A stretch of 64,000 nucleotides of DNA from an uncultured Gammaproteobacteria bacterium (lineage in GTDB: Bacteria > Patescibacteriota > Microgenomatia > Levybacterales > GWA1-39-11). The stretch is taken from contig CAYPEN010000003.1 in NCBI GenBank assembly GCA_964409875.1, positions 128,557 through 192,556 on the forward strand. Direction: 5' to 3'. The notes below the pieces were generated by a model. The model searched no databases and had not been told where the DNA came from. It was given only the letters and a program-made list of their open reading frames with translations. Both the position numbers and the translations under genes were made by a program. Positions 1-64,000 of the stretch are shown here, piece by piece (within the stretch, counting starts at the first letter, position 1; every line of letters begins with the position of its first letter).

Positions 1-395
1 GGAATGCCCAGTCGGATGCCGCCTCTTACAACGTCACGGTAACCGAGGTAGAGACTAATACAGTGATAAAAAACAACGAGTCAGAAACCGCTTCTACCAC
101 AAAGATTCTTTTTGCCGTAACCCAGGGAAAAACATATAAATGCGATGTGGTAGCGGTAAGCTCTTGTGGTGGGTTGGCCGCGGCAGCTTCGGACCAACTT
201 TTGTGCCAAGCAGATGCAATTATTTCAACACCCACAGCCACACTTGCACCTACTGCTACTGCTACCCCCACAAATCCTCCACTACCAACCGCAACTCCAA
301 CTATTGCAAAACCAGGCGGAGTCGCTCAAACAGTCGCGCTTATTGGTGGGGTTCTTATTGCGATTGTAGGCGGAATAATACTGCTTGCGCTTTAG
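1..395 (+). CDS. 5'-truncated surface protein: Thr/Pro-rich linker with C-terminal hydrophobic anchor
   Basis: The reading frame is open from the window edge, and the track ORF begins at a GTG at position 63. The C-terminus has a PT-rich low-complexity stretch followed by a TM helix (VALIGGVLIAIVGGIILLAL). Confidence 0.35.
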   Translation, partial: NAQSDAASYNVTVTEVETNTVIKNNESETASTTKILFAVTQGKTYKCDVVAVSSCGGLAAAASDQLLCQADAIISTPTATLAPTATATPTNPPLPTATPTIAKPGGVAQTVALIGGVLIAIVGGIILLAL

Positions 396-431
396 TGTCT
401 ACTGTTTTCGTCGCGACGCAATTCACAGAGT

Positions 432-1385
432 ATGGAAGAAGAAAAAGCTGAAAATATATCAGAAGTAGAGGCTACAGGTAACAATACTTTATCCGATGTT
501 AGTCTTCCTTCAAAAGGAGCTACATTTCTGAAAGGGCGGCTATTAATTGGACTTCTTGTTGGTGCAATTGTCTTAATTTTATTACTCTTGCTCGGTCTAA
601 ATATTATAAGTTCAAGGAATAACCCCCAGACAGGCAAAGCGCCTCCCCCTGAGCCTGAGAACGTCCTTTTGGCAACTGTTGGAAGTAAGAAAATTTATAG
701 GAATGATGTAAGAGCGGTAGCCCTCGAACAATATGTCTCTTCAGGTATTAATAGTCAAATCATGAAACTGTCCCTTAACATTGCAGTTGAGCGTGCTATT
801 TTAGACAATGAAGCTGAAACAAAAAAAATTGTTGCCGAAAAAGGTAAAAACAAAATTGAATATTACGATAATCTGAAAAAAGCTATTATGTTGCGTACTG
901 TTGGCACTGTTACGGCTAATACGATTGGTTATTGGGTTCCAGCGTTTCATGACATTTATCCTCAAAAGCCTGAATATCAACAAATGCGTGATTTACAGAA
1001 TAAGATTTTTTCAGATGCAACAGTTTCGTTACAACAAGGAAAAACAACGTACGAAATTGGAAAATCTATTCTTGAAAATTACCCTGTTTACAAAGACCAG
1101 TTATCAGTAAATAGCTATAGAATAGCAAAAACAGACGATATTACACTTATGCAAAAACCTGTCGTTTATCAATACCTAGTTAATGAAAGCAATAAAGCAT
1201 TAGTGGATTTTATATTTTCACTTAAAAAAGGCCAAATAAAAACCTATACCTGGCCCGATGGTGAGGGAGGAGAGCTTGTTCAGATTGTTGACCAAAATGT
1301 TGGACCCAAAACAACATACGAGCAATGGTTAAAGGAAAAAGAGAAACCAGTTATATATGACCAAAAAAATATGTCTTTGCTTTAA
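432..1385 (+). CDS. membrane-anchored hypothetical protein with a possible SurA-N/chaperone-like ectodomain
   Basis: 317-aa ORF with an N-terminal TM helix. No clear catalytic motif. It sits in an apparent surface-protein cluster. Confidence 0.4.
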   Translation: MEEEKAENISEVEATGNNTLSDVSLPSKGATFLKGRLLIGLLVGAIVLILLLLLGLNIISSRNNPQTGKAPPPEPENVLLATVGSKKIYRNDVRAVALEQYVSSGINSQIMKLSLNIAVERAILDNEAETKKIVAEKGKNKIEYYDNLKKAIMLRTVGTVTANTIGYWVPAFHDIYPQKPEYQQMRDLQNKIFSDATVSLQQGKTTYEIGKSILENYPVYKDQLSVNSYRIAKTDDITLMQKPVVYQYLVNESNKALVDFIFSLKKGQIKTYTWPDGEGGELVQIVDQNVGPKTTYEQWLKEKEKPVIYDQKNMSLL

Positions 1386-1388
1386 ATA

Positions 1389-2984
1389 ATGAAAAGTATA
1401 TTGTTATTTGTATTCTCTGCTTTTTTTGTCTTTGTTTTATTGCAATTCAGTGTTCAGAGTGCCCATGCATCTTGCATGACTATAACAGGTTCCGTGTCAC
1501 TAAATTCAGGTCAGTGGCCGCAAGGAGCCGGCGGCTTGCAGCTTGCATGTGCAGGTGACAATCCTCAAGGAAATAGTCATTGTGGGGGATCGTCACAAAC
1601 CGTTATGCCAGGGCAGTCTTTCACTTTCTCAAATTGCAGTTGTCTTGCAGGTCCCTGTTTGAGCATAGCAAATGCATCGGTTCCACCTGGGTGTACTTTT
1701 GAGAGTTCTGTCAATTTTTGTGGTCAAAACGGGGATACGGTACAAGCGCCAATTAAATTAAATTGTCCTGCACCTCCTACGCCATGTGCGGGAGGCGCAG
1801 GATACTGTGGGGATGCAAATGGCAGTTTTGCAACATCCTGTCCCTATGGAGCAGAGCCGACGAGCTGGAACGATACAGGAGACAATTGGTGTGGTTCTTC
1901 AACATACAATCCGAATAATAGCCAAGCGGGGCATTGTTTTACAAAATGCAAACCAGCACCACCTGCAGCTCCTAAATGTGGTGATTCTTGTGCCGGCAAT
2001 CCTAATCTTTGCCAAAATATATCCGGCTGCAATTACTGTAATCCTTCCACAAATAAGTGTGAAGCTCCTCCAGCTTGTGGGGCAAATTGTGCGGGAAATC
2101 CTAATATTTGCCAAAACATTGTTGGCTGCAATTATTGCAATCCTGCAAACAACACATGTGCCGCACCACCTGTCACAAATCCACCGGTTACAAACCCTCC
2201 TGTCACAAATCCTCCGGTAACCAATCCGCCTAACCCAACGGCAACACCGACGACAGCGCCTGTTTGTGGAGCTGATTGTTCCCAAAATCCTAATCTATGC
2301 CAAAATATTTCGGGATGTAATTACTGTAATCCTACAAGCAAGAAGTGTGAAGCCCAGCCATCCCCTACACCAACCTCAACACCAAGCCCGACCCCTCCGC
2401 CATTTGACGAATCGATGTGTAGTTGTGACAGTCTTAATTTTACTCCAATTGTGCTTGGGGTAAAAACGAAAGTAACTGCTTACGGAAAAGTATTGGGAGT
2501 CAACAAAAACTATGCAAAAATTCCGACATTTACCTTTACGTGGTATCAGAGTCCTCCAAATAGTGCCCAAGCAACTATTAAAAAACAGGACAAAGTTAAT
2601 ACAACCATCATAGAAGACACAGCTGAAAAAGTGCGTTATCAGGCCATTTGGGATTTGGATGTACCAGCCAACTTGGATACTACCCAAACATACAGGATTC
2701 AGGCGCACCCCGATTGCTCTCGAAAGGCTGCCTTCTATGCGCCTACCACTACTGTGGCTGGAGCGTCGACAAGCAAACAGCTAAGTTTTTGGGATAGAAT
2801 AGCAAGTTTTTTTGCAGGGATTTTCAATGTCGCTGGAGGTGGTACTCCCCAAGCTGTAGGGCCAACGGCCACTCCTACGTTAACCCCACACGAGAAATCA
2901 TTGCAATTAAAGACCTTCAAGCCGGTGAATGTGTCGACTGGAATTGATGCGAAGAACTGCACATTTATAAAATTTAGCTTCTAG
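1389..2984 (+). CDS. secreted cysteine-rich repeat protein
   Basis: Carries a signal peptide. Contains three copies of a module of about 33 aa, CxxxCAGNPNLCQNISGCNYCNPxxxKCEAPP, plus four PVTNP tandem repeats and a PT-rich linker. Confidence 0.6.
   Translation: MKSILLFVFSAFFVFVLLQFSVQSAHASCMTITGSVSLNSGQWPQGAGGLQLACAGDNPQGNSHCGGSSQTVMPGQSFTFSNCSCLAGPCLSIANASVPPGCTFESSVNFCGQNGDTVQAPIKLNCPAPPTPCAGGAGYCGDANGSFATSCPYGAEPTSWNDTGDNWCGSSTYNPNNSQAGHCFTKCKPAPPAAPKCGDSCAGNPNLCQNISGCNYCNPSTNKCEAPPACGANCAGNPNICQNIVGCNYCNPANNTCAAPPVTNPPVTNPPVTNPPVTNPPNPTATPTTAPVCGADCSQNPNLCQNISGCNYCNPTSKKCEAQPSPTPTSTPSPTPPPFDESMCSCDSLNFTPIVLGVKTKVTAYGKVLGVNKNYAKIPTFTFTWYQSPPNSAQATIKKQDKVNTTIIEDTAEKVRYQAIWDLDVPANLDTTQTYRIQAHPDCSRKAAFYAPTTTVAGASTSKQLSFWDRIASFFAGIFNVAGGGTPQAVGPTATPTLTPHEKSLQLKTFKPVNVSTGIDAKNCTFIKFSF
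1975..2362 (+). repeat. three intragenic repeats of about 99 bp encoding the Cys-rich module
   Basis: The DNA repeats are near-identical ('tgtgccggcaatcctaatctttgccaaaatatatccggctgcaattactgtaatcc' and variants). Confidence 0.6.
2167..2226 (+). repeat. 4 x 15-bp tandem repeat encoding (PVTNP)4
   Basis: cctgtcacaaatcca / ccggttacaaaccct / cctgtcacaaatcct / ccggtaaccaatccg. Confidence 0.6.
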
Positions 2985-3233
2985 CTAAATTTTTGTTACA
3001 CATAAAGTTTTCTTTCTAAAAAATTCTACTAATAACTTAGTCATATCCATTAATGTCTTGCATAAACAATGGTATTCCGATTCCAAGAAAACTTTTACTT
3101 CGTATAAAATTTAGCTTTTAAGGTATCCTCGTTGTTTTTAGACCCCAAAATATAGTAAAATATAGGCTGAAACTGATGCCCGAGGTGCCCTCGTAAATAA
3201 AAATTTGCAAGGGCCATATAATAAAACGAGATT

Positions 3234-3306
3234 GCCCTCGTAGCTCAATGGATAGAGCACATCGGTTCTAACGATTAGGTTGGGGGTTCGAGTCCCTTCG
3301 AGGGCG
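3234..3306 (+). tRNA. tRNA-Arg (anticodon TCT)
   Basis: Folds by hand as a cloverleaf. Acceptor GCCCTCG/CGAGGGC, D arm GCTC-AATGGATA-GAGC, anticodon loop GTTCTAA, T loop TTCGAGT. CCA is not encoded. Confidence 0.7.
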
Positions 3307-3351
3307 CAAAGAAGAATACGAGATAAGTAGAATATAGGTAGCAGTCGAAGA

Positions 3352-3417
3352 GTTCTAACGATTAGGGTGTTCGCTATCGAAGAAAGCGCACCGGGTTCGA
3401 GTCCCTTCGAGGGCGCA
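3352..3417 (+). pseudogene. partial duplicate of the tRNA-Arg 3' half (anticodon loop to 3' end), interrupted by a 24-nt insertion and lacking the 5' half
   Basis: Identical blocks GTTCTAACGATTAGG and GGGTTCGAGTCCCTTCGAGGGCGCA. There is no complementary 5' acceptor strand, and the anticodon stem cannot pair. Confidence 0.6.
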
Positions 3418-3488
3418 AGAAATTGATTAGGTGGATGTAAGCCAAATTAAAATTTGTCTTGCATGCCACCAAAAAAATTTCATTTTTT

Positions 3489-3561
3489 GGTGGATGTAGC
3501 TCAACAGTAGAGCGCAGGTTTGTGGAACCTGAGGTCGCGGGGGCGGCACCCGTCTTCCACC
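3489..3561 (+). tRNA. tRNA-His-like (anticodon GTG) with G-1/C73 and a non-canonical T-loop
   Basis: Cloverleaf with anticodon loop TTGTGGA, an extra 5' G opposite the C discriminator (the bacterial His identity element), and a normal D arm. The T loop is GGCGGCA rather than TTCRANY, and the acceptor stem has one T·T mismatch. Confidence 0.5.
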
Positions 3562-3564
3562 CAT

Positions 3565-4101
3565 ATGATACGTTTTGAAACACAACTATTCAAAATAGGT
3601 GAGTGGACAATTCTCCATCTTCCTCCTGAAGAAAGCGCAAAGCTTCCGACAAGAAGCATGTTGATGGTTGCAGGCACTCTTAATGATATTCCATTCAAAA
3701 CCTTACTTGAGCCTGATGGGGTGTATGGAAGTGGAAAAAAACCAAGTCATTGGTTCAGGCCTTCTGAAAAATTACTCCAAGAGGCGCATGCGAAAGTTGG
3801 AAACACAGTGAAAGTAGAACTTGAACCAACAAAAGAGTGGGTTGAGCCGGAAATACCACAGGATGTGGAGAAAGCTCTTGGAACATCTTCAAAAGCGAGA
3901 GACATCTGGGACGACATAACTCCCTCCGCGCGATGGGATTGGATACGGTGGGTGAGAGCAGTCAAGACCGAAGAAACCCGAAAAAAGCATTTGGACGTTA
4001 TGCTTGATAAGCTCAACAAGGGGATGAGACGGCCATGTTGTTTTAACCGAAACATGTGCAGTGTACCAGAAGTTTCAAACAACTGGGCGCTAATGGTGTA
4101 G
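3565..4101 (+). CDS. YdeI/OmpD-associated family protein (DUF1905-like)
   Basis: C-terminal motif WIRWVRAVKTEETRKKHLDVMLDKL is typical of YdeI-like proteins. Start chosen at the first Met after the tRNA. Confidence 0.5.
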   Translation: MIRFETQLFKIGEWTILHLPPEESAKLPTRSMLMVAGTLNDIPFKTLLEPDGVYGSGKKPSHWFRPSEKLLQEAHAKVGNTVKVELEPTKEWVEPEIPQDVEKALGTSSKARDIWDDITPSARWDWIRWVRAVKTEETRKKHLDVMLDKLNKGMRRPCCFNRNMCSVPEVSNNWALMV

Positions 4102-4114
4102 CCCCAATCATAAC

Positions 4115-5038
4115 TTAGGTCATTTTGCCCTTCTCGATAGAGTGGTGGCCGAACATATTTCTCATGCCCGTTAAAAGCTTGCCCGTGTAGTTGGGCTTTT
4201 TTTGGGATTTAACCCTGAATTCAAAGCTTTTTTCGATGATTTCAGCAGGAACCTTGAATTCTTTTGCAGTTTTTGCAGTCCATTCTCCCTCGCCGGTGTA
4301 CCCGACCGAGCCTGAAACATCTTCTAAGTCCTGCCCATATGCTTTTAACGCGTCTTGAAGCCATCCCACGAGCCTGCTTGTCACAACGCTTCCATGCTGG
4401 TAAATTTCGGCTACATCTATAAGATTCAAATTGAAAGGAGACTTCTTCATGATTTCAAAACCCTCGGCTATTGATTGCATCATGCCGTATTCGATGCCAT
4501 TATGGACCATTTTTACAAAGTGTCCTGCTCCAATCCCCTCAAAATGCATGTACCCATCAGGAATCGAAACGTCCTTAAACAAAGGTTCTATGTATTCAAA
4601 AGTCTTTTTGTCTCCTCCCACCATGCAGCATGCCCCTTTTCGGGCTCCCCCCGGGCCTCCCGAAATACCGGCGTCGACAAATTTAATGCCTTTTTTGGCA
4701 AGTTTTTTGCCTCGTTCAACTGCCAATTTATAATAGGAGTTGCCACCGTCAATTACTATGTCATCCTTCTCCAGAAGGTCTTGCAGGCCACCTTTCCCAA
4801 AAAGCACCTCGTCATTGGCACCATCTGCTGTCAGCATAAGAACAATAACTCTAGGCTTTGGAAGAAGCGCAGCGAGTTCTTTGTATGAATACGCCCCGGT
4901 AAGCCCAACTTTTTCAAGCTCCCGGGTGACTGCCTCGGTACGGTTGTAGCCTACAACTTTCCATTTGTGGTCTAGAAGGTTTTGAGCAAGACCACCGCCC
5001 ATTCTGCCAAGTCCAATTATTCCTGCAATTTTTTTCAT
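4115..5038 (-). CDS. gnd: 6-phosphogluconate dehydrogenase (decarboxylating), short NAD-type
   Basis: N-terminal GLGRMGGGLA Rossmann motif. Overall similarity to the YqeC/Gnd short form. ATGA overlap with zwf. Confidence 0.8.
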   Translation of the reverse strand: MKKIAGIIGLGRMGGGLAQNLLDHKWKVVGYNRTEAVTRELEKVGLTGAYSYKELAALLPKPRVIVLMLTADGANDEVLFGKGGLQDLLEKDDIVIDGGNSYYKLAVERGKKLAKKGIKFVDAGISGGPGGARKGACCMVGGDKKTFEYIEPLFKDVSIPDGYMHFEGIGAGHFVKMVHNGIEYGMMQSIAEGFEIMKKSPFNLNLIDVAEIYQHGSVVTSRLVGWLQDALKAYGQDLEDVSGSVGYTGEGEWTAKTAKEFKVPAEIIEKSFEFRVKSQKKPNYTGKLLTGMRNMFGHHSIEKGKMT

Positions 5039-6489
5039 ATATTATTTTTTGTCATTTTATCAGCCATTGTTATCGCCTGTCTAGTATCGGGAGCATACTC
5101 AGTTAAGGGGACAATATTTTCATTCCACGCTTCAATAATCGGGTCTATGTATTTCCAACATGCTTGAATTTCGGGAGTTGAGAGGAACAGCAATTGATTT
5201 CCCGATATGCAATCAAGAAGTAATTTTTCGTATTCTTCAACGTACTGTACTCGCTCGTTTACCCTTCGATAAACGAAATTAAGCTTTCTATGAGAATAGT
5301 TATTATCAAGTCCAGGTCTCTTTGAACGGAATTCAATCGTAATTCCTTCCTTGGGTTCAAGTGAAAAAATAATTCGGTTCTTAAAATGAGGGGTTCCGGG
5401 AGGACAGAAACAAGGAGAAGGATGCTTAAGGATTACTTCAATTTCTTTTCTGAGAGGCAACCTTTTTCCTGCTTCCATCATAATTTCTACACCGCTCCAA
5501 CGCGCAGAAGCTAGCCTTGCCTTGACTCTAAAAAAAGTTTCCTTTTTAGAATGAGGGTCAACACCCGATATATTTTTGTATCCCTTGTATTGAGCCCTAA
5601 AAGTTCCGTTTTTAATTTCCTCATGGCTTAAAATTTCAAGCTGGGATAGAAGGTCTGCGCGTGCCCTCCGTATATCTTCTGCTCCCAAGCTTTTCGGCCT
5701 GTCCATGGTTACTAAGGCCAACATTTGAAGCAGGTGATTCTGCCCAACATCCCTCAAAGCCCCGACACTATCGTAGAATGCTCCTCTTCCTTCCGCACCA
5801 ATTGTTTCCCATGTGCGGATATTAATCTTAGAGATAAACCCGTTGTTCCATTCATTTTCAAACAAATTATTCGAAAACCGAAATGTCATAATGTTTTGAA
5901 GCATCTCCTTTGCTAAATAATGGTCAATGCGGTATATCTGCTCTTCTTTGAAGAGAGTTGCCAGAAATACATCCAAATCTTCGGCTGTTTTATAATCATG
6001 ACCAAAAGGCTTTTCAACGATTACCCTCGTCCAGCCTTCATCGGGACCGCAAGGAATGGTAAGGCCGGAAGAGGCTAGATGCTCACAAATTCTTTTGTAA
6101 TATTGAGGCGGTACGGCAAGGTAGAATAGCTTATTTGAACAGACGTTCCATTGACCATCAATTATTCCCATCCGTTCTGCTAAGCTTTTGTAGGAGGACA
6201 TGTCCTCGAAATCCCCTCTGTGATACAAGAAAAAAGTCAAGAACTTTTGAATTTGTTCATTTGTCATTTTCTCTTTGGAATGTTTTATCAAAAGTTGGTG
6301 GATGTAGTCGATGAATTGTTCATCCGTTAATTCGCGGCGAGACACCCCAATAATTTTGAAAAGATGGGGAAATTTGCCTTTCTTGTAGAGGTGGAATAGG
6401 GCGGGTACAATCTTTTTCCCCATTAAATCACCTGTTGCTCCGTAGATGATAAATACAGTGGGGATATTGCGAGTTTGTAAATTTTCCAT
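5035..6489 (-). CDS. zwf: glucose-6-phosphate 1-dehydrogenase
   Basis: FIIYGATGDL NADP-binding motif and the RIDHYLAKE signature. Confidence 0.85.
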   Translation of the reverse strand: MENLQTRNIPTVFIIYGATGDLMGKKIVPALFHLYKKGKFPHLFKIIGVSRRELTDEQFIDYIHQLLIKHSKEKMTNEQIQKFLTFFLYHRGDFEDMSSYKSLAERMGIIDGQWNVCSNKLFYLAVPPQYYKRICEHLASSGLTIPCGPDEGWTRVIVEKPFGHDYKTAEDLDVFLATLFKEEQIYRIDHYLAKEMLQNIMTFRFSNNLFENEWNNGFISKINIRTWETIGAEGRGAFYDSVGALRDVGQNHLLQMLALVTMDRPKSLGAEDIRRARADLLSQLEILSHEEIKNGTFRAQYKGYKNISGVDPHSKKETFFRVKARLASARWSGVEIMMEAGKRLPLRKEIEVILKHPSPCFCPPGTPHFKNRIIFSLEPKEGITIEFRSKRPGLDNNYSHRKLNFVYRRVNERVQYVEEYEKLLLDCISGNQLLFLSTPEIQACWKYIDPIIEAWNENIVPLTEYAPDTRQAITMADKMTKNNI

Positions 6490-6669
6490 CTAGCCTATTG
6501 TAGTCAAACAAACTCACCATTACAAGAAGGTACTAATTGGTGGGGGGGGAGATGTACTTATATTAGGAGTTAGATTTCTTGAGCGGGATAGCGTTTTCTT
6601 GCAACGTATTGTTGTAAGAACCCCTCGCTTTTGCTCGGAACCTTGTCCCTCTCAAAATCTGCGATTTTG

Positions 6670-6740
6670 AGCGGGATACGAGAATCGAACTCGTTACCTC
6701 AGATTGGAAATCTGATGTTTTACCGGTAAACTAATCCCGC
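6670..6740 (-). tRNA. tRNA-Gly (anticodon TCC)
   Basis: The reverse complement folds with acceptor GCGGGAT/ATCCCGC, anticodon loop TTTCCAA, T arm ACGAG-TTCGATT-CTCGT and discriminator T. No CCA. Confidence 0.7.
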
Positions 6741-6975
6741 TAGTATTTAATTTTAAGATAGTTATAAAGAACTATTCTAAAATTAAATGTTAATGAATTA
6801 GTTTGCCGGCAAGCTTTGCTTCCCGGTAAACTAATCATAAAATGATTTTCATTGGGATTCGTGTGCCGGCAAAATTTTTTTACCGGTAAGCGGAGCTTGG
6901 TTTTTGCTACGCTCAAACTAAACTAATCCTTGCAAATATTAGGTTTAAGTTCAGTACAAACTAATCCCGCGAATA
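6741..6975. repeat. AT-rich spacer carrying degenerate copies of the tRNA-Gly 5' end and GCCGGCAA/ACCGGTAA palindromic repeats
   Basis: ccggtaaactaatc recurs at 6824-6837, aaactaatcc at 6918-6927 and caaactaatcccgc at 6958-6971. tttgccggcaagctttgcttcccggtaaac and tgccggcaaaattttttt accggtaagcggagcttgg are also present. Confidence 0.4.
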
Positions 6976-7119
6976 GAGGTATTATATCAAAGCAAAAAAA
7001 TCTAAACAACATGTTTAGTAGAAATAATACCTCTATCTATTGCACACCTTATCTCCCGAAGAAGACCATTTTTGAACTTCAGGCAGTAAAAAGATATCAA
7101 TAATTTCTGCGGGCAGTAA

Positions 7120-7338
7120 TTATTTCTTCTTTGAACCCATCAATTCATTCCATAGGAGCCAAAGACCTGAAAGTCCGACAAGAATGTAGACGAGATTTTC
7201 AAGACCTGGCCAGCTACCGAGGATAAGTTTGACGACGTTCCAATTAGTGTTGCCCATGGCATTTCCCAAACCGACAAGAAGCCAGTTAAGGGCACCAATA
7301 ATGGCTAACCACCATGCAATCATAGGAAGTTTCTTCAT
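7120..7338 (-). CDS. DUF378 family small membrane protein
   Basis: 72 aa with the GALNWLLVGL motif characteristic of DUF378 (YuiB-like). Confidence 0.6.
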   Translation of the reverse strand: MKKLPMIAWWLAIIGALNWLLVGLGNAMGNTNWNVVKLILGSWPGLENLVYILVGLSGLWLLWNELMGSKKK

Positions 7339-7484
7339 ATTTAGTTCACCTCCTTTCTTGCTATCAACTTCAAGTGTATCTACTTTTTTGAAACTATGTC
7401 AAGAGGGTGAATTATATAAGACCGTGTCGTGAATTAAAAAAGAGAGTATTTGCAATCCAAAACAGAATAGATAAAACTACACAA

Positions 7485-7589
7485 CCGAACAACGAAGTTG
7501 TTAGTCGGGGTGAAAGGACTTGTTCTGCTTGCAGTGCGTAGCACAATTCGGCCGAACAACGAAGTTGTTAGTCGGGGTGAAAGGACTTG
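7485..7589. repeat. perfect 38-bp direct repeat (7485-7522 and 7552-7589) duplicating the last 18 nt of tRNA-Pro plus its trailer hairpin
   Basis: ccgaacaacgaagttgttagtcggggtgaaaggacttg occurs twice, 67 bp apart, which is an att-like arrangement. Confidence 0.7.
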
Positions 7590-7644
7590 AACCTTCGGCC
7601 TCACGGTCCCAAACCGCGCGCTCTACCAACTGAGCTACACCCCG
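7572..7644 (-). tRNA. tRNA-Pro (anticodon TGG)
   Basis: The reverse complement folds with C1:G72 (typical of Pro), anticodon loop TTTGGGA, T arm GAAGG-TTCAAGT-CCTTT and discriminator A. No CCA. Confidence 0.75.
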
Positions 7645-7814
7645 CAAAAAAATAGTATTTTTTTGCGGGGAGCCAAGACGAGCCACCACATTTATACTAT
7701 TTTTTATAAAGCGAGGCTTACACCCCGCAATCCATCTATTTTACCTTTGGATGTATTCAAACACAAGCACAACAGCTAATATCTCAGACTAGTACACAAT
7801 GTATCAATATTTTA

Positions 7815-7955
7815 AATTAGGTTCAAATAGTACTTGACAAAATGACTTTGAACGTGCATATTAGTAAGGTACGCTCAAGAGCATTAAATTTGAACCTAAT
7901 TAAGTTCAAATTTTAACTTTTTGAATGTATTTCAGTTTAAAAAAATTAAATTGAA
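7815..7955 (+). promoter_or_regulatory. array of GTTCAAAT/ATTTGAAC half-sites around a putative promoter upstream of a small ORF
   Basis: AATTAGGTTCAAAT (7815-7828) is the exact inverted repeat of ATTTGAACCTAATT (7886-7899). The palindrome AAATTTGAAC-N8-GTTCAAATTT and a further AAATTGAAC are present. TTGACA lies at about 7837. Confidence 0.35.
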
Positions 7956-7987
7956 CTATCCTAGACGTAAAGGAGGTGACTTAAAAA

Positions 7988-8164
7988 ATGAAAATGCAAT
8001 TTTACGATGTTAAAACAAGAAGCAAAATCGAGGCTGAAGTTACCGAAAAAACCACATACCAAGTTAAAGGACAGACAAAATACGCTGTAAAGGGAAAAAC
8101 CTCTGACGGAAGAAATCTGACCCGATTTGTTTCAAAAGACGCATACGATTCAGTATCTGTATAA
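7988..8164 (+). CDS. small hypothetical protein (58 aa, Lys-rich, no Cys)
   Basis: Not in the ORF track because it is under 60 aa. A strong RBS AAAGGAGGTGA lies 7 nt upstream of the ATG. Sequence: MKMQFYDVKTRSKIEAEVTEKTTYQVKGQTKYAVKGKTSDGRNLTRFVSKDAYDSVSV. Confidence 0.45.
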   Translation: MKMQFYDVKTRSKIEAEVTEKTTYQVKGQTKYAVKGKTSDGRNLTRFVSKDAYDSVSV

Positions 8165-8257
8165 GCGTTTTTAAAACAACCAGCGTATATGAATATATAC
8201 GCTACAAATATCATTAACAGACCAGAAATGGTCTGTTAATGTGTAGAAAGCCCCTGT

Positions 8258-8286
8258 TTGACAAATGCAAATAATTTGCATATACT
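8258..8286 (+). promoter_or_regulatory. sigma70-like promoter (TTGACA-N17-TATACT) with an embedded perfect palindrome ATGCAAATAATTTGCAT, a candidate Zur/Fur box
   Basis: The -35 is at 8258-8263 and the -10 at 8281-8286. The 17-bp palindrome at 8265-8281 fills the spacer, 15 bp upstream of the Fur-family gene. Confidence 0.55.
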
Positions 8287-8295
8287 TCTTACAAT

Positions 8296-8706
8296 ATGAA
8301 TTTCCAGAAAGAATTAATACGCAATAAGGGTCTTCGTGTCACACCTGCGCGAGTTGCGGTATTAAATGTTCTTTCGGATTCAAAGCAACCTCTGGATATT
8401 TCTTCAATTTGGGATGAGCTGGTGCGTAAGAGAATCGATGCCGATCAAGCCACAATCTACAGGATTATAGAAAATTTCATACAAAAGGGTCTTATCTTGC
8501 GTCTTCAATTTCAGGAAAAAAAGTTCTTTTATGAGGCAAAACGTGAGGAACATCATCATATCATGTGTACAAATTGCGGAAGAATAGAGGATGTTTCCAG
8601 GTGTAATATTAAACGCTTAGAGAACGAAATTGAAAAAAACTCGGGTTTTACGGTGAATAGTCACTCACTTGAATTTTTCGGGGTCTGCAAAGGCTGTAGA
8701 CAATAA
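8296..8706 (+). CDS. zur: Fur-family metalloregulator, probably Zur
   Basis: N-terminal winged helix (TPARVAVLNVL), an HHH..C..C metal site and C-terminal CxxC. Adjacent to a ZIP zinc transporter. Confidence 0.75.
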   Translation: MNFQKELIRNKGLRVTPARVAVLNVLSDSKQPLDISSIWDELVRKRIDADQATIYRIIENFIQKGLILRLQFQEKKFFYEAKREEHHHIMCTNCGRIEDVSRCNIKRLENEIEKNSGFTVNSHSLEFFGVCKGCRQ

Positions 8707-8707
8707 T

Positions 8708-9439
8708 ATGGAAATACTACTATTTTCATTCTTAACATTTATTTCTACAACGCTAGGTGGCTTTTTTGCTTTGAAAAACAGACGCAAACTGCACTTTATA
8801 ATGAGTTTTACTGCCGGAGTTCTTATCGCCGTTTGCTTTTTTGACATTCTCCCAGAGCTTTTTTCCATACTTGCAATTAATAAGCTCGATCCAACCCCTT
8901 CACTCATAGCGCTTGTTACCGGGTTTTTAGCAATACATATATTGGAAAAAGTTGCGGTAATACATGCGGGGCATGAAGAAGAATATGCCGTACACGATCA
9001 CCGGCATCCGACAGTAGGGATAATTGGTGCGACTGGACTTACTTTTCACAGTCTTATGGACGGCATAGGTATTGGACTCGGATTTCATGTCAACCCGCAT
9101 GTCGGTTTTATTATTGCACTTGCTGTTATAGCGCATGATTTTTCAGACGGGCTTAATGCAGTGACTCTTATGCTTGTCAATAAGAACACAACGAAAAAAG
9201 CGCTCTTATTCCTCTTTTTTGATGCTTTAGCACCTATCCTTGGTGCTTTTGCCACGTTTCTTATTGTTATTCCTAGTGCGGTACTCAATTTGTATCTTGG
9301 ATTCTTTGCCGGATTCCTTCTGTATATTGGGGCAAGCGATTTACTTCCGGAAGCACACAGCAAACACAGCTCCTGGAAAATGCTTGTTTTGACCGTTCTT
9401 GGAGTTCTATTTATTTTCTTAGTAACCCGTTTTACATAA
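8708..9439 (+). CDS. zupT: ZIP-family zinc transporter
   Basis: Multi-TM protein with the HSLMDGIGIGLGF signature and a His-rich loop. Start taken at the Met immediately after the zur stop. Confidence 0.75.
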   Translation: MEILLFSFLTFISTTLGGFFALKNRRKLHFIMSFTAGVLIAVCFFDILPELFSILAINKLDPTPSLIALVTGFLAIHILEKVAVIHAGHEEEYAVHDHRHPTVGIIGATGLTFHSLMDGIGIGLGFHVNPHVGFIIALAVIAHDFSDGLNAVTLMLVNKNTTKKALLFLFFDALAPILGAFATFLIVIPSAVLNLYLGFFAGFLLYIGASDLLPEAHSKHSSWKMLVLTVLGVLFIFLVTRFT

Positions 9440-9478
9440 TAGTTTGAAAGTTAAAAGCGTGTACCCTACAATTCAATT

Positions 9479-10402
9479 ATGAAAAAACTTTGGATATTTG
9501 TAGTGCTTGTTTTGTCTATTGTGGGCTTCGTAGGCTTAACAACTCAGGGCAGGCAACTTTTTGACAAGATAATATATTATTCTCCGTGCGATACACCGAT
9601 AACATATTCCATAGGGACAATTGATAAAAGGTTCAATGTTACCCCCGAAGAACTTCTGACGGATGCAAAAGCTGCAACAAACATCTGGAATGCAACGCAA
9701 AATAAGCAACTTTTCGTATATGATCCAACATCAACATTCACAATAAATATGGTGTATGACTCAAGGCAGGCATTAACAAGTGAAATAACAAAGCTCAATA
9801 GTGACCTCAAACAAAAGCAAGGCGATATCGACCCCAAAATTGCCGCTTTCAAGAAAAAACAGCAGGATTTTGAAGCAAAAGTTAATGATCTCAATAAACA
9901 AGTTCAATATTGGAATAGCCGCGGAGGAGCGCCAAAGGAAGAGTACGATAAGCTTATCTCCCAACAAAAAGCACTTCAGGCAGAAGCCGGGAGTCTTAAT
10001 GAAGAAGCTCAGAGCTTGGGTCAATCTACTCAGGAATACAATTTGAATGCTCAGAAGTTGAACCAAACAATAGATAATTACAAGCAGGTTCTGCAGTATA
10101 GACCAGAGGAGGGGCTTTATGAGCAAGAAGGGGCGAAGCGGAAAATCAGTATTTATATTGACATTTCAAAAGATGAGTTTTTGCACACGCTGACGCATGA
10201 ATTCGGACATGCCTTGGGACTTGACCACAATAATGACGAAAAGTCCATTATGTATCCGCAGACAACAACAATACTTACGCCAACTAGTACCGAAATTGCT
10301 GAATTAAGTAATATATGTAAAAAAAGGACGGTATTTGAGGTGGCTGTTATGAGAATAAAAGAATTAATGCAAATACTTCAGGAGCGGATGAAAACTCAAT
10401 AA
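9479..10402 (+). CDS. matrixin/metzincin-like zinc metalloprotease with a coiled-coil insert
   Basis: Signal/TM N-terminus and the HEFGHALGLDH (HExxHxxGxxH) zinc-binding motif. A Gln/Lys-rich coiled-coil region of about 120 aa is inserted in the middle. Confidence 0.65.
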   Translation: MKKLWIFVVLVLSIVGFVGLTTQGRQLFDKIIYYSPCDTPITYSIGTIDKRFNVTPEELLTDAKAATNIWNATQNKQLFVYDPTSTFTINMVYDSRQALTSEITKLNSDLKQKQGDIDPKIAAFKKKQQDFEAKVNDLNKQVQYWNSRGGAPKEEYDKLISQQKALQAEAGSLNEEAQSLGQSTQEYNLNAQKLNQTIDNYKQVLQYRPEEGLYEQEGAKRKISIYIDISKDEFLHTLTHEFGHALGLDHNNDEKSIMYPQTTTILTPTSTEIAELSNICKKRTVFEVAVMRIKELMQILQERMKTQ

Positions 10403-10408
10403 AAAAAA

Positions 10409-10915
10409 TTAGTTGACGGTGAGTTTACCCGTCATACCCATTGCCCGGTGATTGCCGACAGAACAGTAGTATTCAAAAGTTCCCTTTTTGCCGGCAACAA
10501 ATTGAATTTCCTCTGTTTGGCCAGTGGGAAGAGTTTTTGATTTTACGTTGAATTCGTCGAGAACAAAGTCATGAAATCCCTGGCTGTTTTTGAATGTAAT
10601 TTTTACCATGTCTCCCTCATTGACACTCATTGTATTGGGCGCAAATTTGAAGTTGGAAGCGTCAATCTCGAAAGTTTTTACTGTTCCTTCAGCCTTTTCC
10701 TCAGCTTTTGAACCTTCCTGCATTGCAGCTGATGGCGACGGTTGCATGGTTTGAGATTGGGTAGGAGTAACTGTTTGAGCTGCTTTTTTAGCGTTCTTCC
10801 GGTAGACAAAAAGCACAACTCCAAGAAGAACGATTACTAAAAGGATTATTCCTCCTATCATCATGGGGGACATGCCTTTTTTTGCGGAGGTTGCTTCTGT
10901 GTTTTCCATTTCCAT
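10409..10915 (-). CDS. membrane-anchored cupredoxin (plastocyanin/azurin-like blue copper protein)
   Basis: C-terminal YYCSVGNHRAMGM supplies Cys/His/Met copper ligands, with an upstream His. N-terminal TM anchor. Start is uncertain (alternative Mets up to 10945). Confidence 0.6.
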   Translation of the reverse strand: MEMENTEATSAKKGMSPMMIGGIILLVIVLLGVVLFVYRKNAKKAAQTVTPTQSQTMQPSPSAAMQEGSKAEEKAEGTVKTFEIDASNFKFAPNTMSVNEGDMVKITFKNSQGFHDFVLDEFNVKSKTLPTGQTEEIQFVAGKKGTFEYYCSVGNHRAMGMTGKLTVN

Positions 10916-11151
10916 TACTATGCCACCCACGGCAGGTAAAGTCAAGAAGTTTCATTAAGGATACTGTGGACCTTAGGGTATTCGATCCACGCTAAGCGTG
11001 GTTGCGATAGCAATAAGTTCACCTTTTGGGCATTGTTGTGGACCCGAGGAGAATAAGAACCGTTCGCTTTGCTCAGAACCTTGCCCTTTGCTTTGCAAAG
11101 GGTCGTGCCCTCTCTCGATTATATGCATTCTACTCTTTGCACAATGAAATG

Positions 11152-11223
11152 TGGACCGGAAGAGATTTGAACTCTCAACCCCTTCCATGCCATGGAAGTG
11201 CGCTACCATTGCGCTACCGGCCC
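11152..11223 (-). tRNA. tRNA-Ala (anticodon GGC)
   Basis: The reverse complement folds with the G3:U70 Ala identity pair, anticodon loop ATGGCAT, T loop TTCAAAT and discriminator A. No CCA. Confidence 0.7.
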
Positions 11224-11331
11224 AATTATTGTGCAAAAAGCAAGCTTTGCTTACCGGTGAACTACGGGCCCTCGTATTGTTCAAACATTTTACTAAACTT
11301 ACTGCTTGTTTTGAAGTGTTAGAATAGACTC

Positions 11332-12531
11332 ATGCAAATCCCCTTGGCAGAGAGGCTAAGACCCAGAACGCTTGACGAGTTTATCGGGCAAGAGCACTTG
11401 GTTGGAAAAGGAAAGCCAATTCGAACGATGGTTGAGAAGGGGCAGGTTTTTTCGATGATATTTTGGGGACCACCGGGTTGCGGTAAAACGACATTGGCAA
11501 CTGTGATTGCAAATTCCATCGACGCTGAGTTCATTTTCTTCTCCGCAGTGACGTCGGGAGTTGCTGATGTCAGAAATGTTATAAAGCACGCCAGAGCTTT
11601 AAAGGAAGAGAAAGGGAAAACGACCGTTCTTTTCGTCGATGAAATTCACCGGTTCAATAAGGCACAGCAGGATGCATTTTTGCCGCACGTTGAAGATGGC
11701 ACTATTCTTCTTATTGGCGCTACGACCGAAAATCCGGGTTTTCGGGTCAATGCACCACTTTTGTCCCGCTCCCAGTTGTTTGTTCTAAAGCCCCTTAATG
11801 ATGGTGATATCGAAAAGGTGGTAAAACACGCCCTGTCACTTTTTCCGAAGGTCAAAGCAACTGATGAGGCAATTTCGCATATAGTCAAATATTCTAATGG
11901 GGATGCAAGGTTTGCTATCAATGCGGTTGAGGTTGCAGTTTCTCTTTCCAAGAAGCTGGATATTAAAACCGCTGAAGATGCGATGCAAAGGCGAGCAGTT
12001 TATTATGATAAAAAAGGGGATTATCACTACGACACAATTTCTGCCTTCATAAAATCTATGCGTGGAAATGACCCTGACGCGACGCTTCATTATTTAGCCA
12101 GAATGCTAAAGGCGGGGGAGGACCCAATGTTTATTGCGCGCCGTCTCGTTATATTTGCGTCTGAAGACATAGGAAACGCCCAGCCGACAGCTTTGGTGGT
12201 TGCAACAAGCGCAATGCAAGCCGTTCATATGATTGGGCTCCCAGAAGCACAGCTCATCCTAGCCCAAACTGCAACTTTTCTTGCCACCGCCAAAAAAAGT
12301 ATCACCTCAACTGAAGGGCTGTTCTCAGCACTTAATGACATTGAAATAGAGAATCTTCCGGCAATTCCCCTACATTTAAGAAATGCCTCCAATAAAGTAA
12401 TGAAAAATTTAGGGTACGGAGAAGGGCATGTGAGATATGCATGGAGAGAGGAGAAGGCAGGTAAAAAAGTGGAGCAGGAATATTTACCAAAAGAACTCAA
12501 GGGGAAAAAGTACTACCGTCGAGACTGGTAA
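11332..12531 (+). CDS. rarA: replication-associated recombination protein A (AAA+ ATPase)
   Basis: Walker A GPPGCGKTTLA, DEIHRFNKAQQD and a MgsA/RarA C-terminal domain. Confidence 0.85.
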   Translation: MQIPLAERLRPRTLDEFIGQEHLVGKGKPIRTMVEKGQVFSMIFWGPPGCGKTTLATVIANSIDAEFIFFSAVTSGVADVRNVIKHARALKEEKGKTTVLFVDEIHRFNKAQQDAFLPHVEDGTILLIGATTENPGFRVNAPLLSRSQLFVLKPLNDGDIEKVVKHALSLFPKVKATDEAISHIVKYSNGDARFAINAVEVAVSLSKKLDIKTAEDAMQRRAVYYDKKGDYHYDTISAFIKSMRGNDPDATLHYLARMLKAGEDPMFIARRLVIFASEDIGNAQPTALVVATSAMQAVHMIGLPEAQLILAQTATFLATAKKSITSTEGLFSALNDIEIENLPAIPLHLRNASNKVMKNLGYGEGHVRYAWREEKAGKKVEQEYLPKELKGKKYYRRDW

Positions 12532-12535
12532 GTAG

Positions 12536-12590
12536 AGCTTGCCAGTTCCCGACCGGTAAGCAGAGCTTGCCAGTTTCCGACTGGTAAGTA
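12536..12590. repeat. tandem 28-bp repeat AGAGCTTGCCAGTT(C/T)CCGAC(C/T)GGTAAG x2, a member of a dispersed ACCGGTAAG/AGCTTGC repeat family
   Basis: Related copies at 6808-6830, 6861-6900 and 11236-11262. Confidence 0.5.
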
Positions 12591-12616
12591 TTCCATTTTT
12601 TCGCTACACTTAAAAA

Positions 12617-13513
12617 ATGTTCGGTGTCAGAATTCTTCAGATTATTTGTGGTCTTCTGCTTTTGGCGATTATTGCATACGTCGGTATCAGCATTTATATC
12701 GCCTCTGTTTTGACAGTTCCAGGCAAGAGTCCGGTTACATATGACAAAACAAATATCGGCCGGGGAGCAGATGTCGTTTTCCGCTCAAAAGATAATTACC
12801 AGCTTGCCGGGTGGTTTTTTCCCGGTACAAATGGCAAAGCCATACTGTTTGTCCATGGTGCAGGAAACCAAAATAGGGCAAATGAGGTATATGGGACGCC
12901 TGAGATAGCTAAATATTTTCTGGATTTAGGATATACGATTTTACTTTTTGATCTTCGGGGAACAGGGGAGTCACAATATTCCAGGATAAGCTTTGGGCAA
13001 TACGAGAGGAATGATGTTGCCGGAGCTTTTGAGTATTTGGTATCCCAAGAATATAAACCGCAAAGTATTGGTATTATTAGCGATTCTTTGGGAGCAATTG
13101 CGACGATAATGGCTTCAGATGAAATTAAAGACGCAGGAGGAATTGTGCTTGATAGCCCTGCTTCTGTTGTCAGGCCGGTAGTGTCAGACATTATGGTAAA
13201 AGAGCATAATGTGCCGTTGTTCCTCCATCCTGGTATTTATTTTGCAGCAAAAACGCTTTACAAAATTGATGTAGACTTTGTGCGTCCTATTGATTACATA
13301 GCTTCACAGAAAGAGACTCCGTTACTTTTCTTGCACGGCACGAATGATACGCTTATTCCTCCTCATAATAGCGAAGAATTGCTTGCTCGCGTGAATAAAG
13401 GAGAGCGGGTGCTTTTCCCTGGCGCAAAGCACGTTGAAACATTCAAAACAAATGCAGATTTGTATAAAAAAACAGTATCGGATTTTTTTGAGAAAAATCT
13501 TAAATCTAACTAA
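12617..13513 (+). CDS. alpha/beta-hydrolase-fold protein (membrane-anchored)
   Basis: N-terminal TM, HGAGN oxyanion region, nucleophile-elbow-like SDSLG, and a C-terminal Asp/His. Confidence 0.55.
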   Translation: MFGVRILQIICGLLLLAIIAYVGISIYIASVLTVPGKSPVTYDKTNIGRGADVVFRSKDNYQLAGWFFPGTNGKAILFVHGAGNQNRANEVYGTPEIAKYFLDLGYTILLFDLRGTGESQYSRISFGQYERNDVAGAFEYLVSQEYKPQSIGIISDSLGAIATIMASDEIKDAGGIVLDSPASVVRPVVSDIMVKEHNVPLFLHPGIYFAAKTLYKIDVDFVRPIDYIASQKETPLLFLHGTNDTLIPPHNSEELLARVNKGERVLFPGAKHVETFKTNADLYKKTVSDFFEKNLKSN

Positions 13514-13559
13514 TAATTAATAACTATTAACTATAATCTACTAACTATTAAACTAATCT

Positions 13560-14135
13560 ATGACCGGAAGAACGCATGATTTAGCAGCATTTACTGCAGT
13601 TTCATTTATAGTCGCAACTCAACCTGTTGCACACATGTCTCTTGCAACTGCATTTGTAGCATTTTCGGCCAATATGATAGGCGGTCTTACTCCTGACATT
13701 GACCAGCCTACCGGCGCTTTATGGCACAAAATGACACTGGGGACACTTTTTGGCAAACTGATTTCTCCGCTTTTTGGTGGGCACAGATTCATCTCCCATT
13801 CGATTTTGGGACTAATTCTTTTCGGCGTTTTGTCGAAGTTGTTTTTGATGCTTATTTCAGGAGTGCTTTTGGTAGATATGAACATTGTGTGGTGGGCATT
13901 TATGATAGGGGTTGTTTCTCATTTGGTAACTGACACATTTACCCATGATGGCGTTCCCTGGCTTTTTCCAATACCTCTTCATATAGGAATTCCACCACTA
14001 AAAGCATTGCGCTTCCACACCGGGGGCATAATTGAGAAGGGGATAGTATTTCCAGGACTAATTCTTCTTAATATGTGGATTTTTTACTCTCATCACCAGC
14101 ACATAATTGAGTTTTTGAAGATGGGAATAAAATAG
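13560..14135 (+). CDS. membrane-bound metal-dependent hydrolase (YdjM/DUF457-like)
   Basis: Polytopic protein with multiple conserved His/Asp (HDLAAF, HSILG, HLVTDTFTHDG). Confidence 0.45.
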   Translation: MTGRTHDLAAFTAVSFIVATQPVAHMSLATAFVAFSANMIGGLTPDIDQPTGALWHKMTLGTLFGKLISPLFGGHRFISHSILGLILFGVLSKLFLMLISGVLLVDMNIVWWAFMIGVVSHLVTDTFTHDGVPWLFPIPLHIGIPPLKALRFHTGGIIEKGIVFPGLILLNMWIFYSHHQHIIEFLKMGIK

Positions 14136-14149
14136 TTTCTGCTTTTTTG

Positions 14150-14230
14150 TGCCTGAGGCGGGACTCGAACCCGCATGAGTTGCCCCACACGCTCTTAAGG
14201 CGTGCGTGTATACCATTCCACCACTCAGGC
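14150..14230 (-). tRNA. tRNA-Leu (anticodon TAA), class II with long variable arm
   Basis: The reverse complement folds with acceptor GCCTGAG, anticodon loop CTTAAGA, a 13-nt variable arm and T arm GCGGG-TTCGAGT-CCCGC. No CCA. Confidence 0.75.
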
Positions 14231-14257
14231 TAGCTTCATGCATTATATCAGGGAAAA

Positions 14258-15259
14258 CTATCCGTGGGAAGGCGGGGAGACACCCTGACTTTTGAGGCTA
14301 TAGTCTAATAGTTCCATCATTTCTTGCCGTCTGTTTCCACTGTTTAATAATACTGCTATTATTTTATGTCCTTGATAATCCAAATATGTAATAAGGCACA
14401 TTCCCGCTTCGTCAGTAAAACCGGTTTTTACCCCTTTGACTCCAGGGTAGGTTGTTAAAAGATTTGTTTCATTGTAAAGAGTAAATGCTTTGTGTTCAGG
14501 GGTTTGTGGAATAGCATATTCATATGTTGCTGCAATTTTGGCAAATTCGTCTTTTTGCAGTGCATAGCGGGTCAAAACGAGTAGCTCTTTTACCGTACTG
14601 TATTGAACTCCGTCTCCCTGCAGTCCTGACGGATTGGAAAAACGGGTGTTTGTCAGCCCGAGGTCTTCAGCCTTTTTATTCATAAGGTGCAAGAAATCAC
14701 TCCTACCAAATTTACTTCCTTGAGCGATGGATTCAGCCGCATCATTTCCTGAGTTAAGAATTAGGCCGTAAAGTAGTTCTTCCAGCGGTAATTTTTCGCC
14801 CTCTGAAAGCCCCATTGAATCTTCTCCGATAGTAGCTGCCGATTTTGATACCGCTATCTTATCTGCCGGGTTCATGTTTTCAAGTGCAATAACTGCGGTC
14901 ATAATTTTTGTGAGGGATGCGATGGGTAATTTTTCATTGATGTTTTTATCATAGAGCATTGTATCTGTTGCCGTGTCGTAAGCTATGGCAGCTTTTGCAG
15001 TAAGTTCTGGTTTTTTTTGAGAAGAAACTGGTGCATTTAAATTGGGTTGCCAGAAGGCATTAGCCAATGCTTTATGCGTAAATACATCCGAGAGCATTTT
15101 TGGGAGCGGGGATACAATAGAACGGAGCGAGCCAAAACGGTACGAATGACTGTAGGTTGCAAAAGCTAAAATAAAATTTACACTCACAAGAAGCACGAAG
15201 AACCAAAGAAGGAATCTACCGAGAATTTTCATGCATTTTTTAGTATAGCAATATCGCAC
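14258..15259 (-). CDS. dacA: D-alanyl-D-alanine carboxypeptidase (peptidase S11, PBP5/6-like)
   Basis: SxxK (ASLTK) and SxN (SGND) motifs, with an N-terminal TM/signal. Confidence 0.75.
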   Translation of the reverse strand: MRYCYTKKCMKILGRFLLWFFVLLVSVNFILAFATYSHSYRFGSLRSIVSPLPKMLSDVFTHKALANAFWQPNLNAPVSSQKKPELTAKAAIAYDTATDTMLYDKNINEKLPIASLTKIMTAVIALENMNPADKIAVSKSAATIGEDSMGLSEGEKLPLEELLYGLILNSGNDAAESIAQGSKFGRSDFLHLMNKKAEDLGLTNTRFSNPSGLQGDGVQYSTVKELLVLTRYALQKDEFAKIAATYEYAIPQTPEHKAFTLYNETNLLTTYPGVKGVKTGFTDEAGMCLITYLDYQGHKIIAVLLNSGNRRQEMMELLDYSLKSQGVSPPSHG

Positions 15260-15295
15260 TTGAAATGAAATTCACTGTAACGGATAATAGTACCC

Positions 15296-15895
15296 ATGGC
15301 CGAGACTACCAATTATAAAAAACATGCCAACACAAATCCCATACAAAAGGCCTTAATAGGAAATTTCTATAAAAAGTTTTTTAAGATGATAAAACCGTTG
15401 CGGCCCGTATCCATTTTGGATGTGGGGTGCGGGGAAGGATTTACCTTAAAAAAGCTCGAAGAAAAAAAGATTGGGAAAAAAGCCGAAGGAATAGATTATT
15501 CATCGGATGCTATTAAAATAGGCAAAAAAATATATCCTGAATTAACGCTCTCAAAAGGGGATGTCTACGGATTAAAGTATCCCGATAACTCATTTGACCT
15601 TATCATTTGTACGGAAGTGCTTGAGCACCTTGATGACCCGGAAAAAGCAGTACAGGAAATGAAACGGGTAACTTCCAAGTATATTATCTTTTCAGTGCCT
15701 AATGAGCCATTCTTCATTATGGCCAATTTTTTACGCGGGAAATATTTAAAAAATTTTGGTAATCACCCGGAACACATAAACCACTGGACGATGTGGGGGT
15801 TTGAACGATTTTTGCGGTCTCAGGGCCTATCGGTTGTGAAAAGTAAGCATCCCTTTGCCTGGTCACTTGTTTTAGCAAAAAAACAACCCCGATAG
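15296..15895 (+). CDS. class I SAM-dependent methyltransferase
   Basis: ILDVGCGEGF glycine-rich SAM motif (motif I) and an acidic motif II. Confidence 0.65.
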   Translation: MAETTNYKKHANTNPIQKALIGNFYKKFFKMIKPLRPVSILDVGCGEGFTLKKLEEKKIGKKAEGIDYSSDAIKIGKKIYPELTLSKGDVYGLKYPDNSFDLIICTEVLEHLDDPEKAVQEMKRVTSKYIIFSVPNEPFFIMANFLRGKYLKNFGNHPEHINHWTMWGFERFLRSQGLSVVKSKHPFAWSLVLAKKQPR

Positions 15896-16208
15896 ACGGG
15901 GTTGTTAATCAAGGCAGCCCAAAACTAGTTTCATCATAAAGTCACTATCCCCCGGTGTCAACTATATAAAAACTATATACAGTATGTCTTTCTATATCAT
16001 GAAAATATTGACGCTTCACGGCAGAATTTGAAGCGAAAAAATGAGTACAAAATGTACAGGCAAAATCCTACAAGACTTTTCCTGTTGCAAATCTATTTTT
16101 ATGTTATAATGCAATTAGCTATAGAGGAATAGAAAGCCGCATTTAGCCCCAGATTACTATCGACACATATCTACATTTAATCCCAAATAGAAAGGTGGTG
16201 AACATTAC

Positions 16209-16571
16209 ATGACAAAACTTTACATTGGTAATTTACCTTATACAACAACAGAAGATGAGTTGAAGACCTTATTTGCAGACTACGGAGCAGTTCTTTCGGC
16301 TACACTTATAACCGATAGAGATTCCGGACGAAGCAAAGGATTCGGATTCGTTGAACTCGAGGATGATGCAAAAGCTCAAGAAGCAATTACTGCTCTTGAC
16401 AAGTCAGCCCTTGGGGATAGAACAATTTTTGTTTCAGTAGCTAGACCTCGTGAGGAAAGACCTCAAGGAGGAGGATACGGAGGCGGAAGAGGAGGATTTG
16501 ACAGACGCGGAGGCGGAGGAAGAGGAGGAAGAGACGACAGACGCGGCGGAGGAGACTGGAACAGAAATTAA
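16209..16571 (+). CDS. RRM-type RNA-binding protein with Gly/Arg-rich tail
   Basis: RNP-2 LYIGNL and RNP-1 KGFGFVEL. C-terminal RGG repeats. Extended -10 promoter (TGtTATAAT) at about 16100-16111. Confidence 0.8.
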   Translation: MTKLYIGNLPYTTTEDELKTLFADYGAVLSATLITDRDSGRSKGFGFVELEDDAKAQEAITALDKSALGDRTIFVSVARPREERPQGGGYGGGRGGFDRRGGGGRGGRDDRRGGGDWNRN

Positions 16572-16586
16572 TTAAAGTACCGCAGT

Positions 16587-16698
16587 GTGTTTGGATATTG
16601 TGCTGAAGTAATTCAGCGAAAGGTTCTGAAAGCTAGGGTGCTCTGCACGCTGGAAATCCTCAGAACGATATTCATTCGCCTGCGGTATTTTTTTTGAA
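16587..16698 (+). terminator. long-range stem ACCGCAG...CTGCGGT followed by a T8 tract, a candidate terminator/structured 3' UTR
   Basis: Complementary heptamers at 16587-16593 and 16679-16685, then TTTTTTTT. Confidence 0.35.
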
Positions 16699-16709
16699 AA
16701 AAAATAAAG

Positions 16710-17201
16710 CTAGACTGCTTTTTTGCGGAGTTTTGCGACGTAAACTATTTCCTGAATCGTGCCATCCTCAGCTTCAAAATAGTTTTGACCCGAGGTTTGA
16801 GCGTATTCTTGGATATAATTTGATAATTCGTCTTTTGTGTCGGCTAGATTTTCCTTTAACTCATTTAGTTTTTCAACTACGTGCTTTACATCCGGTCTTT
16901 TGAATATCTCCTTTTTTGTATTTCCTTTAACCCGCGCTGCCTCTTTTGCTTTTTCGGCATGGTCCTTATATGTAGCATCATTTTCCAAAACATTGTCTAC
17001 CATTTCTTTGTGTTTTGCTATCTCCTTTTCAATGTTTGAGATTTCTGTAAGATTTGAATTGATTAGGTTTGTGAGCGAAACTACGAGTTCTGCTTGGGTT
17101 TGGGGTTGTGGTGTAACCTGTGTTTCTTCCTGTGCAGTAATTGCAAGTTCACCTTCTACTACGGGTGTTTCTTGCAGCGAATTATCATCCATGAGTAACA
17201 A
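16710..17201 (-). CDS. hypothetical coiled-coil protein
   Basis: 163 aa, Glu/Lys-rich and predicted helical. No motif recognised. Confidence 0.4.
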   Translation of the reverse strand: MLLMDDNSLQETPVVEGELAITAQEETQVTPQPQTQAELVVSLTNLINSNLTEISNIEKEIAKHKEMVDNVLENDATYKDHAEKAKEAARVKGNTKKEIFKRPDVKHVVEKLNELKENLADTKDELSNYIQEYAQTSGQNYFEAEDGTIQEIVYVAKLRKKAV

Positions 17202-17284
17202 TATATATTAGGAGCCCATTCTCAGTCAAGAGGGGAAACGCCAGATTTAGGTTTTGAATGTATTTTGAGGTATAATGTAAGGGT

Positions 17285-18661
17285 ATGCGGGATTTTCTCG
17301 TGTGGGCGGTATTATTTTATCTTCGCTTTTGGGCGCGTTTGGCGCTTACTCTTCATAGACCCTATGTCATCGGTGTAGCGGGTTCTGTCGGAAAATCATC
17401 AACCCGTAACGCGCTTTTTGCTGTCTTGAAGGACAATTTCAAAACAGAAGTGGTAAGTGGAAATTCTGAGACAGGAGTGCCTTTTGGAATATTGGGAATA
17501 ACCATTGATGGTTTTGACAAGAAAAATTGGTTCAGAACACTTATGAGGGCACCGTTTCGGTTGCATCATTTAAGGGGAATAACGCATTTAATAGTCGAAA
17601 TGGGTATCGATGACCCGTATCCACCAAAAAATATGTCGTACCTTTTAACTATAGTAAAACCGGATATGGGAATAGACCTTAATGCTACTGCCACACACAC
17701 GCAACAGTTCGAAAAACTCTTAAAAAAGCACACGAGAGACACGAAAGAGTTTCTGTTGGGAAAAATTGCAGAGGAGGACAGTAAAATAATAACAAACGGA
17801 TATACAAAAGTTGGCATCTACAACAAGGATGACGCGCGGGTAGTAGGTAAAATTGAAAAGAAAGCAGTTAGTGGCTCATTGATACTGCTTACATTCGGAT
17901 CGAGCAAAAGCTGCTCTGTGTACTATAAAGATTATACTGTTACAACAAAAAAAACAAAATTTTTATACGGTGTCCCAACGCAAAAAGGGGAGCGTGTTAT
18001 TGAATTATCCTTTCCTGGTATTCTTCTTCCACCAGCATCCCGCGAGAGTTTTGCATCCGTACTGCTTGCAAGTCACGCGCTTGGGCTTTCCTATGTTCAA
18101 ATAAAAGAATCTCTTGAAAAAAACTTCACACTCCCAAAAGGCCGTTCTTCACTTTTTGAGGGTATTAAAAACTCTCTTATTATCGACTCGTCGTACAACT
18201 CATCCAAAAGTACTGTCCTTTCTTTTTTAGAGCTTTGTAAAAACCTTAAAGAGCGCACAGGCAGACAAGTCGTTTTTTTAATGGGGGATATGCGGGAGCT
18301 CGGAAATGAAGCCAAAAGTGAGCATGAAGAAGTGGCAAATGCGTTAGTTTCCGTAGTTGACGAATTGTACTGCGTTGGACCATTAACAAATGAATATGTG
18401 GTGCCTCTAGTCAAAGAAACGATAGGGAAAAAAGGGAAAACGCGTAAAGTAGAGGTTTATAAAAACGCTGTTCAGGCCGGCCTTCATATGAAAGAAGAAT
18501 TGCCGGACAATGCATTGGTGCTTGTGAAAGGTTCACAAAATACTCTCTATCTTGAGGAGGCAATAAAGTTTTTACTTTCAAGCCAGAATGATGTGAAAAA
18601 CCTGACACGTCAAGAAGACTATTGGATAAAAACGAAGCAAGCATTTTTTAATATTCAGTGA
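17285..18661 (+). CDS. murF: UDP-N-acetylmuramoyl-tripeptide--D-alanyl-D-alanine ligase (Mur ligase family)
   Basis: Mur-ligase P-loop GVAGSVGKSST and C-terminal IDSSYNSS...FLMGDMRELG, which matches the MurF DDSYNAN...GDMLELG region. Confidence 0.7.
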   Translation: MRDFLVWAVLFYLRFWARLALTLHRPYVIGVAGSVGKSSTRNALFAVLKDNFKTEVVSGNSETGVPFGILGITIDGFDKKNWFRTLMRAPFRLHHLRGITHLIVEMGIDDPYPPKNMSYLLTIVKPDMGIDLNATATHTQQFEKLLKKHTRDTKEFLLGKIAEEDSKIITNGYTKVGIYNKDDARVVGKIEKKAVSGSLILLTFGSSKSCSVYYKDYTVTTKKTKFLYGVPTQKGERVIELSFPGILLPPASRESFASVLLASHALGLSYVQIKESLEKNFTLPKGRSSLFEGIKNSLIIDSSYNSSKSTVLSFLELCKNLKERTGRQVVFLMGDMRELGNEAKSEHEEVANALVSVVDELYCVGPLTNEYVVPLVKETIGKKGKTRKVEVYKNAVQAGLHMKEELPDNALVLVKGSQNTLYLEEAIKFLLSSQNDVKNLTRQEDYWIKTKQAFFNIQ

Positions 18662-19155
18662 GTTTTCTGGTATTCTTCACTTTTGTCTATGTCTTCCCCG
18701 ATGTTTAATTCCTGTGGATGTTCTTCGTCTTCATTTTGGGCAAGCCCCATTTTCTGTGCGCTTTTAAGAGTGTCATCATCGCTTGCAGGGTCGGAAGTTG
18801 TGCCGCTTATGTCTTGTTCGCTTTTTACAGAATCAGCGTAAGCACTATTAAGAGTTTCATTCTGAAGATAAGATGAGTTGTCTTCCGCTTCAGTTTTTTG
18901 GGGACTTTTAGGTTCTTGGGATGTTGAAGACTTCAGATTATCACTTGCAGTATCCATGTTCTTGTCGTACCGGAAATTGGATGCTGTTGCGACATTCGAA
19001 CTTGAAACTACTTGTGGGGGAGTATTTTTCTTATTGTTGGTGGTGATGCCCGGTAGTCCTGTTGTATCATTTATCATTTCGGCAAAATCGCCAGACGGGT
19101 CGAGAGGAGTTTTGATATTCGATTTATCGTTCATACAGCAACGATACAAAAGCAA
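18655..19155 (-). CDS. hypothetical acidic, low-complexity protein
   Basis: 166 aa, Ser/Thr/Asp/Glu-rich, likely disordered. Confidence 0.3.
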   Translation of the reverse strand: MLLYRCCMNDKSNIKTPLDPSGDFAEMINDTTGLPGITTNNKKNTPPQVVSSSNVATASNFRYDKNMDTASDNLKSSTSQEPKSPQKTEAEDNSSYLQNETLNSAYADSVKSEQDISGTTSDPASDDDTLKSAQKMGLAQNEDEEHPQELNIGEDIDKSEEYQKTH

Positions 19156-19227
19156 TATAAAGAGAAGAAAAGATGAAGGTTGGAGATGTGAAAGAGTGTG
19201 CCGAAGTTATTGCCTCTTCAGTGATAT

Positions 19228-20964
19228 TTACCCGAAAGTAAATGCAAAAACATTCGAATTGTCGTCAAGGAAGATGAGTTGAATGACATGCTCCTCGGCC
19301 TTCGTAAAATGAAGCAGATGATAAAGCTTATTTTCATTGACTGTAATTTCCCCGTTTTTAACATCATTACCGTTAAACTTTTCAGGCAAAGTAACACCAT
19401 CAAGCAGTACCTTTATTTTGGAATTACCGTTCTTGCTATTTATGACAAGATATACGTCTTTTGCATTGAAGTGATAGGCAAGTAGAGAGTTAGCAAACGG
19501 CATTGCAGTTTGGTGCCCGATATTCCACTTTCCCTCGTACGCAAAAGAATTAAAATCAAGCTCGTCAGGAAGCGAATACGTTGTAACAGTATCGGGCATT
19601 GCTTCTTCTTTTGATGCAAACTTTCCGAGCCTGTCGTACCCTAAATACGTTTCAGGGGAGAGTGTCTCAATAGAGTATTCTTTGTTTTGCACTTTTTCGT
19701 TAACAGTTGCTCCTGTTTCTTTCAGAAGTTCCTGAATTTGTTTTTCGGTTTCATCATAATTCCCTTCGCCAAAATGCGTCATTCTCACTTTCCCATTCTT
19801 GTCGATGAGATACTTTGCCGGCCAATATTGATTTTCGTACGCATTCCAAGTGTCGTAATTGTTGTCCTGCATGACAGGATACGTAATTTGAAAGTCTTTG
19901 AGCGCTTTTTCTACGTTGTCAGGATTTTTTTCAAATTCGAATTCAGGAGTATGAACTCCGATAATAACAAGCCCTTTGTCCTTATATTTTTCATTCCAGG
20001 ATTTTATATACGGTAGTGTTCTTATGCAGTTGATGCAGGTGTAGGTCCAAAAATCAACGAGTACCACTTTCCCATGAAGCGAAGCTATTGTGAGGGGATT
20101 GCTGTTGAACCATTTACCTCCCGGTATGAGTTCCGGTGCTTGCGGATATGTATTCATATCAATGGATTTGCCTAACATTTGTTGATCAATTGAGGGAGTT
20201 TTTAGCCCTTTTAGGGAATTTTTTACAGCATTATTTTCTTCTATCTTTATGAGTCCTGCTCCATATTGTGGAAATTTTTGAATTATATACGCTTGGAATG
20301 TACGGTCGAGTCCAAAAAACATTGCAATTGCGGTTATTACCATAAGAATTCCAAAGGCTTTTTGGATGTTAACGGTATTTCTTAAAAGCCAGGGGACTTT
20401 TTGCAAAAGGGCTCTTCCCCCGAAAGTAATAAGAAGCATCGGAATTGCAGTGCCCGTGGCATACGAGAAAGTAATCAGTATTGCTGCCCCGTTCACGGAA
20501 TTGGCGGCTGCAAGGGCTATGACTGATGCGATAATTGGGCCAACGCATGGGGTCCACACCAGGCCAAGGCTTAAACCAAGCGCAATTCCGCTGAAAAAGC
20601 TTGTCCCTTGCTGCTTATTGGAAGAAAATAAACCCGAAATTTTTGTAAAAAGACGTTCCATTCCTGCCTGGAACTGTGGAAGCAGAAGGCTAAGTCCGAA
20701 AAGAAAGACAACCGTAATTGAGAAGTTACGCAAAGTGTCGGGGGATACGCCGGTTGCTTTAACAATAGATGAAAGAAAGAGTGTGAAGAGTGTGAAGCTC
20801 AAAATGAACCCGATTACGATTCCTACAGGACGTTTGTGCCCGCCGGATAGAGAGCCCGAAAGGACGATTGGAAGGACCGGCAGTATGCAGGGTGAAAGAA
20901 CGGTGACGAGCCCTGCCAAAAAAGCGAACAAAAAGAGGATCATAGAAAAAGCGTACTCCCACAA
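19228..20964 (-). CDS. thiol:disulfide interchange protein: CcdA/DsbD transmembrane domain fused to a TlpA-like thioredoxin domain
   Basis: N-terminal LSPCILPVLP and a second conserved Cys (CVGPI). Periplasmic WTYTCINC (CxxC) thioredoxin fold. Extra C-terminal domain of unknown function. Confidence 0.7.
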   Translation of the reverse strand: MWEYAFSMILFLFAFLAGLVTVLSPCILPVLPIVLSGSLSGGHKRPVGIVIGFILSFTLFTLFLSSIVKATGVSPDTLRNFSITVVFLFGLSLLLPQFQAGMERLFTKISGLFSSNKQQGTSFFSGIALGLSLGLVWTPCVGPIIASVIALAAANSVNGAAILITFSYATGTAIPMLLITFGGRALLQKVPWLLRNTVNIQKAFGILMVITAIAMFFGLDRTFQAYIIQKFPQYGAGLIKIEENNAVKNSLKGLKTPSIDQQMLGKSIDMNTYPQAPELIPGGKWFNSNPLTIASLHGKVVLVDFWTYTCINCIRTLPYIKSWNEKYKDKGLVIIGVHTPEFEFEKNPDNVEKALKDFQITYPVMQDNNYDTWNAYENQYWPAKYLIDKNGKVRMTHFGEGNYDETEKQIQELLKETGATVNEKVQNKEYSIETLSPETYLGYDRLGKFASKEEAMPDTVTTYSLPDELDFNSFAYEGKWNIGHQTAMPFANSLLAYHFNAKDVYLVINSKNGNSKIKVLLDGVTLPEKFNGNDVKNGEITVNENKLYHLLHFTKAEEHVIQLIFLDDNSNVFAFTFG

Positions 20965-20999
20965 TGAGTAAATGTCAAGTAGACTTTACATTTGAAGGA

Positions 21000-21374
21000 T
21001 TATTTTTTTCTTGAAGAGTAGAACCGATAGCCTATTTTTGCAAGAATCATACCAATCGCCGTGAAAATGAGCCAAGCATCAATGTCATGGTTAAGACTTT
21101 GCTTGACAATACCAATAATTGCTATCGACAATCCTGTGATAAATGATATCCGTCCGGCCCCGAGTACGTGGAGGCTTTCTCTTTCATCGTTTGCTTTTTC
21201 CCTCCAGATTAACCCGGCAAAGATAAAAAACAAAACGATAACAATTATTCCTGTCATTCCAGTCGCATTCATAGGCATAAGTAATCCTGTGGGGCTTAAG
21301 AAAAGTACGAGAAAACCTACAAGAATGATTGCAACGAAAAGTTCGGCTATTATATTTTTATCTTTCATTTTCAA
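21000..21374 (-). CDS. small multi-TM membrane protein (DUF2178-like)
   Basis: Four predicted TM helices. Overlaps and is co-oriented with an XRE HTH regulator, a known pairing for DUF2178. Confidence 0.4.
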   Translation of the reverse strand: MKMKDKNIIAELFVAIILVGFLVLFLSPTGLLMPMNATGMTGIIVIVLFFIFAGLIWREKANDERESLHVLGAGRISFITGLSIAIIGIVKQSLNHDIDAWLIFTAIGMILAKIGYRFYSSRKK

Positions 21375-21561
21375 CGGAAAAAATATCTTCGACCATTACA
21401 TTAAAGTATTTTGCAATTTTAATTGCAAGAAGCACAGAGGGTGTGTAATTCCCTTTCTCTATAGCAATAACCGTCTGCCTTGTCACGCCTATGGCATGTC
21501 CCAATTCTTCTTGGGTAAGCCCTTTTTTTGTTCTGTATGTAAAAAGATTATTTCTAAGCAT
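21358..21561 (-). CDS. XRE/Cro-C1-family HTH transcriptional regulator
   Basis: LTQEELGHAIGVTRQTVIAIEKG helix-turn-helix. Confidence 0.7.
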   Translation of the reverse strand: MLRNNLFTYRTKKGLTQEELGHAIGVTRQTVIAIEKGNYTPSVLLAIKIAKYFNVMVEDIFSVENER

Positions 21562-21799
21562 CGGAAAGAATTATACAGCTTTTTCCATAAGAACTCGCTG
21601 TTTGCAAGAAAAACGTCTTTAAAGATCCAAAAAATTGTGCAAGTTATCGCATAGTTATTTTATAACTTCGTTATTTTAGCTTTTTGTCAGTTATCTTATT
21701 TTTCTTTGGTTAAATCGCCATTGTGGATTTAAATAAGCATAGCATACCAAAGTTAATGTAACCTCATAGAACTTCACCATATTTACTATCTGTGGATAG

Positions 21800-21828
21800 T
21801 TGACTTTATCATTCAATTAGCCTATAAT
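21800..21828 (+). promoter_or_regulatory. consensus sigma70 promoter TTGACT-N17-TATAAT, with palindrome CTATCTGTGGATAG abutting the -35
   Basis: -35 at 21800-21805, -10 at 21823-21828, palindrome at 21787-21800. Confidence 0.5.
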
Positions 21829-21850
21829 TCACAGCTTATATTAAAAAAAT

Positions 21851-22051
21851 ATGGGATATAACAAAACAAGTGCATTTTTAACCGTACAGGAGGTTGCAGA
21901 ACTTCTACGTTTGAGCGTTTTAACCATCTATAAATACATAAAAGAGGGCCAACTTGAGGCTTTAGAGTTCGGCGGACATTACCGTGTGTCACCCCTTTCT
22001 CTTGAACATTTTATTCAAAAACACATAGTGGGAGGTGGGGAAAATGCATAA
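21851..22051 (+). CDS. excisionase-family (HTH_17/MerR-like) DNA-binding protein
   Basis: LTVQEVAELLRLSVLTIYKYIKEGQL, the helix-turn-helix of Xis/AlpA-type binders. Its stop overlaps the next gene's start (ATGCATAA). Confidence 0.55.
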   Translation: MGYNKTSAFLTVQEVAELLRLSVLTIYKYIKEGQLEALEFGGHYRVSPLSLEHFIQKHIVGGGENA

Positions 22052-24278
22052 GAATGCGCTCAAAAAAGAAATTTCAATTATTGTTCCGACATACAACGAG
22101 GTTGACAACATTGAAGAATTGGTTGTGCGGATAAACAGCACTTTTCTTCCCCAAAATTATAATTATGAAATTATTTTCATAGACGATAAGTCAACTGATA
22201 GAACTCCGTTGAGGATAAATGCGTTATGTAAAGCGTATCCTGTAAGGTTCTTTTCTAAGCAAGGAAGAAAGGGGAAAGCGTATTCGCTTTTAGAGGGTTT
22301 TTCTAAGGCAAAATACCAAAATATTGCAATTATTGACGCAGATTTACAGTATCCCCCTGAAGCGATATTGCCAATGGTTAAAAAGCTTTCGTCATTTGAT
22401 GTAGTTGTTGCCAATAGGCAGCAATACAAAGAAGGGTTGACCAGGAAACTCATGAGTAAAACATTTAGAACCTTCTTTGGGAAATTTTTATTCGGGATAG
22501 ATGAAGACGTACAGTCGGGGCTGAAAGTATTTAAGAAAAAAGTAGTTGAGTCTATACATTTTACCCCCTCATCCCAGTGGACATTTGATTTAGAGTTCCT
22601 GCACCGCGCTCGAGAAGCCGGGTTTGTTACTTCTTCTTACGACATTGCATTTGCAAAAAGAAAAAAGGGAAGTTCAAAAGTTGAAGCAGTCAAGACATCT
22701 CTTGAGATAGGACTGAATGCCCTTAAATTCAAATTCAAACGAATTCATCCAGTTCACATTGCATCCAATGGACAAGGGATGGTGGGTGCGGGTATCGGGT
22801 ACAAAAAACGCCAGTTCGTAACACATACAACGCTTCCTCATAACAAAAGCGCAGTAAGAACATTTCTTTTAAGACAAAAGCTTTTTATAGGAATTCTTGT
22901 GGCAACGACAGTTATCGGGTTAATTTTCAACACAATGGTAACGCTGGGTGTTTTGATTGCCTTTTTGTCTGCTGTCTATTTCCTTGACGTTGTATTTAAT
23001 GCGCTGTTAATTCTTAAGAGTCTCAAGCACGAGCAAGATATTCATGTAGGTGATGAGGCAATCAAAAATCTTTCCGATGAAAAATTGCCTGTTTACACAA
23101 TTCTTTGCCCGCTCTATAAAGAGGGGCATATAATTGCGCAATTTGTCGATGCTATCTCGCGCCTTTCATGGCCGAAAGACAAGCTTGATGTTTTACTTTT
23201 ATTGGAAGAGGATGATAAAGAATCACAGGAAGTTGCAAAAACACTCAATCTGCCGTCTTTTGTCAGGACAATAGTTGTCCCGAATTCGCAGCCTAAAACA
23301 AAACCGAAAGCATGTAATTACGGACTCTCGTATGCGAAAGGCGATTATTTGGTCATCTACGACGCTGAGGATATCCCCGACCCTATGCAGCTTAAAAAAG
23401 CGTATCTAGGGTTTAAGAAAGCCGGAAGTTCGGTTAAGTGCCTTCAGGCAAAACTTAACTACCACAACCCCCATCAAAATCTTTTGACTCGCTTCTTCAC
23501 AGCCGAATACTCACTGTGGTTTGATGTGACGCTTACCGGCTATCAATCCATTAACACGACAATCCCACTCGGTGGAACGTCAAACCATTTCAGGACAAAG
23601 GATTTACTGTCTCTTCAGGGCTGGGACCCTTTCAATGTGACAGAAGACGCTGACCTTGGGGTGAGGCTTTTTAAAGAAGGGTATAGAACCGCAATAATCG
23701 ACTCGACAACTCTTGAGGAAGCCAATTCAAAGTGGGGAAATTGGGTAAGACAACGCTCGAGGTGGATAAAAGGGTACATGCAGACGTATTTGGTCCATAC
23801 AAGAAATCCGTACGCTTTTGTCAAAACCAACAGGCACCACGCATTCCTTTTCAACATGATTCTGGGAGGGAAGATAGCTTTCATTCTTATAAATCCTTTT
23901 CTTTGGCTTGCAACGTTTTCCTATTTTGCGCTCTATGCGTACGTCGGGCCTGCAATTGAGCGGCTGTACCCTGCGGTTGTTTTCTACATGGCCGGATTTT
24001 CGCTGGTTTTTGGGAACTTTTTGTACCTTTATTACTACATGATAGGGCTTATGAAGCGTGAGCAGTACGCTCTTATCAAATACATTTACCTTGTCCCTTT
24101 CTACTGGCTCATGATTTCATTTGCAGGGTTTTATGCATTGTATCAGCTCATTCTAAAACCCCACTATTGGGAGAAAACAGTCCATGGGCTCGTCAAAGAG
24201 AAAGAACCAAAGAAAGCTTTTGCATTACCGAAAATTCTAGTTACACCCGTCAGGTACGGGATGTCATTATTCGCCTAG
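22044..24278 (+). CDS. dual-domain family-2 glycosyltransferase (DPM1-like GT2 + processive GT2 with QxxRW), polytopic
   Basis: N-terminal IIVPTYNEVDNIEEL...FIDDKSTD...DADLQYP. A second domain carries DAEDIPDP and QRSRWIKG. Multiple TM helices lie between and after the two domains. RBS GGAGGTGGGG upstream of the ATG at 22044. Confidence 0.7.
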   Translation: MHKNALKKEISIIVPTYNEVDNIEELVVRINSTFLPQNYNYEIIFIDDKSTDRTPLRINALCKAYPVRFFSKQGRKGKAYSLLEGFSKAKYQNIAIIDADLQYPPEAILPMVKKLSSFDVVVANRQQYKEGLTRKLMSKTFRTFFGKFLFGIDEDVQSGLKVFKKKVVESIHFTPSSQWTFDLEFLHRAREAGFVTSSYDIAFAKRKKGSSKVEAVKTSLEIGLNALKFKFKRIHPVHIASNGQGMVGAGIGYKKRQFVTHTTLPHNKSAVRTFLLRQKLFIGILVATTVIGLIFNTMVTLGVLIAFLSAVYFLDVVFNALLILKSLKHEQDIHVGDEAIKNLSDEKLPVYTILCPLYKEGHIIAQFVDAISRLSWPKDKLDVLLLLEEDDKESQEVAKTLNLPSFVRTIVVPNSQPKTKPKACNYGLSYAKGDYLVIYDAEDIPDPMQLKKAYLGFKKAGSSVKCLQAKLNYHNPHQNLLTRFFTAEYSLWFDVTLTGYQSINTTIPLGGTSNHFRTKDLLSLQGWDPFNVTEDADLGVRLFKEGYRTAIIDSTTLEEANSKWGNWVRQRSRWIKGYMQTYLVHTRNPYAFVKTNRHHAFLFNMILGGKIAFILINPFLWLATFSYFALYAYVGPAIERLYPAVVFYMAGFSLVFGNFLYLYYYMIGLMKREQYALIKYIYLVPFYWLMISFAGFYALYQLILKPHYWEKTVHGLVKEKEPKKAFALPKILVTPVRYGMSLFA

Positions 24279-24292
24279 TTTAGGCAAAAAAT

Positions 24293-26890
24293 ATGAAGTT
24301 ATTGGATACCTCAAGAACACTCCGTTCTGTTAAGAACGGGGATGAATTGAGGAGAAAAAACCTCTTCCTTTCGAGGCATGTCCTAGGCTTTAGCCTAGGA
24401 AAGAGGTTATTTAAAAAATTTAAAGGTTCAGATAGTGCTGTCAAAAGACGGGCAGGGTTTGTCTTATTTGCAACGGCATTATCAAATGTCTTCAACCTTC
24501 TGTATAACGCATTCTTAGGCAGAAGCGTAAGTCTAGAAGACTTTGCGCTCATCAGCCTTATCGGTGGAATCCTTTCAATAACCGATATTCCGGTAGGCGC
24601 TTTGGGTAAAGCTGTTGTCTATAAAAGTGCGTATCATTTCGGCAAATACAACAAGCCGGCAACCGCATTCTGGCAGTATCTTCGGAAAAGGGCAATTGTA
24701 GCTTCAATTATTGTTTCGCTTCTTTGGGTTTTGGCAAGCGTTGGGATTACGCATTTTTTTCATATCGGGAGCATTTGGCCGGTTCTACTTATTACCCCAA
24801 TTTGGGCAACCACTTTGCTTTCATCTGTTGACGGTGGTTACTTAAATGGAAATCTAAAATTTGTGTTTCTTGCCTGCATTGCGCTTGTAGAATCTGTCAT
24901 TAAGCTCACTATTGCATTTCTTTTAGTTAAAGCCGGCTATGATGAATTTGCCTATCTATCTATAGTTTTGTCATCAGCTGTATCCTTCATCTTAATTGTT
25001 GCTGCAGCTGCCAGAATTAAAAAGCCTTCAATAATCCGTATTCAGAAAAATGCATTAGCTTTTCCCTTTAAATTTTATTTTTCAAGCGCAATAACAAAAA
25101 TTTCAAATGTTGTTTACCTTTCGAGTGATGTAATTTTGGCAAAACACTTTCTTGCACCTAGCCAAGCAGGGGAATATGCATTATTATCACTCTCGGGCAA
25201 AATGGTGTTTTTTGCAGGATCGCTTTTTGCCCAATTTATCCTTCCAATTGTAAGCCACAAAGAAGGTTCTGGAAAAAATTCACACAAGGTTTTCTACCAA
25301 TTGCTGCTTGCTTCTTTTGCTTCAAGTTTTCTTGCTTTTCTTATGGTTGGGGCTCTAGGGCACTTTACCATGCCATTTATTTTCGGGAAAAAGACGGCAG
25401 CAATTATTGGATTACTTCCGCTTTACTCACTTGCGATGGTGGCATTTACGGTTGCCACGAATATAGTGTCATTTGACCAAATAAAAGGGAAACATGTTTT
25501 GCCTGTCGTAAGTTTTCTTTTGGCAATAGGAGAAATTGTGGGAATTCTTATGTTCCACGATTCCTTAAAAAGTATCTCGAGTGTTATGGTTGTCATGGGC
25601 CTTTTAAGTTTTGGTGTTATTGGGCTCTTGCACATATTGGAGCCATTCTATACGACAATATTTACCAACCTTCGTGATTTCTTTGATGTCTTTTTGCCAT
25701 ACGATACACAAAAAGCAACAAATGGGCTTCGGATTTTAGTTCTTAATTGGCGGGACACGAAGCATAAATGGGCAGGGGGGGCAGAAGTTTACGTCCAGGA
25801 ACTTGCCAAAAGATGGGTAAATGAAGGCAATTCAGTTACCATATTTTGCGGAAATGATAGAAAAAACAGCCGGAATGAGACTATTGATGGTGTAAACATA
25901 GTAAGGCGCGGAGGATTTTATACCGTATATCTGTGGGCAGCATTGTATTATGCGCTTCGGTTTAGACGGGACTTTGATGTGATTGTTGATTCTGAGAATG
26001 GCATTCCATTCATGAGCCCACTTTTTTCAACCAAGCCGGTTGTCCTTCTTATTCATCACGTGCATCAGGAAGTTTTTGTGACAAATATGAAATTCCCGTT
26101 GTCTTATATAGGCAAATTTATAGAAGGAAAATTGATGCCATTCGTATACCGCAACAAAACAGTCATAACGGTTAGTGAGTCTTCCAAAAAGGAAATCATA
26201 AAAGCGGGGATTGCAAAAGAAGAGAATATCCAAATCGTTAATCCCGGAATTGAGATAGCTACAGGAAGAATTAGAAAGTCGTCAGTTCCGCAACTAATTT
26301 ATTTAGGACGGCTAAAGGCCTACAAGAACGTTGACGTTGCGATACGTGCGTTCTCACTGGTTTTGTCAAAAGTGAAAAAAGCAAAGTTTTTGATTGTGGG
26401 AGAAGGAGAAGCGATAAGAGACTTACAGGATATCGTAATCAAAATGGAATTAACCGACAAAGTCAGCTTTTTAGGGAAAGTTACGGAACAAGAAAAAATA
26501 AAACATCTATCAGAAAGCTGGGTTGCGGTACAACCGTCTGACGTTGAAGGGTGGGGGATTACTGTTCTTGAGGCAAATGCATGCAAGACTCCGGTTGTTG
26601 CATCAAAAACAAATGGACTGAAAGACTCAATAATTGACGGAAAAACAGGACTTCTTATTCCTGTCAAAGACACGAAAGGCTTTGCAAATAGCATTACAAA
26701 GCTTATGAGAAATGAAAAATTGAGGGCCTCATATTCAAAAAATGCATATACCTGGGCTAAGAATTTCAGTTGGGACGAAACATCAAGAATGTTTTTCAAC
26801 GTATTGTCGTACGAAGTAACCAACAAACAAAGAATATTCTCAATTGAGCGTCTCGGTTATCTCATGAGCCGCGTCACATCACTTTTTTAA
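24293..26890 (+). CDS. fusion of a polytopic Wzx/MOP-flippase-like membrane domain with a GT4 (GT-B) glycosyltransferase
   Basis: The first ~440 aa have 10-12 predicted TM helices. The C-terminus has GT4 hallmarks (LVLNWRDTKHKWAGGAEVY; E-x7-E region GWGITVLEANACKTPVVAS). Confidence 0.6.
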   Translation: MKLLDTSRTLRSVKNGDELRRKNLFLSRHVLGFSLGKRLFKKFKGSDSAVKRRAGFVLFATALSNVFNLLYNAFLGRSVSLEDFALISLIGGILSITDIPVGALGKAVVYKSAYHFGKYNKPATAFWQYLRKRAIVASIIVSLLWVLASVGITHFFHIGSIWPVLLITPIWATTLLSSVDGGYLNGNLKFVFLACIALVESVIKLTIAFLLVKAGYDEFAYLSIVLSSAVSFILIVAAAARIKKPSIIRIQKNALAFPFKFYFSSAITKISNVVYLSSDVILAKHFLAPSQAGEYALLSLSGKMVFFAGSLFAQFILPIVSHKEGSGKNSHKVFYQLLLASFASSFLAFLMVGALGHFTMPFIFGKKTAAIIGLLPLYSLAMVAFTVATNIVSFDQIKGKHVLPVVSFLLAIGEIVGILMFHDSLKSISSVMVVMGLLSFGVIGLLHILEPFYTTIFTNLRDFFDVFLPYDTQKATNGLRILVLNWRDTKHKWAGGAEVYVQELAKRWVNEGNSVTIFCGNDRKNSRNETIDGVNIVRRGGFYTVYLWAALYYALRFRRDFDVIVDSENGIPFMSPLFSTKPVVLLIHHVHQEVFVTNMKFPLSYIGKFIEGKLMPFVYRNKTVITVSESSKKEIIKAGIAKEENIQIVNPGIEIATGRIRKSSVPQLIYLGRLKAYKNVDVAIRAFSLVLSKVKKAKFLIVGEGEAIRDLQDIVIKMELTDKVSFLGKVTEQEKIKHLSESWVAVQPSDVEGWGITVLEANACKTPVVASKTNGLKDSIIDGKTGLLIPVKDTKGFANSITKLMRNEKLRASYSKNAYTWAKNFSWDETSRMFFNVLSYEVTNKQRIFSIERLGYLMSRVTSLF

Positions 26891-26894
26891 ATTT

Positions 26895-27902
26895 ATGAAT
26901 ACTTTTCCTTTAATAAAAATTAATAATTTAAATCTATGGCGTTTGCTTTTTTTGGAGTTAAGAAACATGTTTGCCATAAATAGTAATAAAAGTAAGCCTC
27001 TTTTACCGGAGGAGATTCTTGATTACAGATTAATAGAGGTAAAGAAAAATCGTTTGGATACCGATACTAATAGTTTGGGGGTTTATGAAAATCGCATTGG
27101 TCATAAGGCATTTGGGAAAATAATAGCGTTCAATTATCACAACACTGAATATTTCCGATTAAAAAATGAAATAAACTTTTACAATGTATATGCTTCACAC
27201 GCAAAAAGTAAGAATTTTAATAAAAAAAATTTAAATGTTCCCAAGTTAATATACTTTAAAGAGAGTAAAAACTCCCTTTTTGTATTATTGGAATATATTA
27301 GCGGTACATCGGCAAAGGATCTTGTAAATTTTGATAATGTTGCCGAATACATAAAAAATATTGACCTTCTTGTAAGTTTTGGCAAAAAATTCACTAAAAA
27401 GGAAAAGTCATTGTTTTCAAGTAGGAATATGCGTAGTTACCTAATGCTTTATCCGGGTTTATTTTTATCATCCTATTCTAAATACCCAAAAGCACGGATA
27501 GATCTACTTAGAGGGTTGGTGTTGCTGATTAGGAATTTTAACTTCATATTGAAACCTTCGAATTTAGTGCTTTCCCATAGAGATTTACATTTAGGAAATA
27601 TTATTTTTTGCAAAAAAAATACCTATCTTATCGACTTTGAACTAGTTGGTTATTCATTGCCTCTTTATGATTACCTTGTAGCATTGAAACAGGAATGGTC
27701 TAACGTAAAATTTAGAAAAAAACTGATAAAAAGCTTAGAACAACAAAACAATAAAAATGTTAATTTCGAAGATAATATTCGTACGCTAGGTATTTTTATT
27801 GCAACACATGGGTTAACAGATGCTAATAGTAGTGCAAACGAAAAAAGTAATATTCATGAATTTCTTAAATTTTTTCTTAATTATAAAGTCCATAAGGATT
27901 AG
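26895..27902 (+). CDS. aminoglycoside/choline-kinase-like phosphotransferase (protein-kinase fold)
   Basis: HRDLHLGN catalytic loop and a downstream IDFE (DFG-like) motif. Very AT-rich. Confidence 0.55.
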   Translation: MNTFPLIKINNLNLWRLLFLELRNMFAINSNKSKPLLPEEILDYRLIEVKKNRLDTDTNSLGVYENRIGHKAFGKIIAFNYHNTEYFRLKNEINFYNVYASHAKSKNFNKKNLNVPKLIYFKESKNSLFVLLEYISGTSAKDLVNFDNVAEYIKNIDLLVSFGKKFTKKEKSLFSSRNMRSYLMLYPGLFLSSYSKYPKARIDLLRGLVLLIRNFNFILKPSNLVLSHRDLHLGNIIFCKKNTYLIDFELVGYSLPLYDYLVALKQEWSNVKFRKKLIKSLEQQNNKNVNFEDNIRTLGIFIATHGLTDANSSANEKSNIHEFLKFFLNYKVHKD

Positions 27903-27906
27903 CAAT

Positions 27907-28704
27907 ATGAAAACTAAAACTTTCTTTTTAATAAGAACGGCTATTTTTAATTTTCTATATTATCTAACGAAAAGCGTTGATAGAAACTACAAATCTATAT
28001 TGTGTTTTCATAGTATTTCTAATAGCAATGACAGATATTCAATTTCTAAAGATATTTTTGAAAAAGAAATTATAAAAATAGCTAAAAACTCAAAATTTAT
28101 AAGTTTGGAACAAGCGTTAAGCCAAGAAAAATTGAGTAGCTCATCAGTAGCTATTACATTTGATGATGGGTATAGAGATATTTTAACAATATTGCCAATT
28201 CTTAAAAAGCACAATATTAAAGCGACAGCATTTGTTGTGTCTAATCCACAAAAAGTCTCAAGAGACGAACTAAAAAATGAAAATGCACTCCTATCTTTAG
28301 ACGAAATAAAACAGCTTTTGGAACACAAAATTGAAATAGGTTGTCACAGTGCAACACATAACGATTTAACTATATTAACTAAACGTGAGTTAGAAAAGGA
28401 AATTCTACAATCAAAAAAAGTTCTTGAAAAAAAACTTGGCGTAGAAGTGAAATACTTTGCCTACCCGAGAGGTAAATACAATAATAATGTGATACAAACG
28501 GTAAAAAGAGCAGGTTATAAGGCCGCTTTCTCCATAGATTCAGGGAATATATCTCCATCTAGCAATAAATGGATTTTACCGAGAACCATAATAGATAAAA
28601 CGCACAAACTTTCAGAATTTCCTTCCGTATATGCTCCCAGCACGATGTTTATTAGGAGATTAACAAATAACTTTGGTTTGTGGGAAAAATTCTTAGCAAT
28701 ATGA
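27907..28704 (+). CDS. polysaccharide deacetylase (CE4/NodB homology)
   Basis: ITFDDGYRD and CHSATH motifs. Confidence 0.65.
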   Translation: MKTKTFFLIRTAIFNFLYYLTKSVDRNYKSILCFHSISNSNDRYSISKDIFEKEIIKIAKNSKFISLEQALSQEKLSSSSVAITFDDGYRDILTILPILKKHNIKATAFVVSNPQKVSRDELKNENALLSLDEIKQLLEHKIEIGCHSATHNDLTILTKRELEKEILQSKKVLEKKLGVEVKYFAYPRGKYNNNVIQTVKRAGYKAAFSIDSGNISPSSNKWILPRTIIDKTHKLSEFPSVYAPSTMFIRRLTNNFGLWEKFLAI

Positions 28705-29615
28705 AAAACATTAGAAAAACAGTAACTGTAGGTATACCTGCTCATAACGAGCAAAACAATATTGCTCAATTACTAGAAGGTGTTTTGTCACAAAAAGGAA
28801 ATAGCTTTCTTTTGACAAAAGTAGTTGTTCTGTGCGATGGTTGTACGGATAAAACAGTAAGTATTGTATCAAAATATAAGAAAAAAAATAAAAAAATTGA
28901 ATTAAGAGATGATGGGTTGAGAGTCGGAAAAACAAGCAGATTGAATGAATTATTTACTAGTACCAATACAGATATTTGTATAACATTTGATGCAGACATT
29001 AAGCTAAATGATGTCAATGTGATAGAGGAATTGGTAAAGAAATTTAGAGATAAGAATATTGGATTAGTGGGAGGTTCTAATTTACCCTTGCCACCTAAAT
29101 CATTTTTTGAAAAAGTCGTCGTTGCATGGCTAATTTTATGGTATGAGGTGAGAAAAAACTACAATAATGGCAACACAATTCACAATCACTTAGGTTGCAT
29201 TACAGCTATGAGTAGGTCGTTATATAAAAAAACAATAATACCTTTAACAATATCTGCAGATGATGATTATCTTTACTTTAATGCACTTACTCAAAACTAT
29301 AAATTCGCTCATGCCGCCCATGCTAAGGTCTACTTTAGAAGTGCATCTACATTGAAAGACTTTTTCCTTCAACATTCAAGATTTTTAACTTTGAAGAATA
29401 ATATTCACTCACACTATGGGAACTGGGTTAATAATTATTATTACATCCCGATTGAAATTAAACTTAAGATTCTTATTAAGGAGTTCTTGAAAAACCCCTT
29501 CTACTTATCTCTTTCTGTTATATTGCAGCTTCTATTGCTCATCCATATTAAATTTACGAAATTTAATTACTCGAACGGGATGTGGAAGATTGCAATATCA
29601 TCAAAACAAATATGA
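28701..29615 (+). CDS. family-2 glycosyltransferase (paralog A)
   Basis: VTVGIPAHNEQNNI, DGCTDKT and FDADIKL. ATGA overlap with the upstream gene. Confidence 0.7.
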   Translation: MKNIRKTVTVGIPAHNEQNNIAQLLEGVLSQKGNSFLLTKVVVLCDGCTDKTVSIVSKYKKKNKKIELRDDGLRVGKTSRLNELFTSTNTDICITFDADIKLNDVNVIEELVKKFRDKNIGLVGGSNLPLPPKSFFEKVVVAWLILWYEVRKNYNNGNTIHNHLGCITAMSRSLYKKTIIPLTISADDDYLYFNALTQNYKFAHAAHAKVYFRSASTLKDFFLQHSRFLTLKNNIHSHYGNWVNNYYYIPIEIKLKILIKEFLKNPFYLSLSVILQLLLLIHIKFTKFNYSNGMWKIAISSKQI

Positions 29616-31114
29616 GTAACAAATTAAATAAAATTAAAAAGTACCGTGTTAGTAGTAATTTTATCGGTTACCTAATCCAAAACAACACAGCTTTAACTAT
29701 TTCGTTACTTGTTTTTTTTGTTTTAGTCGTTAGTTTGCTTGCCTCACCCTTAAAAAGCTTTTGGTCAGATGAAGTTTATAGTATAAATTTTTCAAGAACC
29801 CTAATACATACAGCAAAGTACAAAGATACAAATATGATGCTTTTTCATTTAATCCTTCATTATTGGATGCGGCTAGGAGAGAATGAGCTTGTATTAAGAA
29901 TATTGTCTACTGTTTTTGCATGTGCAACTATACCTTTCATCTATTTAATCGGTAAAAAACTTTTTAGCAAGGAAACTGGTTTGATTTCAGCAATCTTATT
30001 ATCAATAAATGTTTTTTTTATTGCTTATGCTCAAGAAGTAAGAAGTTATAGTCTGTTATTTTTGCTTTCAGCAATTTCAACTTATTACTTTGTACAAATA
30101 ATAAGTAAGCCCACCAAAAAACTTAATTACTTGTTTTATATTATTGCATCAGGATTATCTTTATATGCGCATTATTTTGCAATATTTCTAATCATCACTC
30201 ATTTCCTATATATTATTATTTTTAAAATTAGAAGCATAAAAATAAAATATTTATTTACAACTGGGATTTCTCTATTTCTTATTTGCATTCCTATTGTATT
30301 GATGTCGTCTTTAAATTCATCGCAAATAAATTGGCTTCCAAAACCCGGGCTAAAAAACGTTATTGGATTGCCATTTGTGCTTTCTGGTGATTTTCCTCCA
30401 ATTTTTATTAGTTACGGATTAATTGTATTTTATTTGATTTTCAAAACCATAGGAGGAATAAAAAAATCATCAATTAATAATGAGAAGATAATTAAGTATT
30501 TGTTGATTATATTTTTACTAGCAATACCACCTTTAATCACATTTTCTATTTCATTTTTCATAAAGCCAATAGTAACCTCTAAATACTTAATATTTTGTCT
30601 TTTACCTCTACTAATTCTAATCGGAAGTGGTATTGCCCAAATAAAATACAAAAAAATTAAATTTTTTGTTATGGTGATGCTAATTCTATTGGCCTTCATA
30701 CGTTTAGTAGCTTGGTTTAAGGATAGTAATTCAATCTACTGGGGATTATCTAACAAGAAGGATGATTGGAAGCAAATTGTTAAATTCACAAAGATGAATG
30801 CCGAAAACAGAGATGGAGTCACTTTTCTAACTTATTATTATGAAGAACCATTTCAATTTTATAACAAGAATACATCCAACCCTCTTAAGATATCAGAAAA
30901 AACAAACTATGCTTCTGATAAAAGCTTGCTATATATACCCAACACAAACTCATTGGTTGTAGCAGATTTTAGCTCTAGTAAAAAAATAGTATGGTTAATT
31001 GCTGATAATAATAGTCTGCCGATTTTGAGATATGTTGAAGGATTTGACTCTTATGCTCTAAATAGAACCTATAGCTTTGAAAGAGTTCAAGTTTTTAAAT
31101 TCGTAAAAAAATGA
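29612..31114 (+). CDS. GT-C fold membrane glycosyltransferase (ArnT/PMT-like)
   Basis: Eleven or more TM helices, with WSDEVYS (a DE-motif) in the first extracytoplasmic loop. Confidence 0.55.
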   Translation: MSNKLNKIKKYRVSSNFIGYLIQNNTALTISLLVFFVLVVSLLASPLKSFWSDEVYSINFSRTLIHTAKYKDTNMMLFHLILHYWMRLGENELVLRILSTVFACATIPFIYLIGKKLFSKETGLISAILLSINVFFIAYAQEVRSYSLLFLLSAISTYYFVQIISKPTKKLNYLFYIIASGLSLYAHYFAIFLIITHFLYIIIFKIRSIKIKYLFTTGISLFLICIPIVLMSSLNSSQINWLPKPGLKNVIGLPFVLSGDFPPIFISYGLIVFYLIFKTIGGIKKSSINNEKIIKYLLIIFLLAIPPLITFSISFFIKPIVTSKYLIFCLLPLLILIGSGIAQIKYKKIKFFVMVMLILLAFIRLVAWFKDSNSIYWGLSNKKDDWKQIVKFTKMNAENRDGVTFLTYYYEEPFQFYNKNTSNPLKISEKTNYASDKSLLYIPNTNSLVVADFSSSKKIVWLIADNNSLPILRYVEGFDSYALNRTYSFERVQVFKFVKK

Positions 31115-32030
31115 TTAAGAAATACACTGTCACAATAGCTTTAAGCGCTTACAACGAAGAGAATAATATTAAAAGTCTTTTAGAATCTGTTTTAGCGCAA
31201 AAAGAAACAAACTTTACAATAAAATCGATCTGGATTTTCTCGGATGGATCAAGGGATAATACTGCAAAGAAGGTAAAACAAATCAATGATAACAGAATAA
31301 AATTATTCAATTATAAAAGCCGTATGGGAAATCTGCTCGTTTAAATCAATTATATAGGATGTTATCTACTGATTTTCTTGTACAGACTGATGCAGATGTA
31401 GTATTTTCGCATAAATATGTCGTTAGAGATATTATTCAACCTTTAATTAATGAACGCGATGTAATGATGTGCGGTGGCAATCCTCACCCTATGCCTGCAC
31501 TAACATTTATAGAGAAATCAGTAAATTTTACTGTAAATGCATATATCCCATTACGCAAACTTTACAATGGTGGAGATAACATTTTTTCTGTTGATGGACG
31601 CCTACTTGCATATAAAAAAGAACTCGTAAAAAGAATTTTTATTCCAGAGGCGGAGGTTACAGCGAATGATGCATTTACGTACTTTTGCTGCCTTACTTTT
31701 GGCTATAAATATAAGTTTGTAGAAAGTGCAAAAGTATTTTTTAGGTCCCCACAGACTTTGAAAGATCATATAAAACAAAATACACGTTTTATGGCTATGC
31801 CAATAAAAATGAGCAAGTATTTCGACCCAACCCTCGTATTAAATGCAAAAAAAGTATCCAAAAAATTGTACTTAAAATTATTCATTAAAGCTTTTTTAAA
31901 AAATCCTATACATTGTTTTGCGATATTTTTAATAAATCTTTACATCAGACTAATATTCAAAAGTAGAGAAAAGCATCTGAAAGCTAAATGGCAAATAGCA
32001 AACACAACAAAGCTATTAAATTCCGTATGA
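31111..32030 (+). pseudogene. family-2 glycosyltransferase (paralog B) disrupted by a -1 frameshift near 31335
   Basis: ORFs 31111-31344 and 31359-32030 are the N and C halves of one GT2. A +1 shift after 'RMG' restores KSARLNQLYRMLSTDFLVQTDADV, which is collinear with the paralogs (RVGKTSRLNELF...FDADI). The break lies in an A-run (gggaaatct). Confidence 0.6.
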
Positions 32031-32932
32031 AAAATAACATAACTTTATCAATCGGCATACCAGTTCTTAATGAAGAGAAAAATATTTCAAATATTATTGA
32101 AGATATTTTTCAACAGGATTTAAGAACAGTTTCACTAGCAGAAATAATAGTTATTTCGGATGCAAGTTCCGATAGCACAGAACAAATAGTTGGGCGTTTT
32201 AAAAAGCCCGAAATTAAACTATATCGCAATGAAGAAAGAATCGGTAAGGCATTAACGCAAAATATAATAGCAAGGAAGGCAGCAGGAGATTTGTTGGTAC
32301 TGTTAGACGCTGATATTAGGATCAGAGACAAGAAATTTCTAGAAAAGTTAATAAAGCCTATAATGAATGACAAGCTAGTAGGTATAACCTCACCCAAAAT
32401 TTTACCGATAAAATCGGATACTTTTATTGGAGATGTTTTAGATTACAGTGTGAGAATAAAAAATAAAATTTACGAAAGTTATGATCATGGAAATAACATT
32501 TATTCATGTCATGGACGTGCTCGTGCGTTTTCCAAGAGATTATATAAAAAAATTAAATGGCCTAAAATATCTTCAGAGGACTCGTTTAGTTATTTGTATG
32601 CAATAAGCAATAAATTTAAATTCTGTTTGGTACCTGCAACTGAAATTTATTATAAATCTCCTCAAAACTATTTAGACCATTTGAGCCAAAGTCGACGATT
32701 TTTTGAAAGTGAGAAGGAGTTAGAAATGTATTTTCCAAAAAAAAAGCTACAAAAAGCCTTCAAGTTACCTTTTGTATTAACATTAAGGACAATTTGCCTC
32801 TACTTCCTATTTAATCCAATTTACTTTCTAATATATTTAATAGTATTAATTCGTGTGAAATTAAATAATAATGAATATGGGGTACTTTGGGTAATGTCAC
32901 AATCCTCGAAGGAGAGTATTGAACTAAAATAA
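32027..32932 (+). CDS. family-2 glycosyltransferase (paralog C)
   Basis: LSIGIPVLNEEKNI, SDASSDST and LDADIRI. ATGA overlap. Confidence 0.7.
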   Translation: MKNNITLSIGIPVLNEEKNISNIIEDIFQQDLRTVSLAEIIVISDASSDSTEQIVGRFKKPEIKLYRNEERIGKALTQNIIARKAAGDLLVLLDADIRIRDKKFLEKLIKPIMNDKLVGITSPKILPIKSDTFIGDVLDYSVRIKNKIYESYDHGNNIYSCHGRARAFSKRLYKKIKWPKISSEDSFSYLYAISNKFKFCLVPATEIYYKSPQNYLDHLSQSRRFFESEKELEMYFPKKKLQKAFKLPFVLTLRTICLYFLFNPIYFLIYLIVLIRVKLNNNEYGVLWVMSQSSKESIELK

Positions 32933-32933
32933 T

Positions 32934-34448
32934 ATGAAAAAGAATTTATTAAAAATTATTTTTATTAGCCTTATTGGTATTTTATTACTAACATTACTTT
33001 CTGTCGGTATAAAGGGACAGGCAAATAAACCGTACTATTATCAAGACTCCAAAAATAAGGAAGTAGGGGGTCCATTTGAAGCATCAAATAGCACGTCACG
33101 GTACGCATTGGTTGAATCGTTGGTAAATAATCATACCTTCCTTTTTGATGCAAAACAAACCTCCTTTTCTGCACCTGATGTTGTTATTTATAAAGGCAAG
33201 GCGTTTTCCATATTTACACCAGGTGTTTCATTTATTGCTGCTCCCTTTTATTTTTTAGGAAAGTTCATAGGAATTCCACAAATAGCCGCCTATTTTTCTA
33301 CAGTTGTTTTCGCCTTAATTAATGCTGCTCTAGTGTATTCAATTGCGCGAAGGCTTCAGGCGTCACGAATAGCATCTGTCTTTTCATCGGGTATTTTCCT
33401 TTTTGCAACCAACGCGCTTCCATATGCTTTTAGCCTTACACAACATCACTTTAGTCTAACCGTCATTTTACTTTCGTTGTTAAATGCTACCGAAAAAAGA
33501 ACTTGGATGAATGACATATTGTTCGGTATATACACAGGCGCTGCGTTACTTTTTGATATCCCAAATATTTTTCTCATTTTCCCAATTGGACTGTATGTAC
33601 TTTTCAGACACTTCAATGTGGAGAACATGTCTTCTAAATTAAAGTTGTCGGTAAAGCCTGTAATGCTTGCGATAATAGCAGGGATAATCCCTTTTGTTTT
33701 ACTTTTCTCAGTCTATAACCATGAGCTAACAGGTTCCTACACAAAAATTGGGCAAACAATAGGAAGAGCTGACTTTACGAATACAAAGGTAGTGCACGAG
33801 TCTCCAAAAAGCGTTTATGATAAAAAACTCCCGTTCAACACGAGAAATGAGATACAGGGGTTATACACGCTTCTTATTAGCAATGAAAGAAGTTGGTTGT
33901 GGTATTCACCTATTCTTCTGGTTGGTCTCGTGGGGGCTTATATCGGCTACAAGAAATCTGAAAAACGGACACTTACCATATTGCTTATTTCCCTTATAGT
34001 TACGAATATTATCATTTATTCAATGTTCGGAGACCCGTGGGGAGGGTGGGCATTCGGGCCGAGATATTTAATTCCGGGAGATGCCGCTCTTTCTATTCTT
34101 ATAGCGCTTGCAATTGATACATATCGCCGGCATCTGTTATTTAATAGCATCGTCCTTGTTCTTGTGTTTTATAGCATTTACATCAATGTATTGGGGATGA
34201 TGACAACAACAAGTATTCCTCCAAAACAAGAAGCCGAAGCACTCACAAAACCCATTCCATATACGTATCAGTACAATCAGAACCTGTCGGGGACAAATAA
34301 TTCAAAGTCTTACTTATATACTACGTATTTGCGAGACATTGTTGAACTTAATTCTTTCATAATTATTTACTCCTCTTTGGTGTTTTTGATACTTGCCTTA
34401 CCATATATGCGTTTTTGGTGGAAAGAAAAGGAGAAATTATGGATTTAA
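32934..34448 (+). CDS. polytopic membrane protein, probable GT-C glycosyltransferase
   Basis: Twelve or more TM helices. The first loop, TSRYALVES, resembles the Asp/Glu-x-x-Arg-Tyr loop of ArnT-like enzymes. Confidence 0.45.
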   Translation: MKKNLLKIIFISLIGILLLTLLSVGIKGQANKPYYYQDSKNKEVGGPFEASNSTSRYALVESLVNNHTFLFDAKQTSFSAPDVVIYKGKAFSIFTPGVSFIAAPFYFLGKFIGIPQIAAYFSTVVFALINAALVYSIARRLQASRIASVFSSGIFLFATNALPYAFSLTQHHFSLTVILLSLLNATEKRTWMNDILFGIYTGAALLFDIPNIFLIFPIGLYVLFRHFNVENMSSKLKLSVKPVMLAIIAGIIPFVLLFSVYNHELTGSYTKIGQTIGRADFTNTKVVHESPKSVYDKKLPFNTRNEIQGLYTLLISNERSWLWYSPILLVGLVGAYIGYKKSEKRTLTILLISLIVTNIIIYSMFGDPWGGWAFGPRYLIPGDAALSILIALAIDTYRRHLLFNSIVLVLVFYSIYINVLGMMTTTSIPPKQEAEALTKPIPYTYQYNQNLSGTNNSKSYLYTTYLRDIVELNSFIIIYSSLVFLILALPYMRFWWKEKEKLWI

Positions 34449-36049
34449 ATATAACGCTTCGTAAAAATTGGTTTTCTAGGCTTTCAAATTTTTTTTCCAA
34501 AAATGCGGTTTTGATTCTTATTATTATTCTTTCTGCAATTTCGGTTGCCAATTTTATCTATTATCTTAATAACCACCTGGGGCTTTCGTATAACGATGCA
34601 CGGTCCCACTTAGATATCGGAAGGAGAGTCGTTGAAGGGCTAAAGCCCGGGCTTGCGCAGCTTGGGTCCGTATGGCTTCCGTTGCCGCATTTGCTGATGG
34701 TCGCAACCATTTGGAATGACTTCATGTGGCATACTGGCCTTGCAGGAGCGATAGAGTCTATGGTTTCATTTGTTGCAACGGGGGTTTTGGTCTATCTATT
34801 TTTGAAAAATTTAGGAGTAGGGATGCTGGGCAGGCTTATTGGTGTTTTTGCATTTGTTGCTAATATTAACGTTTTGTATCTGCAGTCAACCGCCATGACA
34901 GAATTGCTGCTTCTTGCCACCATGACTGCCGGGGTATACGAGCTTTTTATGTGGCAGAAAGAGGGAAAACTCCTTCACCTTATATACTCGGCATTTTGGA
35001 TAATGCTTGCAACTCTCAATCGCTATGACGGGTGGTTTCTCTTTTTATGGGCTGCTGCAACCATAATTGTTCTTGCTTTCAGAAAAAAAGGCTTCAAGGT
35101 AGCTGAGGGGACATTTTTGTTTTTTATTACCTTAGGAGGCTTTGGTATTGCGTTGTGGTTCTTGTGGAATCTTCTTATTTTTAAAGACCCCCTGTATTTT
35201 GCATTCGGTCCGTATTCGGCCCATGCACAGCAACAACAACTCAAAGAAGCAGGGGTTTTGGCTACTAACCGCAACTTGCTGTTGTCGATTAAAGTGTACT
35301 TGTATGCGCTTGCCTATAACAGCTATACGGTGCCACTAATCTTAGGAACTCTCGGGGCTTTTGCGTTTTGGTTTGACACTAGAGTAAAAGGTAATATAAA
35401 GATTGCTACGTCATCACTTATTGCGCCATTAGTATTTAATATTCTTGCTTTGTTCTTAGGCTTTTCGGTGCTTTTTGTACAAGGGATTTCGGGTAACACA
35501 TGGTTTAATGTGCGGTATGGGATTATGATGGCACCCTCAATTGCTATTTTTATAGGGTTCTTGGTTGACCGGTTCAAAAATTTCAGGTGGTTATTTATTG
35601 TCCTTCTATTATTTATCACGTTCTTTGCATTTGCCAATAACGACGCGGTGACAATTGATGATGCCAGGGTTGGGTCTTCCCAAAAAAATGTTTCTGAAGT
35701 ATCGGGCTGGCTCAACAAGAACGCAAAAGACAAAGAAGGGTTTGTGCTTATTTCCGCTGCTTCGCATGACGCTATCATCTTTTCATCAGGACTTCCCATG
35801 AGTAAATTCATACATGAAGGAACCGGTACGTATTGGTTATCCGCAACATCTGCACCTGACAGGTGGGCCCGGTGGATAATTATGCGTACGAATGACTTAA
35901 ATGACCAGACATTCAAAGCTGTACATACAACTGCCGGGTACAAAAAATACAATTTGGTGGGTCACTATCCTTTTGCCGATATTTATGAATTAAAACCCGA
36001 GTATCTCAAAACCCTCAACACAAAGCCGACATTGGGCAAACAAAAATAG
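34439..36049 (+). CDS. polytopic membrane protein, probable GT-C glycosyltransferase
   Basis: RBS AAAGGAG lies 6 nt upstream. Has an NDARSHLDIGRR loop after TM1 and many TM helices. Confidence 0.45.
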   Translation: MDLNITLRKNWFSRLSNFFSKNAVLILIIILSAISVANFIYYLNNHLGLSYNDARSHLDIGRRVVEGLKPGLAQLGSVWLPLPHLLMVATIWNDFMWHTGLAGAIESMVSFVATGVLVYLFLKNLGVGMLGRLIGVFAFVANINVLYLQSTAMTELLLLATMTAGVYELFMWQKEGKLLHLIYSAFWIMLATLNRYDGWFLFLWAAATIIVLAFRKKGFKVAEGTFLFFITLGGFGIALWFLWNLLIFKDPLYFAFGPYSAHAQQQQLKEAGVLATNRNLLLSIKVYLYALAYNSYTVPLILGTLGAFAFWFDTRVKGNIKIATSSLIAPLVFNILALFLGFSVLFVQGISGNTWFNVRYGIMMAPSIAIFIGFLVDRFKNFRWLFIVLLLFITFFAFANNDAVTIDDARVGSSQKNVSEVSGWLNKNAKDKEGFVLISAASHDAIIFSSGLPMSKFIHEGTGTYWLSATSAPDRWARWIIMRTNDLNDQTFKAVHTTAGYKKYNLVGHYPFADIYELKPEYLKTLNTKPTLGKQK

Positions 36050-36051
36050 CT

Positions 36052-37338
36052 ATGAAGACCGTAAAAATTCAAATTGGGCATAAAACAACGCTTTTTAGTG
36101 GGCTTTTTCTTTTGCTTTTGGCACTTTTTTCTATATTTTATTTCTTCTATTTTGTGCCTTTGGAAGCCCAAGGAACACGCGCAATGTTCTGGTCATTCCA
36201 GTCAATTGACACTATGAAATATTCGCGGGATTTAGCACGCGAAAAGCTCAATGACCCTTCTTTTGACACGGTTATTGCAAAGCAAATGAAAGATATTGCC
36301 TCAACGGGCGCAACGCACGTTGCAATAGCAACGCCGTACGACGAGGAGTTCTATCCCATGCTTCTTCGGTGGGTAAGAGCTGCCCGCCGCGAGCATTTAA
36401 ATGTGTGGTTCCGTGGCAATTTTTCAGGATGGGAAGGGTGGTTTTCGTACCCTAAAATTACGCGTGCAGAACACCTGCAAAAAACCAAGGAATTCCTTAA
36501 AAATCATCTTGAGCTTTTCGCTGACGGAGACGTTTTTACGGCTTGTCCCGAATGTGAAAACGGCGGGCCGGGTGACCCAAGATTAACGGGTGATGTCACC
36601 GGACATAGGCAATTTTTGATTGACGAATACATGTTGACGAAGAACTTTTTTACTGAGAAAAACAAGAAAGTTGCCTCAAATTACGATTCTATGAATAGAG
36701 ATGTAGCGTCCCTTGTTATGGACAAAGACACCACCCGTGCTCTTGGTGGAGTAGTGACTATTGACCATTACGTTGCAAACGGAGAAAAACTTGCAGCAGA
36801 TATAGAATCTCTGTCTGAGAAAACCGGAGGCAAAATTGTATTGGGTGAGTATGGTGCCCCAATTCCTGATATTCATGGACAGATGAACGAGCAGGAGCAA
36901 GCATTATGGATAAGAAACGTGGGGGAACTTTTGGTACGGACAAATAACCTCATTGGGGTAAATTATTGGGTTAATACAGGAGGTTCAACCCAACTGTGGA
37001 ATGAAGACGGCACGAAAAGGTTGGCTGTTGATGCGATATCGTCGTATTACACCCCTCAACAATTGAAACTAAGCGTTAAGAATGAATTGGGAAGGCCAAT
37101 TGAGGCGGCGACGGTAAAGGGTGAGGAAAGATTTGTTGTTACCTCCAAAAACGGAGTAGGTACCTTGCCGTATTTTGACACAACTGAAAAGATAACGGTG
37201 AGTGCCCCAAACTATACTGCTAAAACTCTTTCTATTTCCGGTGTAAATAATAATACAATTATGCTAGAACGTATTAGTGAAAGTCCTCTTTTCAAGTTCT
37301 TGAAGTTGTTGCGCTTAAAATTGCCGGCGACTAAATAG
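36052..37338 (+). CDS. membrane-anchored putative glycoside hydrolase (TIM-barrel-like) with a C-terminal Ig/CarbopepD_reg-like domain
   Basis: N-terminal TM helix. The assignment is weak and rests on overall composition plus a C-terminal beta-sandwich-like region (KGEERFVVTSKNGVGTLPYFD). Confidence 0.35.
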   Translation: MKTVKIQIGHKTTLFSGLFLLLLALFSIFYFFYFVPLEAQGTRAMFWSFQSIDTMKYSRDLAREKLNDPSFDTVIAKQMKDIASTGATHVAIATPYDEEFYPMLLRWVRAARREHLNVWFRGNFSGWEGWFSYPKITRAEHLQKTKEFLKNHLELFADGDVFTACPECENGGPGDPRLTGDVTGHRQFLIDEYMLTKNFFTEKNKKVASNYDSMNRDVASLVMDKDTTRALGGVVTIDHYVANGEKLAADIESLSEKTGGKIVLGEYGAPIPDIHGQMNEQEQALWIRNVGELLVRTNNLIGVNYWVNTGGSTQLWNEDGTKRLAVDAISSYYTPQQLKLSVKNELGRPIEAATVKGEERFVVTSKNGVGTLPYFDTTEKITVSAPNYTAKTLSISGVNNNTIMLERISESPLFKFLKLLRLKLPATK

Positions 37339-37407
37339 CCTCATTTGTGCGTGACAAAATCGTGACTAAATTATTAGCATTTCCTATTTAGTCAGAGATT
37401 TTCATTT

Positions 37408-37436
37408 ATTGACAAGCTCATAGCTTTATACTATAA
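37408..37436 (+). promoter_or_regulatory. consensus sigma70 promoter TTGACA-N17-TATAAT
   Basis: -35 at 37408-37413 and -10 at 37431-37436, 19 bp before the ATG of the sortase-substrate gene. Confidence 0.5.
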
Positions 37437-37454
37437 TACTATATTATATTTTTT

Positions 37455-38075
37455 ATGAAGCATTTATTCATTCTTTTTACCCTTTTAACGGTCGTCTTGA
37501 CCGCTGCAAAACCTTCGTATGCCGTTTCAACCGACGCCACGTCTGCAACGTGCCTTGCGCCTGCAGGAAATTCATTAGCTGATTACCCTGACGGAACCCA
37601 TGGAATTGTAGGTGGAACCTCAAAAGAAGGTCATGACAGTGTGTATTCTCTTGGAAATGGGAATGCGTTGCAATGTTTATGCGCTACCGATGGCAGTGGC
37701 ACTCAAACAAATTGGATGAGCATTGGAGAATTAAATGAGGATCAGATAAAGGTATATCAAAATCAAGGATGGATTTATGTTCCGGACGGAAGCGTATGGG
37801 GTCTTTCTCAAGGAAGCTATCTAGCAAAAAACACTTCGTATTCCTGCGGTGGAGGAAGTTCAACCACACAAAACTCCGGGGGAGACGGAAAATCTGACGG
37901 AAAATCAGATGGACGTTCCGACGGACGCTCAGATGGAGCATCAACTGTCCAGGCAGCTACAGGAAATGCAGCCGCTCTTGCTTCAACCGGAAATATTGCT
38001 TTTATACTTTCTATTCTTGGACTCGGAATTTTTATGACCATTCTTGGTATCTGGCTTCGAAAAAACACTAATTAA
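37455..38075 (+). CDS. secreted sortase substrate with LASTG sorting signal
   Basis: Signal peptide, an SDG[KR] x4 repeat, and a C-terminal LASTGN + hydrophobic helix + RKNTN sorting signal. Confidence 0.6.
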   Translation: MKHLFILFTLLTVVLTAAKPSYAVSTDATSATCLAPAGNSLADYPDGTHGIVGGTSKEGHDSVYSLGNGNALQCLCATDGSGTQTNWMSIGELNEDQIKVYQNQGWIYVPDGSVWGLSQGSYLAKNTSYSCGGGSSTTQNSGGDGKSDGKSDGRSDGRSDGASTVQAATGNAAALASTGNIAFILSILGLGIFMTILGIWLRKNTN

Positions 38076-38084
38076 TACATTGTT

Positions 38085-38645
38085 GTGGAGTGGAAATCTC
38101 CCTATATTTCCATGATACAGCTTCTTTCCAAATTATTTTTGCTTCTTGGCCTATTCTTTCTTGCTTCTTTTGCGTACCTTCTTTATTTGAGATATTCACC
38201 GCATCCGCTTACTTTTGAGGGAAGACCTCATTTCCAAAGTACAGTAAGCATAGATACTCCCACAAGAATAAAAATACCTGCTATTAACGTTGATACGGCA
38301 ATATTCCCGTCCATTATCAGGAACAATATCTGGGAAACTACAGGAAAAGGGGTAAGCTACCTGGCTACTTCCCCTGTGCCTGGAGAAAAAGGCAACAGCG
38401 TCATGTACGGGCATAATTGGTCAAGTATTCTGGGAAATCTCCCCAAAACCAAACCCGGCCAACAGGTCATTATTTATTGGAGTGATGGGCGGGAGAAAAA
38501 GTTTGAGGTAGTGTACACGGCAGAAGTATTACCTACTCAGCGCGATATTATCGATAGTACAAATGACACAAGACTCACACTATATACTTGTACCGGCTTT
38601 TTGGATTCAAAGCGCTTTGTAGTTGTAGCAAAGCCTGCCTCCTAA
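38085..38645 (+). CDS. sortase (transpeptidase)
   Basis: N-terminal TM, catalytic His (VMYGHN), TLYTCTG (TLxTC Cys) and a downstream Arg. Confidence 0.75.
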   Translation: MEWKSPYISMIQLLSKLFLLLGLFFLASFAYLLYLRYSPHPLTFEGRPHFQSTVSIDTPTRIKIPAINVDTAIFPSIIRNNIWETTGKGVSYLATSPVPGEKGNSVMYGHNWSSILGNLPKTKPGQQVIIYWSDGREKKFEVVYTAEVLPTQRDIIDSTNDTRLTLYTCTGFLDSKRFVVVAKPAS

Positions 38646-38754
38646 AAGTCGCCTCAAAATATTTTCTTTACAAACCCTTGCATAACTTTGACTGGCACTT
38701 GCTGAATTGCTATTAGAGTGGAAGAAGTAGTAAACGGAAAGGAGGTGAAAACGC

Positions 38755-39009
38755 ATGGGCATACTTTTATGGATAGTTTTAGGAGCACTAGCAGGGTGGA
38801 TTGCTTCAATGATTATGAAATCAAACCAAGGAATAATAGGGGATATTCTTCTTGGTATAATCGGTGCGGTTATTGGCGGATTTGTGATGAATCTTTTCGG
38901 GGCGTCAGGAGTGACTGGTTTCAATATTTACAGCATTCTTGTATCTGTTGTCGGAGCAGTCGTAGTCATATGGCTGGGAAGGATGATTTTTCACACGGGC
39001 AGAGTTTAG
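38755..39009 (+). CDS. GlsB/YeaQ/YmgE-family stress-response membrane protein
   Basis: 84 aa with glycine-zipper TM helices. RBS AAAGGAGGTG. Confidence 0.75.
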   Translation: MGILLWIVLGALAGWIASMIMKSNQGIIGDILLGIIGAVIGGFVMNLFGASGVTGFNIYSILVSVVGAVVVIWLGRMIFHTGRV

Positions 39010-39021
39010 CCTTTTACAAAC

Positions 39022-39060
39022 AAAAAGGTCTGCTTTTTATAACAGACCTTTTTGTTTTTT
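39022..39060 (+). terminator. rho-independent terminator
   Basis: Stem AAAAAGGTCTG / CAGACCTTTTT followed by GTTTTTT. Confidence 0.55.
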
Positions 39061-39284
39061 GAATATTTTGTTTTGTATACAAACGTTCTCTGTGGCCAGT
39101 TTCCCGGCTACAAATTCAGCTTATTTCTAACAAAATATCCTGACTTTCAATATTCCTCGGGTAGTCGTCCTCATGAAGACTCCATCCTCGGCATATAGTC
39201 CTAAGTTTGCCCCGATATCAGTAACTTATTAGGACTAATACTACCGTAGAGCTTTTTTTCACAATTGTCAAGCGTAATGCTCAC

Positions 39285-39731
39285 TCATGCAATAGTTTTG
39301 ACGTTATTTACAATATCTTGAGGGGTAACATTTGCTTTGATGAGGAATGTTTTGACATTTGGATAGTATTTCACCTCATTCATAGAATCTATGTCCCCTG
39401 CGTTGGTAAGGACTATAACTGGGATATTTTTCAGTTCTTCATGCTCGCCCATCGTTCTTAGAAGCTCTTTTCCATTCATGCCCGGCATCATAAGGTCGAG
39501 GAGTATAAGATTGGGCTGCGTTTTTGCAAACAGTGAGAGGGCAGCTTGACCGTTTTGAGCGCTATATACTTCAAACCCTTCCTGTTGTAATATCTCGACA
39601 TAGAGTGTCCTTAAAGATTCTTCGTCTTCTACTACCATTATTTTTTTCCGTGCCTCAACAAGGGGAGTTGTAGTAATAGGCGTCTCTGCTTTCTTCGTCC
39701 CGAACTTTTTGAATACACTAAGAATTGCCAT
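39285..39731 (-). CDS. single-domain response-regulator receiver protein (CheY-like)
   Basis: MVVEDEES...LILLDLMMPGMNGKELL, with no output domain. Confidence 0.7.
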   Translation of the reverse strand: MAILSVFKKFGTKKAETPITTTPLVEARKKIMVVEDEESLRTLYVEILQQEGFEVYSAQNGQAALSLFAKTQPNLILLDLMMPGMNGKELLRTMGEHEELKNIPVIVLTNAGDIDSMNEVKYYPNVKTFLIKANVTPQDIVNNVKTIA

Positions 39732-39772
39732 TCACCTCAATAATAGGTCTACAAAATTTTTCTGTCAACTTA

Positions 39773-39973
39773 TTACTCATTTGAGGTATTGGTAAGCGCC
39801 GTACGGAAATCGGAAATTCCGTCATTTAATGCGCCCTTTGTTTTGTCCACTATTCCCCGTGCAGAACTTCCTGTCCTCATTTCCACTTCGCCTTTGAATT
39901 TTTGGAATTTACCCTTTATTTTTTGTCCAATTATGGTTTGTTTTTGCAATGTTTTCACCTCCCTTTCTACCAT
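39773..39973 (-). CDS. CsbD-family general stress protein
   Basis: 66 aa, Lys/Gly-rich, with KIKGKFQKFKGEV...DKTKGALNDGISD repeats. Confidence 0.55.
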   Translation of the reverse strand: MVEREVKTLQKQTIIGQKIKGKFQKFKGEVEMRTGSSARGIVDKTKGALNDGISDFRTALTNTSNE

Positions 39974-40095
39974 ACTTCAAATGTGTCGGAACTTTTTTAT
40001 AAGAGGGTAAAATTTTCTTGAGAAAACCTTACCGCATTTTTGTCTTATGGATACGACTGGCATATATGATAGGAAGATAGAAAGGGGGTGAAAAA

Positions 40096-40671
40096 ATGAA
40101 GACTGTTTTAGGAGTATTTAATTCTCAAGAAAATGCCGAGCTTGCCATTTCTGACCTTGAGTCACATGGGTACCACCCAAAAGACATTTCAATTGTAATG
40201 CAAGATAGACGGAAGGCAGAGGATATGGCAGAGAACACAGGCGGAACAGTGGCAGGTAACACAGCTTCAGGTGCCTTGGCGGGAATTGTAATAGGCGGAC
40301 TTGCGGGCCTTGCAAGCGTGTTACTTTTTCCTGGAGTTGGCCCATTTCTAATTGGCGGTCCAATAGCTTCTGCTATTGGGTTGTCCGGAGCGGCTGCAGG
40401 TAGCGCAGCAGGGGCTGCAACCGGCGCAGTTGCCGGAGGGCTCATTGGAGCGCTCACGGGGTACGGACTTTCTTCTCAGGAAGCATCCCATTATGAAAGC
40501 AGGGTGAAGGAAGGCGCGATTTTGCTGGTTGTTCCTGCGCGCGTTGGCCAGAGTAGTGAGGTCGAGGAAATACTTGATAGCTACAATGCAACTGACGTTA
40601 AAACTTTTGTTGCAGAAAGTGCAAGTCAAGAGGAAGGGAAGCACGAAAGAGTGCATCACGCTCACATTTAG
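40096..40671 (+). CDS. general-stress-type protein with a glycine-zipper hydrophobic core (YflT/GSP17M-like)
   Basis: N-terminal YflT-like region, a central Gly/Ala-zipper segment and an acidic C-terminus. RBS AAAGGGGGTGA. Confidence 0.45.
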   Translation: MKTVLGVFNSQENAELAISDLESHGYHPKDISIVMQDRRKAEDMAENTGGTVAGNTASGALAGIVIGGLAGLASVLLFPGVGPFLIGGPIASAIGLSGAAAGSAAGAATGAVAGGLIGALTGYGLSSQEASHYESRVKEGAILLVVPARVGQSSEVEEILDSYNATDVKTFVAESASQEEGKHERVHHAHI

Positions 40672-41054
40672 AGGGTAGAAAAGTCACCGGTGACTTAAGT
40701 GTCTTACGACTTTCTGACAGACCGTTTGTTTTAATCTTAACAAAATACCCTAAAGTATGAATATGATAACTCTCACGCTTCAGAAGAGATACATATATAC
40801 TCCCACACAGGCTACTCATAAAAACGGAATTCTACAATCTATAGAAAAAGTTGAAAGACCGATAAGAATAATTATTGAAAGTTTCTGGAACGTTCTTACT
40901 TCTCCTGTTGATAAATCGTAATCTTTGCTTCCCCATTGCATACTAGTGGTAATATATATAGAATTCATGCGTAATAGCAGCTCTTACACAATCTTTACTA
41001 TAATTTCATATTTATACAGGCTGTTGTCCCCTACTATGTATTAACTTATTACTT

Positions 41055-41720
41055 ATGGTTTACAAAATTTTGGTAGTTGAAGATGATAAAAATATAAGGG
41101 AATACCTTGAAGAGTCACTGAAAGAAGCAGGCTACTCGGTAAAAAGTACGGGTGACGGAGCAGCAGCACTGAAAATGGTAAGCGAAGCAAAACCGGACCT
41201 TATAGTGTTGGATTTAGGAATAGAGAATATTGCCGGTGAAACCGTATGTGTCGAAGTGAAAAAAGAGCACCCCACACTTCCTATCATAATTTTGACAGCA
41301 AAAAGTAGCACTGGGGATGTTGTGCATGGCCTTGATTTAGGAGCTGACGATTACATATCAAAGCCATTTGAGACTGATGAACTTCTGGCCCGGATTAGAG
41401 CGCGGCTCAAGCAAAAGGGATCTCCCGTAATCTCAATTGCCGATTTGGAATTAAATGCTGCAACGTATGAAGTTAAAAGAAACAACAGATTAATTCCTCT
41501 TACTTCAACAGAGTTTAAGTTACTTGAGTATCTTATGATAAACCAGGGGGTAGTATTGTCACGGGAATCAATTCTTGATCACATATGGCTCTATTCTCCC
41601 GATATTGAGAGCAGAGTTGTGGATGTATATATTGGGTACCTTCGTAAAAAAATTGATAATGACGCAAAAAAGCCTTTGATTAAGAGTGTGAGAGGATTTG
41701 GGTATACAATACGAGAATAA
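41055..41720 (+). CDS. OmpR/PhoB-family response regulator
   Basis: Receiver domain (ILVVEDDKNI...LIVLDLG) plus a winged-helix output (VDVYIGYLRKKID). Confidence 0.8.
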   Translation: MVYKILVVEDDKNIREYLEESLKEAGYSVKSTGDGAAALKMVSEAKPDLIVLDLGIENIAGETVCVEVKKEHPTLPIIILTAKSSTGDVVHGLDLGADDYISKPFETDELLARIRARLKQKGSPVISIADLELNAATYEVKRNNRLIPLTSTEFKLLEYLMINQGVVLSRESILDHIWLYSPDIESRVVDVYIGYLRKKIDNDAKKPLIKSVRGFGYTIRE

Positions 41721-41722
41721 GG

Positions 41723-42880
41723 ATGAGTAATGACCTATTGGAAAAAGTTTACGTATCTTCACTCTCGTATCTTCAGCCGCTTACTTTGGAAGAGCGCTAC
41801 AAAATAGCCGTTGAGGAAAGCGTTAGAGTGACAGGTGCACATCACGGTTCTATTTTTCTACTTGACCCGCAAGGGGAATTCGTAAGGGCATATTCTGATG
41901 TTCCATCAACCTCCCAAGTGCAGCCACGCAAAAATGGCAATACCAGAAGGGCGGTAAATGAGGAAAAGCTTTTGATTGTTCAGGGAGAGGAACTAAAAAA
42001 GGCACATTTAAAGCTCTACAATAAAGGCATAAAGTGTCTCATTTTAATTCCACTTAGTTTTAATAAGCAGACTATAGGGATTTTGTCTCTCCAGGCGCAT
42101 GAAACGAAACATTTCGGTAAAGAAATGTTAGGTGCGCTAAGACTCTTTGGGTCGCTTTTAAGCCTTGGAATACGAAATTCACAATTATATGAGCAGTCGG
42201 TCGGAGCCATAGAAGCACGTGACTTGTTCATTTCTCTTGCTTCGCATGAGTTAAGAACTCCTTTAACGACAATTTCTGCCTATGCTTCCCTTATAGAAAA
42301 AAAACTCAACAGCAATCAGATGCCTCCGCCAAAATCGGTAGAAATTCTGCGGTCTGAAATAAAACGCTTAAAAAATATCGTAAATGAACTGCTTGCTATA
42401 GACCAGGTAAAAACTGGTCAATTGAGATACAGTTGGAAAGAGGTGGCAATTCTTAATGTGTTGAAAAGGGCTGTTATCAACTTTAAGTTCAATTATCCAG
42501 GGTACAAAGTGCTTCTTGAAAACCCCGTTCATCACAAAATAATTTTAAAGCGTGCTGATGAGGAAAAGTTGCAGCAGGTTTTTACCAATCTTCTCAACAA
42601 TTCTGCAAAATTTTCTTCATCGGTCACCCCTATTGTTCTGACTATTGGAGAAGATGAAAAATCCGTATCTGTTTCAATAACGGATTACGGCAAAGGCATC
42701 CGAAAAAAGGAGCAGGATAAAGTGTTTATCGAATTTTTCAAGGCGAAAGGTAATTATAAGGAAGGAATGGGATTGGGCCTTTTTCTTGTAAAAAACATTA
42801 TTGACAAACATAAAGGGAAGGTAAGTTTGACATCTAAATTGCACGTAGGCACTACAATAACTGTTACGCTTCCAAAATAA
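41723..42880 (+). CDS. cytoplasmic sensor histidine kinase with N-terminal GAF-like domain
   Basis: No TM helices. Has the H-box SHELRTPLT and the G2 box GLGLFLVKNII. Confidence 0.75.
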   Translation: MSNDLLEKVYVSSLSYLQPLTLEERYKIAVEESVRVTGAHHGSIFLLDPQGEFVRAYSDVPSTSQVQPRKNGNTRRAVNEEKLLIVQGEELKKAHLKLYNKGIKCLILIPLSFNKQTIGILSLQAHETKHFGKEMLGALRLFGSLLSLGIRNSQLYEQSVGAIEARDLFISLASHELRTPLTTISAYASLIEKKLNSNQMPPPKSVEILRSEIKRLKNIVNELLAIDQVKTGQLRYSWKEVAILNVLKRAVINFKFNYPGYKVLLENPVHHKIILKRADEEKLQQVFTNLLNNSAKFSSSVTPIVLTIGEDEKSVSVSITDYGKGIRKKEQDKVFIEFFKAKGNYKEGMGLGLFLVKNIIDKHKGKVSLTSKLHVGTTITVTLPK

Positions 42881-42882
42881 TT

Positions 42883-44001
42883 ATGACTGAATTCGATCAA
42901 CATCCGGGTGTAAATAGTGAAGCTCAATTATCAGAGACACAGCTCATACCATTATCGGAAATAGAAATTAACCCTGAAAGGCATAACGTCCTTTATGGGT
43001 TGATGGAAATACGGGATGAGGGAAGGGACACTGGGAAATTTTTGGTGCAACAATTTCTTGGCGGTAAAAGAGTCATCATAACAGGAGAGCCTGCTACGGG
43101 TAAAAGTGGACTATTTTTTCAATTACTTTCCTCCGCCCAGGAAAATGCTCAAAGGCTCGGTATTCCTTTTGAAAAATCTGTAGGACAATACGATTTTGTT
43201 TTGGAAATGGAAAGAAGATTGAGAAAAAAGAATGGACAAGAAGGGAAACTTGAGGATGACAGCTTCAATGACCGGCTTTATGGAGAAATGATGAAGAGTG
43301 ATATATTCGAGGTTCCAGCAGTTGGTTCAAAAGAATTGGTAGATAGGGGGCGAAGTGCTGTTGAAAAAGTAGAAAGAAACATAGCCTCCGGGCAGGACAA
43401 CAAATCTCTTCTGGTATCACTCTATTCATCGCCTCTTGTTCAGACGCAAGGAGAATCAGTAAGAGCTGCCGTTGCCAGTGCACCTGCAAAAAAAGTCTTT
43501 AAACTACTTGATACTTATGGAATGGATATTGAGGGGGTAAGGAGAAGTTTGCAGAATGCAAATTACATAAAAGACATATTCCGGCTCATGGCAAACAGGG
43601 AGCATATTGCCACAATAAGACGTGAAGTTATTGAAGAAATAACAGATTGGCATCTACAGATGCAATTAGACATGTTGAGGAATGATACATCGGTAACACC
43701 CCCGGATATTATCCGCGAAAAATCTGCGGGCATACAGCTTGTTCCCGCCACTGCCGATGATTTTAGAAACCTTTACCAGAAGTTTGGGATAGAAAGCAGC
43801 GACCAATCTGAAATGGTATTTGGCAAAAGGGCTGAAGAGTCCATCGAGCAAATGATGGACCAGGCTGTTTATATGGAGTGGCGGTACCGTGAGCTTTTAG
43901 GAATAGGAAGCGACAGGGCGCTTATTGTTGGAAATACTTATAAGGACATTAAGACAGTGTACGATTTAAAGCCCCTAATAAGAGCAAGTACCACTTCCTA
44001 A
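42883..44001 (+). CDS. uncharacterised P-loop protein (Walker A GEPATGKS; KaiC/RecA-like N-terminal region?)
   Basis: FLGGKRVIITGEPATGKSGLFFQLL resembles the KaiC/RadA Walker A context, but no clear Walker B is present. Starts 3 nt after the HK stop. Confidence 0.45.
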   Translation: MTEFDQHPGVNSEAQLSETQLIPLSEIEINPERHNVLYGLMEIRDEGRDTGKFLVQQFLGGKRVIITGEPATGKSGLFFQLLSSAQENAQRLGIPFEKSVGQYDFVLEMERRLRKKNGQEGKLEDDSFNDRLYGEMMKSDIFEVPAVGSKELVDRGRSAVEKVERNIASGQDNKSLLVSLYSSPLVQTQGESVRAAVASAPAKKVFKLLDTYGMDIEGVRRSLQNANYIKDIFRLMANREHIATIRREVIEEITDWHLQMQLDMLRNDTSVTPPDIIREKSAGIQLVPATADDFRNLYQKFGIESSDQSEMVFGKRAEESIEQMMDQAVYMEWRYRELLGIGSDRALIVGNTYKDIKTVYDLKPLIRASTTS

Positions 44002-44229
44002 TTTTTTTGTTTAGTTCTTACCAAATTGCGAGTTGCATTTCATTTTTAGTGTTTACAGTTATTATATGAAGAATAAATACTTCCGGATTCCGAGTGTTAA
44101 TATTCCGCTAAAAGAAAGCAGAAAATACTTTACAAAAAGAGTACCTGTCTTTGAGATCGGTTATTTTAAGGAAAAGCTAATTCTTTTCAAAACAGGACTT
44201 TTTGTCGGAAAAAACGGATTGTTTTAAAG

Positions 44230-45684
44230 TCAGTACTGTACTTTGTAGAGCTTTGCGTTGTCAATTTGCTTAATTAAGCGTATCCTCCCTGCGTTTTCCA
44301 TATTTAAAATGGCTTGAAGAAATTTTGGCCTATCGATGAGAAGATGTCTTGCATCCCAATTTGAAGACGTATCGACAATAAGATAATTGGGGTTTCCATA
44401 CCAGTGTATCCAGTCGCAAATAGACTCTTTACAGGGGGAATTGGAAGAAAAATTCTTGCGTTCATAATAGAGAGTGTATATCTTGTCTCTATGAGAAATA
44501 TGGGGAGTAATATTGTTCTGTGATACAACTGATGCGTTTTGCGGCAAAGCATCTGAAATAATTTTGTTAATAGACGTTACAGCGGCAGGTTCATGCCAAA
44601 ACCAACTTTTTGAAAGGTAAGACAATGGTAGGTGGAGCGAATATTGGACAAAAAGAGTACAGAGGAGTAGATAAATAGCAATAAGTTTTCTATTAAAAAA
44701 GCGAAAGGTAGCAATTGTGGTAACAGAGGACCAGACGAATAAAGGAGCAAGTGTCACCCTATAATGACCATATAGCCCCTGAGCTCCCGGCAGGTCGGAG
44801 GCGATGACAAAAAAGGTTGTAAAATGTACAAAAATCAAAAGCAGCGTGAGAGGGTTTAGGAACGGAAGAAAACCGAAGGATAAAAAGGAATAGAAAAGTG
44901 TGACGAGTTTTTCTTTCGTATTTATCAAGTAATAAGGGTTAAGATTTGAGAGAAGACCTTCCCTGTTGGCATACAAGTACGGGACACTGGTTATATGAGG
45001 GAAGTAAATTAGATAAATAAAAAGAAGATATAGTACGGAAAATGATGCATAAAAAATTAAGGACGCACTTCTTCTTCTGATGAGGTACAAAAGAGAAATT
45101 ACCAGTGTATAAGAAGCGATATTTTCTTTGGCTGTTATGGAAAGGAAGAAGAAGAGCAGTGCACTTTTTGTTTTCTTGCCATCAAGAAAGTAGATGAACC
45201 ACATAAGAAACGCTGCGGCGAAATTAGAACTATGCACGTCAAACCAGATTGCGTTTTGAAGTCCATAAAACATCAAATACGACAGCATAACCGTTAAACT
45301 TAAAAAAGTATTTCTAAGTTTTCTTTTCGAAAGGAGATATGCGGCAAGCCCTCCAGAACAAACAACAAAAGCTGAAGTGAGTAAAAGCATTTTTCTTGCC
45401 GACCATATCCAGTAAAGAGGAGAAATGAGGGCATATACAAGTTCTACATGCGTTGCAAGTTTTGTACGGTCAGGGAAGGGATCGATGGTTGTGAGCGGAA
45501 GCTCGAAATTACTATAGCGCCACACAGTTTGGTCATTAATACCCAAGTCAAATCCGTATGAATCATAGTGCAAGTGCCGGATTACCGTCAGGGTGCTGTA
45601 GCACACAAAAAAAACGAAGCAGGTAAAAATTGCGATAAGAAGCGGTATATGCTTTCTTGAAAGATAAAAGAGGGGGGAAATCAC
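44230..45684 (-). CDS. polytopic membrane protein (DUF2079-like; possible GT-C-type transferase)
   Basis: HYDSYGFDLGINDQTVW loop after TM1, and many TM helices. Confidence 0.4.
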   Translation of the reverse strand: MISPLFYLSRKHIPLLIAIFTCFVFFVCYSTLTVIRHLHYDSYGFDLGINDQTVWRYSNFELPLTTIDPFPDRTKLATHVELVYALISPLYWIWSARKMLLLTSAFVVCSGGLAAYLLSKRKLRNTFLSLTVMLSYLMFYGLQNAIWFDVHSSNFAAAFLMWFIYFLDGKKTKSALLFFFLSITAKENIASYTLVISLLYLIRRRSASLIFYASFSVLYLLFIYLIYFPHITSVPYLYANREGLLSNLNPYYLINTKEKLVTLFYSFLSFGFLPFLNPLTLLLIFVHFTTFFVIASDLPGAQGLYGHYRVTLAPLFVWSSVTTIATFRFFNRKLIAIYLLLCTLFVQYSLHLPLSYLSKSWFWHEPAAVTSINKIISDALPQNASVVSQNNITPHISHRDKIYTLYYERKNFSSNSPCKESICDWIHWYGNPNYLIVDTSSNWDARHLLIDRPKFLQAILNMENAGRIRLIKQIDNAKLYKVQY

Positions 45685-45688
45685 ATTT

Positions 45689-47491
45689 TTATTCTACACT
45701 ATTAAGACTTCCACTTGCCCTCAATGCGTTTAAAATCACCGCAACATCAATACCTTCTTGAATAATTGCACCAACTATTGGTGGAATAAGACCAAATGAT
45801 GCGAGTATCATGCAAATAACGCTCATCCCAATGCCCGCGGTAATACTCTGACGGGCAATAGAAATTGTCCGTTTGGCGCTCAATATGGAGTATAAAACGG
45901 AGGAGAAATTCCCTCCGAGAAGCACAATGTCCGCGGCTTCTGAAGCTGCAGTTTTTTCCTCGTTTGCAAATACCATTCCGACATTTGATAGCGCAAGAGC
46001 GGGAGCATCGTTGATCCCGTCGCCAACCATAGCGACAACTTTTCCCGACTTTTTTAATGCTTCAATTCCTCCTTGTTTTTCTTCAGGCGTAAGCCCAGCC
46101 TTTATTTTAATAGTAATTCCTAAGTCTTTTACGAGTTTCTGTGCTGCTTCCAGTTTGTCTCCGGTAAAAATAAGAAGCTCAAGCTTCATTTTTTCAAGTT
46201 TTCGTATAACGCCCTTTGACTCGCTCTTTATTTCATCTTCAAAAACAAATGTAGCAATCAATCTCTCTTCTTCAAAGAGTCCTATTTCCATGCCACTTGA
46301 TAGAGTGTCGGTTTTTTTAAGTATATACTGTCTTCCATCGACTTCGCCCTTTATTCCTTTTCCGATTGTCTCTTCAATATGTGTTGCAAGTCGTTTTGGT
46401 GAGTTTTGCCCATACGCAACAATTGCATTTGCTAGTGGATGAAGAGAATTCCTCTCAATAGCAGCAGCGACTGCAAGCACTTCCTCTTTTTTTGCTGTGT
46501 TATTTTCTAATCTGACGTCTACAACTCGTGGTTTTCCTAATGTAATAGTGCCTGTCTTGTCAAAAACCACGGCGTTAACCCTTGCTAATGCTTCGAGACT
46601 TGATAGTTGCTTAATAATGATTCTCTTTTTTGCTTGTGCGTTCATTCCTCCAAGAAGCGCAATCGGTGTTGCAAGAATTAAGGGACAGGGTGTTGCTACA
46701 ACTAGAACGACAAGAATAGACTCCAATGTTCCATGAAGGGAATATGAAAACGAAGCGATTATAAATGTGACAAGTGTAAAATAAACACTATATTTATCTG
46801 CAAGTCTAACAAGGGGTGCTTTGGCGCTTTGCGCTCTCTCTACGATTTCTATTATTTTTGAGTAACTCGAGTCCTTTTCTTCACGAAGAACTTTTACCCT
46901 CACGATACTTCCCACATTTATGATGCCGGAACGAACGTAATCTCCCTGCAGCTTTGCAACTGGAAAAGCCTCACCTGTTAATGACTGTTCATCAAATAAT
47001 CCCTCTTCCGAAATGACTTCTCCATCAAGGGGTACGACTTCACCTTTCCTGATGAGTATAACCTCACCAACCGTTATTTCCTTTACCGCTTTTTTTTGTG
47101 TTTTTGTACGACCTTCAACAGTAACATCATGCGGAATCCTTTCAGAGAGTTCTGTCAAAGAACGCTTTGCCATTGACGCTCCATACTCTTCAAGATTTCT
47201 TCCCGATGCAATCATTAGAGCAAGAATAATCCCAACAATATATTCTCCGGTAATAATAGATACAACAAGAGCAAGTATTGCGATATAGTCAAGACCAAAC
47301 TTTCCACCCCTTATGTCTTCAAGTGTTTCTATAAAAAGCTTGTAACTTCCAAGGAGTATCACGGCAAGAGCTAGAAAAATCGTTAAGAACGTAAGGTGCA
47401 GTGCTGAGAGTAAAAGATACAAAAGCAGTCCGAAGAAGACAGCAATGGGTACAAAAAAATTACGAAGATAAAAAACGATTTTTTTTTGCAT
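45689..47491 (-). CDS. P-type ATPase, heavy-metal (P1B-like) class
   Basis: Motifs TGEA, DKTGTIT, GDGINDAPAL and a TM TPCPL motif. No N-terminal metal-binding domain. Start taken at the internal Met (the track start is at 47542). Confidence 0.65.
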   Translation of the reverse strand: MQKKIVFYLRNFFVPIAVFFGLLLYLLLSALHLTFLTIFLALAVILLGSYKLFIETLEDIRGGKFGLDYIAILALVVSIITGEYIVGIILALMIASGRNLEEYGASMAKRSLTELSERIPHDVTVEGRTKTQKKAVKEITVGEVILIRKGEVVPLDGEVISEEGLFDEQSLTGEAFPVAKLQGDYVRSGIINVGSIVRVKVLREEKDSSYSKIIEIVERAQSAKAPLVRLADKYSVYFTLVTFIIASFSYSLHGTLESILVVLVVATPCPLILATPIALLGGMNAQAKKRIIIKQLSSLEALARVNAVVFDKTGTITLGKPRVVDVRLENNTAKKEEVLAVAAAIERNSLHPLANAIVAYGQNSPKRLATHIEETIGKGIKGEVDGRQYILKKTDTLSSGMEIGLFEEERLIATFVFEDEIKSESKGVIRKLEKMKLELLIFTGDKLEAAQKLVKDLGITIKIKAGLTPEEKQGGIEALKKSGKVVAMVGDGINDAPALALSNVGMVFANEEKTAASEAADIVLLGGNFSSVLYSILSAKRTISIARQSITAGIGMSVICMILASFGLIPPIVGAIIQEGIDVAVILNALRASGSLNSVE

Positions 47492-47507
47492 AGAAATAAT
47501 ACTACAG

Positions 47508-48077
47508 TTAATGAAGCTTTCGTGCCATATACCATGATGCAAACACGAAAAGAAGCGTTGCTAACCAGCCAAGTCCGACGAGTATTTGAATTTTGTAGAT
47601 GAGTAATTCGGTTTCTTCAAGATTTCGCCCTACAGCAACAAACCCTTCACTCTGGTCCTTAAAATGAACAACAACAAGGGCAGCCCTCACGTTTTTAGTA
47701 GGCTGCCATGTTACACGTCTTTGTCCGTTTTTACGAGCGACTTCTAAAAGTCCATGGGGTATCTGTATTTCCTCCCCATTAATAGAGGCTGTTGTTCCTA
47801 CAAATTGTTTGTTAGCGTCATATACATAGAAAAAAGTGGAAAGACTTTTTGAAATATCTATTTTGTTAGTTGGAAATTGATGTGGAATTTCGGGTTCTTT
47901 TGAGAGCCTATTTGAAAGTTCGAGCGCGAGTTGAATAAGAGGTTCATTGGCTCCGAGGCGTAGTGTCTGTTGAAGGGTTACAAAAAGTAAGCCACACATA
48001 AGTGTTATCAAAACTGCAAATGGGAAAAAACGATAGATAGGAGAATGCTCTTTCTTGCTCACAACAAATTTTACCAT
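47508..48077 (-). CDS. hypothetical bitopic membrane protein
   Basis: Two TM helices flank an extracytoplasmic domain of about 130 aa. Lies immediately upstream of the P-type ATPase. Confidence 0.35.
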   Translation of the reverse strand: MVKFVVSKKEHSPIYRFFPFAVLITLMCGLLFVTLQQTLRLGANEPLIQLALELSNRLSKEPEIPHQFPTNKIDISKSLSTFFYVYDANKQFVGTTASINGEEIQIPHGLLEVARKNGQRRVTWQPTKNVRAALVVVHFKDQSEGFVAVGRNLEETELLIYKIQILVGLGWLATLLFVFASWYMARKLH

Positions 48078-48165
48078 TATTTTTTAGCAAATTTCCATGA
48101 CCCCCTTGACCAAAACGAAAGATTAAGGTATATAAAAAGTCCTGAGCAGGCCATCCTTTTTCTTC

Positions 48166-49017
48166 ATGCTGTCCATTGCTGTCATCCTACTTTGTGGATT
48201 TCTTTTCTCATTTCTTTCCTCACCTCTTCCTTCAATCCCCTATTTCATACGTCTGCAAAATACTACATCAACCAAAACCTTTTCACCGGGGCAAATTTAC
48301 CAGTCAATATTGCGACAAATGGATATGTTAAGCGGAAGAGGGGAACTTTTCGGTGTTTACTTTCATGGAAATAGAAATTCAAATAAAATCGCGCTTACAT
48401 TTGATGCTGATATGACGTATGGCATGCAACAACTGTTACTTACCGGAAAAGTAAAGAGTTTCTATGACAAACCTCTTATTGAATTGCTCAAAAAACTTGA
48501 TACCCCGGCAACACTTTTCTTGACTGGAATGTGGGTTGAACAGTATCCTGAAGTGGTAAAAGAACTTTCATCAAATCCGCTTTTTGAAATGGGTAGTCAC
48601 TCATATGCTCATAAAGCCTATTCCTCCCCCTGCTATTCGCTTGACCCTATTTTGGAAGAGGACAAAATACAAGATATAGGAGCTTCTCAATTTCTCATAG
48701 AGCACTACTCAAAGAAGAAGACTGTCTTGTTTCGATTTCCTGGCGGTTGTTTTGGACCTGGCGATCTTGCGCTTCTTAAGCTTGCTGGTGCAAAAGCTAT
48801 TGCGTGGGATGTGGTGGCAGATGATGGTTTTAGCGCAGATACAAAAGGAATCGTTCAGCGTGTTGTGTCGAGAACGAAAAACGGCTCAATAATTGTGATG
48901 CATATGAACGGCTTTCCGAACGAGCCAGTTGATTTTATAGCAGTTCCGGAAATTGTTAAAGAATTAAGAGCAAGGGGATTTGAATTTGTTACTATTACCA
49001 AACTTTTGAATTTTTGA
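48166..49017 (+). CDS. polysaccharide deacetylase (CE4/NodB homology)
   Basis: N-terminal TM, TFDAD and HSYAH motifs. Confidence 0.65.
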   Translation: MLSIAVILLCGFLFSFLSSPLPSIPYFIRLQNTTSTKTFSPGQIYQSILRQMDMLSGRGELFGVYFHGNRNSNKIALTFDADMTYGMQQLLLTGKVKSFYDKPLIELLKKLDTPATLFLTGMWVEQYPEVVKELSSNPLFEMGSHSYAHKAYSSPCYSLDPILEEDKIQDIGASQFLIEHYSKKKTVLFRFPGGCFGPGDLALLKLAGAKAIAWDVVADDGFSADTKGIVQRVVSRTKNGSIIVMHMNGFPNEPVDFIAVPEIVKELRARGFEFVTITKLLNF

Positions 49018-50153
49018 AGTGTACAATTAACCCATATATGCTTAAGTTAGGAAGTTTATTAACGAGAAGTTATAAACCGCTAAATGTAGTAGAGGTATTC
49101 CAAAAGAATCTTCTTTCAAATTACGAGTATCTTCAGTCATTTGGTCTAAAAGTAGCTCCTGTACTTAAGAGTAATGCGTATGGCCATGGGTTGGTTGAGG
49201 TTGCAAAAATTTTAGACAAGAAATCACCACCATTTTTTTGTGTAGACAGTCTCTATGAGGCTTATGAGCTTCTCAAAGCAGGTATTAAAACCAAAATTCT
49301 TATAATGGGTTATGTTGATCCTGAAAGCCTCATAACAAAAAGGCTTCCTTTTTCCTTTACTCTTTATACCTTGGAACAAATGAAGGTTTTGTCAAAATAC
49401 CAACCGCAAAGTCCGGTACATATTTTTGTTGATTCAGGAATGCACCGTGAGGGATTTCAGTTGGACATTCTGCAAAAAGTAACAGAGGAGCTGCATAAAA
49501 ATAGGTTAAAAATTGAAGGAATAATGTCTCACTTTGCTGAGGCAGAAAAGCCCTTCAAAAGGCAAACAAAGAAACAAATTGATGTGTTTAAAGCTGCACT
49601 CCAAACAACAACACGACTTAATGTTTTCCCTGAATTCGTTCATTTTTCTAATACTTCCGGTACGATTACTATAAAAGAACTTGGGGGTATAGGTAATGTT
49701 GCGCGTTGCGGATTGGGTTTGTATGGCATAGATCCTGACGGGAAAAATAAAAAGCTTTTGCCTGCGCTTCAATTAAAGAGCACGGTAGCTCAGTTGAAAG
49801 AGATATCAAAAGGAGAGTATGTAGGATACGGATTTACGTATAGAACAGATATGAAAAGAAAAATTGCAATCTTGCCATTAGGGTACAACGACGGCTTAGA
49901 TAGAAGGCTATCAAATAGTGGATTTGTGTATATTGACGAAATTGCTTGTCCCATTGTTGGAAGAGTAAGCATGAATATTACAACGGTGGATGTCACAAAA
50001 TGCAGAAATGTAAAAGTTGGAGATGAGGCAATCGTTTTTTCTCGTAAGACTGATGATAGAAATAGCATTCAAAATGCAGCAAAAGCTGCAAAGACAATAC
50101 CGTATGATTTATTAGTACATTTGAATTTTTCAACGCGAAGGATTGTGCGTTAG
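49014..50153 (+). CDS. alr: alanine racemase
   Basis: PLP-lysine motif VLKSNAYGHG and the alanine-racemase C-terminal domain. ATGA overlap. Confidence 0.8.
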   Translation: MKCTINPYMLKLGSLLTRSYKPLNVVEVFQKNLLSNYEYLQSFGLKVAPVLKSNAYGHGLVEVAKILDKKSPPFFCVDSLYEAYELLKAGIKTKILIMGYVDPESLITKRLPFSFTLYTLEQMKVLSKYQPQSPVHIFVDSGMHREGFQLDILQKVTEELHKNRLKIEGIMSHFAEAEKPFKRQTKKQIDVFKAALQTTTRLNVFPEFVHFSNTSGTITIKELGGIGNVARCGLGLYGIDPDGKNKKLLPALQLKSTVAQLKEISKGEYVGYGFTYRTDMKRKIAILPLGYNDGLDRRLSNSGFVYIDEIACPIVGRVSMNITTVDVTKCRNVKVGDEAIVFSRKTDDRNSIQNAAKAAKTIPYDLLVHLNFSTRRIVR

Positions 50154-50422
50154 TTTTTTAAGTTTTGCGCTGCTTTCAATTTTCTAGCAGTTGCTAAGAC
50201 ATCGAGTTTCTTTTGCTTTTCTTCTTTTAGTTCATCTGACTTTTGTTTTAACGCTTCGAGTTTTTGCTCAACAATCTTTTGGCATTCTTTGTCCGGGCAA
50301 ACGGTATCAGTGTGAATAATAGTTGAAGTTCCGAAAAATGTGGCAATTTCTTCTTTCCACTTTTTTCCTTCAATACGCTCTTTTCCGCATCGAGTACATG
50401 GATTTGAAGATTTTGGTTGCAT
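50150..50422 (-). CDS. small hypothetical protein with CxxC...CxxxC and a coiled-coil tail
   Basis: CTRCGK...CPDKEC, then a Lys/Glu-rich helix. Confidence 0.35.
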   Translation of the reverse strand: MQPKSSNPCTRCGKERIEGKKWKEEIATFFGTSTIIHTDTVCPDKECQKIVEQKLEALKQKSDELKEEKQKKLDVLATARKLKAAQNLKN

Positions 50423-50478
50423 AGGCCAGGGGATTTACTTTCCTGATTACTATAACACATTTTGAGGATAAAATCAAG

Positions 50479-52002
50479 TTAGGCAGACGTTTCTTGGTAG
50501 CCGGGGAAAAAGTCAACCTTTATATTTTTCTGGTTCACGCCTGTTTCTTTCAGAACCTTCTCAAAATTTTGAACCATCAGCTGAGGACCCGAGACGTAGA
50601 ATTTCCGCTTCTGAAAGTCAGGGATTACCAAACGAATTGTTTCGGGTGTCACATGGCCTACAAGGCCCTTCCATTCCTGTGGCAGCAAGCTTTTATCTGT
50701 AAGTATGTAATGGGTTGTGACACCATGTGCTCTCGCTCTCTCCAGAGTATCCATAAAAAGAATATCCTCTTTCTTTTTGTTAGCGAAAAGTATAACAATA
50801 TTTACGTTTTCTTTCCTTTCAATGATGTCCTCAATAATGCTTCGGAATGGTGCTATTCCAACCCCTCCGGCAATAAACACAAGGGGAGTAGTGTGGTCCT
50901 TTGGCATCGTAAAGTCGCCAGAGAGACTTGAAGCGATAAAACGAGTATCTTTTTGCATGGCAAAAAGCGCCCTCTTGTACGTGCTTGAGGGGGTGTAGAA
51001 TTTTACAGCCATCATGAGATTTTCATGAGGCGCAGAAGCTATACTAAAGTACCTTCTGTTGCCTCTGGAGTCTGGATTTGGATGGGGAAGAGTCCATTCC
51101 ATATATTGGCCGGGCGTAAAATTGAACTTTTTTTGAGGCCCAAAATCAAATAAAAATGTGTCGGGGGAAATTTGAGTTTTCTTAAAGAGGGTTAGGTCAA
51201 AACGATATTTAGGATTAACGATGTATGAGAATATATTGCCCGCAACAAGTGCCATTTCAGGGGTAAATACAGGTCCTCCAAGTCTTAGAATTGGGGTTGC
51301 ATACAAAAGAGAAACGAGTAGCGCATACAATGTTCTCATTTTTTTTGTTGCCGGAGAAGTGAGTGGTTCGGTAAGCATTATAAAAGTGAAAAACAGTAAT
51401 GCGGATGACATGAAACCCCGTTGCCACAAGGTAATAATCGAATTGCCATGAAGTATAGCGGCAACGGCTGAAAGAATTAAGTAAGAAAGTAAAAAAACGG
51501 AAGCCATAAAGCCTCTCTGTACTTTTCTTACAATAAGTAATCCACCGAGTGCAACCGGTACGAAGAGGAGGGGGGTTCCTACCCACCACGTTGCCGAATG
51601 CTCGGGGGAGAGGATGGAGAGCATAAGAACAGCAATGGCTGCGGGATTAAAAAGGTGCCTCTTTTCGACTGTCAGAAGATACTTAGAGCCCATTGCAAGA
51701 AGTGAAACAGCAATGAGTCCCCCTATCTGATGGGGAAATTTAACGGGAAATATGAGAACTACTATCAGTCCTGTTATAAAAACACTCTCAACGTTGGTTA
51801 CCGCTTTGAAAAATATAGCAAATAGCCAATTTGAAAACAGACAGACAGAAAGAACTACAAGAGTTGAGAGGAGAATATCCAAAGCACCATAGTAAATAAG
51901 TCCGAAAAAGCCTAGGGAAGTGGCAATTGCAACAAGCACAATGAGATAGTACAGGGTAAGCCTGTACATCGTAATTTTATTAAGATACTTGTCTATGAAC
52001 AT
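50479..52002 (-). CDS. polytopic membrane domain fused to an FNR-like FAD/NAD(P)-binding oxidoreductase domain
   Basis: The first ~270 aa have 6-8 TM helices with four His. The C-terminus has RYFSIASAP (RxYS FAD motif) and GGVGIAPF (NAD(P) motif). Confidence 0.55.
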   Translation of the reverse strand: MFIDKYLNKITMYRLTLYYLIVLVAIATSLGFFGLIYYGALDILLSTLVVLSVCLFSNWLFAIFFKAVTNVESVFITGLIVVLIFPVKFPHQIGGLIAVSLLAMGSKYLLTVEKRHLFNPAAIAVLMLSILSPEHSATWWVGTPLLFVPVALGGLLIVRKVQRGFMASVFLLSYLILSAVAAILHGNSIITLWQRGFMSSALLFFTFIMLTEPLTSPATKKMRTLYALLVSLLYATPILRLGGPVFTPEMALVAGNIFSYIVNPKYRFDLTLFKKTQISPDTFLFDFGPQKKFNFTPGQYMEWTLPHPNPDSRGNRRYFSIASAPHENLMMAVKFYTPSSTYKRALFAMQKDTRFIASSLSGDFTMPKDHTTPLVFIAGGVGIAPFRSIIEDIIERKENVNIVILFANKKKEDILFMDTLERARAHGVTTHYILTDKSLLPQEWKGLVGHVTPETIRLVIPDFQKRKFYVSGPQLMVQNFEKVLKETGVNQKNIKVDFFPGYQETSA

Positions 52003-52006
52003 AGGG

Positions 52007-52744
52007 TTACGGTGTAAGGTATAGGGAAAAGCCAGAGCTTATAAGCTCTCTTCCATCTTTTGTTATCAAATATCCTTCAAGCCCATCGCTATTCTCCAAA
52101 AATTCTAATCCTTTTTCGCCCATTGCATATACCGCTGTTGCGAATCTATCGGCCTCATACACATTGGGAGCTATTACCGTTACACTCGACAACTCGTTTG
52201 CAAGCTTCTTTTTTATTGGGTTATAGATATGCATTCCCCTCTCATAGGTGCCTGAGGTTGCTATTCCGCAGTCGGTAAGATAGAGAACTTTTGCATTTTC
52301 AAACGTTCTCAACGGATTTCGTACTCCCACTTTCCATTTCTGTCCATTTTTGAGTCCCCGAATATCAATGTCCCCCCCAATTTCTACGTAGAAATTTCTG
52401 TATCCTTTTTTCATAAGCATCCTGGAACCTTCAAATATGGCATACCCCTTTACAAGTCCTGAGGGATCGATAATACCCTCAATGGTGATATCAAAATATC
52501 CTTTTGTTTTTTGCTTCGTTTCTTCACAAAGTTTTAATACTTTTTTTACTTCCGGGCTCGCATCTTCTTTTTTCAGCAACTTTTTATTAATTTTTGAAAT
52601 CTCACTTGTTTTTTTGTAGGTACTGAATGTCTCGTCAATTTCATGGAAATAATCGAGCACCTCGTCAATATCAGTGCTCTTGACTGTGGGCTCGAGAACC
52701 TCCACTGCAACGCTCATGCCCATTATCCCTTCCGTTATTTTCAT
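52007..52744 (-). CDS. apbE: ApbE-family FAD:protein FMN transferase
   Basis: Carries an SKIN motif, YFDITIEG and GLVKGYA, which are characteristic ApbE regions. No signal peptide is detectable. Confidence 0.65.
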   Translation of the reverse strand: MKITEGIMGMSVAVEVLEPTVKSTDIDEVLDYFHEIDETFSTYKKTSEISKINKKLLKKEDASPEVKKVLKLCEETKQKTKGYFDITIEGIIDPSGLVKGYAIFEGSRMLMKKGYRNFYVEIGGDIDIRGLKNGQKWKVGVRNPLRTFENAKVLYLTDCGIATSGTYERGMHIYNPIKKKLANELSSVTVIAPNVYEADRFATAVYAMGEKGLEFLENSDGLEGYLITKDGRELISSGFSLYLTP

Positions 52745-52751
52745 ATTCGTC

Positions 52752-53258
52752 TCAGTTTTGGGCTTTCTTCAACGCCTCTGCTAGTGACCGTGAGAAGGCT
52801 GGACTTGAATCGGAAGCCCCACTAATTATATCAATCGAAGCACTCTGTGCATTAATAGCCTCATCCCGCAATAGTGGGATTGCCTGAGTATTAATTGAAA
52901 TTGAAGTCCGGTTGTCATTGGGATAGAGGAGGGGAACTACATCAGTAAGTCTGCCATTTTTTATGACTGCTCTTACCTGTAAATTCCCATAAAATGCGTC
53001 TTCTACTGTTCCGTCATACGACCCATCGCGGTATTTTCCCGCAATTTTTACCGTCGGAGTAGGTGTTATCGGGGTAATTGTTGGATTTATTGTCTCTTGA
53101 GGATTTGGGGTTGAGCTGGCATTTTCCTGTGTTGGAATTGGCAGAGTTTGTTTATTGCCTACGATTTTTACGTCGTCATCGCTTCCTCTCAAGTTTTTTG
53201 CAAACACAAGCAAAAAAAAAGCCCCCAGAACAACTGTTATCTGAATGTATTTTTTCAT
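52752..53258 (-). CDS. membrane-anchored FMN-binding-domain protein (NqrC/RnfG-like), predicted ApbE flavinylation target
   Basis: N-terminal TM anchor. C-terminal DIISGASDSS matches the Dxx[ST]GA[TS] flavinylation motif. Confidence 0.6.
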   Translation of the reverse strand: MKKYIQITVVLGAFFLLVFAKNLRGSDDDVKIVGNKQTLPIPTQENASSTPNPQETINPTITPITPTPTVKIAGKYRDGSYDGTVEDAFYGNLQVRAVIKNGRLTDVVPLLYPNDNRTSISINTQAIPLLRDEAINAQSASIDIISGASDSSPAFSRSLAEALKKAQN

Positions 53259-53323
53259 ATACTACAAATAGTCTAACAAGTATAGCTTAAAACTTTCTTA
53301 ATAGTCGTTGAATTGAGTCAACT

Positions 53324-53599
53324 ATGGAAAAAAGGATTCCCCATTTTGTGTATATCCTCGAATGTTCTGACAACACCTATTATATTGGCAGGACTAACAA
53401 TGTAATAAAGCGACTTATGGCTCATAATGGCCTTATTTCAGGAGGTTCCCGCTATACCAGTGCACGTAGACCTGTCTATCTTGTTTATCTAGAAGAAGTT
53501 GCAGATTTATCGGACGCGCTTAAGCGTGAGTATGCACTAAAACAATTAACAAGAGCTGAAAAATCGGCGCTAATTCACCTTAGTAGCCGAGCTGCTTGA
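53324..53599 (+). CDS. GIY-YIG nuclease-domain protein (YhbQ-like, stand-alone)
   Basis: VYILECSDNTYYIGRTNNVIKRLMAHN. Confidence 0.7.
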   Translation: MEKRIPHFVYILECSDNTYYIGRTNNVIKRLMAHNGLISGGSRYTSARRPVYLVYLEEVADLSDALKREYALKQLTRAEKSALIHLSSRAA

Positions 53600-53915
53600 G
53601 ATTTATCTGTTGATTAAGGGTTTTATTAGCTTCCTGAATAAACCCAAAAAAGAGCCAAAGGGAAAGAATGGTACTAAGAAGTGTCAAAAATAGTGCAATA
53701 AGTCCGATGTGTTTTGAGTGAGAATCGCCTTTTGCAAGGTATTTAATGCCAGGGAAAAGGCCGAGGGGAGGAAGAAGTAGACTTACCATGTAAATACTTA
53801 TTTGTTTTGCCGCTGTAACAGTAAGTGGAATGTCCTTTAGCTTTAGACCACAGGACGGACAAAAGTTATATTCAGGAAGAATAGCCTTTTTACAAGACTC
53901 ACAATATGGTTGCAT
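53580..53915 (-). CDS. zinc-ribbon membrane protein
   Basis: N-terminal CxxC-N13-CxxC ribbon followed by two TM helices. Confidence 0.4.
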   Translation of the reverse strand: MQPYCESCKKAILPEYNFCPSCGLKLKDIPLTVTAAKQISIYMVSLLLPPLGLFPGIKYLAKGDSHSKHIGLIALFLTLLSTILSLWLFFGFIQEANKTLNQQINLKQLGY

Positions 53916-53958
53916 ACTTCAAGCTTCTCACAAATGTGATAAAGCCGTCAATAAAGCA

Positions 53959-54423
53959 TTACTTTTGCTGCGTTGGTCTTCCCAACATCCTAAAAGCAGG
54001 GTTTATTTGGATGTTTTGAGCCGTAACTGAACCGTCTGAATTGGCAGTCCCTATTGCTGCTATTTTTGTTCCTGCTTTTAGATCCGTTTTTGCTCCTGTT
54101 TCTGTTTTGCTATAGGTGGTTGCAGATGAGAGATTTACGATTTTACTACTGCCATCGGAAAGTTTTACGGTTAAGCTGTCGTTATCAATAGAGACAATGT
54201 CACCAATAACAGCTCCACCAAAGCCACGATTATTAGCACCTCCACGCATCATGCCTATCTGACCCTGCCCAAACCTTCCCTCACGAGCAAATTGGCCAAA
54301 AGTATTTCGGGTTTGGGATTTTTGATAGAGCACTCCTGCATAGAAAGCACCTGCCGCAACTATAAGTGCCAATACAACTCCCACAAAAAGATTTTTTTTG
54401 GAATTATTTTTCTCTTGAGCCAT
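53959..54423 (-). CDS. membrane-anchored hypothetical protein (beta-rich ectodomain)
   Basis: N-terminal TM, a Gly-rich linker and a repetitive Thr/Ser/Lys beta-like C-terminus. Last gene of the ABC-exporter operon. Confidence 0.35.
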   Translation of the reverse strand: MAQEKNNSKKNLFVGVVLALIVAAGAFYAGVLYQKSQTRNTFGQFAREGRFGQGQIGMMRGGANNRGFGGAVIGDIVSIDNDSLTVKLSDGSSKIVNLSSATTYSKTETGAKTDLKAGTKIAAIGTANSDGSVTAQNIQINPAFRMLGRPTQQK

Positions 54424-54489
54424 AGAATCACCTCCTATCTTTTTGTAACTATAATGCTTCTTACTTAAAAAATGCTGATGAATTTATAT

Positions 54490-55749
54490 TTACTCATAGC
54501 GAAGTGCCTCTATGGGTTGTAGATTTGCAGCTTTTCTTGCAGGATACCATCCGAAAAGTATCCCGATTCCCCCCGATACAGCAAATGCCAGTAAAATTGA
54601 ATAGAGTGAGATAACAAAAAGAGAGGAGGTAAGAATTGAGTATCCATAGGACAATACAATTCCAAGTAGAATTCCGATAAGGCCCCCTGTAAAAGTCAGA
54701 ATAATCGACTCTATAAGAAATTGAGTAATAATGGTTTTCTTTTTTGCTCCTAACGCTTTTCTGAGGCCAATTTCACGGGTACGTTCCGTTACCGTGACGA
54801 GCATAATGTTCATAATCCCTATTCCCCCGACTAGCAGCGAAATAGCCGCTATACCTGCCAGGAAGGTGGTGAAAGTTCCAGTCGCTTGCGAGGCGGTTGC
54901 GAGAATATCAGCCTGTGAAAAGATGGAAAAGTCGGCTTGGGTAGGTTCTGACAGTTTGTGCCGGGAAAGGAGCAGATAGCCCACCTGATTCTGAGCATCG
55001 GTCATCACATCAGACGATTTAGCTTCAAGAGCTATTGAGTTTAAATAGGCTTGTCCAAAAACAATTTTTTGGGCTGTCAGAAGCGGGATGAAGGCAACGT
55101 TGTCTTGATTAAAAAATCCGCTTCCTCCTTTGCTTTTTGTAATCCCTACGACTCGAAATGGAATTCCGCTAATACGAACGCTTTGTCCCGTAACGTTTGT
55201 AGCGTTTCCAAAGAGGTCACTTGCTGCTTGCGGGCCTAAGACTATTACTTTTGAAAGTGACAGGTTATCAGTATCTGTAATAAATGCTCCTGAATCTATG
55301 GTTATCTTATGAACATCAGGATATGAGCTTGTTGCCCCAATTATTTGAACGTTCGTATTTGTTCTTCCTGCCGTTACTTGCTCTCGTTTTTGCACTTCGG
55401 GGGAAACAGTCTTGACTGTCGTTACAAGCGGGGATGTTTTTATTGCTTTAGCATCGTCATTTGTTAGAGTTGTCCCACCACCTGCCGCTCCCCTAACAGT
55501 GCCGGTTGTAAGAGAACCGGGATTAACAGTGAGTAAATTTGCCCCAAGGGACTGTATTTGGTTTTGAACAGACTGCTGGGTGGACTGTCCTAGCGACACA
55601 AGTACGATTACACTTCCTATTCCGATAACTATTCCCAAAATTGCAAGACTTGTTCGCATTTTGTTAATAGTAAGTGTTGAAAGGCTTTCTGAAAGAAGTT
55701 CCTGTAGTTCTTTCCTATTCATTTCTCTCCCTTCTATTTTTCTCATCAC
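54490..55749 (-). CDS. ABC transporter permease, FtsX/MacB family
   Basis: TM1, then a large extracytoplasmic domain, then three C-terminal TM helices (FtsX fold). Confidence 0.75.
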   Translation of the reverse strand: MMRKIEGREMNRKELQELLSESLSTLTINKMRTSLAILGIVIGIGSVIVLVSLGQSTQQSVQNQIQSLGANLLTVNPGSLTTGTVRGAAGGGTTLTNDDAKAIKTSPLVTTVKTVSPEVQKREQVTAGRTNTNVQIIGATSSYPDVHKITIDSGAFITDTDNLSLSKVIVLGPQAASDLFGNATNVTGQSVRISGIPFRVVGITKSKGGSGFFNQDNVAFIPLLTAQKIVFGQAYLNSIALEAKSSDVMTDAQNQVGYLLLSRHKLSEPTQADFSIFSQADILATASQATGTFTTFLAGIAAISLLVGGIGIMNIMLVTVTERTREIGLRKALGAKKKTIITQFLIESIILTFTGGLIGILLGIVLSYGYSILTSSLFVISLYSILLAFAVSGGIGILFGWYPARKAANLQPIEALRYE

Positions 55750-56446
55750 TTATTATTTTCCCATCCTTTATCATTATCAGCCTTTTGGCATAGCGTGCGA
55801 TATCTGGCTCATGGGTAATCATAACGATTGTGTGTCCCTCTTTTTGATTTAGATTTTGAAAAATTGCCATTATTTCTTCAGCCTGATCAGACGCAATATT
55901 GCCTGTAGGCTCATCCGCTAAAAGGAGCGTTGGATTCATAGAAATACCGCGTGCTATAGCGACGCGTTGTTGTTGCCCTCCCGATAACTGACTGGTGGTG
56001 TGTTCCATTCTTTCAGATAGTCCAACCATGGAAAGATATTTCTTAGCACTCATAAGACGCTTTTCATAGGCAATTCCCGCATAGCGCATGGGAAGCATAA
56101 CGTTTTTCAATGCAGACGTCCTAGGGAGGAGATTGAATGCTTGAAAAACAAATCCTATTTTTTTGTTGCGGATTTCTGAGAGTTCATCTTCAGTCAACTT
56201 GCCTACGTTGTGTCCATCAAGAAGGTACGTTCCGGAGGTTGGTGTATCAAGTGCGCCGAGTATATGCATGAGAGTTGATTTGCCGCTACCTGAAGGTCCC
56301 ATTATTGCGACAAACTCTCCTTTTCTAATTTCAAAGGATACATCCTGAAGAGCGGTCGTTTCGATATCTCCCATCGTATACTTTTTGGTCAAATGGGAAA
56401 CTTTAATTATTGGAGTAGTCATATTATCTCCCCCGTGCTCCACCAA
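55715..56446 (-). CDS. ABC transporter ATP-binding protein (MacB/LolD-type)
   Basis: Walker [10 protein letters not shown], signature [13 protein letters not shown] and Walker B LLLADEPT. Confidence 0.85.
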
Positions 56447-57722
56447 TTACCCGTACGTTGCCTCCTCCCCCAAATCCTCCAAAGCCCCTGTTTAGGCCAC
56501 TAAAAGGAGATGTTCCACCTGCTTGGGAAGTCGTTTGGCCGCCTACAACCACAGTATCACCCTCCGATAGCCCTGAGATAATTTCTGTCGAGGCATCCGA
56601 CGCAATTCCAGTTTCCACCTCAACAACCTCTATCTTTCCGTTTCGTAAGCGCTCAACAGTTGGGGTTCCTGACGCAGTTTGGATAGCTGTTGTGGGAATT
56701 GTCAGTACGTTATCATGTCGCGCTGTTTGGATAATGGCAGTAGCACTCATTCCAGGTTTAATTGCAGCGGGTGGAAGTACGAGGGAAATGTAAGCCGTAA
56801 ATGTAACGACGCCTGAAGTATTAGTTCCAATTGTGTCAATACTTGTTACACGGCCGACAAAAGTTTGGTCAGGGAAAGCATCAAGCGTTACCGTTGCCTT
56901 TTGTCCTACCTTTACTTTCGATATGTCTATTTCATTGACAGGAGCTTTGATTGAAAGTTGCGAAAAATTTCCAAGCACTAAAATAGGAGTGCCCGACGTA
57001 TTGGAATTATTTGTTGCACTGTTGTTATAGGTAGTACCAGTTGCGGTGACATTACTACCGACTCCTAAAGAAAAATTTGCAACAGTTCCTGCAATCGGTG
57101 CTGTGATAGTTGAATCTTGTGTTGCCGCATAGGAAAGCGAGGCTGCATTATAAGATGCATTAGCCGCGGCAATTACACCTTGCTGATTTTTATAGTCCGC
57201 TTCCGCCTGGAGCCAGTCTGCGTTTTCCCGTATATAGGTTGGGTCGGTTTTTTGTTGTTCTGTCGGATTTTGAATACCACGGTCAGTTACAAATGCCTGG
57301 TTAGCCTTGAATAGGGCAGATTGTAAAGAATTCATTTTTGCTTGTGAAGCTTTTAGATTGTTTTGGGCGGTTAGTAAAGCGGCAAGTGCTTGCTCCTGTT
57401 CTTGGGGTGTTGCAGTAGATTTTACGCTGAATAAATTTTGTCCCGGCTCTACCTCGTCTCCGTTTCTCACATATATCTGAGATATAACCCCATTGGTAGG
57501 CGAGCCAACATTTGTTTGGCTATCGGATGTAACATTTCCGCTTTCGGTAACACTTTCAACAATATTTTCCCTTGCAACAATGGCTGTTTGGTACTGTGTT
57601 TGCGGGTTTTTTTTGTTCCAATTTAAGAGTAGGAAAAGTACTAATATGACACCAGCGATAAGAGCAAAGACCCTCGCTTTGAGAGACATTTTATAAATAA
57701 CACCTAAAATTTTTGACTTCAT
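56424..57722 (-). CDS. HlyD/MacA-family periplasmic adaptor (membrane-fusion protein)
   Basis: N-terminal TM, a coiled-coil hairpin region and beta-barrel/MP domains. Gly-rich C-terminus. Confidence 0.6.
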   Translation of the reverse strand: MKSKILGVIYKMSLKARVFALIAGVILVLFLLLNWNKKNPQTQYQTAIVARENIVESVTESGNVTSDSQTNVGSPTNGVISQIYVRNGDEVEPGQNLFSVKSTATPQEQEQALAALLTAQNNLKASQAKMNSLQSALFKANQAFVTDRGIQNPTEQQKTDPTYIRENADWLQAEADYKNQQGVIAAANASYNAASLSYAATQDSTITAPIAGTVANFSLGVGSNVTATGTTYNNSATNNSNTSGTPILVLGNFSQLSIKAPVNEIDISKVKVGQKATVTLDAFPDQTFVGRVTSIDTIGTNTSGVVTFTAYISLVLPPAAIKPGMSATAIIQTARHDNVLTIPTTAIQTASGTPTVERLRNGKIEVVEVETGIASDASTEIISGLSEGDTVVVGGQTTSQAGGTSPFSGLNRGFGGFGGGGNVRVIGGARGR

Positions 57723-57775
57723 AAATTGTTCCCAATTATAATTTTCTTATCTGAAATTCAGCTTAACGCAGGGTC

Positions 57776-58777
57776 TTAAACAGGCAACTCAACTGTAAAA
57801 GTGGAGCCTTTCTTTGAAGAAGAGCAGGAGATTGCACCTTTGTGCATGGAGACGATTTCCTTAGCAATTGAAAGTCCCAACCCATAACCTGGAACGTCTG
57901 AAGAATTCCTGCTTTTATCGACCCTATAAAACCTGTCGAATATCCGTTCTTGTTCCTCTTCTGGTATTCCTATTCCCTGGTCCGTTACGTCAATGGTTGC
58001 GACTCCGCCTGTAACGCGTGAGCGGATTACAATTTTAGTGGAAGAATTGCTATATTTTATAGCGTTATCCAGCAAAATGGTAAAAAGTTGAGTAAGACTT
58101 TTCGTATTCCCAACTACCGTTATTTGTGGAGTTTTGTTGAGGATTGTTATCTTTTTTTCCCGTGCCACACCCGAGACGGTTTTTATTGCGCTCTCGATAA
58201 CAGAAAACATTTCTACCTTCTCAAAACTTACCACGGTGCTCTCAAGGCTTGTAAGCCGCATCAAATGCTCTGTCAAACCCTGCAGTCTTATGACTTCTTC
58301 TAAATTACTTTTTAGTATCGCGTCGGATTCTGAAAGTGTTCTTTTTTTTCCCATTAAATACACCTCTATTTCTGAGCGAAGGGTCGTGAGCGGTGTTTTG
58401 AGCTCATGTGACGCATCCCCTATAAAACGTGCCTGATCCTCGACTGCTTTTTTTATCGGGTCAAGAGTTCTTCCCGCTAGAAAATAGCCGGCAATTCCAG
58501 CACCCGCAAGGATACAAATATTTAACACAATAAGGCTTGCAATAAGCCTGCTTCTCGCCTCATACACTAACTGTTCATCAAAAGGGTTGGTTTCATATGG
58601 CACCTGAGCTTCTCCGAGTTGTTCGCGGATTCTCTCTTGCCGGAGTTCCTGATAGTGCTCAAAACGTACGAGTTCACGGTTCACGTCGACAAAAATGACG
58701 ACGCTGAATATAAAACTGATAAGCATAATAAGAAGAAGGTACCAGGCGGTTAGTTTGAGACGGGTGGAGTGGAACAT
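57776..58777 (-). CDS. sensor histidine kinase (two TM helices, short extracellular loop)
   Basis: H-box SHELKTPL, N-box LLDNAIKYS and G-box GYGLGLSIAKEIV. Confidence 0.75.
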   Translation of the reverse strand: MFHSTRLKLTAWYLLLIMLISFIFSVVIFVDVNRELVRFEHYQELRQERIREQLGEAQVPYETNPFDEQLVYEARSRLIASLIVLNICILAGAGIAGYFLAGRTLDPIKKAVEDQARFIGDASHELKTPLTTLRSEIEVYLMGKKRTLSESDAILKSNLEEVIRLQGLTEHLMRLTSLESTVVSFEKVEMFSVIESAIKTVSGVAREKKITILNKTPQITVVGNTKSLTQLFTILLDNAIKYSNSSTKIVIRSRVTGGVATIDVTDQGIGIPEEEQERIFDRFYRVDKSRNSSDVPGYGLGLSIAKEIVSMHKGAISCSSSKKGSTFTVELPV

Positions 58778-58778
58778 A

Positions 58779-59474
58779 TTAGTCTGATATCTTATACCCG
58801 AAGCCTCTAACTGTAGTTATGAGCGCTTTTTTACTCTTAAAAGGTTTGTCAATTTTATTTCTCAAATGCGTAATGTATACTTCGACGGAATTGGGAAGCA
58901 CATCAGAATCATAATTCCACACATGATTTATAATTTGTTCTTTCCGGATAATGGTGCCTTTGTGTCTTATAAGGTATTCAAGGAGTGAAAATTCTTTGTT
59001 GGAAAGAGAGATAGGAATTCCATCCCGCTTAACATCAAACGTAACGCTGTCGAGGGTAAGTCCGTCTACTTTTAATTGGGACGTGAGAGAAGAGTGGGGT
59101 CTTCTTGTGAGGGCACGAAGGCGGGCAAGAAGTTCTGTGAAAGCAAATGGCTTAGGAAGATAATCATCAGCGCCGCTATTTAAGCCTTCAACACGTTCAT
59201 GCACTTCCCCCAAGGCAGTTAACATTAAAATTGGTGTGTGGATATTATTCTCCCGGAGTCTTTTGCATATAGCTACCCCGTCAAGTCCCGGTAATAGTCT
59301 ATCCAAAATAATAGCGTCGTATTCCTCGCTTGAAGCATAATCATACCCGCTGGTGCCATCATATGTCACATCTACTGCGAAAGACTCCTGCTCCAGCCCT
59401 TTTTTTATTGAATTTGCAATTTTGTGCTCATCCTCAACAAGTAGCACGCGCATAGCCGTATTGTACCAGAACAA
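58779..59474 (-). CDS. OmpR/PhoB-family response regulator
   Basis: Receiver domain (RVLLVEDE...AIILDRLLPGLDG) plus a winged-helix output. Confidence 0.8.
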   Translation of the reverse strand: MFWYNTAMRVLLVEDEHKIANSIKKGLEQESFAVDVTYDGTSGYDYASSEEYDAIILDRLLPGLDGVAICKRLRENNIHTPILMLTALGEVHERVEGLNSGADDYLPKPFAFTELLARLRALTRRPHSSLTSQLKVDGLTLDSVTFDVKRDGIPISLSNKEFSLLEYLIRHKGTIIRKEQIINHVWNYDSDVLPNSVEVYITHLRNKIDKPFKSKKALITTVRGFGYKISD

Positions 59475-59494
59475 AGCTTAATTATCGCTGAAAG

Positions 59495-60454
59495 TTACGT
59501 TGATGATTGGAGTAGTTGCTCCAATTCTTTTAGTGTGTCCTCTTTATAAATTGAAACCGTCATTACTATTTTCCCAATTTTTTCAAGCTCTTTACATTTT
59601 CTGAGTAGTTCAGCAGAAGTAACAAGATCGCACTTTGTCAAAAGAACAATTTCTTTCTTGGTAAGCAGTTGTTCGTCGTATTTTGCAAATTCATCCCGTA
59701 CAGTCTGGTATGTCTTGGCAACATTTTCTTCGTCTGAAGCAATGCAATGAAGTAACATTTTTGTTTTCTTTATATGTTTCAAGAAAGTCAAGCCTAAGCC
59801 TTTTCCTTCAGATGCCCCCTCAATAAGCCCTGGAATATCAGCGATTATTGTATGACCCAATGCACCTAAATTTGGTTCTATGGTAGTAAACGGGTAATTA
59901 CCCACTTTAGGGGTCGCATTCGTCAACTTTTTCAAAAGTGAACTTTTACCTGCATTCGGAAGACCTACAAGACCTACATCTGCAATCAGATTAAGGATAA
60001 GGTGCAGCTTCCGCTCATCGCCTACTCCTCCTTGTGCTATTCGTGGTTGGAGTTTGCCAGGGTTGGGCTTGTAATCGTGATTTCCCATGCCTCCCTGTCC
60101 TCCATATGCAACACAAAACGGCTCTTCAGTAAGTATTTCAACCCATTCATTTGTTTCCTTATCTTGAATGGTTGTTCCAAATGGCACTTTTACATAGAGG
60201 TCCACGCCGTTTGCCCCATCGAGGTCTTTGTGCTGCCCACTGATGCCATTCTGTGCTTTTAAAGTTTTTTTGTACTGGAATTCAGAAAGGTCTGAGACGT
60301 TTGATGAACCGAGAAAATAAATATTTCCCCCATTTCCTCCGTTTCCGCCATCAGGAGCGGTTTTTTTACTCCCATAGATTTGTTTGGTTGCTGTTGCACC
60401 GTTTCCACCGTCTCCTGCTTTTACTGTAATTTTTACATCATCAACTAATGCCAT
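59495..60454 (-). CDS. obg: GTPase Obg/CgtA
   Basis: Gly-rich Obg fold (GDGGNGATA...DGGNGGNGGNIYF) and G1 GLVGLPNAGKSSLL. Confidence 0.8.
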   Translation of the reverse strand: MALVDDVKITVKAGDGGNGATATKQIYGSKKTAPDGGNGGNGGNIYFLGSSNVSDLSEFQYKKTLKAQNGISGQHKDLDGANGVDLYVKVPFGTTIQDKETNEWVEILTEEPFCVAYGGQGGMGNHDYKPNPGKLQPRIAQGGVGDERKLHLILNLIADVGLVGLPNAGKSSLLKKLTNATPKVGNYPFTTIEPNLGALGHTIIADIPGLIEGASEGKGLGLTFLKHIKKTKMLLHCIASDEENVAKTYQTVRDEFAKYDEQLLTKKEIVLLTKCDLVTSAELLRKCKELEKIGKIVMTVSIYKEDTLKELEQLLQSST

Positions 60455-60491
60455 ATGCGTATTGTACCTTATATGCTACACTTTTTTCGTA

Positions 60492-60797
60492 ATGGAAATA
60501 AAAGCAAGAAAGTTGACGAACTGGATTGGCAAGACGGTAGGACTGATGGGGAAAGAAAAGCCAGAAGCTGTTTTTTTTACGACAAGGTGGGGAATACACA
60601 CTCTTTTCATGCGATTTCCTATTGATATTGTTATCATGGACGAGAAGAATACCGTTAAAGTAATTAAAAAAGGGATGGTGCCCTACCGTTTTTTTTTGTG
60701 GAACCCCGGATATGAAAAAGTTCTTGAGCTTCCTAACGGCACAATACAACGGCTAAAAATACATATTGGGGAAAAATTAACGCTCACTTTTGTTTAG
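60492..60797 (+). CDS. DUF192 (COG1430) family protein
   Basis: TRWGIHTLFMRFPIDIVIMDEKNTVKVI and LELPNGT resemble DUF192. Start placed at an internal Met, because the track ORF overlaps obg. Confidence 0.45.
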   Translation: MEIKARKLTNWIGKTVGLMGKEKPEAVFFTTRWGIHTLFMRFPIDIVIMDEKNTVKVIKKGMVPYRFFLWNPGYEKVLELPNGTIQRLKIHIGEKLTLTFV

Positions 60798-61905
60798 CTT
60801 TGTCCGTTACTTCTACAAAAAAAGCAGTTAAAGCAGTTGTGATGGGAACTGCCATAATTAGACCAATGCTTGCGACCATCGTCCTAACCGCTTCCTCTGC
60901 GATTATTTCAAAATTTACAACAGAGGAGAAAGGAAGCGGGTTATTGATAAAAAGAAGAAGTAAGGGGAGGGAAGCTCCTGCGTACACTAATATCAACGTG
61001 TTTACCATAGAGGCAATGTGATCTCTGCCCACATCCATAGCTCTTCTAAAAAGTTCAAAAAAACGTATAGAGCGATTGGCATCCTTAAGCTGATAAACGA
61101 TTGCGGCTTGGGAGACTGTTATGTCTTGTAAAACGCCTAAAAGCCCGATAATAACACCACCCAGAAGAAGTCCTTTTATGTCAATTGTTCCTTGTTTAAT
61201 AATGTTCAGGTATGAAGCTTCTTCAGACGCAAATCCACTCAAATGGGTAAGGTTTATAAAAATTCCAGCAATGACTCCGGTTATGAAGAGTGCAATTAAT
61301 GTTCCAATAATTGCACTGACTGTCTTTCTGTTAACGCCATGGGATAGAAAAAAAGTAACCGGTATGATGACACTAGCGGCCAATACGACAACCAAAACCG
61401 GGTTTGTTCCTGACGAAACTTGCGGGAGCACAAAGAGGAAGAGTATTGCAAATGTTACCGCCATACCGACAAGAGAGCTCAAACCTCTCTTACCGCCTAC
61501 AAAGATAGCCAGTAATGCAAAAAGCGCAAAAAGCAAAAAGAGAGGGGTGCGTCTGACAAAATCCGTTATAGTGAACATATCCTGTCCTTTATCATTTTTT
61601 TCAATTGTTACAACTACAGTGTCCCCAGCCTGGTAAATTACAACACCGCTTTGGTCGTATTTTCCATTTTCAATCTGCAACTTCTTTCCTTTGTATTGGC
61701 CAGTAAGCCCTACAAGCTCTAGCTTTTGATATGGATGCCTGTTTCCGCTCGTTTCAATAATCTCACTGCTCTCAAGAACGTTGGTAATTTTTGCTTCGAG
61801 TTGGGTTTGCGGAGAGTTGGCTGTTTGATTTTGTTGGGCACTTGCTCCCCTTAAGGGAATAAGGAGAAAAATAAGCACACCAAGAACAAGTAGATAATAC
61901 TTCAT
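60784..61905 (-). CDS. YibE/F-family polytopic membrane protein
   Basis: Signal/TM, a soluble N-domain of about 110 aa, then eight TM helices. Confidence 0.45.
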   Translation of the reverse strand: MKYYLLVLGVLIFLLIPLRGASAQQNQTANSPQTQLEAKITNVLESSEIIETSGNRHPYQKLELVGLTGQYKGKKLQIENGKYDQSGVVIYQAGDTVVVTIEKNDKGQDMFTITDFVRRTPLFLLFALFALLAIFVGGKRGLSSLVGMAVTFAILFLFVLPQVSSGTNPVLVVVLAASVIIPVTFFLSHGVNRKTVSAIIGTLIALFITGVIAGIFINLTHLSGFASEEASYLNIIKQGTIDIKGLLLGGVIIGLLGVLQDITVSQAAIVYQLKDANRSIRFFELFRRAMDVGRDHIASMVNTLILVYAGASLPLLLLFINNPLPFSSVVNFEIIAEEAVRTMVASIGLIMAVPITTALTAFFVEVTDKAKQK

Positions 61906-62005
61906 ATAGACAATTATATACCTCCATCTTTAACAATTCTTGCATCTTTCTCACCTATTCGATAGCAATTGCGAATACAATAAGTTAGAAAGGAGGTGAA
62001 TAATT

Positions 62006-62293
62006 ATGCATGAGGAAAAAAATACAAGCGTGCTTGCGTCTGTGGGTATAACAGGAGCACTTTTAGGGGCGGGTATTACGGCAGTTGCCTTTGCTTTAAG
62101 AGATAGAGGCAACAGAAAGAAAGTTGTGCATTCTATTAGAAATTTCAGAAAGCAGGCAGCGGATATGCTTTCAAAAGCCGGAGAAGAAATCCGTGAGAGC
62201 AGTAAAGACATAGGGGAGCAGAAAGATGAAATTGTATCGGAAATGAAAGACCCGAAAGAGTCGAATATTGAAAAAAGCACGAAATCGCTATAA
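62006..62293 (+). CDS. YtxH-like small stress protein
   Basis: N-terminal hydrophobic helix then a charged helical tail. RBS GGAGGTGA. Confidence 0.45.
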   Translation: MHEEKNTSVLASVGITGALLGAGITAVAFALRDRGNRKKVVHSIRNFRKQAADMLSKAGEEIRESSKDIGEQKDEIVSEMKDPKESNIEKSTKSL

Positions 62294-62329
62294 CTTCCTT
62301 TTTGTCTTTCATAACGGTACAATAGAAAT

Positions 62330-62713
62330 ATGAATGTATTAACACCAGACGAGGAAGATGTGATAGTTCATAAAGGTACCGAGCGGCCATTCAGTGGGGA
62401 ATACGATGATTTTTTCAAAGATGGAGTTTTTATATGCCGAAGGTGTAATTCTCCTCTTTTTACTTCAAAGAGCAAATTCGATGCGGGCTGCGGATGGCCG
62501 TCTTTTGCTGAGAATTATCCCGATGCAGTAAGGCGAGTTCCGGATGAGGATGGTGAGAGAACCGAAATACAGTGCGCGAATTGCGGTGGTCATTTAGGGC
62601 ATGTTTTTGAAGGAGAAGAATTGACAGAAAAAAATACACGACACTGTGTTAATTCGCTTTCAATACGTTTTATTCCGCTTGACTCGAAGATGCCGCCTGT
62701 TTTGCATGAGTAA
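62330..62713 (+). CDS. msrB: peptide-methionine (R)-S-oxide reductase
   Basis: CxxC...CxxC zinc site and catalytic GGHLGHVF...RHCVNS. Confidence 0.8.
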   Translation: MNVLTPDEEDVIVHKGTERPFSGEYDDFFKDGVFICRRCNSPLFTSKSKFDAGCGWPSFAENYPDAVRRVPDEDGERTEIQCANCGGHLGHVFEGEELTEKNTRHCVNSLSIRFIPLDSKMPPVLHE

Positions 62714-62715
62714 GC

Positions 62716-63885
62716 ATGAAGCGATTTTCACTATTTGTTTTGTTTTTCGGCTTTCTTTTAGTCCTTTTTGCCCTAAAAAATAATAAAGAGCCTCGCATTC
62801 CTCAAATGCCAAGTGCATCACCATTTCCTCAAGGGCTGACTATTTCAAAAGGGGATGTTCCCCCAATTTCCTTTTCGCTCCCTCAAGGATTTGTTGTCCA
62901 CATTTATGCCAAAGACTTAGGGACTCCACGGGATTTACAGTTCACTCCTGGCGGAACTCTTTTGGTCTCTGACCCCTCAGCAGGCAGAATTATTGCGCTG
63001 CCGGATAAAAATGGAGATGGAGTTGCAGATGAAGCCGTAACTATTGCCAAGAATATTCCCCACGCGCATGGCCTCGCTTTTTCCTCAAAACTTCTCGTTG
63101 CTGGACTTAACGCACTCTATCAATTTGACTGGGAGGAAAAGACGCTTCAGGCAAAAAATAGAGAGGTTGTTTTTTCCTATCCTGCAAATAACGACCACAA
63201 TAATAGAACCGTTGTGGTTGATAGAGCTGGGAACATATTGCTCAGTCTGGGGTCATCCTGCGATGTTTGCCAAGAGAGCCCAAATAGGGGAGGGTCGGTT
63301 CTTATACATACACCGCATGGGCAAACACGCGTATATGCAAGGGGGCTTAGAAACGCGGCATTTTTGGCAATACAACCTGTTACGGGAAAACTTTGGGGAA
63401 CGGAAATGGGAAGGGATAATTTAGGAGACAATGTACCTCCCGATGAAATAAATATCATTGAGGATAGTGGAGATTATGGGTGGCCGAATTGTTATGGAGA
63501 GAGAATACCTGACAGATCTTTCAATCACAATTCGGATTGTGCAAAAACAATACCACCGGTTTACGAATTTCCTGCTCATTCAGCTCCATTAGGATTGACC
63601 TTTATTGATTCTTCGCAGTTTCCTGCTGGCTGGCAAGATGATTTATTGGTAGCGCTTCACGGATCATGGAATAGGACTATAACGATAGGTTATAAGGTAG
63701 TGCACTTGAAAATTGAAGGCGGGAAGGTTGTTTCGTCGGAAGACTTTATGAGTGGATTTAATCTAGGAACTCAGAAAGAGGATAGTCTTGGAAGGCCGGT
63801 AGATTTGGCGTTTGATACCATAGGAAATCTTTATGTATCAGATGACAAGGCAGGGGTAGTATATATTATTCAGAAGCTACCCTAA
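62716..63885 (+). CDS. PQQ-dependent sugar (glucose/sorbosone) dehydrogenase, beta-propeller
   Basis: Signal peptide. Recurrent HGLAF / GNLYVSD propeller blades. Confidence 0.6.
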   Translation: MKRFSLFVLFFGFLLVLFALKNNKEPRIPQMPSASPFPQGLTISKGDVPPISFSLPQGFVVHIYAKDLGTPRDLQFTPGGTLLVSDPSAGRIIALPDKNGDGVADEAVTIAKNIPHAHGLAFSSKLLVAGLNALYQFDWEEKTLQAKNREVVFSYPANNDHNNRTVVVDRAGNILLSLGSSCDVCQESPNRGGSVLIHTPHGQTRVYARGLRNAAFLAIQPVTGKLWGTEMGRDNLGDNVPPDEINIIEDSGDYGWPNCYGERIPDRSFNHNSDCAKTIPPVYEFPAHSAPLGLTFIDSSQFPAGWQDDLLVALHGSWNRTITIGYKVVHLKIEGGKVVSSEDFMSGFNLGTQKEDSLGRPVDLAFDTIGNLYVSDDKAGVVYIIQKLP

Positions 63886-64000
63886 AATTTAAAAGAGAAT
63901 TTTGAGAAGAGGTTTTTAAGATATTCTTCCAGTTTCTCAAAGAAATTTTTCTGTTTTTCTTTTATGGCTTTTGCTTTTTCCTTTGCATTTTCAATTTTCT

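Follow-up and report, generated by a model that had tools for sequence, protein, structure and literature searches.

A three-gene operon of a Levybacteria-type genome predicted to encode an all-flavin transmembrane electron conduit and its flavin transferase

Results

Organization and distribution of the operon

The window, by which we mean the whole stretch of 64,000 nucleotides of DNA that was analyzed, carries at positions 50479-53258 of its minus strand three closely spaced genes in the ORF listing, and the host genome is of the Levybacteria type within the candidate phyla radiation (CPR). The gene for an FMN-binding subunit (FMN_bind gene) lies upstream of an ApbE gene, which is located directly upstream of a gene for a membrane::FNR fusion protein (Table 1). 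Three adjoining minus-strand genes had been described in an initial annotation, and exactly these ORFs were listed here and returned as identical products by an independent gene call on a public contig with 100% identity. The spacer between the FMN-binding subunit and ApbE genes is only 7 nt long (TGA gacgaat ATG) and that between the ApbE and fusion genes 4 nt (TAA ccct ATG), and the three genes were therefore considered as one operon, which amounts to ~920 codons in total. An FMN_bind::ApbE fusion arising by read-through or frameshift was rejected, as the 7-nt spacer places the two genes in different frames and the offsets differ among loci. A promoter and terminator scan found no excess over the shuffled expectation (10 versus 9.1 and 4 versus 3.4) and was uninformative.

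The order FMN_bind-ApbE-fusion, with abutting or overlapping genes, recurred in 60 of the 72 related loci with enough upstream DNA, and the related loci come from more than 15 CPR lineages and from Chloroflexota. All-against-all ORF clustering of 80 loci revealed no conserved neighbor gene beyond the three, and a linked acceptor gene was rejected on the same grounds, none being present near the window copy either. A two-component system and a MacB-type exporter recurred as neighbors in about 15 loci, which probably reflects lineage synteny. No gene for NqrA/C/D/E/F or RnfA/B/C/E/G was found within 10 kb on each side, in the scanned parts of the window or in the 80 related loci.

Table 1. Genes and protein features of the operon (positions in the window).
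Feature	Position	Strand	Basis
FMN-binding subunit gene, 168 aa: anchor helix, Pro/Thr-rich linker, C-terminal FMN_bind domain	52752..53258	-	ORF
N-terminal signal-anchor helix, residues about 3-24, MKK then hydrophobic stretch	53187..53252	-	AF2 model, homologues
Flavinylation motif D143-I-I-S-G-A-S149, within DIISGASDSS (residues 143-152)	52812..52832	-	sequence
ApbE-type FAD:protein FMN transferase gene, compact, 245 aa	52007..52744	-	ORF, PF02424
Membrane::FNR fusion gene, 507 aa	50479-52002	-	ORF, PF03116 and PF00175
NqrB/RnfD-like membrane domain, residues 1-265, about 10 helices	51208..52002	-	PF03116, TIGR01946, AF2
FNR-type FAD/NAD(P)H domain, residues 266-507 and stop codon	50479..51207	-	PF00175, PDB, Foldseek

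The FMN-binding subunit and its membrane anchor

As a single sequence, the FMN-binding subunit of the window scored 17.5 bits against the FMN_bind Pfam family, which is under the 22-bit cut-off, and a precomputed PF04205 match is absent from roughly half of its homologues. A profile built from 73 homologues matched the crystal structure 8p2a (SaFMN3 domain 2, with covalent FMN) at an E-value of 1.8e-19, and the same structure was the top Foldseek match (TM 0.81, 34% identity) of the AF2 model, in which a helix (residues 3-24) is followed by a disordered stretch (27-71) and a domain with a pLDDT of around 90 (72-168). When the family profile was aligned with this structure, the motif coincided with VSGAT of 8p2a, in which FMN is attached to the Thr (PMC10339131), and the flavin-stacking Tyr was conserved as well (Y90 in the subunit, Tyr14 in 8p2a). 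The pattern [DNSQ]xx[ST]GA[ST] was present in 67/67 homologues from related loci, with its core 18-21 residues from the C-terminus, and among 73 proteins G147 and A148 are invariant while S146 and S149 are conserved in at least 90%. The FMN-binding protein with the sequence DIISGASDSS proposed in the initial annotation is thus borne out by the homologue alignment and the profile match, and S149 is predicted to be the site of FMN attachment through a phosphoester.

The anchors of the homologues consist of a basic pair and an h-region of 16-18 residues with a mean Kyte-Doolittle hydropathy of 2.1-2.3. Typically 2 and, in Chloroflexota, up to 5 Lys/Arg residues are found on the N-terminal side of the helix and 0-2 (0-1 in Chloroflexota) after it, where, according to the AF2 model and the homologues, a disordered linker of 45 residues rich in Pro, Thr, Ser and Asn follows. 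Because Lys/Arg are concentrated N-terminal to the helix, the anchor sequence points to an N-in, C-out orientation that would place the FMN-binding domain outside, the topology being derived from the positive-inside rule and homology only. Tat is present in some Microgenomatia (PMC9166423), and a Tat-like [RK][RK]-F-x-L-S was seen here, but the signal itself is not Tat-like, and Tat export of a folded, pre-flavinylated subunit was unsupported. In a set of 61 anchors the basic pair was KK 47 times, RK 10 times, and RR and KR twice each, and the h-regions are highly hydrophobic.

A compact ApbE without an export signal

The identity of the second gene product as an ApbE could be confirmed, since it matched PF02424 (E 7.7e-45), ApbE chains in the PDB matched it as well (E 1.8e-17), and the catalytic residues are kept. 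In the alignment with the V. cholerae and E. coli structures, H172 takes the position of the His within RYSHIIDP of V. cholerae ApbE, the D and T of ADGLAT are matched by D199 and T203, and GIATSGTY (ATSGxY) is conserved, so that both the catalytic His and the D and T residues that bind Mg2+ are intact. Approximately 45 residues, corresponding to positions 105-148 of V. cholerae ApbE, are missing from the window enzyme, and the ApbEs of NQR/RNF-like loci (see Discussion) are compact in general, with 245-250 aa.

Neither a signal peptide nor a lipobox was found in the ORF and alignment of the window ApbE, which opens at the first β-strand of the domain. There is no room for a hidden signal peptide upstream, because an in-frame stop precedes the ORF and no earlier start codon follows that stop. 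In most of the 62 related loci with an examinable start, the position corresponding to residue 1 is likewise only about -3 to +18 nt away from the stop of the upstream gene, and a hidden signal was rejected. Where the stop-to-stop extensions upstream of ApbE are longer in these loci, they run into the FMN_bind gene in a different frame, and they contain no h-region-like hydrophobic stretch. With a signal peptide absent from 62/62 loci, the oddity pointed out at first for the window copy is real, and it is a family-wide property, not an annotation artefact.

An NqrB-type membrane domain fused to an FNR-type domain

The polytopic membrane domain and the FNR-type FAD/NAD(P)H domain that the initial annotation had recognized in the third gene product correspond to PF03116 and PF00175 within one protein. 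The fusion matched PF03116 (NQR2_RnfD_RnfE) with 40.1 bits, above the cut-off of 27.7, over residues 20-140 and a second stretch, and its membrane domain also matched TIGR01946 (rnfD). The alignment against NqrB/RnfD, which had been suggested as a check, was further supported by a match of the family profile to V. cholerae NqrB (7xk3_B, E 7.8e-4). In the AF2 model (mean pLDDT 87) helices span residues 12-32, 40-65, 71-84, 93-109, 120-131, 144-161, 164-185, 189-210, 220-234 and 248-262. T162, N200, N203 and D346 are side-chain riboflavin ligands in V. cholerae NqrB (PMC10643135), and in the profile alignment these positions are taken by T77, H116, N119 and E212, respectively, of which the latter three occur in 114/114 sequences and T77 in 113/114; the changes from N to H and from D to E are both conservative. 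Four conserved His had been noted in this domain, among which a heme-binding pattern was to be sought. However, only H116, the residue aligned with the riboflavin ligand N200, is invariant, while H135 occurs in 79/114 sequences and H91 and H185 are variable.

The loop that bears T236 with its covalent FMN in NqrB is cut from about 65 residues to 18 (NqrB 213-278 to residues 131-148), and its sequence PEHSATWW lacks the Asp and Gly of the motif. At the flavinylation position of NqrB/RnfD an A-[S/T]-W-W stays, with Thr in the window protein and in 101/114 close homologues, and with Ser or Thr in about 68/80 of the wider loci, the others having Ile, Val, Asn or Gly. Because A-[S/T]-W-W persists, the membrane domain may carry a second, facultative covalent flavin.

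In the FNR domain, residues 376-480 matched PF00175 (NAD_binding_1; E 3.3e-15, 57.1 bits) and PF00970 matched weakly. The top PDB sequence matches were cytochrome b5 reductase (E 3e-18) and NqrF (E 3e-17), and Foldseek retrieved NqrF FAD domains and flavohemoglobin (E 1e-15 to 1e-17). Invariant motifs include R316-R-Y-F-S320 for FAD and G379-G-x-G-x-x-P385 for NAD(P)H as well as S471-G-P473 and D497-x-F-P-G-Y502.

Discussion

Proposed electron path and site of flavinylation

Comparison of sequences and structures establishes the domain identities, the conserved motifs, the conservation of the operon and a likely topology, and suggests that the operon probably encodes a transmembrane electron conduit that consists of two subunits and uses flavins only, along with a flavin transferase of its own. 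An NAD(P)H-to-outside device akin to NQR/RNF subunits had been proposed at the outset, and the domain, motif and operon comparisons are in favor of it. In the path that we infer, with its direction of electron flow, cofactor occupancy, acceptor and place of flavinylation, the cytoplasmic FNR-type domain of the fusion would oxidize NAD(P)H on its FAD and pass the electron to a non-covalent flavin in an NqrB-riboflavin-type pocket in the cytoplasmic half of the membrane domain. From there it would reach the FMN that is phosphoester-linked to Ser149 of the small anchored subunit, whose domain would lie on the outer face and whose FMN would fill the place of the covalent FMN carried by NqrB itself, and finally an extracytoplasmic acceptor, for which Fe(III), flavins or humics, O2 or an envelope enzyme are candidates. 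The 245-aa ApbE would transfer FMN from FAD onto the subunit. The closest solved relative of the FMN domain, which carries covalent FMN, is oxidized by O2 and its midpoint potential is -184 mV (PMC10339131), a value that lies downhill from NAD(P)H.

Known extracytoplasmic targets normally receive their FMN outside, from ApbEs that are lipoproteins, and the signal-less ApbEs that are known serve cytoplasmic targets (PMC12052999); the absence of the signal from ApbE in 62 loci therefore speaks against the conduit model as set out above. Since ApbE lacks an export signal anywhere in the family, our working guess is that the subunit receives its FMN on the cytoplasmic side, either ahead of the insertion of its C-terminal part by Sec/SRP or in the course of it. 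The closest solved relative of its FMN domain was fully flavinylated by a signal-less ApbE in the cytoplasm of E. coli (PMC10339131). We tentatively extend this to a more specific proposal, which has some chance of being right, namely that FMN is attached to SGA[ST] in the cytoplasm before or while the chain is threaded by Sec/YidC, and that the conduit is a widespread, overlooked NAD(P)H outlet of CPR and Chloroflexota. If so, the subunit would be exported carrying its FMN, export of FAD would be unneeded, and a new biogenesis route for extracytoplasmic flavoproteins would exist, while a heme-free and quinone-free conduit would have escaped notice owing to the signal-peptide filters of published surveys.

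Alternative readings of the operon

The lack of a signal on ApbE in 62/62 loci, with no h-region-like stretch in the upstream extensions, would also be explained if the FMN-binding domain were cytoplasmic, either through an N-out, C-in anchor or as a peripheral protein, and were flavinylated there by the cytoplasmic ApbE, the complex carrying electrons between NAD(P)H and a membrane or cytoplasmic acceptor. A cytoplasmic ApbE' that is paired with fumarate reductase in Klebsiella pneumoniae would be a comparable case, and the sole documented bacterial signal-less ApbE indeed has a cytoplasmic target (PMC12052999). However, the gathering of Lys/Arg on the N-terminal side of the anchor and the 45-residue disordered linker behind it argue against an inward-facing domain, as do the outward-facing partner loop of NqrB/NqrC, by homology (PMC10643135), and a published AF-multimer model that places the subunit on the outer face (PMC11334425), and we consider this arrangement unlikely. 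Coupling of the flavin-flavin transfer to an NqrB-like Na+/H+ path, or an ion gradient driving electrons inward from an external donor to NAD(P)+, is conceivable inasmuch as NqrB is the Na+-conducting subunit of NQR (PMC10643135) and a helix at residues 200-210 of the fusion corresponds to its short central helix VIII. Such a mini-pump or its reverse is nevertheless improbable, as other pump subunits (NqrC/D/E, RnfA/E/G as such) were not found near the operon and a net outward flow of electrons from NAD(P)H would dissipate rather than build the membrane potential.

Public annotations often call the fusion 'RnfABCDGE type electron transport complex subunit D', as would befit a leftover or partial RNF/NQR complex acting with subunits encoded elsewhere in the genome. 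Yet the same three-gene unit occurs in 60 loci of distant phyla with no rnf or nqr gene adjoining, the fused FNR domain stands in for the NqrF/RnfC input module, and the loop with the covalent FMN is deleted, all of which make this explanation very improbable. Least credible is a heme-based NOX/ferric-reductase with two b-hemes on four conserved His and electrons passing from the FNR domain to O2 or Fe(III). The layout of a membrane domain followed by a C-terminal FNR domain resembles NOX/FRE, and S. pneumoniae NOX (8qt6) was among the Foldseek matches, but this match had an rmsd of 14.7 Å and came from the FNR domain alone. As the membrane domain belongs to PF03116, PF01794 is not matched and the sole invariant His aligns with a riboflavin ligand, the heme reading is effectively refuted by sequence.

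Significance for CPR bacteria

CPR bacteria are seen as fermenters without respiratory chains (PMC9166423). With a flavin-only module leading outward from NAD(P)H they would have a redox outlet, or a means to reduce iron, oxygen or envelope substrates, and the operon with its many relatives offers a small, expressible test case. The family-wide absence of a signal from ApbE bears on the question in the field of where and how FAD and ApbE meet exported targets.

Comparison with known systems

With NqrB/RnfD the window protein shares the homologous PF03116 domain, the xFNPA and T[DE]P riboflavin-binding motifs of NqrB and the ten-helix layout including the short central helix VIII. In contrast to NqrB/RnfD, it carries its own fused NAD(P)H/FAD input domain, its loop is without D-x-x-S-G-A-T, no Nqr/Rnf partner genes lie nearby, the proposed direction of electrons through the domain is reversed, and no quinone site is evident. 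NOX/FRE/STEAP enzymes, such as S. pneumoniae NOX, follow a like logic in that a cytoplasmic FNR-type domain is fused to an outward-conducting membrane domain. Their six-helix ferric-reductase domain holds two b-hemes on four His, whereas the window protein has an unrelated NqrB-type fold with one invariant His and flavins as presumed carriers. CPR bacteria usually lack heme synthesis and quinones, and flavin carriers instead of heme would suit them because heme synthesis is usually lacking there.

In Listeria-type EET, too, the last protein-bound carrier is an extracytoplasmic, anchored FMN_bind protein that is flavinylated by an enzyme of the ApbE family. The likeness to Gram-positive flavin-based EET that had been drawn in the initial annotation does not extend further, since none of the genes for Ndh2, EetA/EetB, DmkA/B, PplA and FmnB was found in the neighborhood of the operon. 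The window system has no Ndh2, EetA/B or demethylmenaquinone step, and the membrane would be crossed by an NqrB-like flavoprotein, not by a quinone pool. Furthermore, FmnB (the ApbE) and PplA of the Listeria type are lipoproteins, whereas the window ApbE is signal-less and its target helix-anchored. The nearest solved relatives of the FMN domain, SaFMN3 and CbFMN4 (8p2a, 8p2b), have the VSGA[ST] site and the stacking Tyr in common with it; however, they are secreted proteins of three or four tandem domains, while the window subunit is a single anchored domain with a dedicated membrane reductase.

Judged by its sequence, the operon is an already described "NQR/RNF-like system" and not new in kind, as Méheust et al. 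(2021, eLife 10:e66878; PMC8238504) defined this system and Huang et al. (2024, mSystems 9:e00375-24; PMC11334425) presented a model of it. The architecture is the same, with a protein of N-terminal PF03116 and C-terminal PF00175 beside ApbE and FMN_bind genes, and in accordance with the operational definition of Méheust et al. (2021) PF03116 and PF00175 occur in one protein that is encoded at most five genes from ApbE (PF02424) or FMN_bind (PF04205). The published systems come mainly from CPR and Actinobacteria, their membrane subunit is without a canonical flavinylation motif, and a one-way flow outward has been proposed for them; both studies are in silico and propose the same NAD(P)H-to-outside model (PMC8238504; PMC11334425). 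In the literature searched, no experimental work on the function of any member was found. Our analysis adds to these descriptions the conservation of the riboflavin ligands, the shrinkage of the loop, the counts of gene order, the family-wide signal-less ApbE and the presence of the fusion in at least 583 species genomes as compared with 127 published clusters. This difference is plausibly due to the published pipeline, because it applied a signal-peptide filter and a Pfam E-value threshold of 1e-3, and suggests that published censuses undercount flavinylation in CPR.

The flavin module is a conserved three-gene operon

The initial annotation had placed three adjacent minus-strand genes here, and the ORF listing gave exactly three, encoding an FMN-binding subunit, an ApbE flavin transferase and a fusion of a membrane domain with an FNR-type domain. 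Since the spacers between them measure only 7 nt and 4 nt, respectively, the three genes constitute one tightly coupled operon. The same three gene calls were obtained on a public contig whose fusion protein is 100% identical, and the nearest genome records are MAGs of Candidatus Levyibacteriota (Microgenomatia, CPR). The module also occurs in complete genomes such as OY970195.1.

Features of the window discussed in the text
Feature	Position	Strand	Product or property
FMN-binding subunit gene	52752-53258	-	168 aa, ORF call
ApbE gene	52007-52744	-	245 aa, ORF call
Fusion gene	50479-52002	-	507 aa, ORF call
Whole module	50479-53258	-	three genes
Loop motif x-A-[S/T]-W-W	51574-51609		fusion residues 132-143
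Exporter/two-component genes	54490-58777	-	MacB-type ABC exporter, HlyD-like adaptor, histidine kinase/response regulator
90-aa ORF	50150-50422	-	56 nt downstream of fusion gene
Glucose-6-phosphate dehydrogenase	5035-6489	-
6-Phosphogluconate-dehydrogenase-like gene	4115-5038	-
DsbD/CcdA-thioredoxin fusion	19228-20964	-	578 aa; DsbD_TM/CcdA-like membrane domain, Redoxin/AhpC-TSA, Thioredoxin_10
Low-GC stretch	~26000-34000		GC 0.29-0.34 (~0.40 elsewhere)
Large ORFs (317, 531, 544 aa)	432-2984; 34415-36049	+	no Pfam match at E ≤ 1e-5

With one genome scanned for each GTDB species, at least 583 species genomes encoded a relative of the fusion. The best 80 of these at least 583 loci came from Levy-, Davies-, Ames-, Collier-, Kaiser-, Adler-, Azam-, Uhr-, Andersen-, Wirth- and Peregrinibacteria, as well as from WWE3, Saccharimonadales, Paceibacteria and many Chloroflexota. 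Likewise, 6447 clusters of a 5.8-billion-protein database matched at E ≤ 1e-5 among 8000 candidates scored, and the top 120 were all of ~510 aa, the majority with both domains. The membrane domain alone, compared with 50%-identity representatives, matched 246 clusters at E ≤ 1e-30 and 726 at E ≤ 1e-10, mostly fusions of 480-530 aa. Among the 72 loci with enough upstream DNA, ApbE and FMN_bind genes both lay on the strand of the fusion in 62, with the gene order of the window in 60 of these 62, and the module genes abut or overlap in the related loci. No further conserved neighbour of the module was found in the 80 related loci. Homologues of the adjoining exporter and two-component genes recur in ~15/80 of them, a pattern that probably reflects synteny inherited within the Levybacteria lineage and not a link in function.

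The FMN-binding subunit

The 168-aa protein alone reached 17.5 bits with FMN_bind, under the Pfam cut-off of 22 bits. A profile of 73 homologues matched the crystal structure of SaFMN3-D2 (8p2a), an FMN_bind domain with covalently attached flavin, with an E-value of 1.8e-19, and aligned VSGA[ST] with its FMN-bearing Thr and Y90 with its flavin-stacking Tyr14 (cf. PMC10339131). The AF2 model comprises a helix (residues 3-24), a disordered linker of 45 residues rich in Pro/Thr and a domain predicted with good confidence, and 8p2a was also its structural best match (TM 0.81). The flavinylation motif that had been recognized in this protein was borne out by a [ST]GA[ST] core common to 67/67 homologues and located 18-21 residues before the C-terminus, while the preceding Asp is swapped for Asn, Ser or Gln in 20/67.

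Every subunit starts with a basic pair followed by a strongly hydrophobic helix, and Lys/Arg are commoner on the N-terminal side of this helix, which indicates an anchor oriented N-in, C-out. The motif before the anchor helix, [RK][RK]-F/Y-x-L/Q-S/I, is conserved in CPR and Chloroflexota (MKKFFLS, IRKFLLS, IRRFFLS); it is Tat-like in look, yet RR occurs in only 2/61.

The membrane domain of the fusion

PF03116 (NQR2_RnfD_RnfE) matched the first ~240 residues of the 507-aa protein with 40.1 bits versus a cut-off of 27.7, and the C-terminal half matched PF00175 and, weakly, PF00970, in agreement with the membrane::FNR fusion proposed initially. NCBIfam returned weak rnfD, RsxD and NqrB model matches together with many FNR-family reductase models. 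A membrane-domain profile found Vibrio cholerae NqrB (7xk3_B, E 7.8e-4) and RnfD (8ahx_D) in the PDB, while the C-terminal half matched cytochrome b5 reductase and NqrF in sequence, and NqrF and flavohemoglobin in fold. The confident AF2 model (pLDDT 87) shows ~10 membrane helices and then a two-lobed FNR fold, whose motifs RRYFS, GGxGxxP, SGP and C-terminal DxFPGY are unchanged across 114 homologues.

Four conserved His had been ascribed to the membrane domain. Four His do exist in the window protein, but H116 alone is invariant (114/114); H135 is kept in 79/114 homologues, and H91 and H185 are variable. With one invariant His and no match to a ferric-reductase domain in a Pfam search of the fusion, a heme-binding membrane domain was rejected. 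H116 is part of a KRHxFNPA motif, and in the profile alignment T77, H116, N119 and E212 fall on NqrB T162, N200, N203 and D346, the four residues whose side chains form hydrogen bonds with riboflavin in 2.1-Å NQR structures (PMC10643135, Extended Data Fig. 6). H116, N119 and E212 are invariant in the 114 homologues, and T77 is present in 113. In contrast, the loop that carries the covalent FMN of NqrB (T236) has ~65 residues versus 18 in the fusion, where DxxSGAT is missing. Given the conserved riboflavin-ligand positions, the shortened covalent-FMN loop and the single invariant His, the membrane domain is best read as a flavin-binding rather than a heme-binding module, which would have retained the non-covalent flavin pocket of NqrB but no longer bear a covalent FMN itself.

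Where NqrB and RnfD have their covalent-FMN site, the shortened loop holds the remnant x-A-[S/T]-W-W, with invariant Ala and Trp-Trp and a hydroxyl residue in ~85-89%. Since Thr occurs in 101/114 close homologues and Ser/Thr in ~68/80 wider loci, this hydroxyl residue is not obligatory. The motif may represent a flavinylation site, either vestigial or facultative, or else a surface on which the flavin of the small subunit docks.

A compact ApbE without export signal

The 245-aa protein is indeed an ApbE, as annotated initially (PF02424, E 7.7e-45). In an alignment with ApbE structures from V. cholerae and E. coli, the catalytic His (H172, at the His of RYSHIIDP), the pair D199/T203 and the motif ATSGxY are retained, while ~45 residues of canonical ApbE are absent, and the ApbEs of related loci are all similarly compact (~245-252 aa). 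The lack of a signal peptide, already considered odd, proved to be genuine and shared by the whole family: neither a signal peptide nor a lipobox would fit into the ApbE reading frame, be it in the window or in 62/62 loci examined, and the domain mostly begins within a few nt of the stop of the upstream gene. Where the frame extends further from stop to stop, the extension overlaps the upstream gene and is not hydrophobic, which, together with the lack of room in the frame, ruled out a hidden start codon, and a FMN_bind-ApbE fusion via read-through or frameshift was ruled out by the varying frames and offsets.

How such an enzyme meets an exported target may be explained in different ways. We favour, as a conjecture, that the subunit is flavinylated from the cytoplasmic side, either ahead of its Sec/SRP insertion or in the course of it. 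The chemistry is feasible, since truncated targets were flavinylated completely by an ApbE lacking a signal when both were in the cytoplasm of E. coli (PMC10339131; PMC12052999). Export through Tat of a subunit already folded and flavinylated is not supported, as RR was present in just those two of the 61 anchors. An FMN domain facing inward is opposed by the topology evidence from the anchor. A further, less favoured alternative is that ApbE reaches the outside by some other route.

Genomic surroundings

As stated in the initial annotation, the window shows no respiratory complex genes in the parts that were scanned, and the genes near the module are unrelated (alanine racemase, polysaccharide deacetylase, P-type ATPase, GIY-YIG protein, MacB-type exporter, two-component systems). 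The 90-aa ORF has a zinc-ribbon-like N-terminus (CxxC...CxxxC) and a Lys/Glu-rich coiled-coil tail; neither Pfam nor NCBIfam has a family for it, and other related loci show no conserved counterpart downstream. Glucose-6-phosphate dehydrogenase and the 6-phosphogluconate-dehydrogenase-like protein, whose genes are adjacent to each other elsewhere in the window, are NADPH producers that could supply an NADPH-using FNR domain, and the DsbD/CcdA-thioredoxin fusion, ~30 kb from the flavin module, represents a second, thiol-based transmembrane reducing route. The low-GC stretch has the look of an island for surface glycans: its products include family 2 and family 4 glycosyltransferases, proteins resembling PMT_2 mannosyltransferases, a polysaccharide deacetylase and a kinase.

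Proposed electron route and relation to known systems

The domains are identified and both motifs and operon are conserved; for cofactor occupancy, direction of flow and acceptor we infer the following route. Electrons would pass from NAD(P)H to FAD in the cytoplasmic FNR domain, from there to a non-covalent flavin in the NqrB-type pocket, then to covalent FMN on S149, the predicted attachment Ser of the anchored subunit, at the outer face, and finally to an external acceptor. If the FMN domain is similar to SaFMN3, whose potential is -184 mV (PMC10339131), the outward direction would be thermodynamically favourable. No acceptor gene linked to the module was found at the locus or in related loci, and the module seems most likely either to reduce an acceptor that is diffusible or mineral (Fe(III), flavins, humics, O2) or to act more generally as an envelope reductant; a VIT1 iron transporter occurs in six clusters of Méheust et al. 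2021 (PMC8238504). A net flow of electrons to the outside would conserve no energy, and thus the benefit to the cell is likely redox balance or extracellular reduction.

These results support the NAD(P)H-to-outside device suggested initially, which is the same as a system named in 2021 and modelled in 2024. The locus satisfies the definition of the 'NQR/RNF-like systems', in which a flavinylation gene cluster includes a fusion of PF03116 to PF00175 (Méheust et al. 2021; PMC8238504). In an AlphaFold-multimer model of the two-subunit complex, the membrane subunit is without a flavinylation site and the covalent FMN of the small subunit docks close to the non-covalent flavin site (Huang et al. 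2024; PMC11334425). We found no experimental work on any NQR/RNF-like member in the literature. The 2021 census counted a cluster only if a signal peptide was predicted in it and a Pfam match reached E ≤ 1e-3 (PMC8238504). Because the FMN_bind subunit often lacks a Pfam match and the ApbE lacks a signal, clusters of this kind may be missed, a plausible reason for the low count in that census and, in part, for the 'striking under-representation' of flavinylation reported for CPR. The system itself thus corresponds to one already known, to which our analysis adds, incrementally, a compact signal-less ApbE throughout the family, conserved riboflavin-pocket residues and a much wider distribution.
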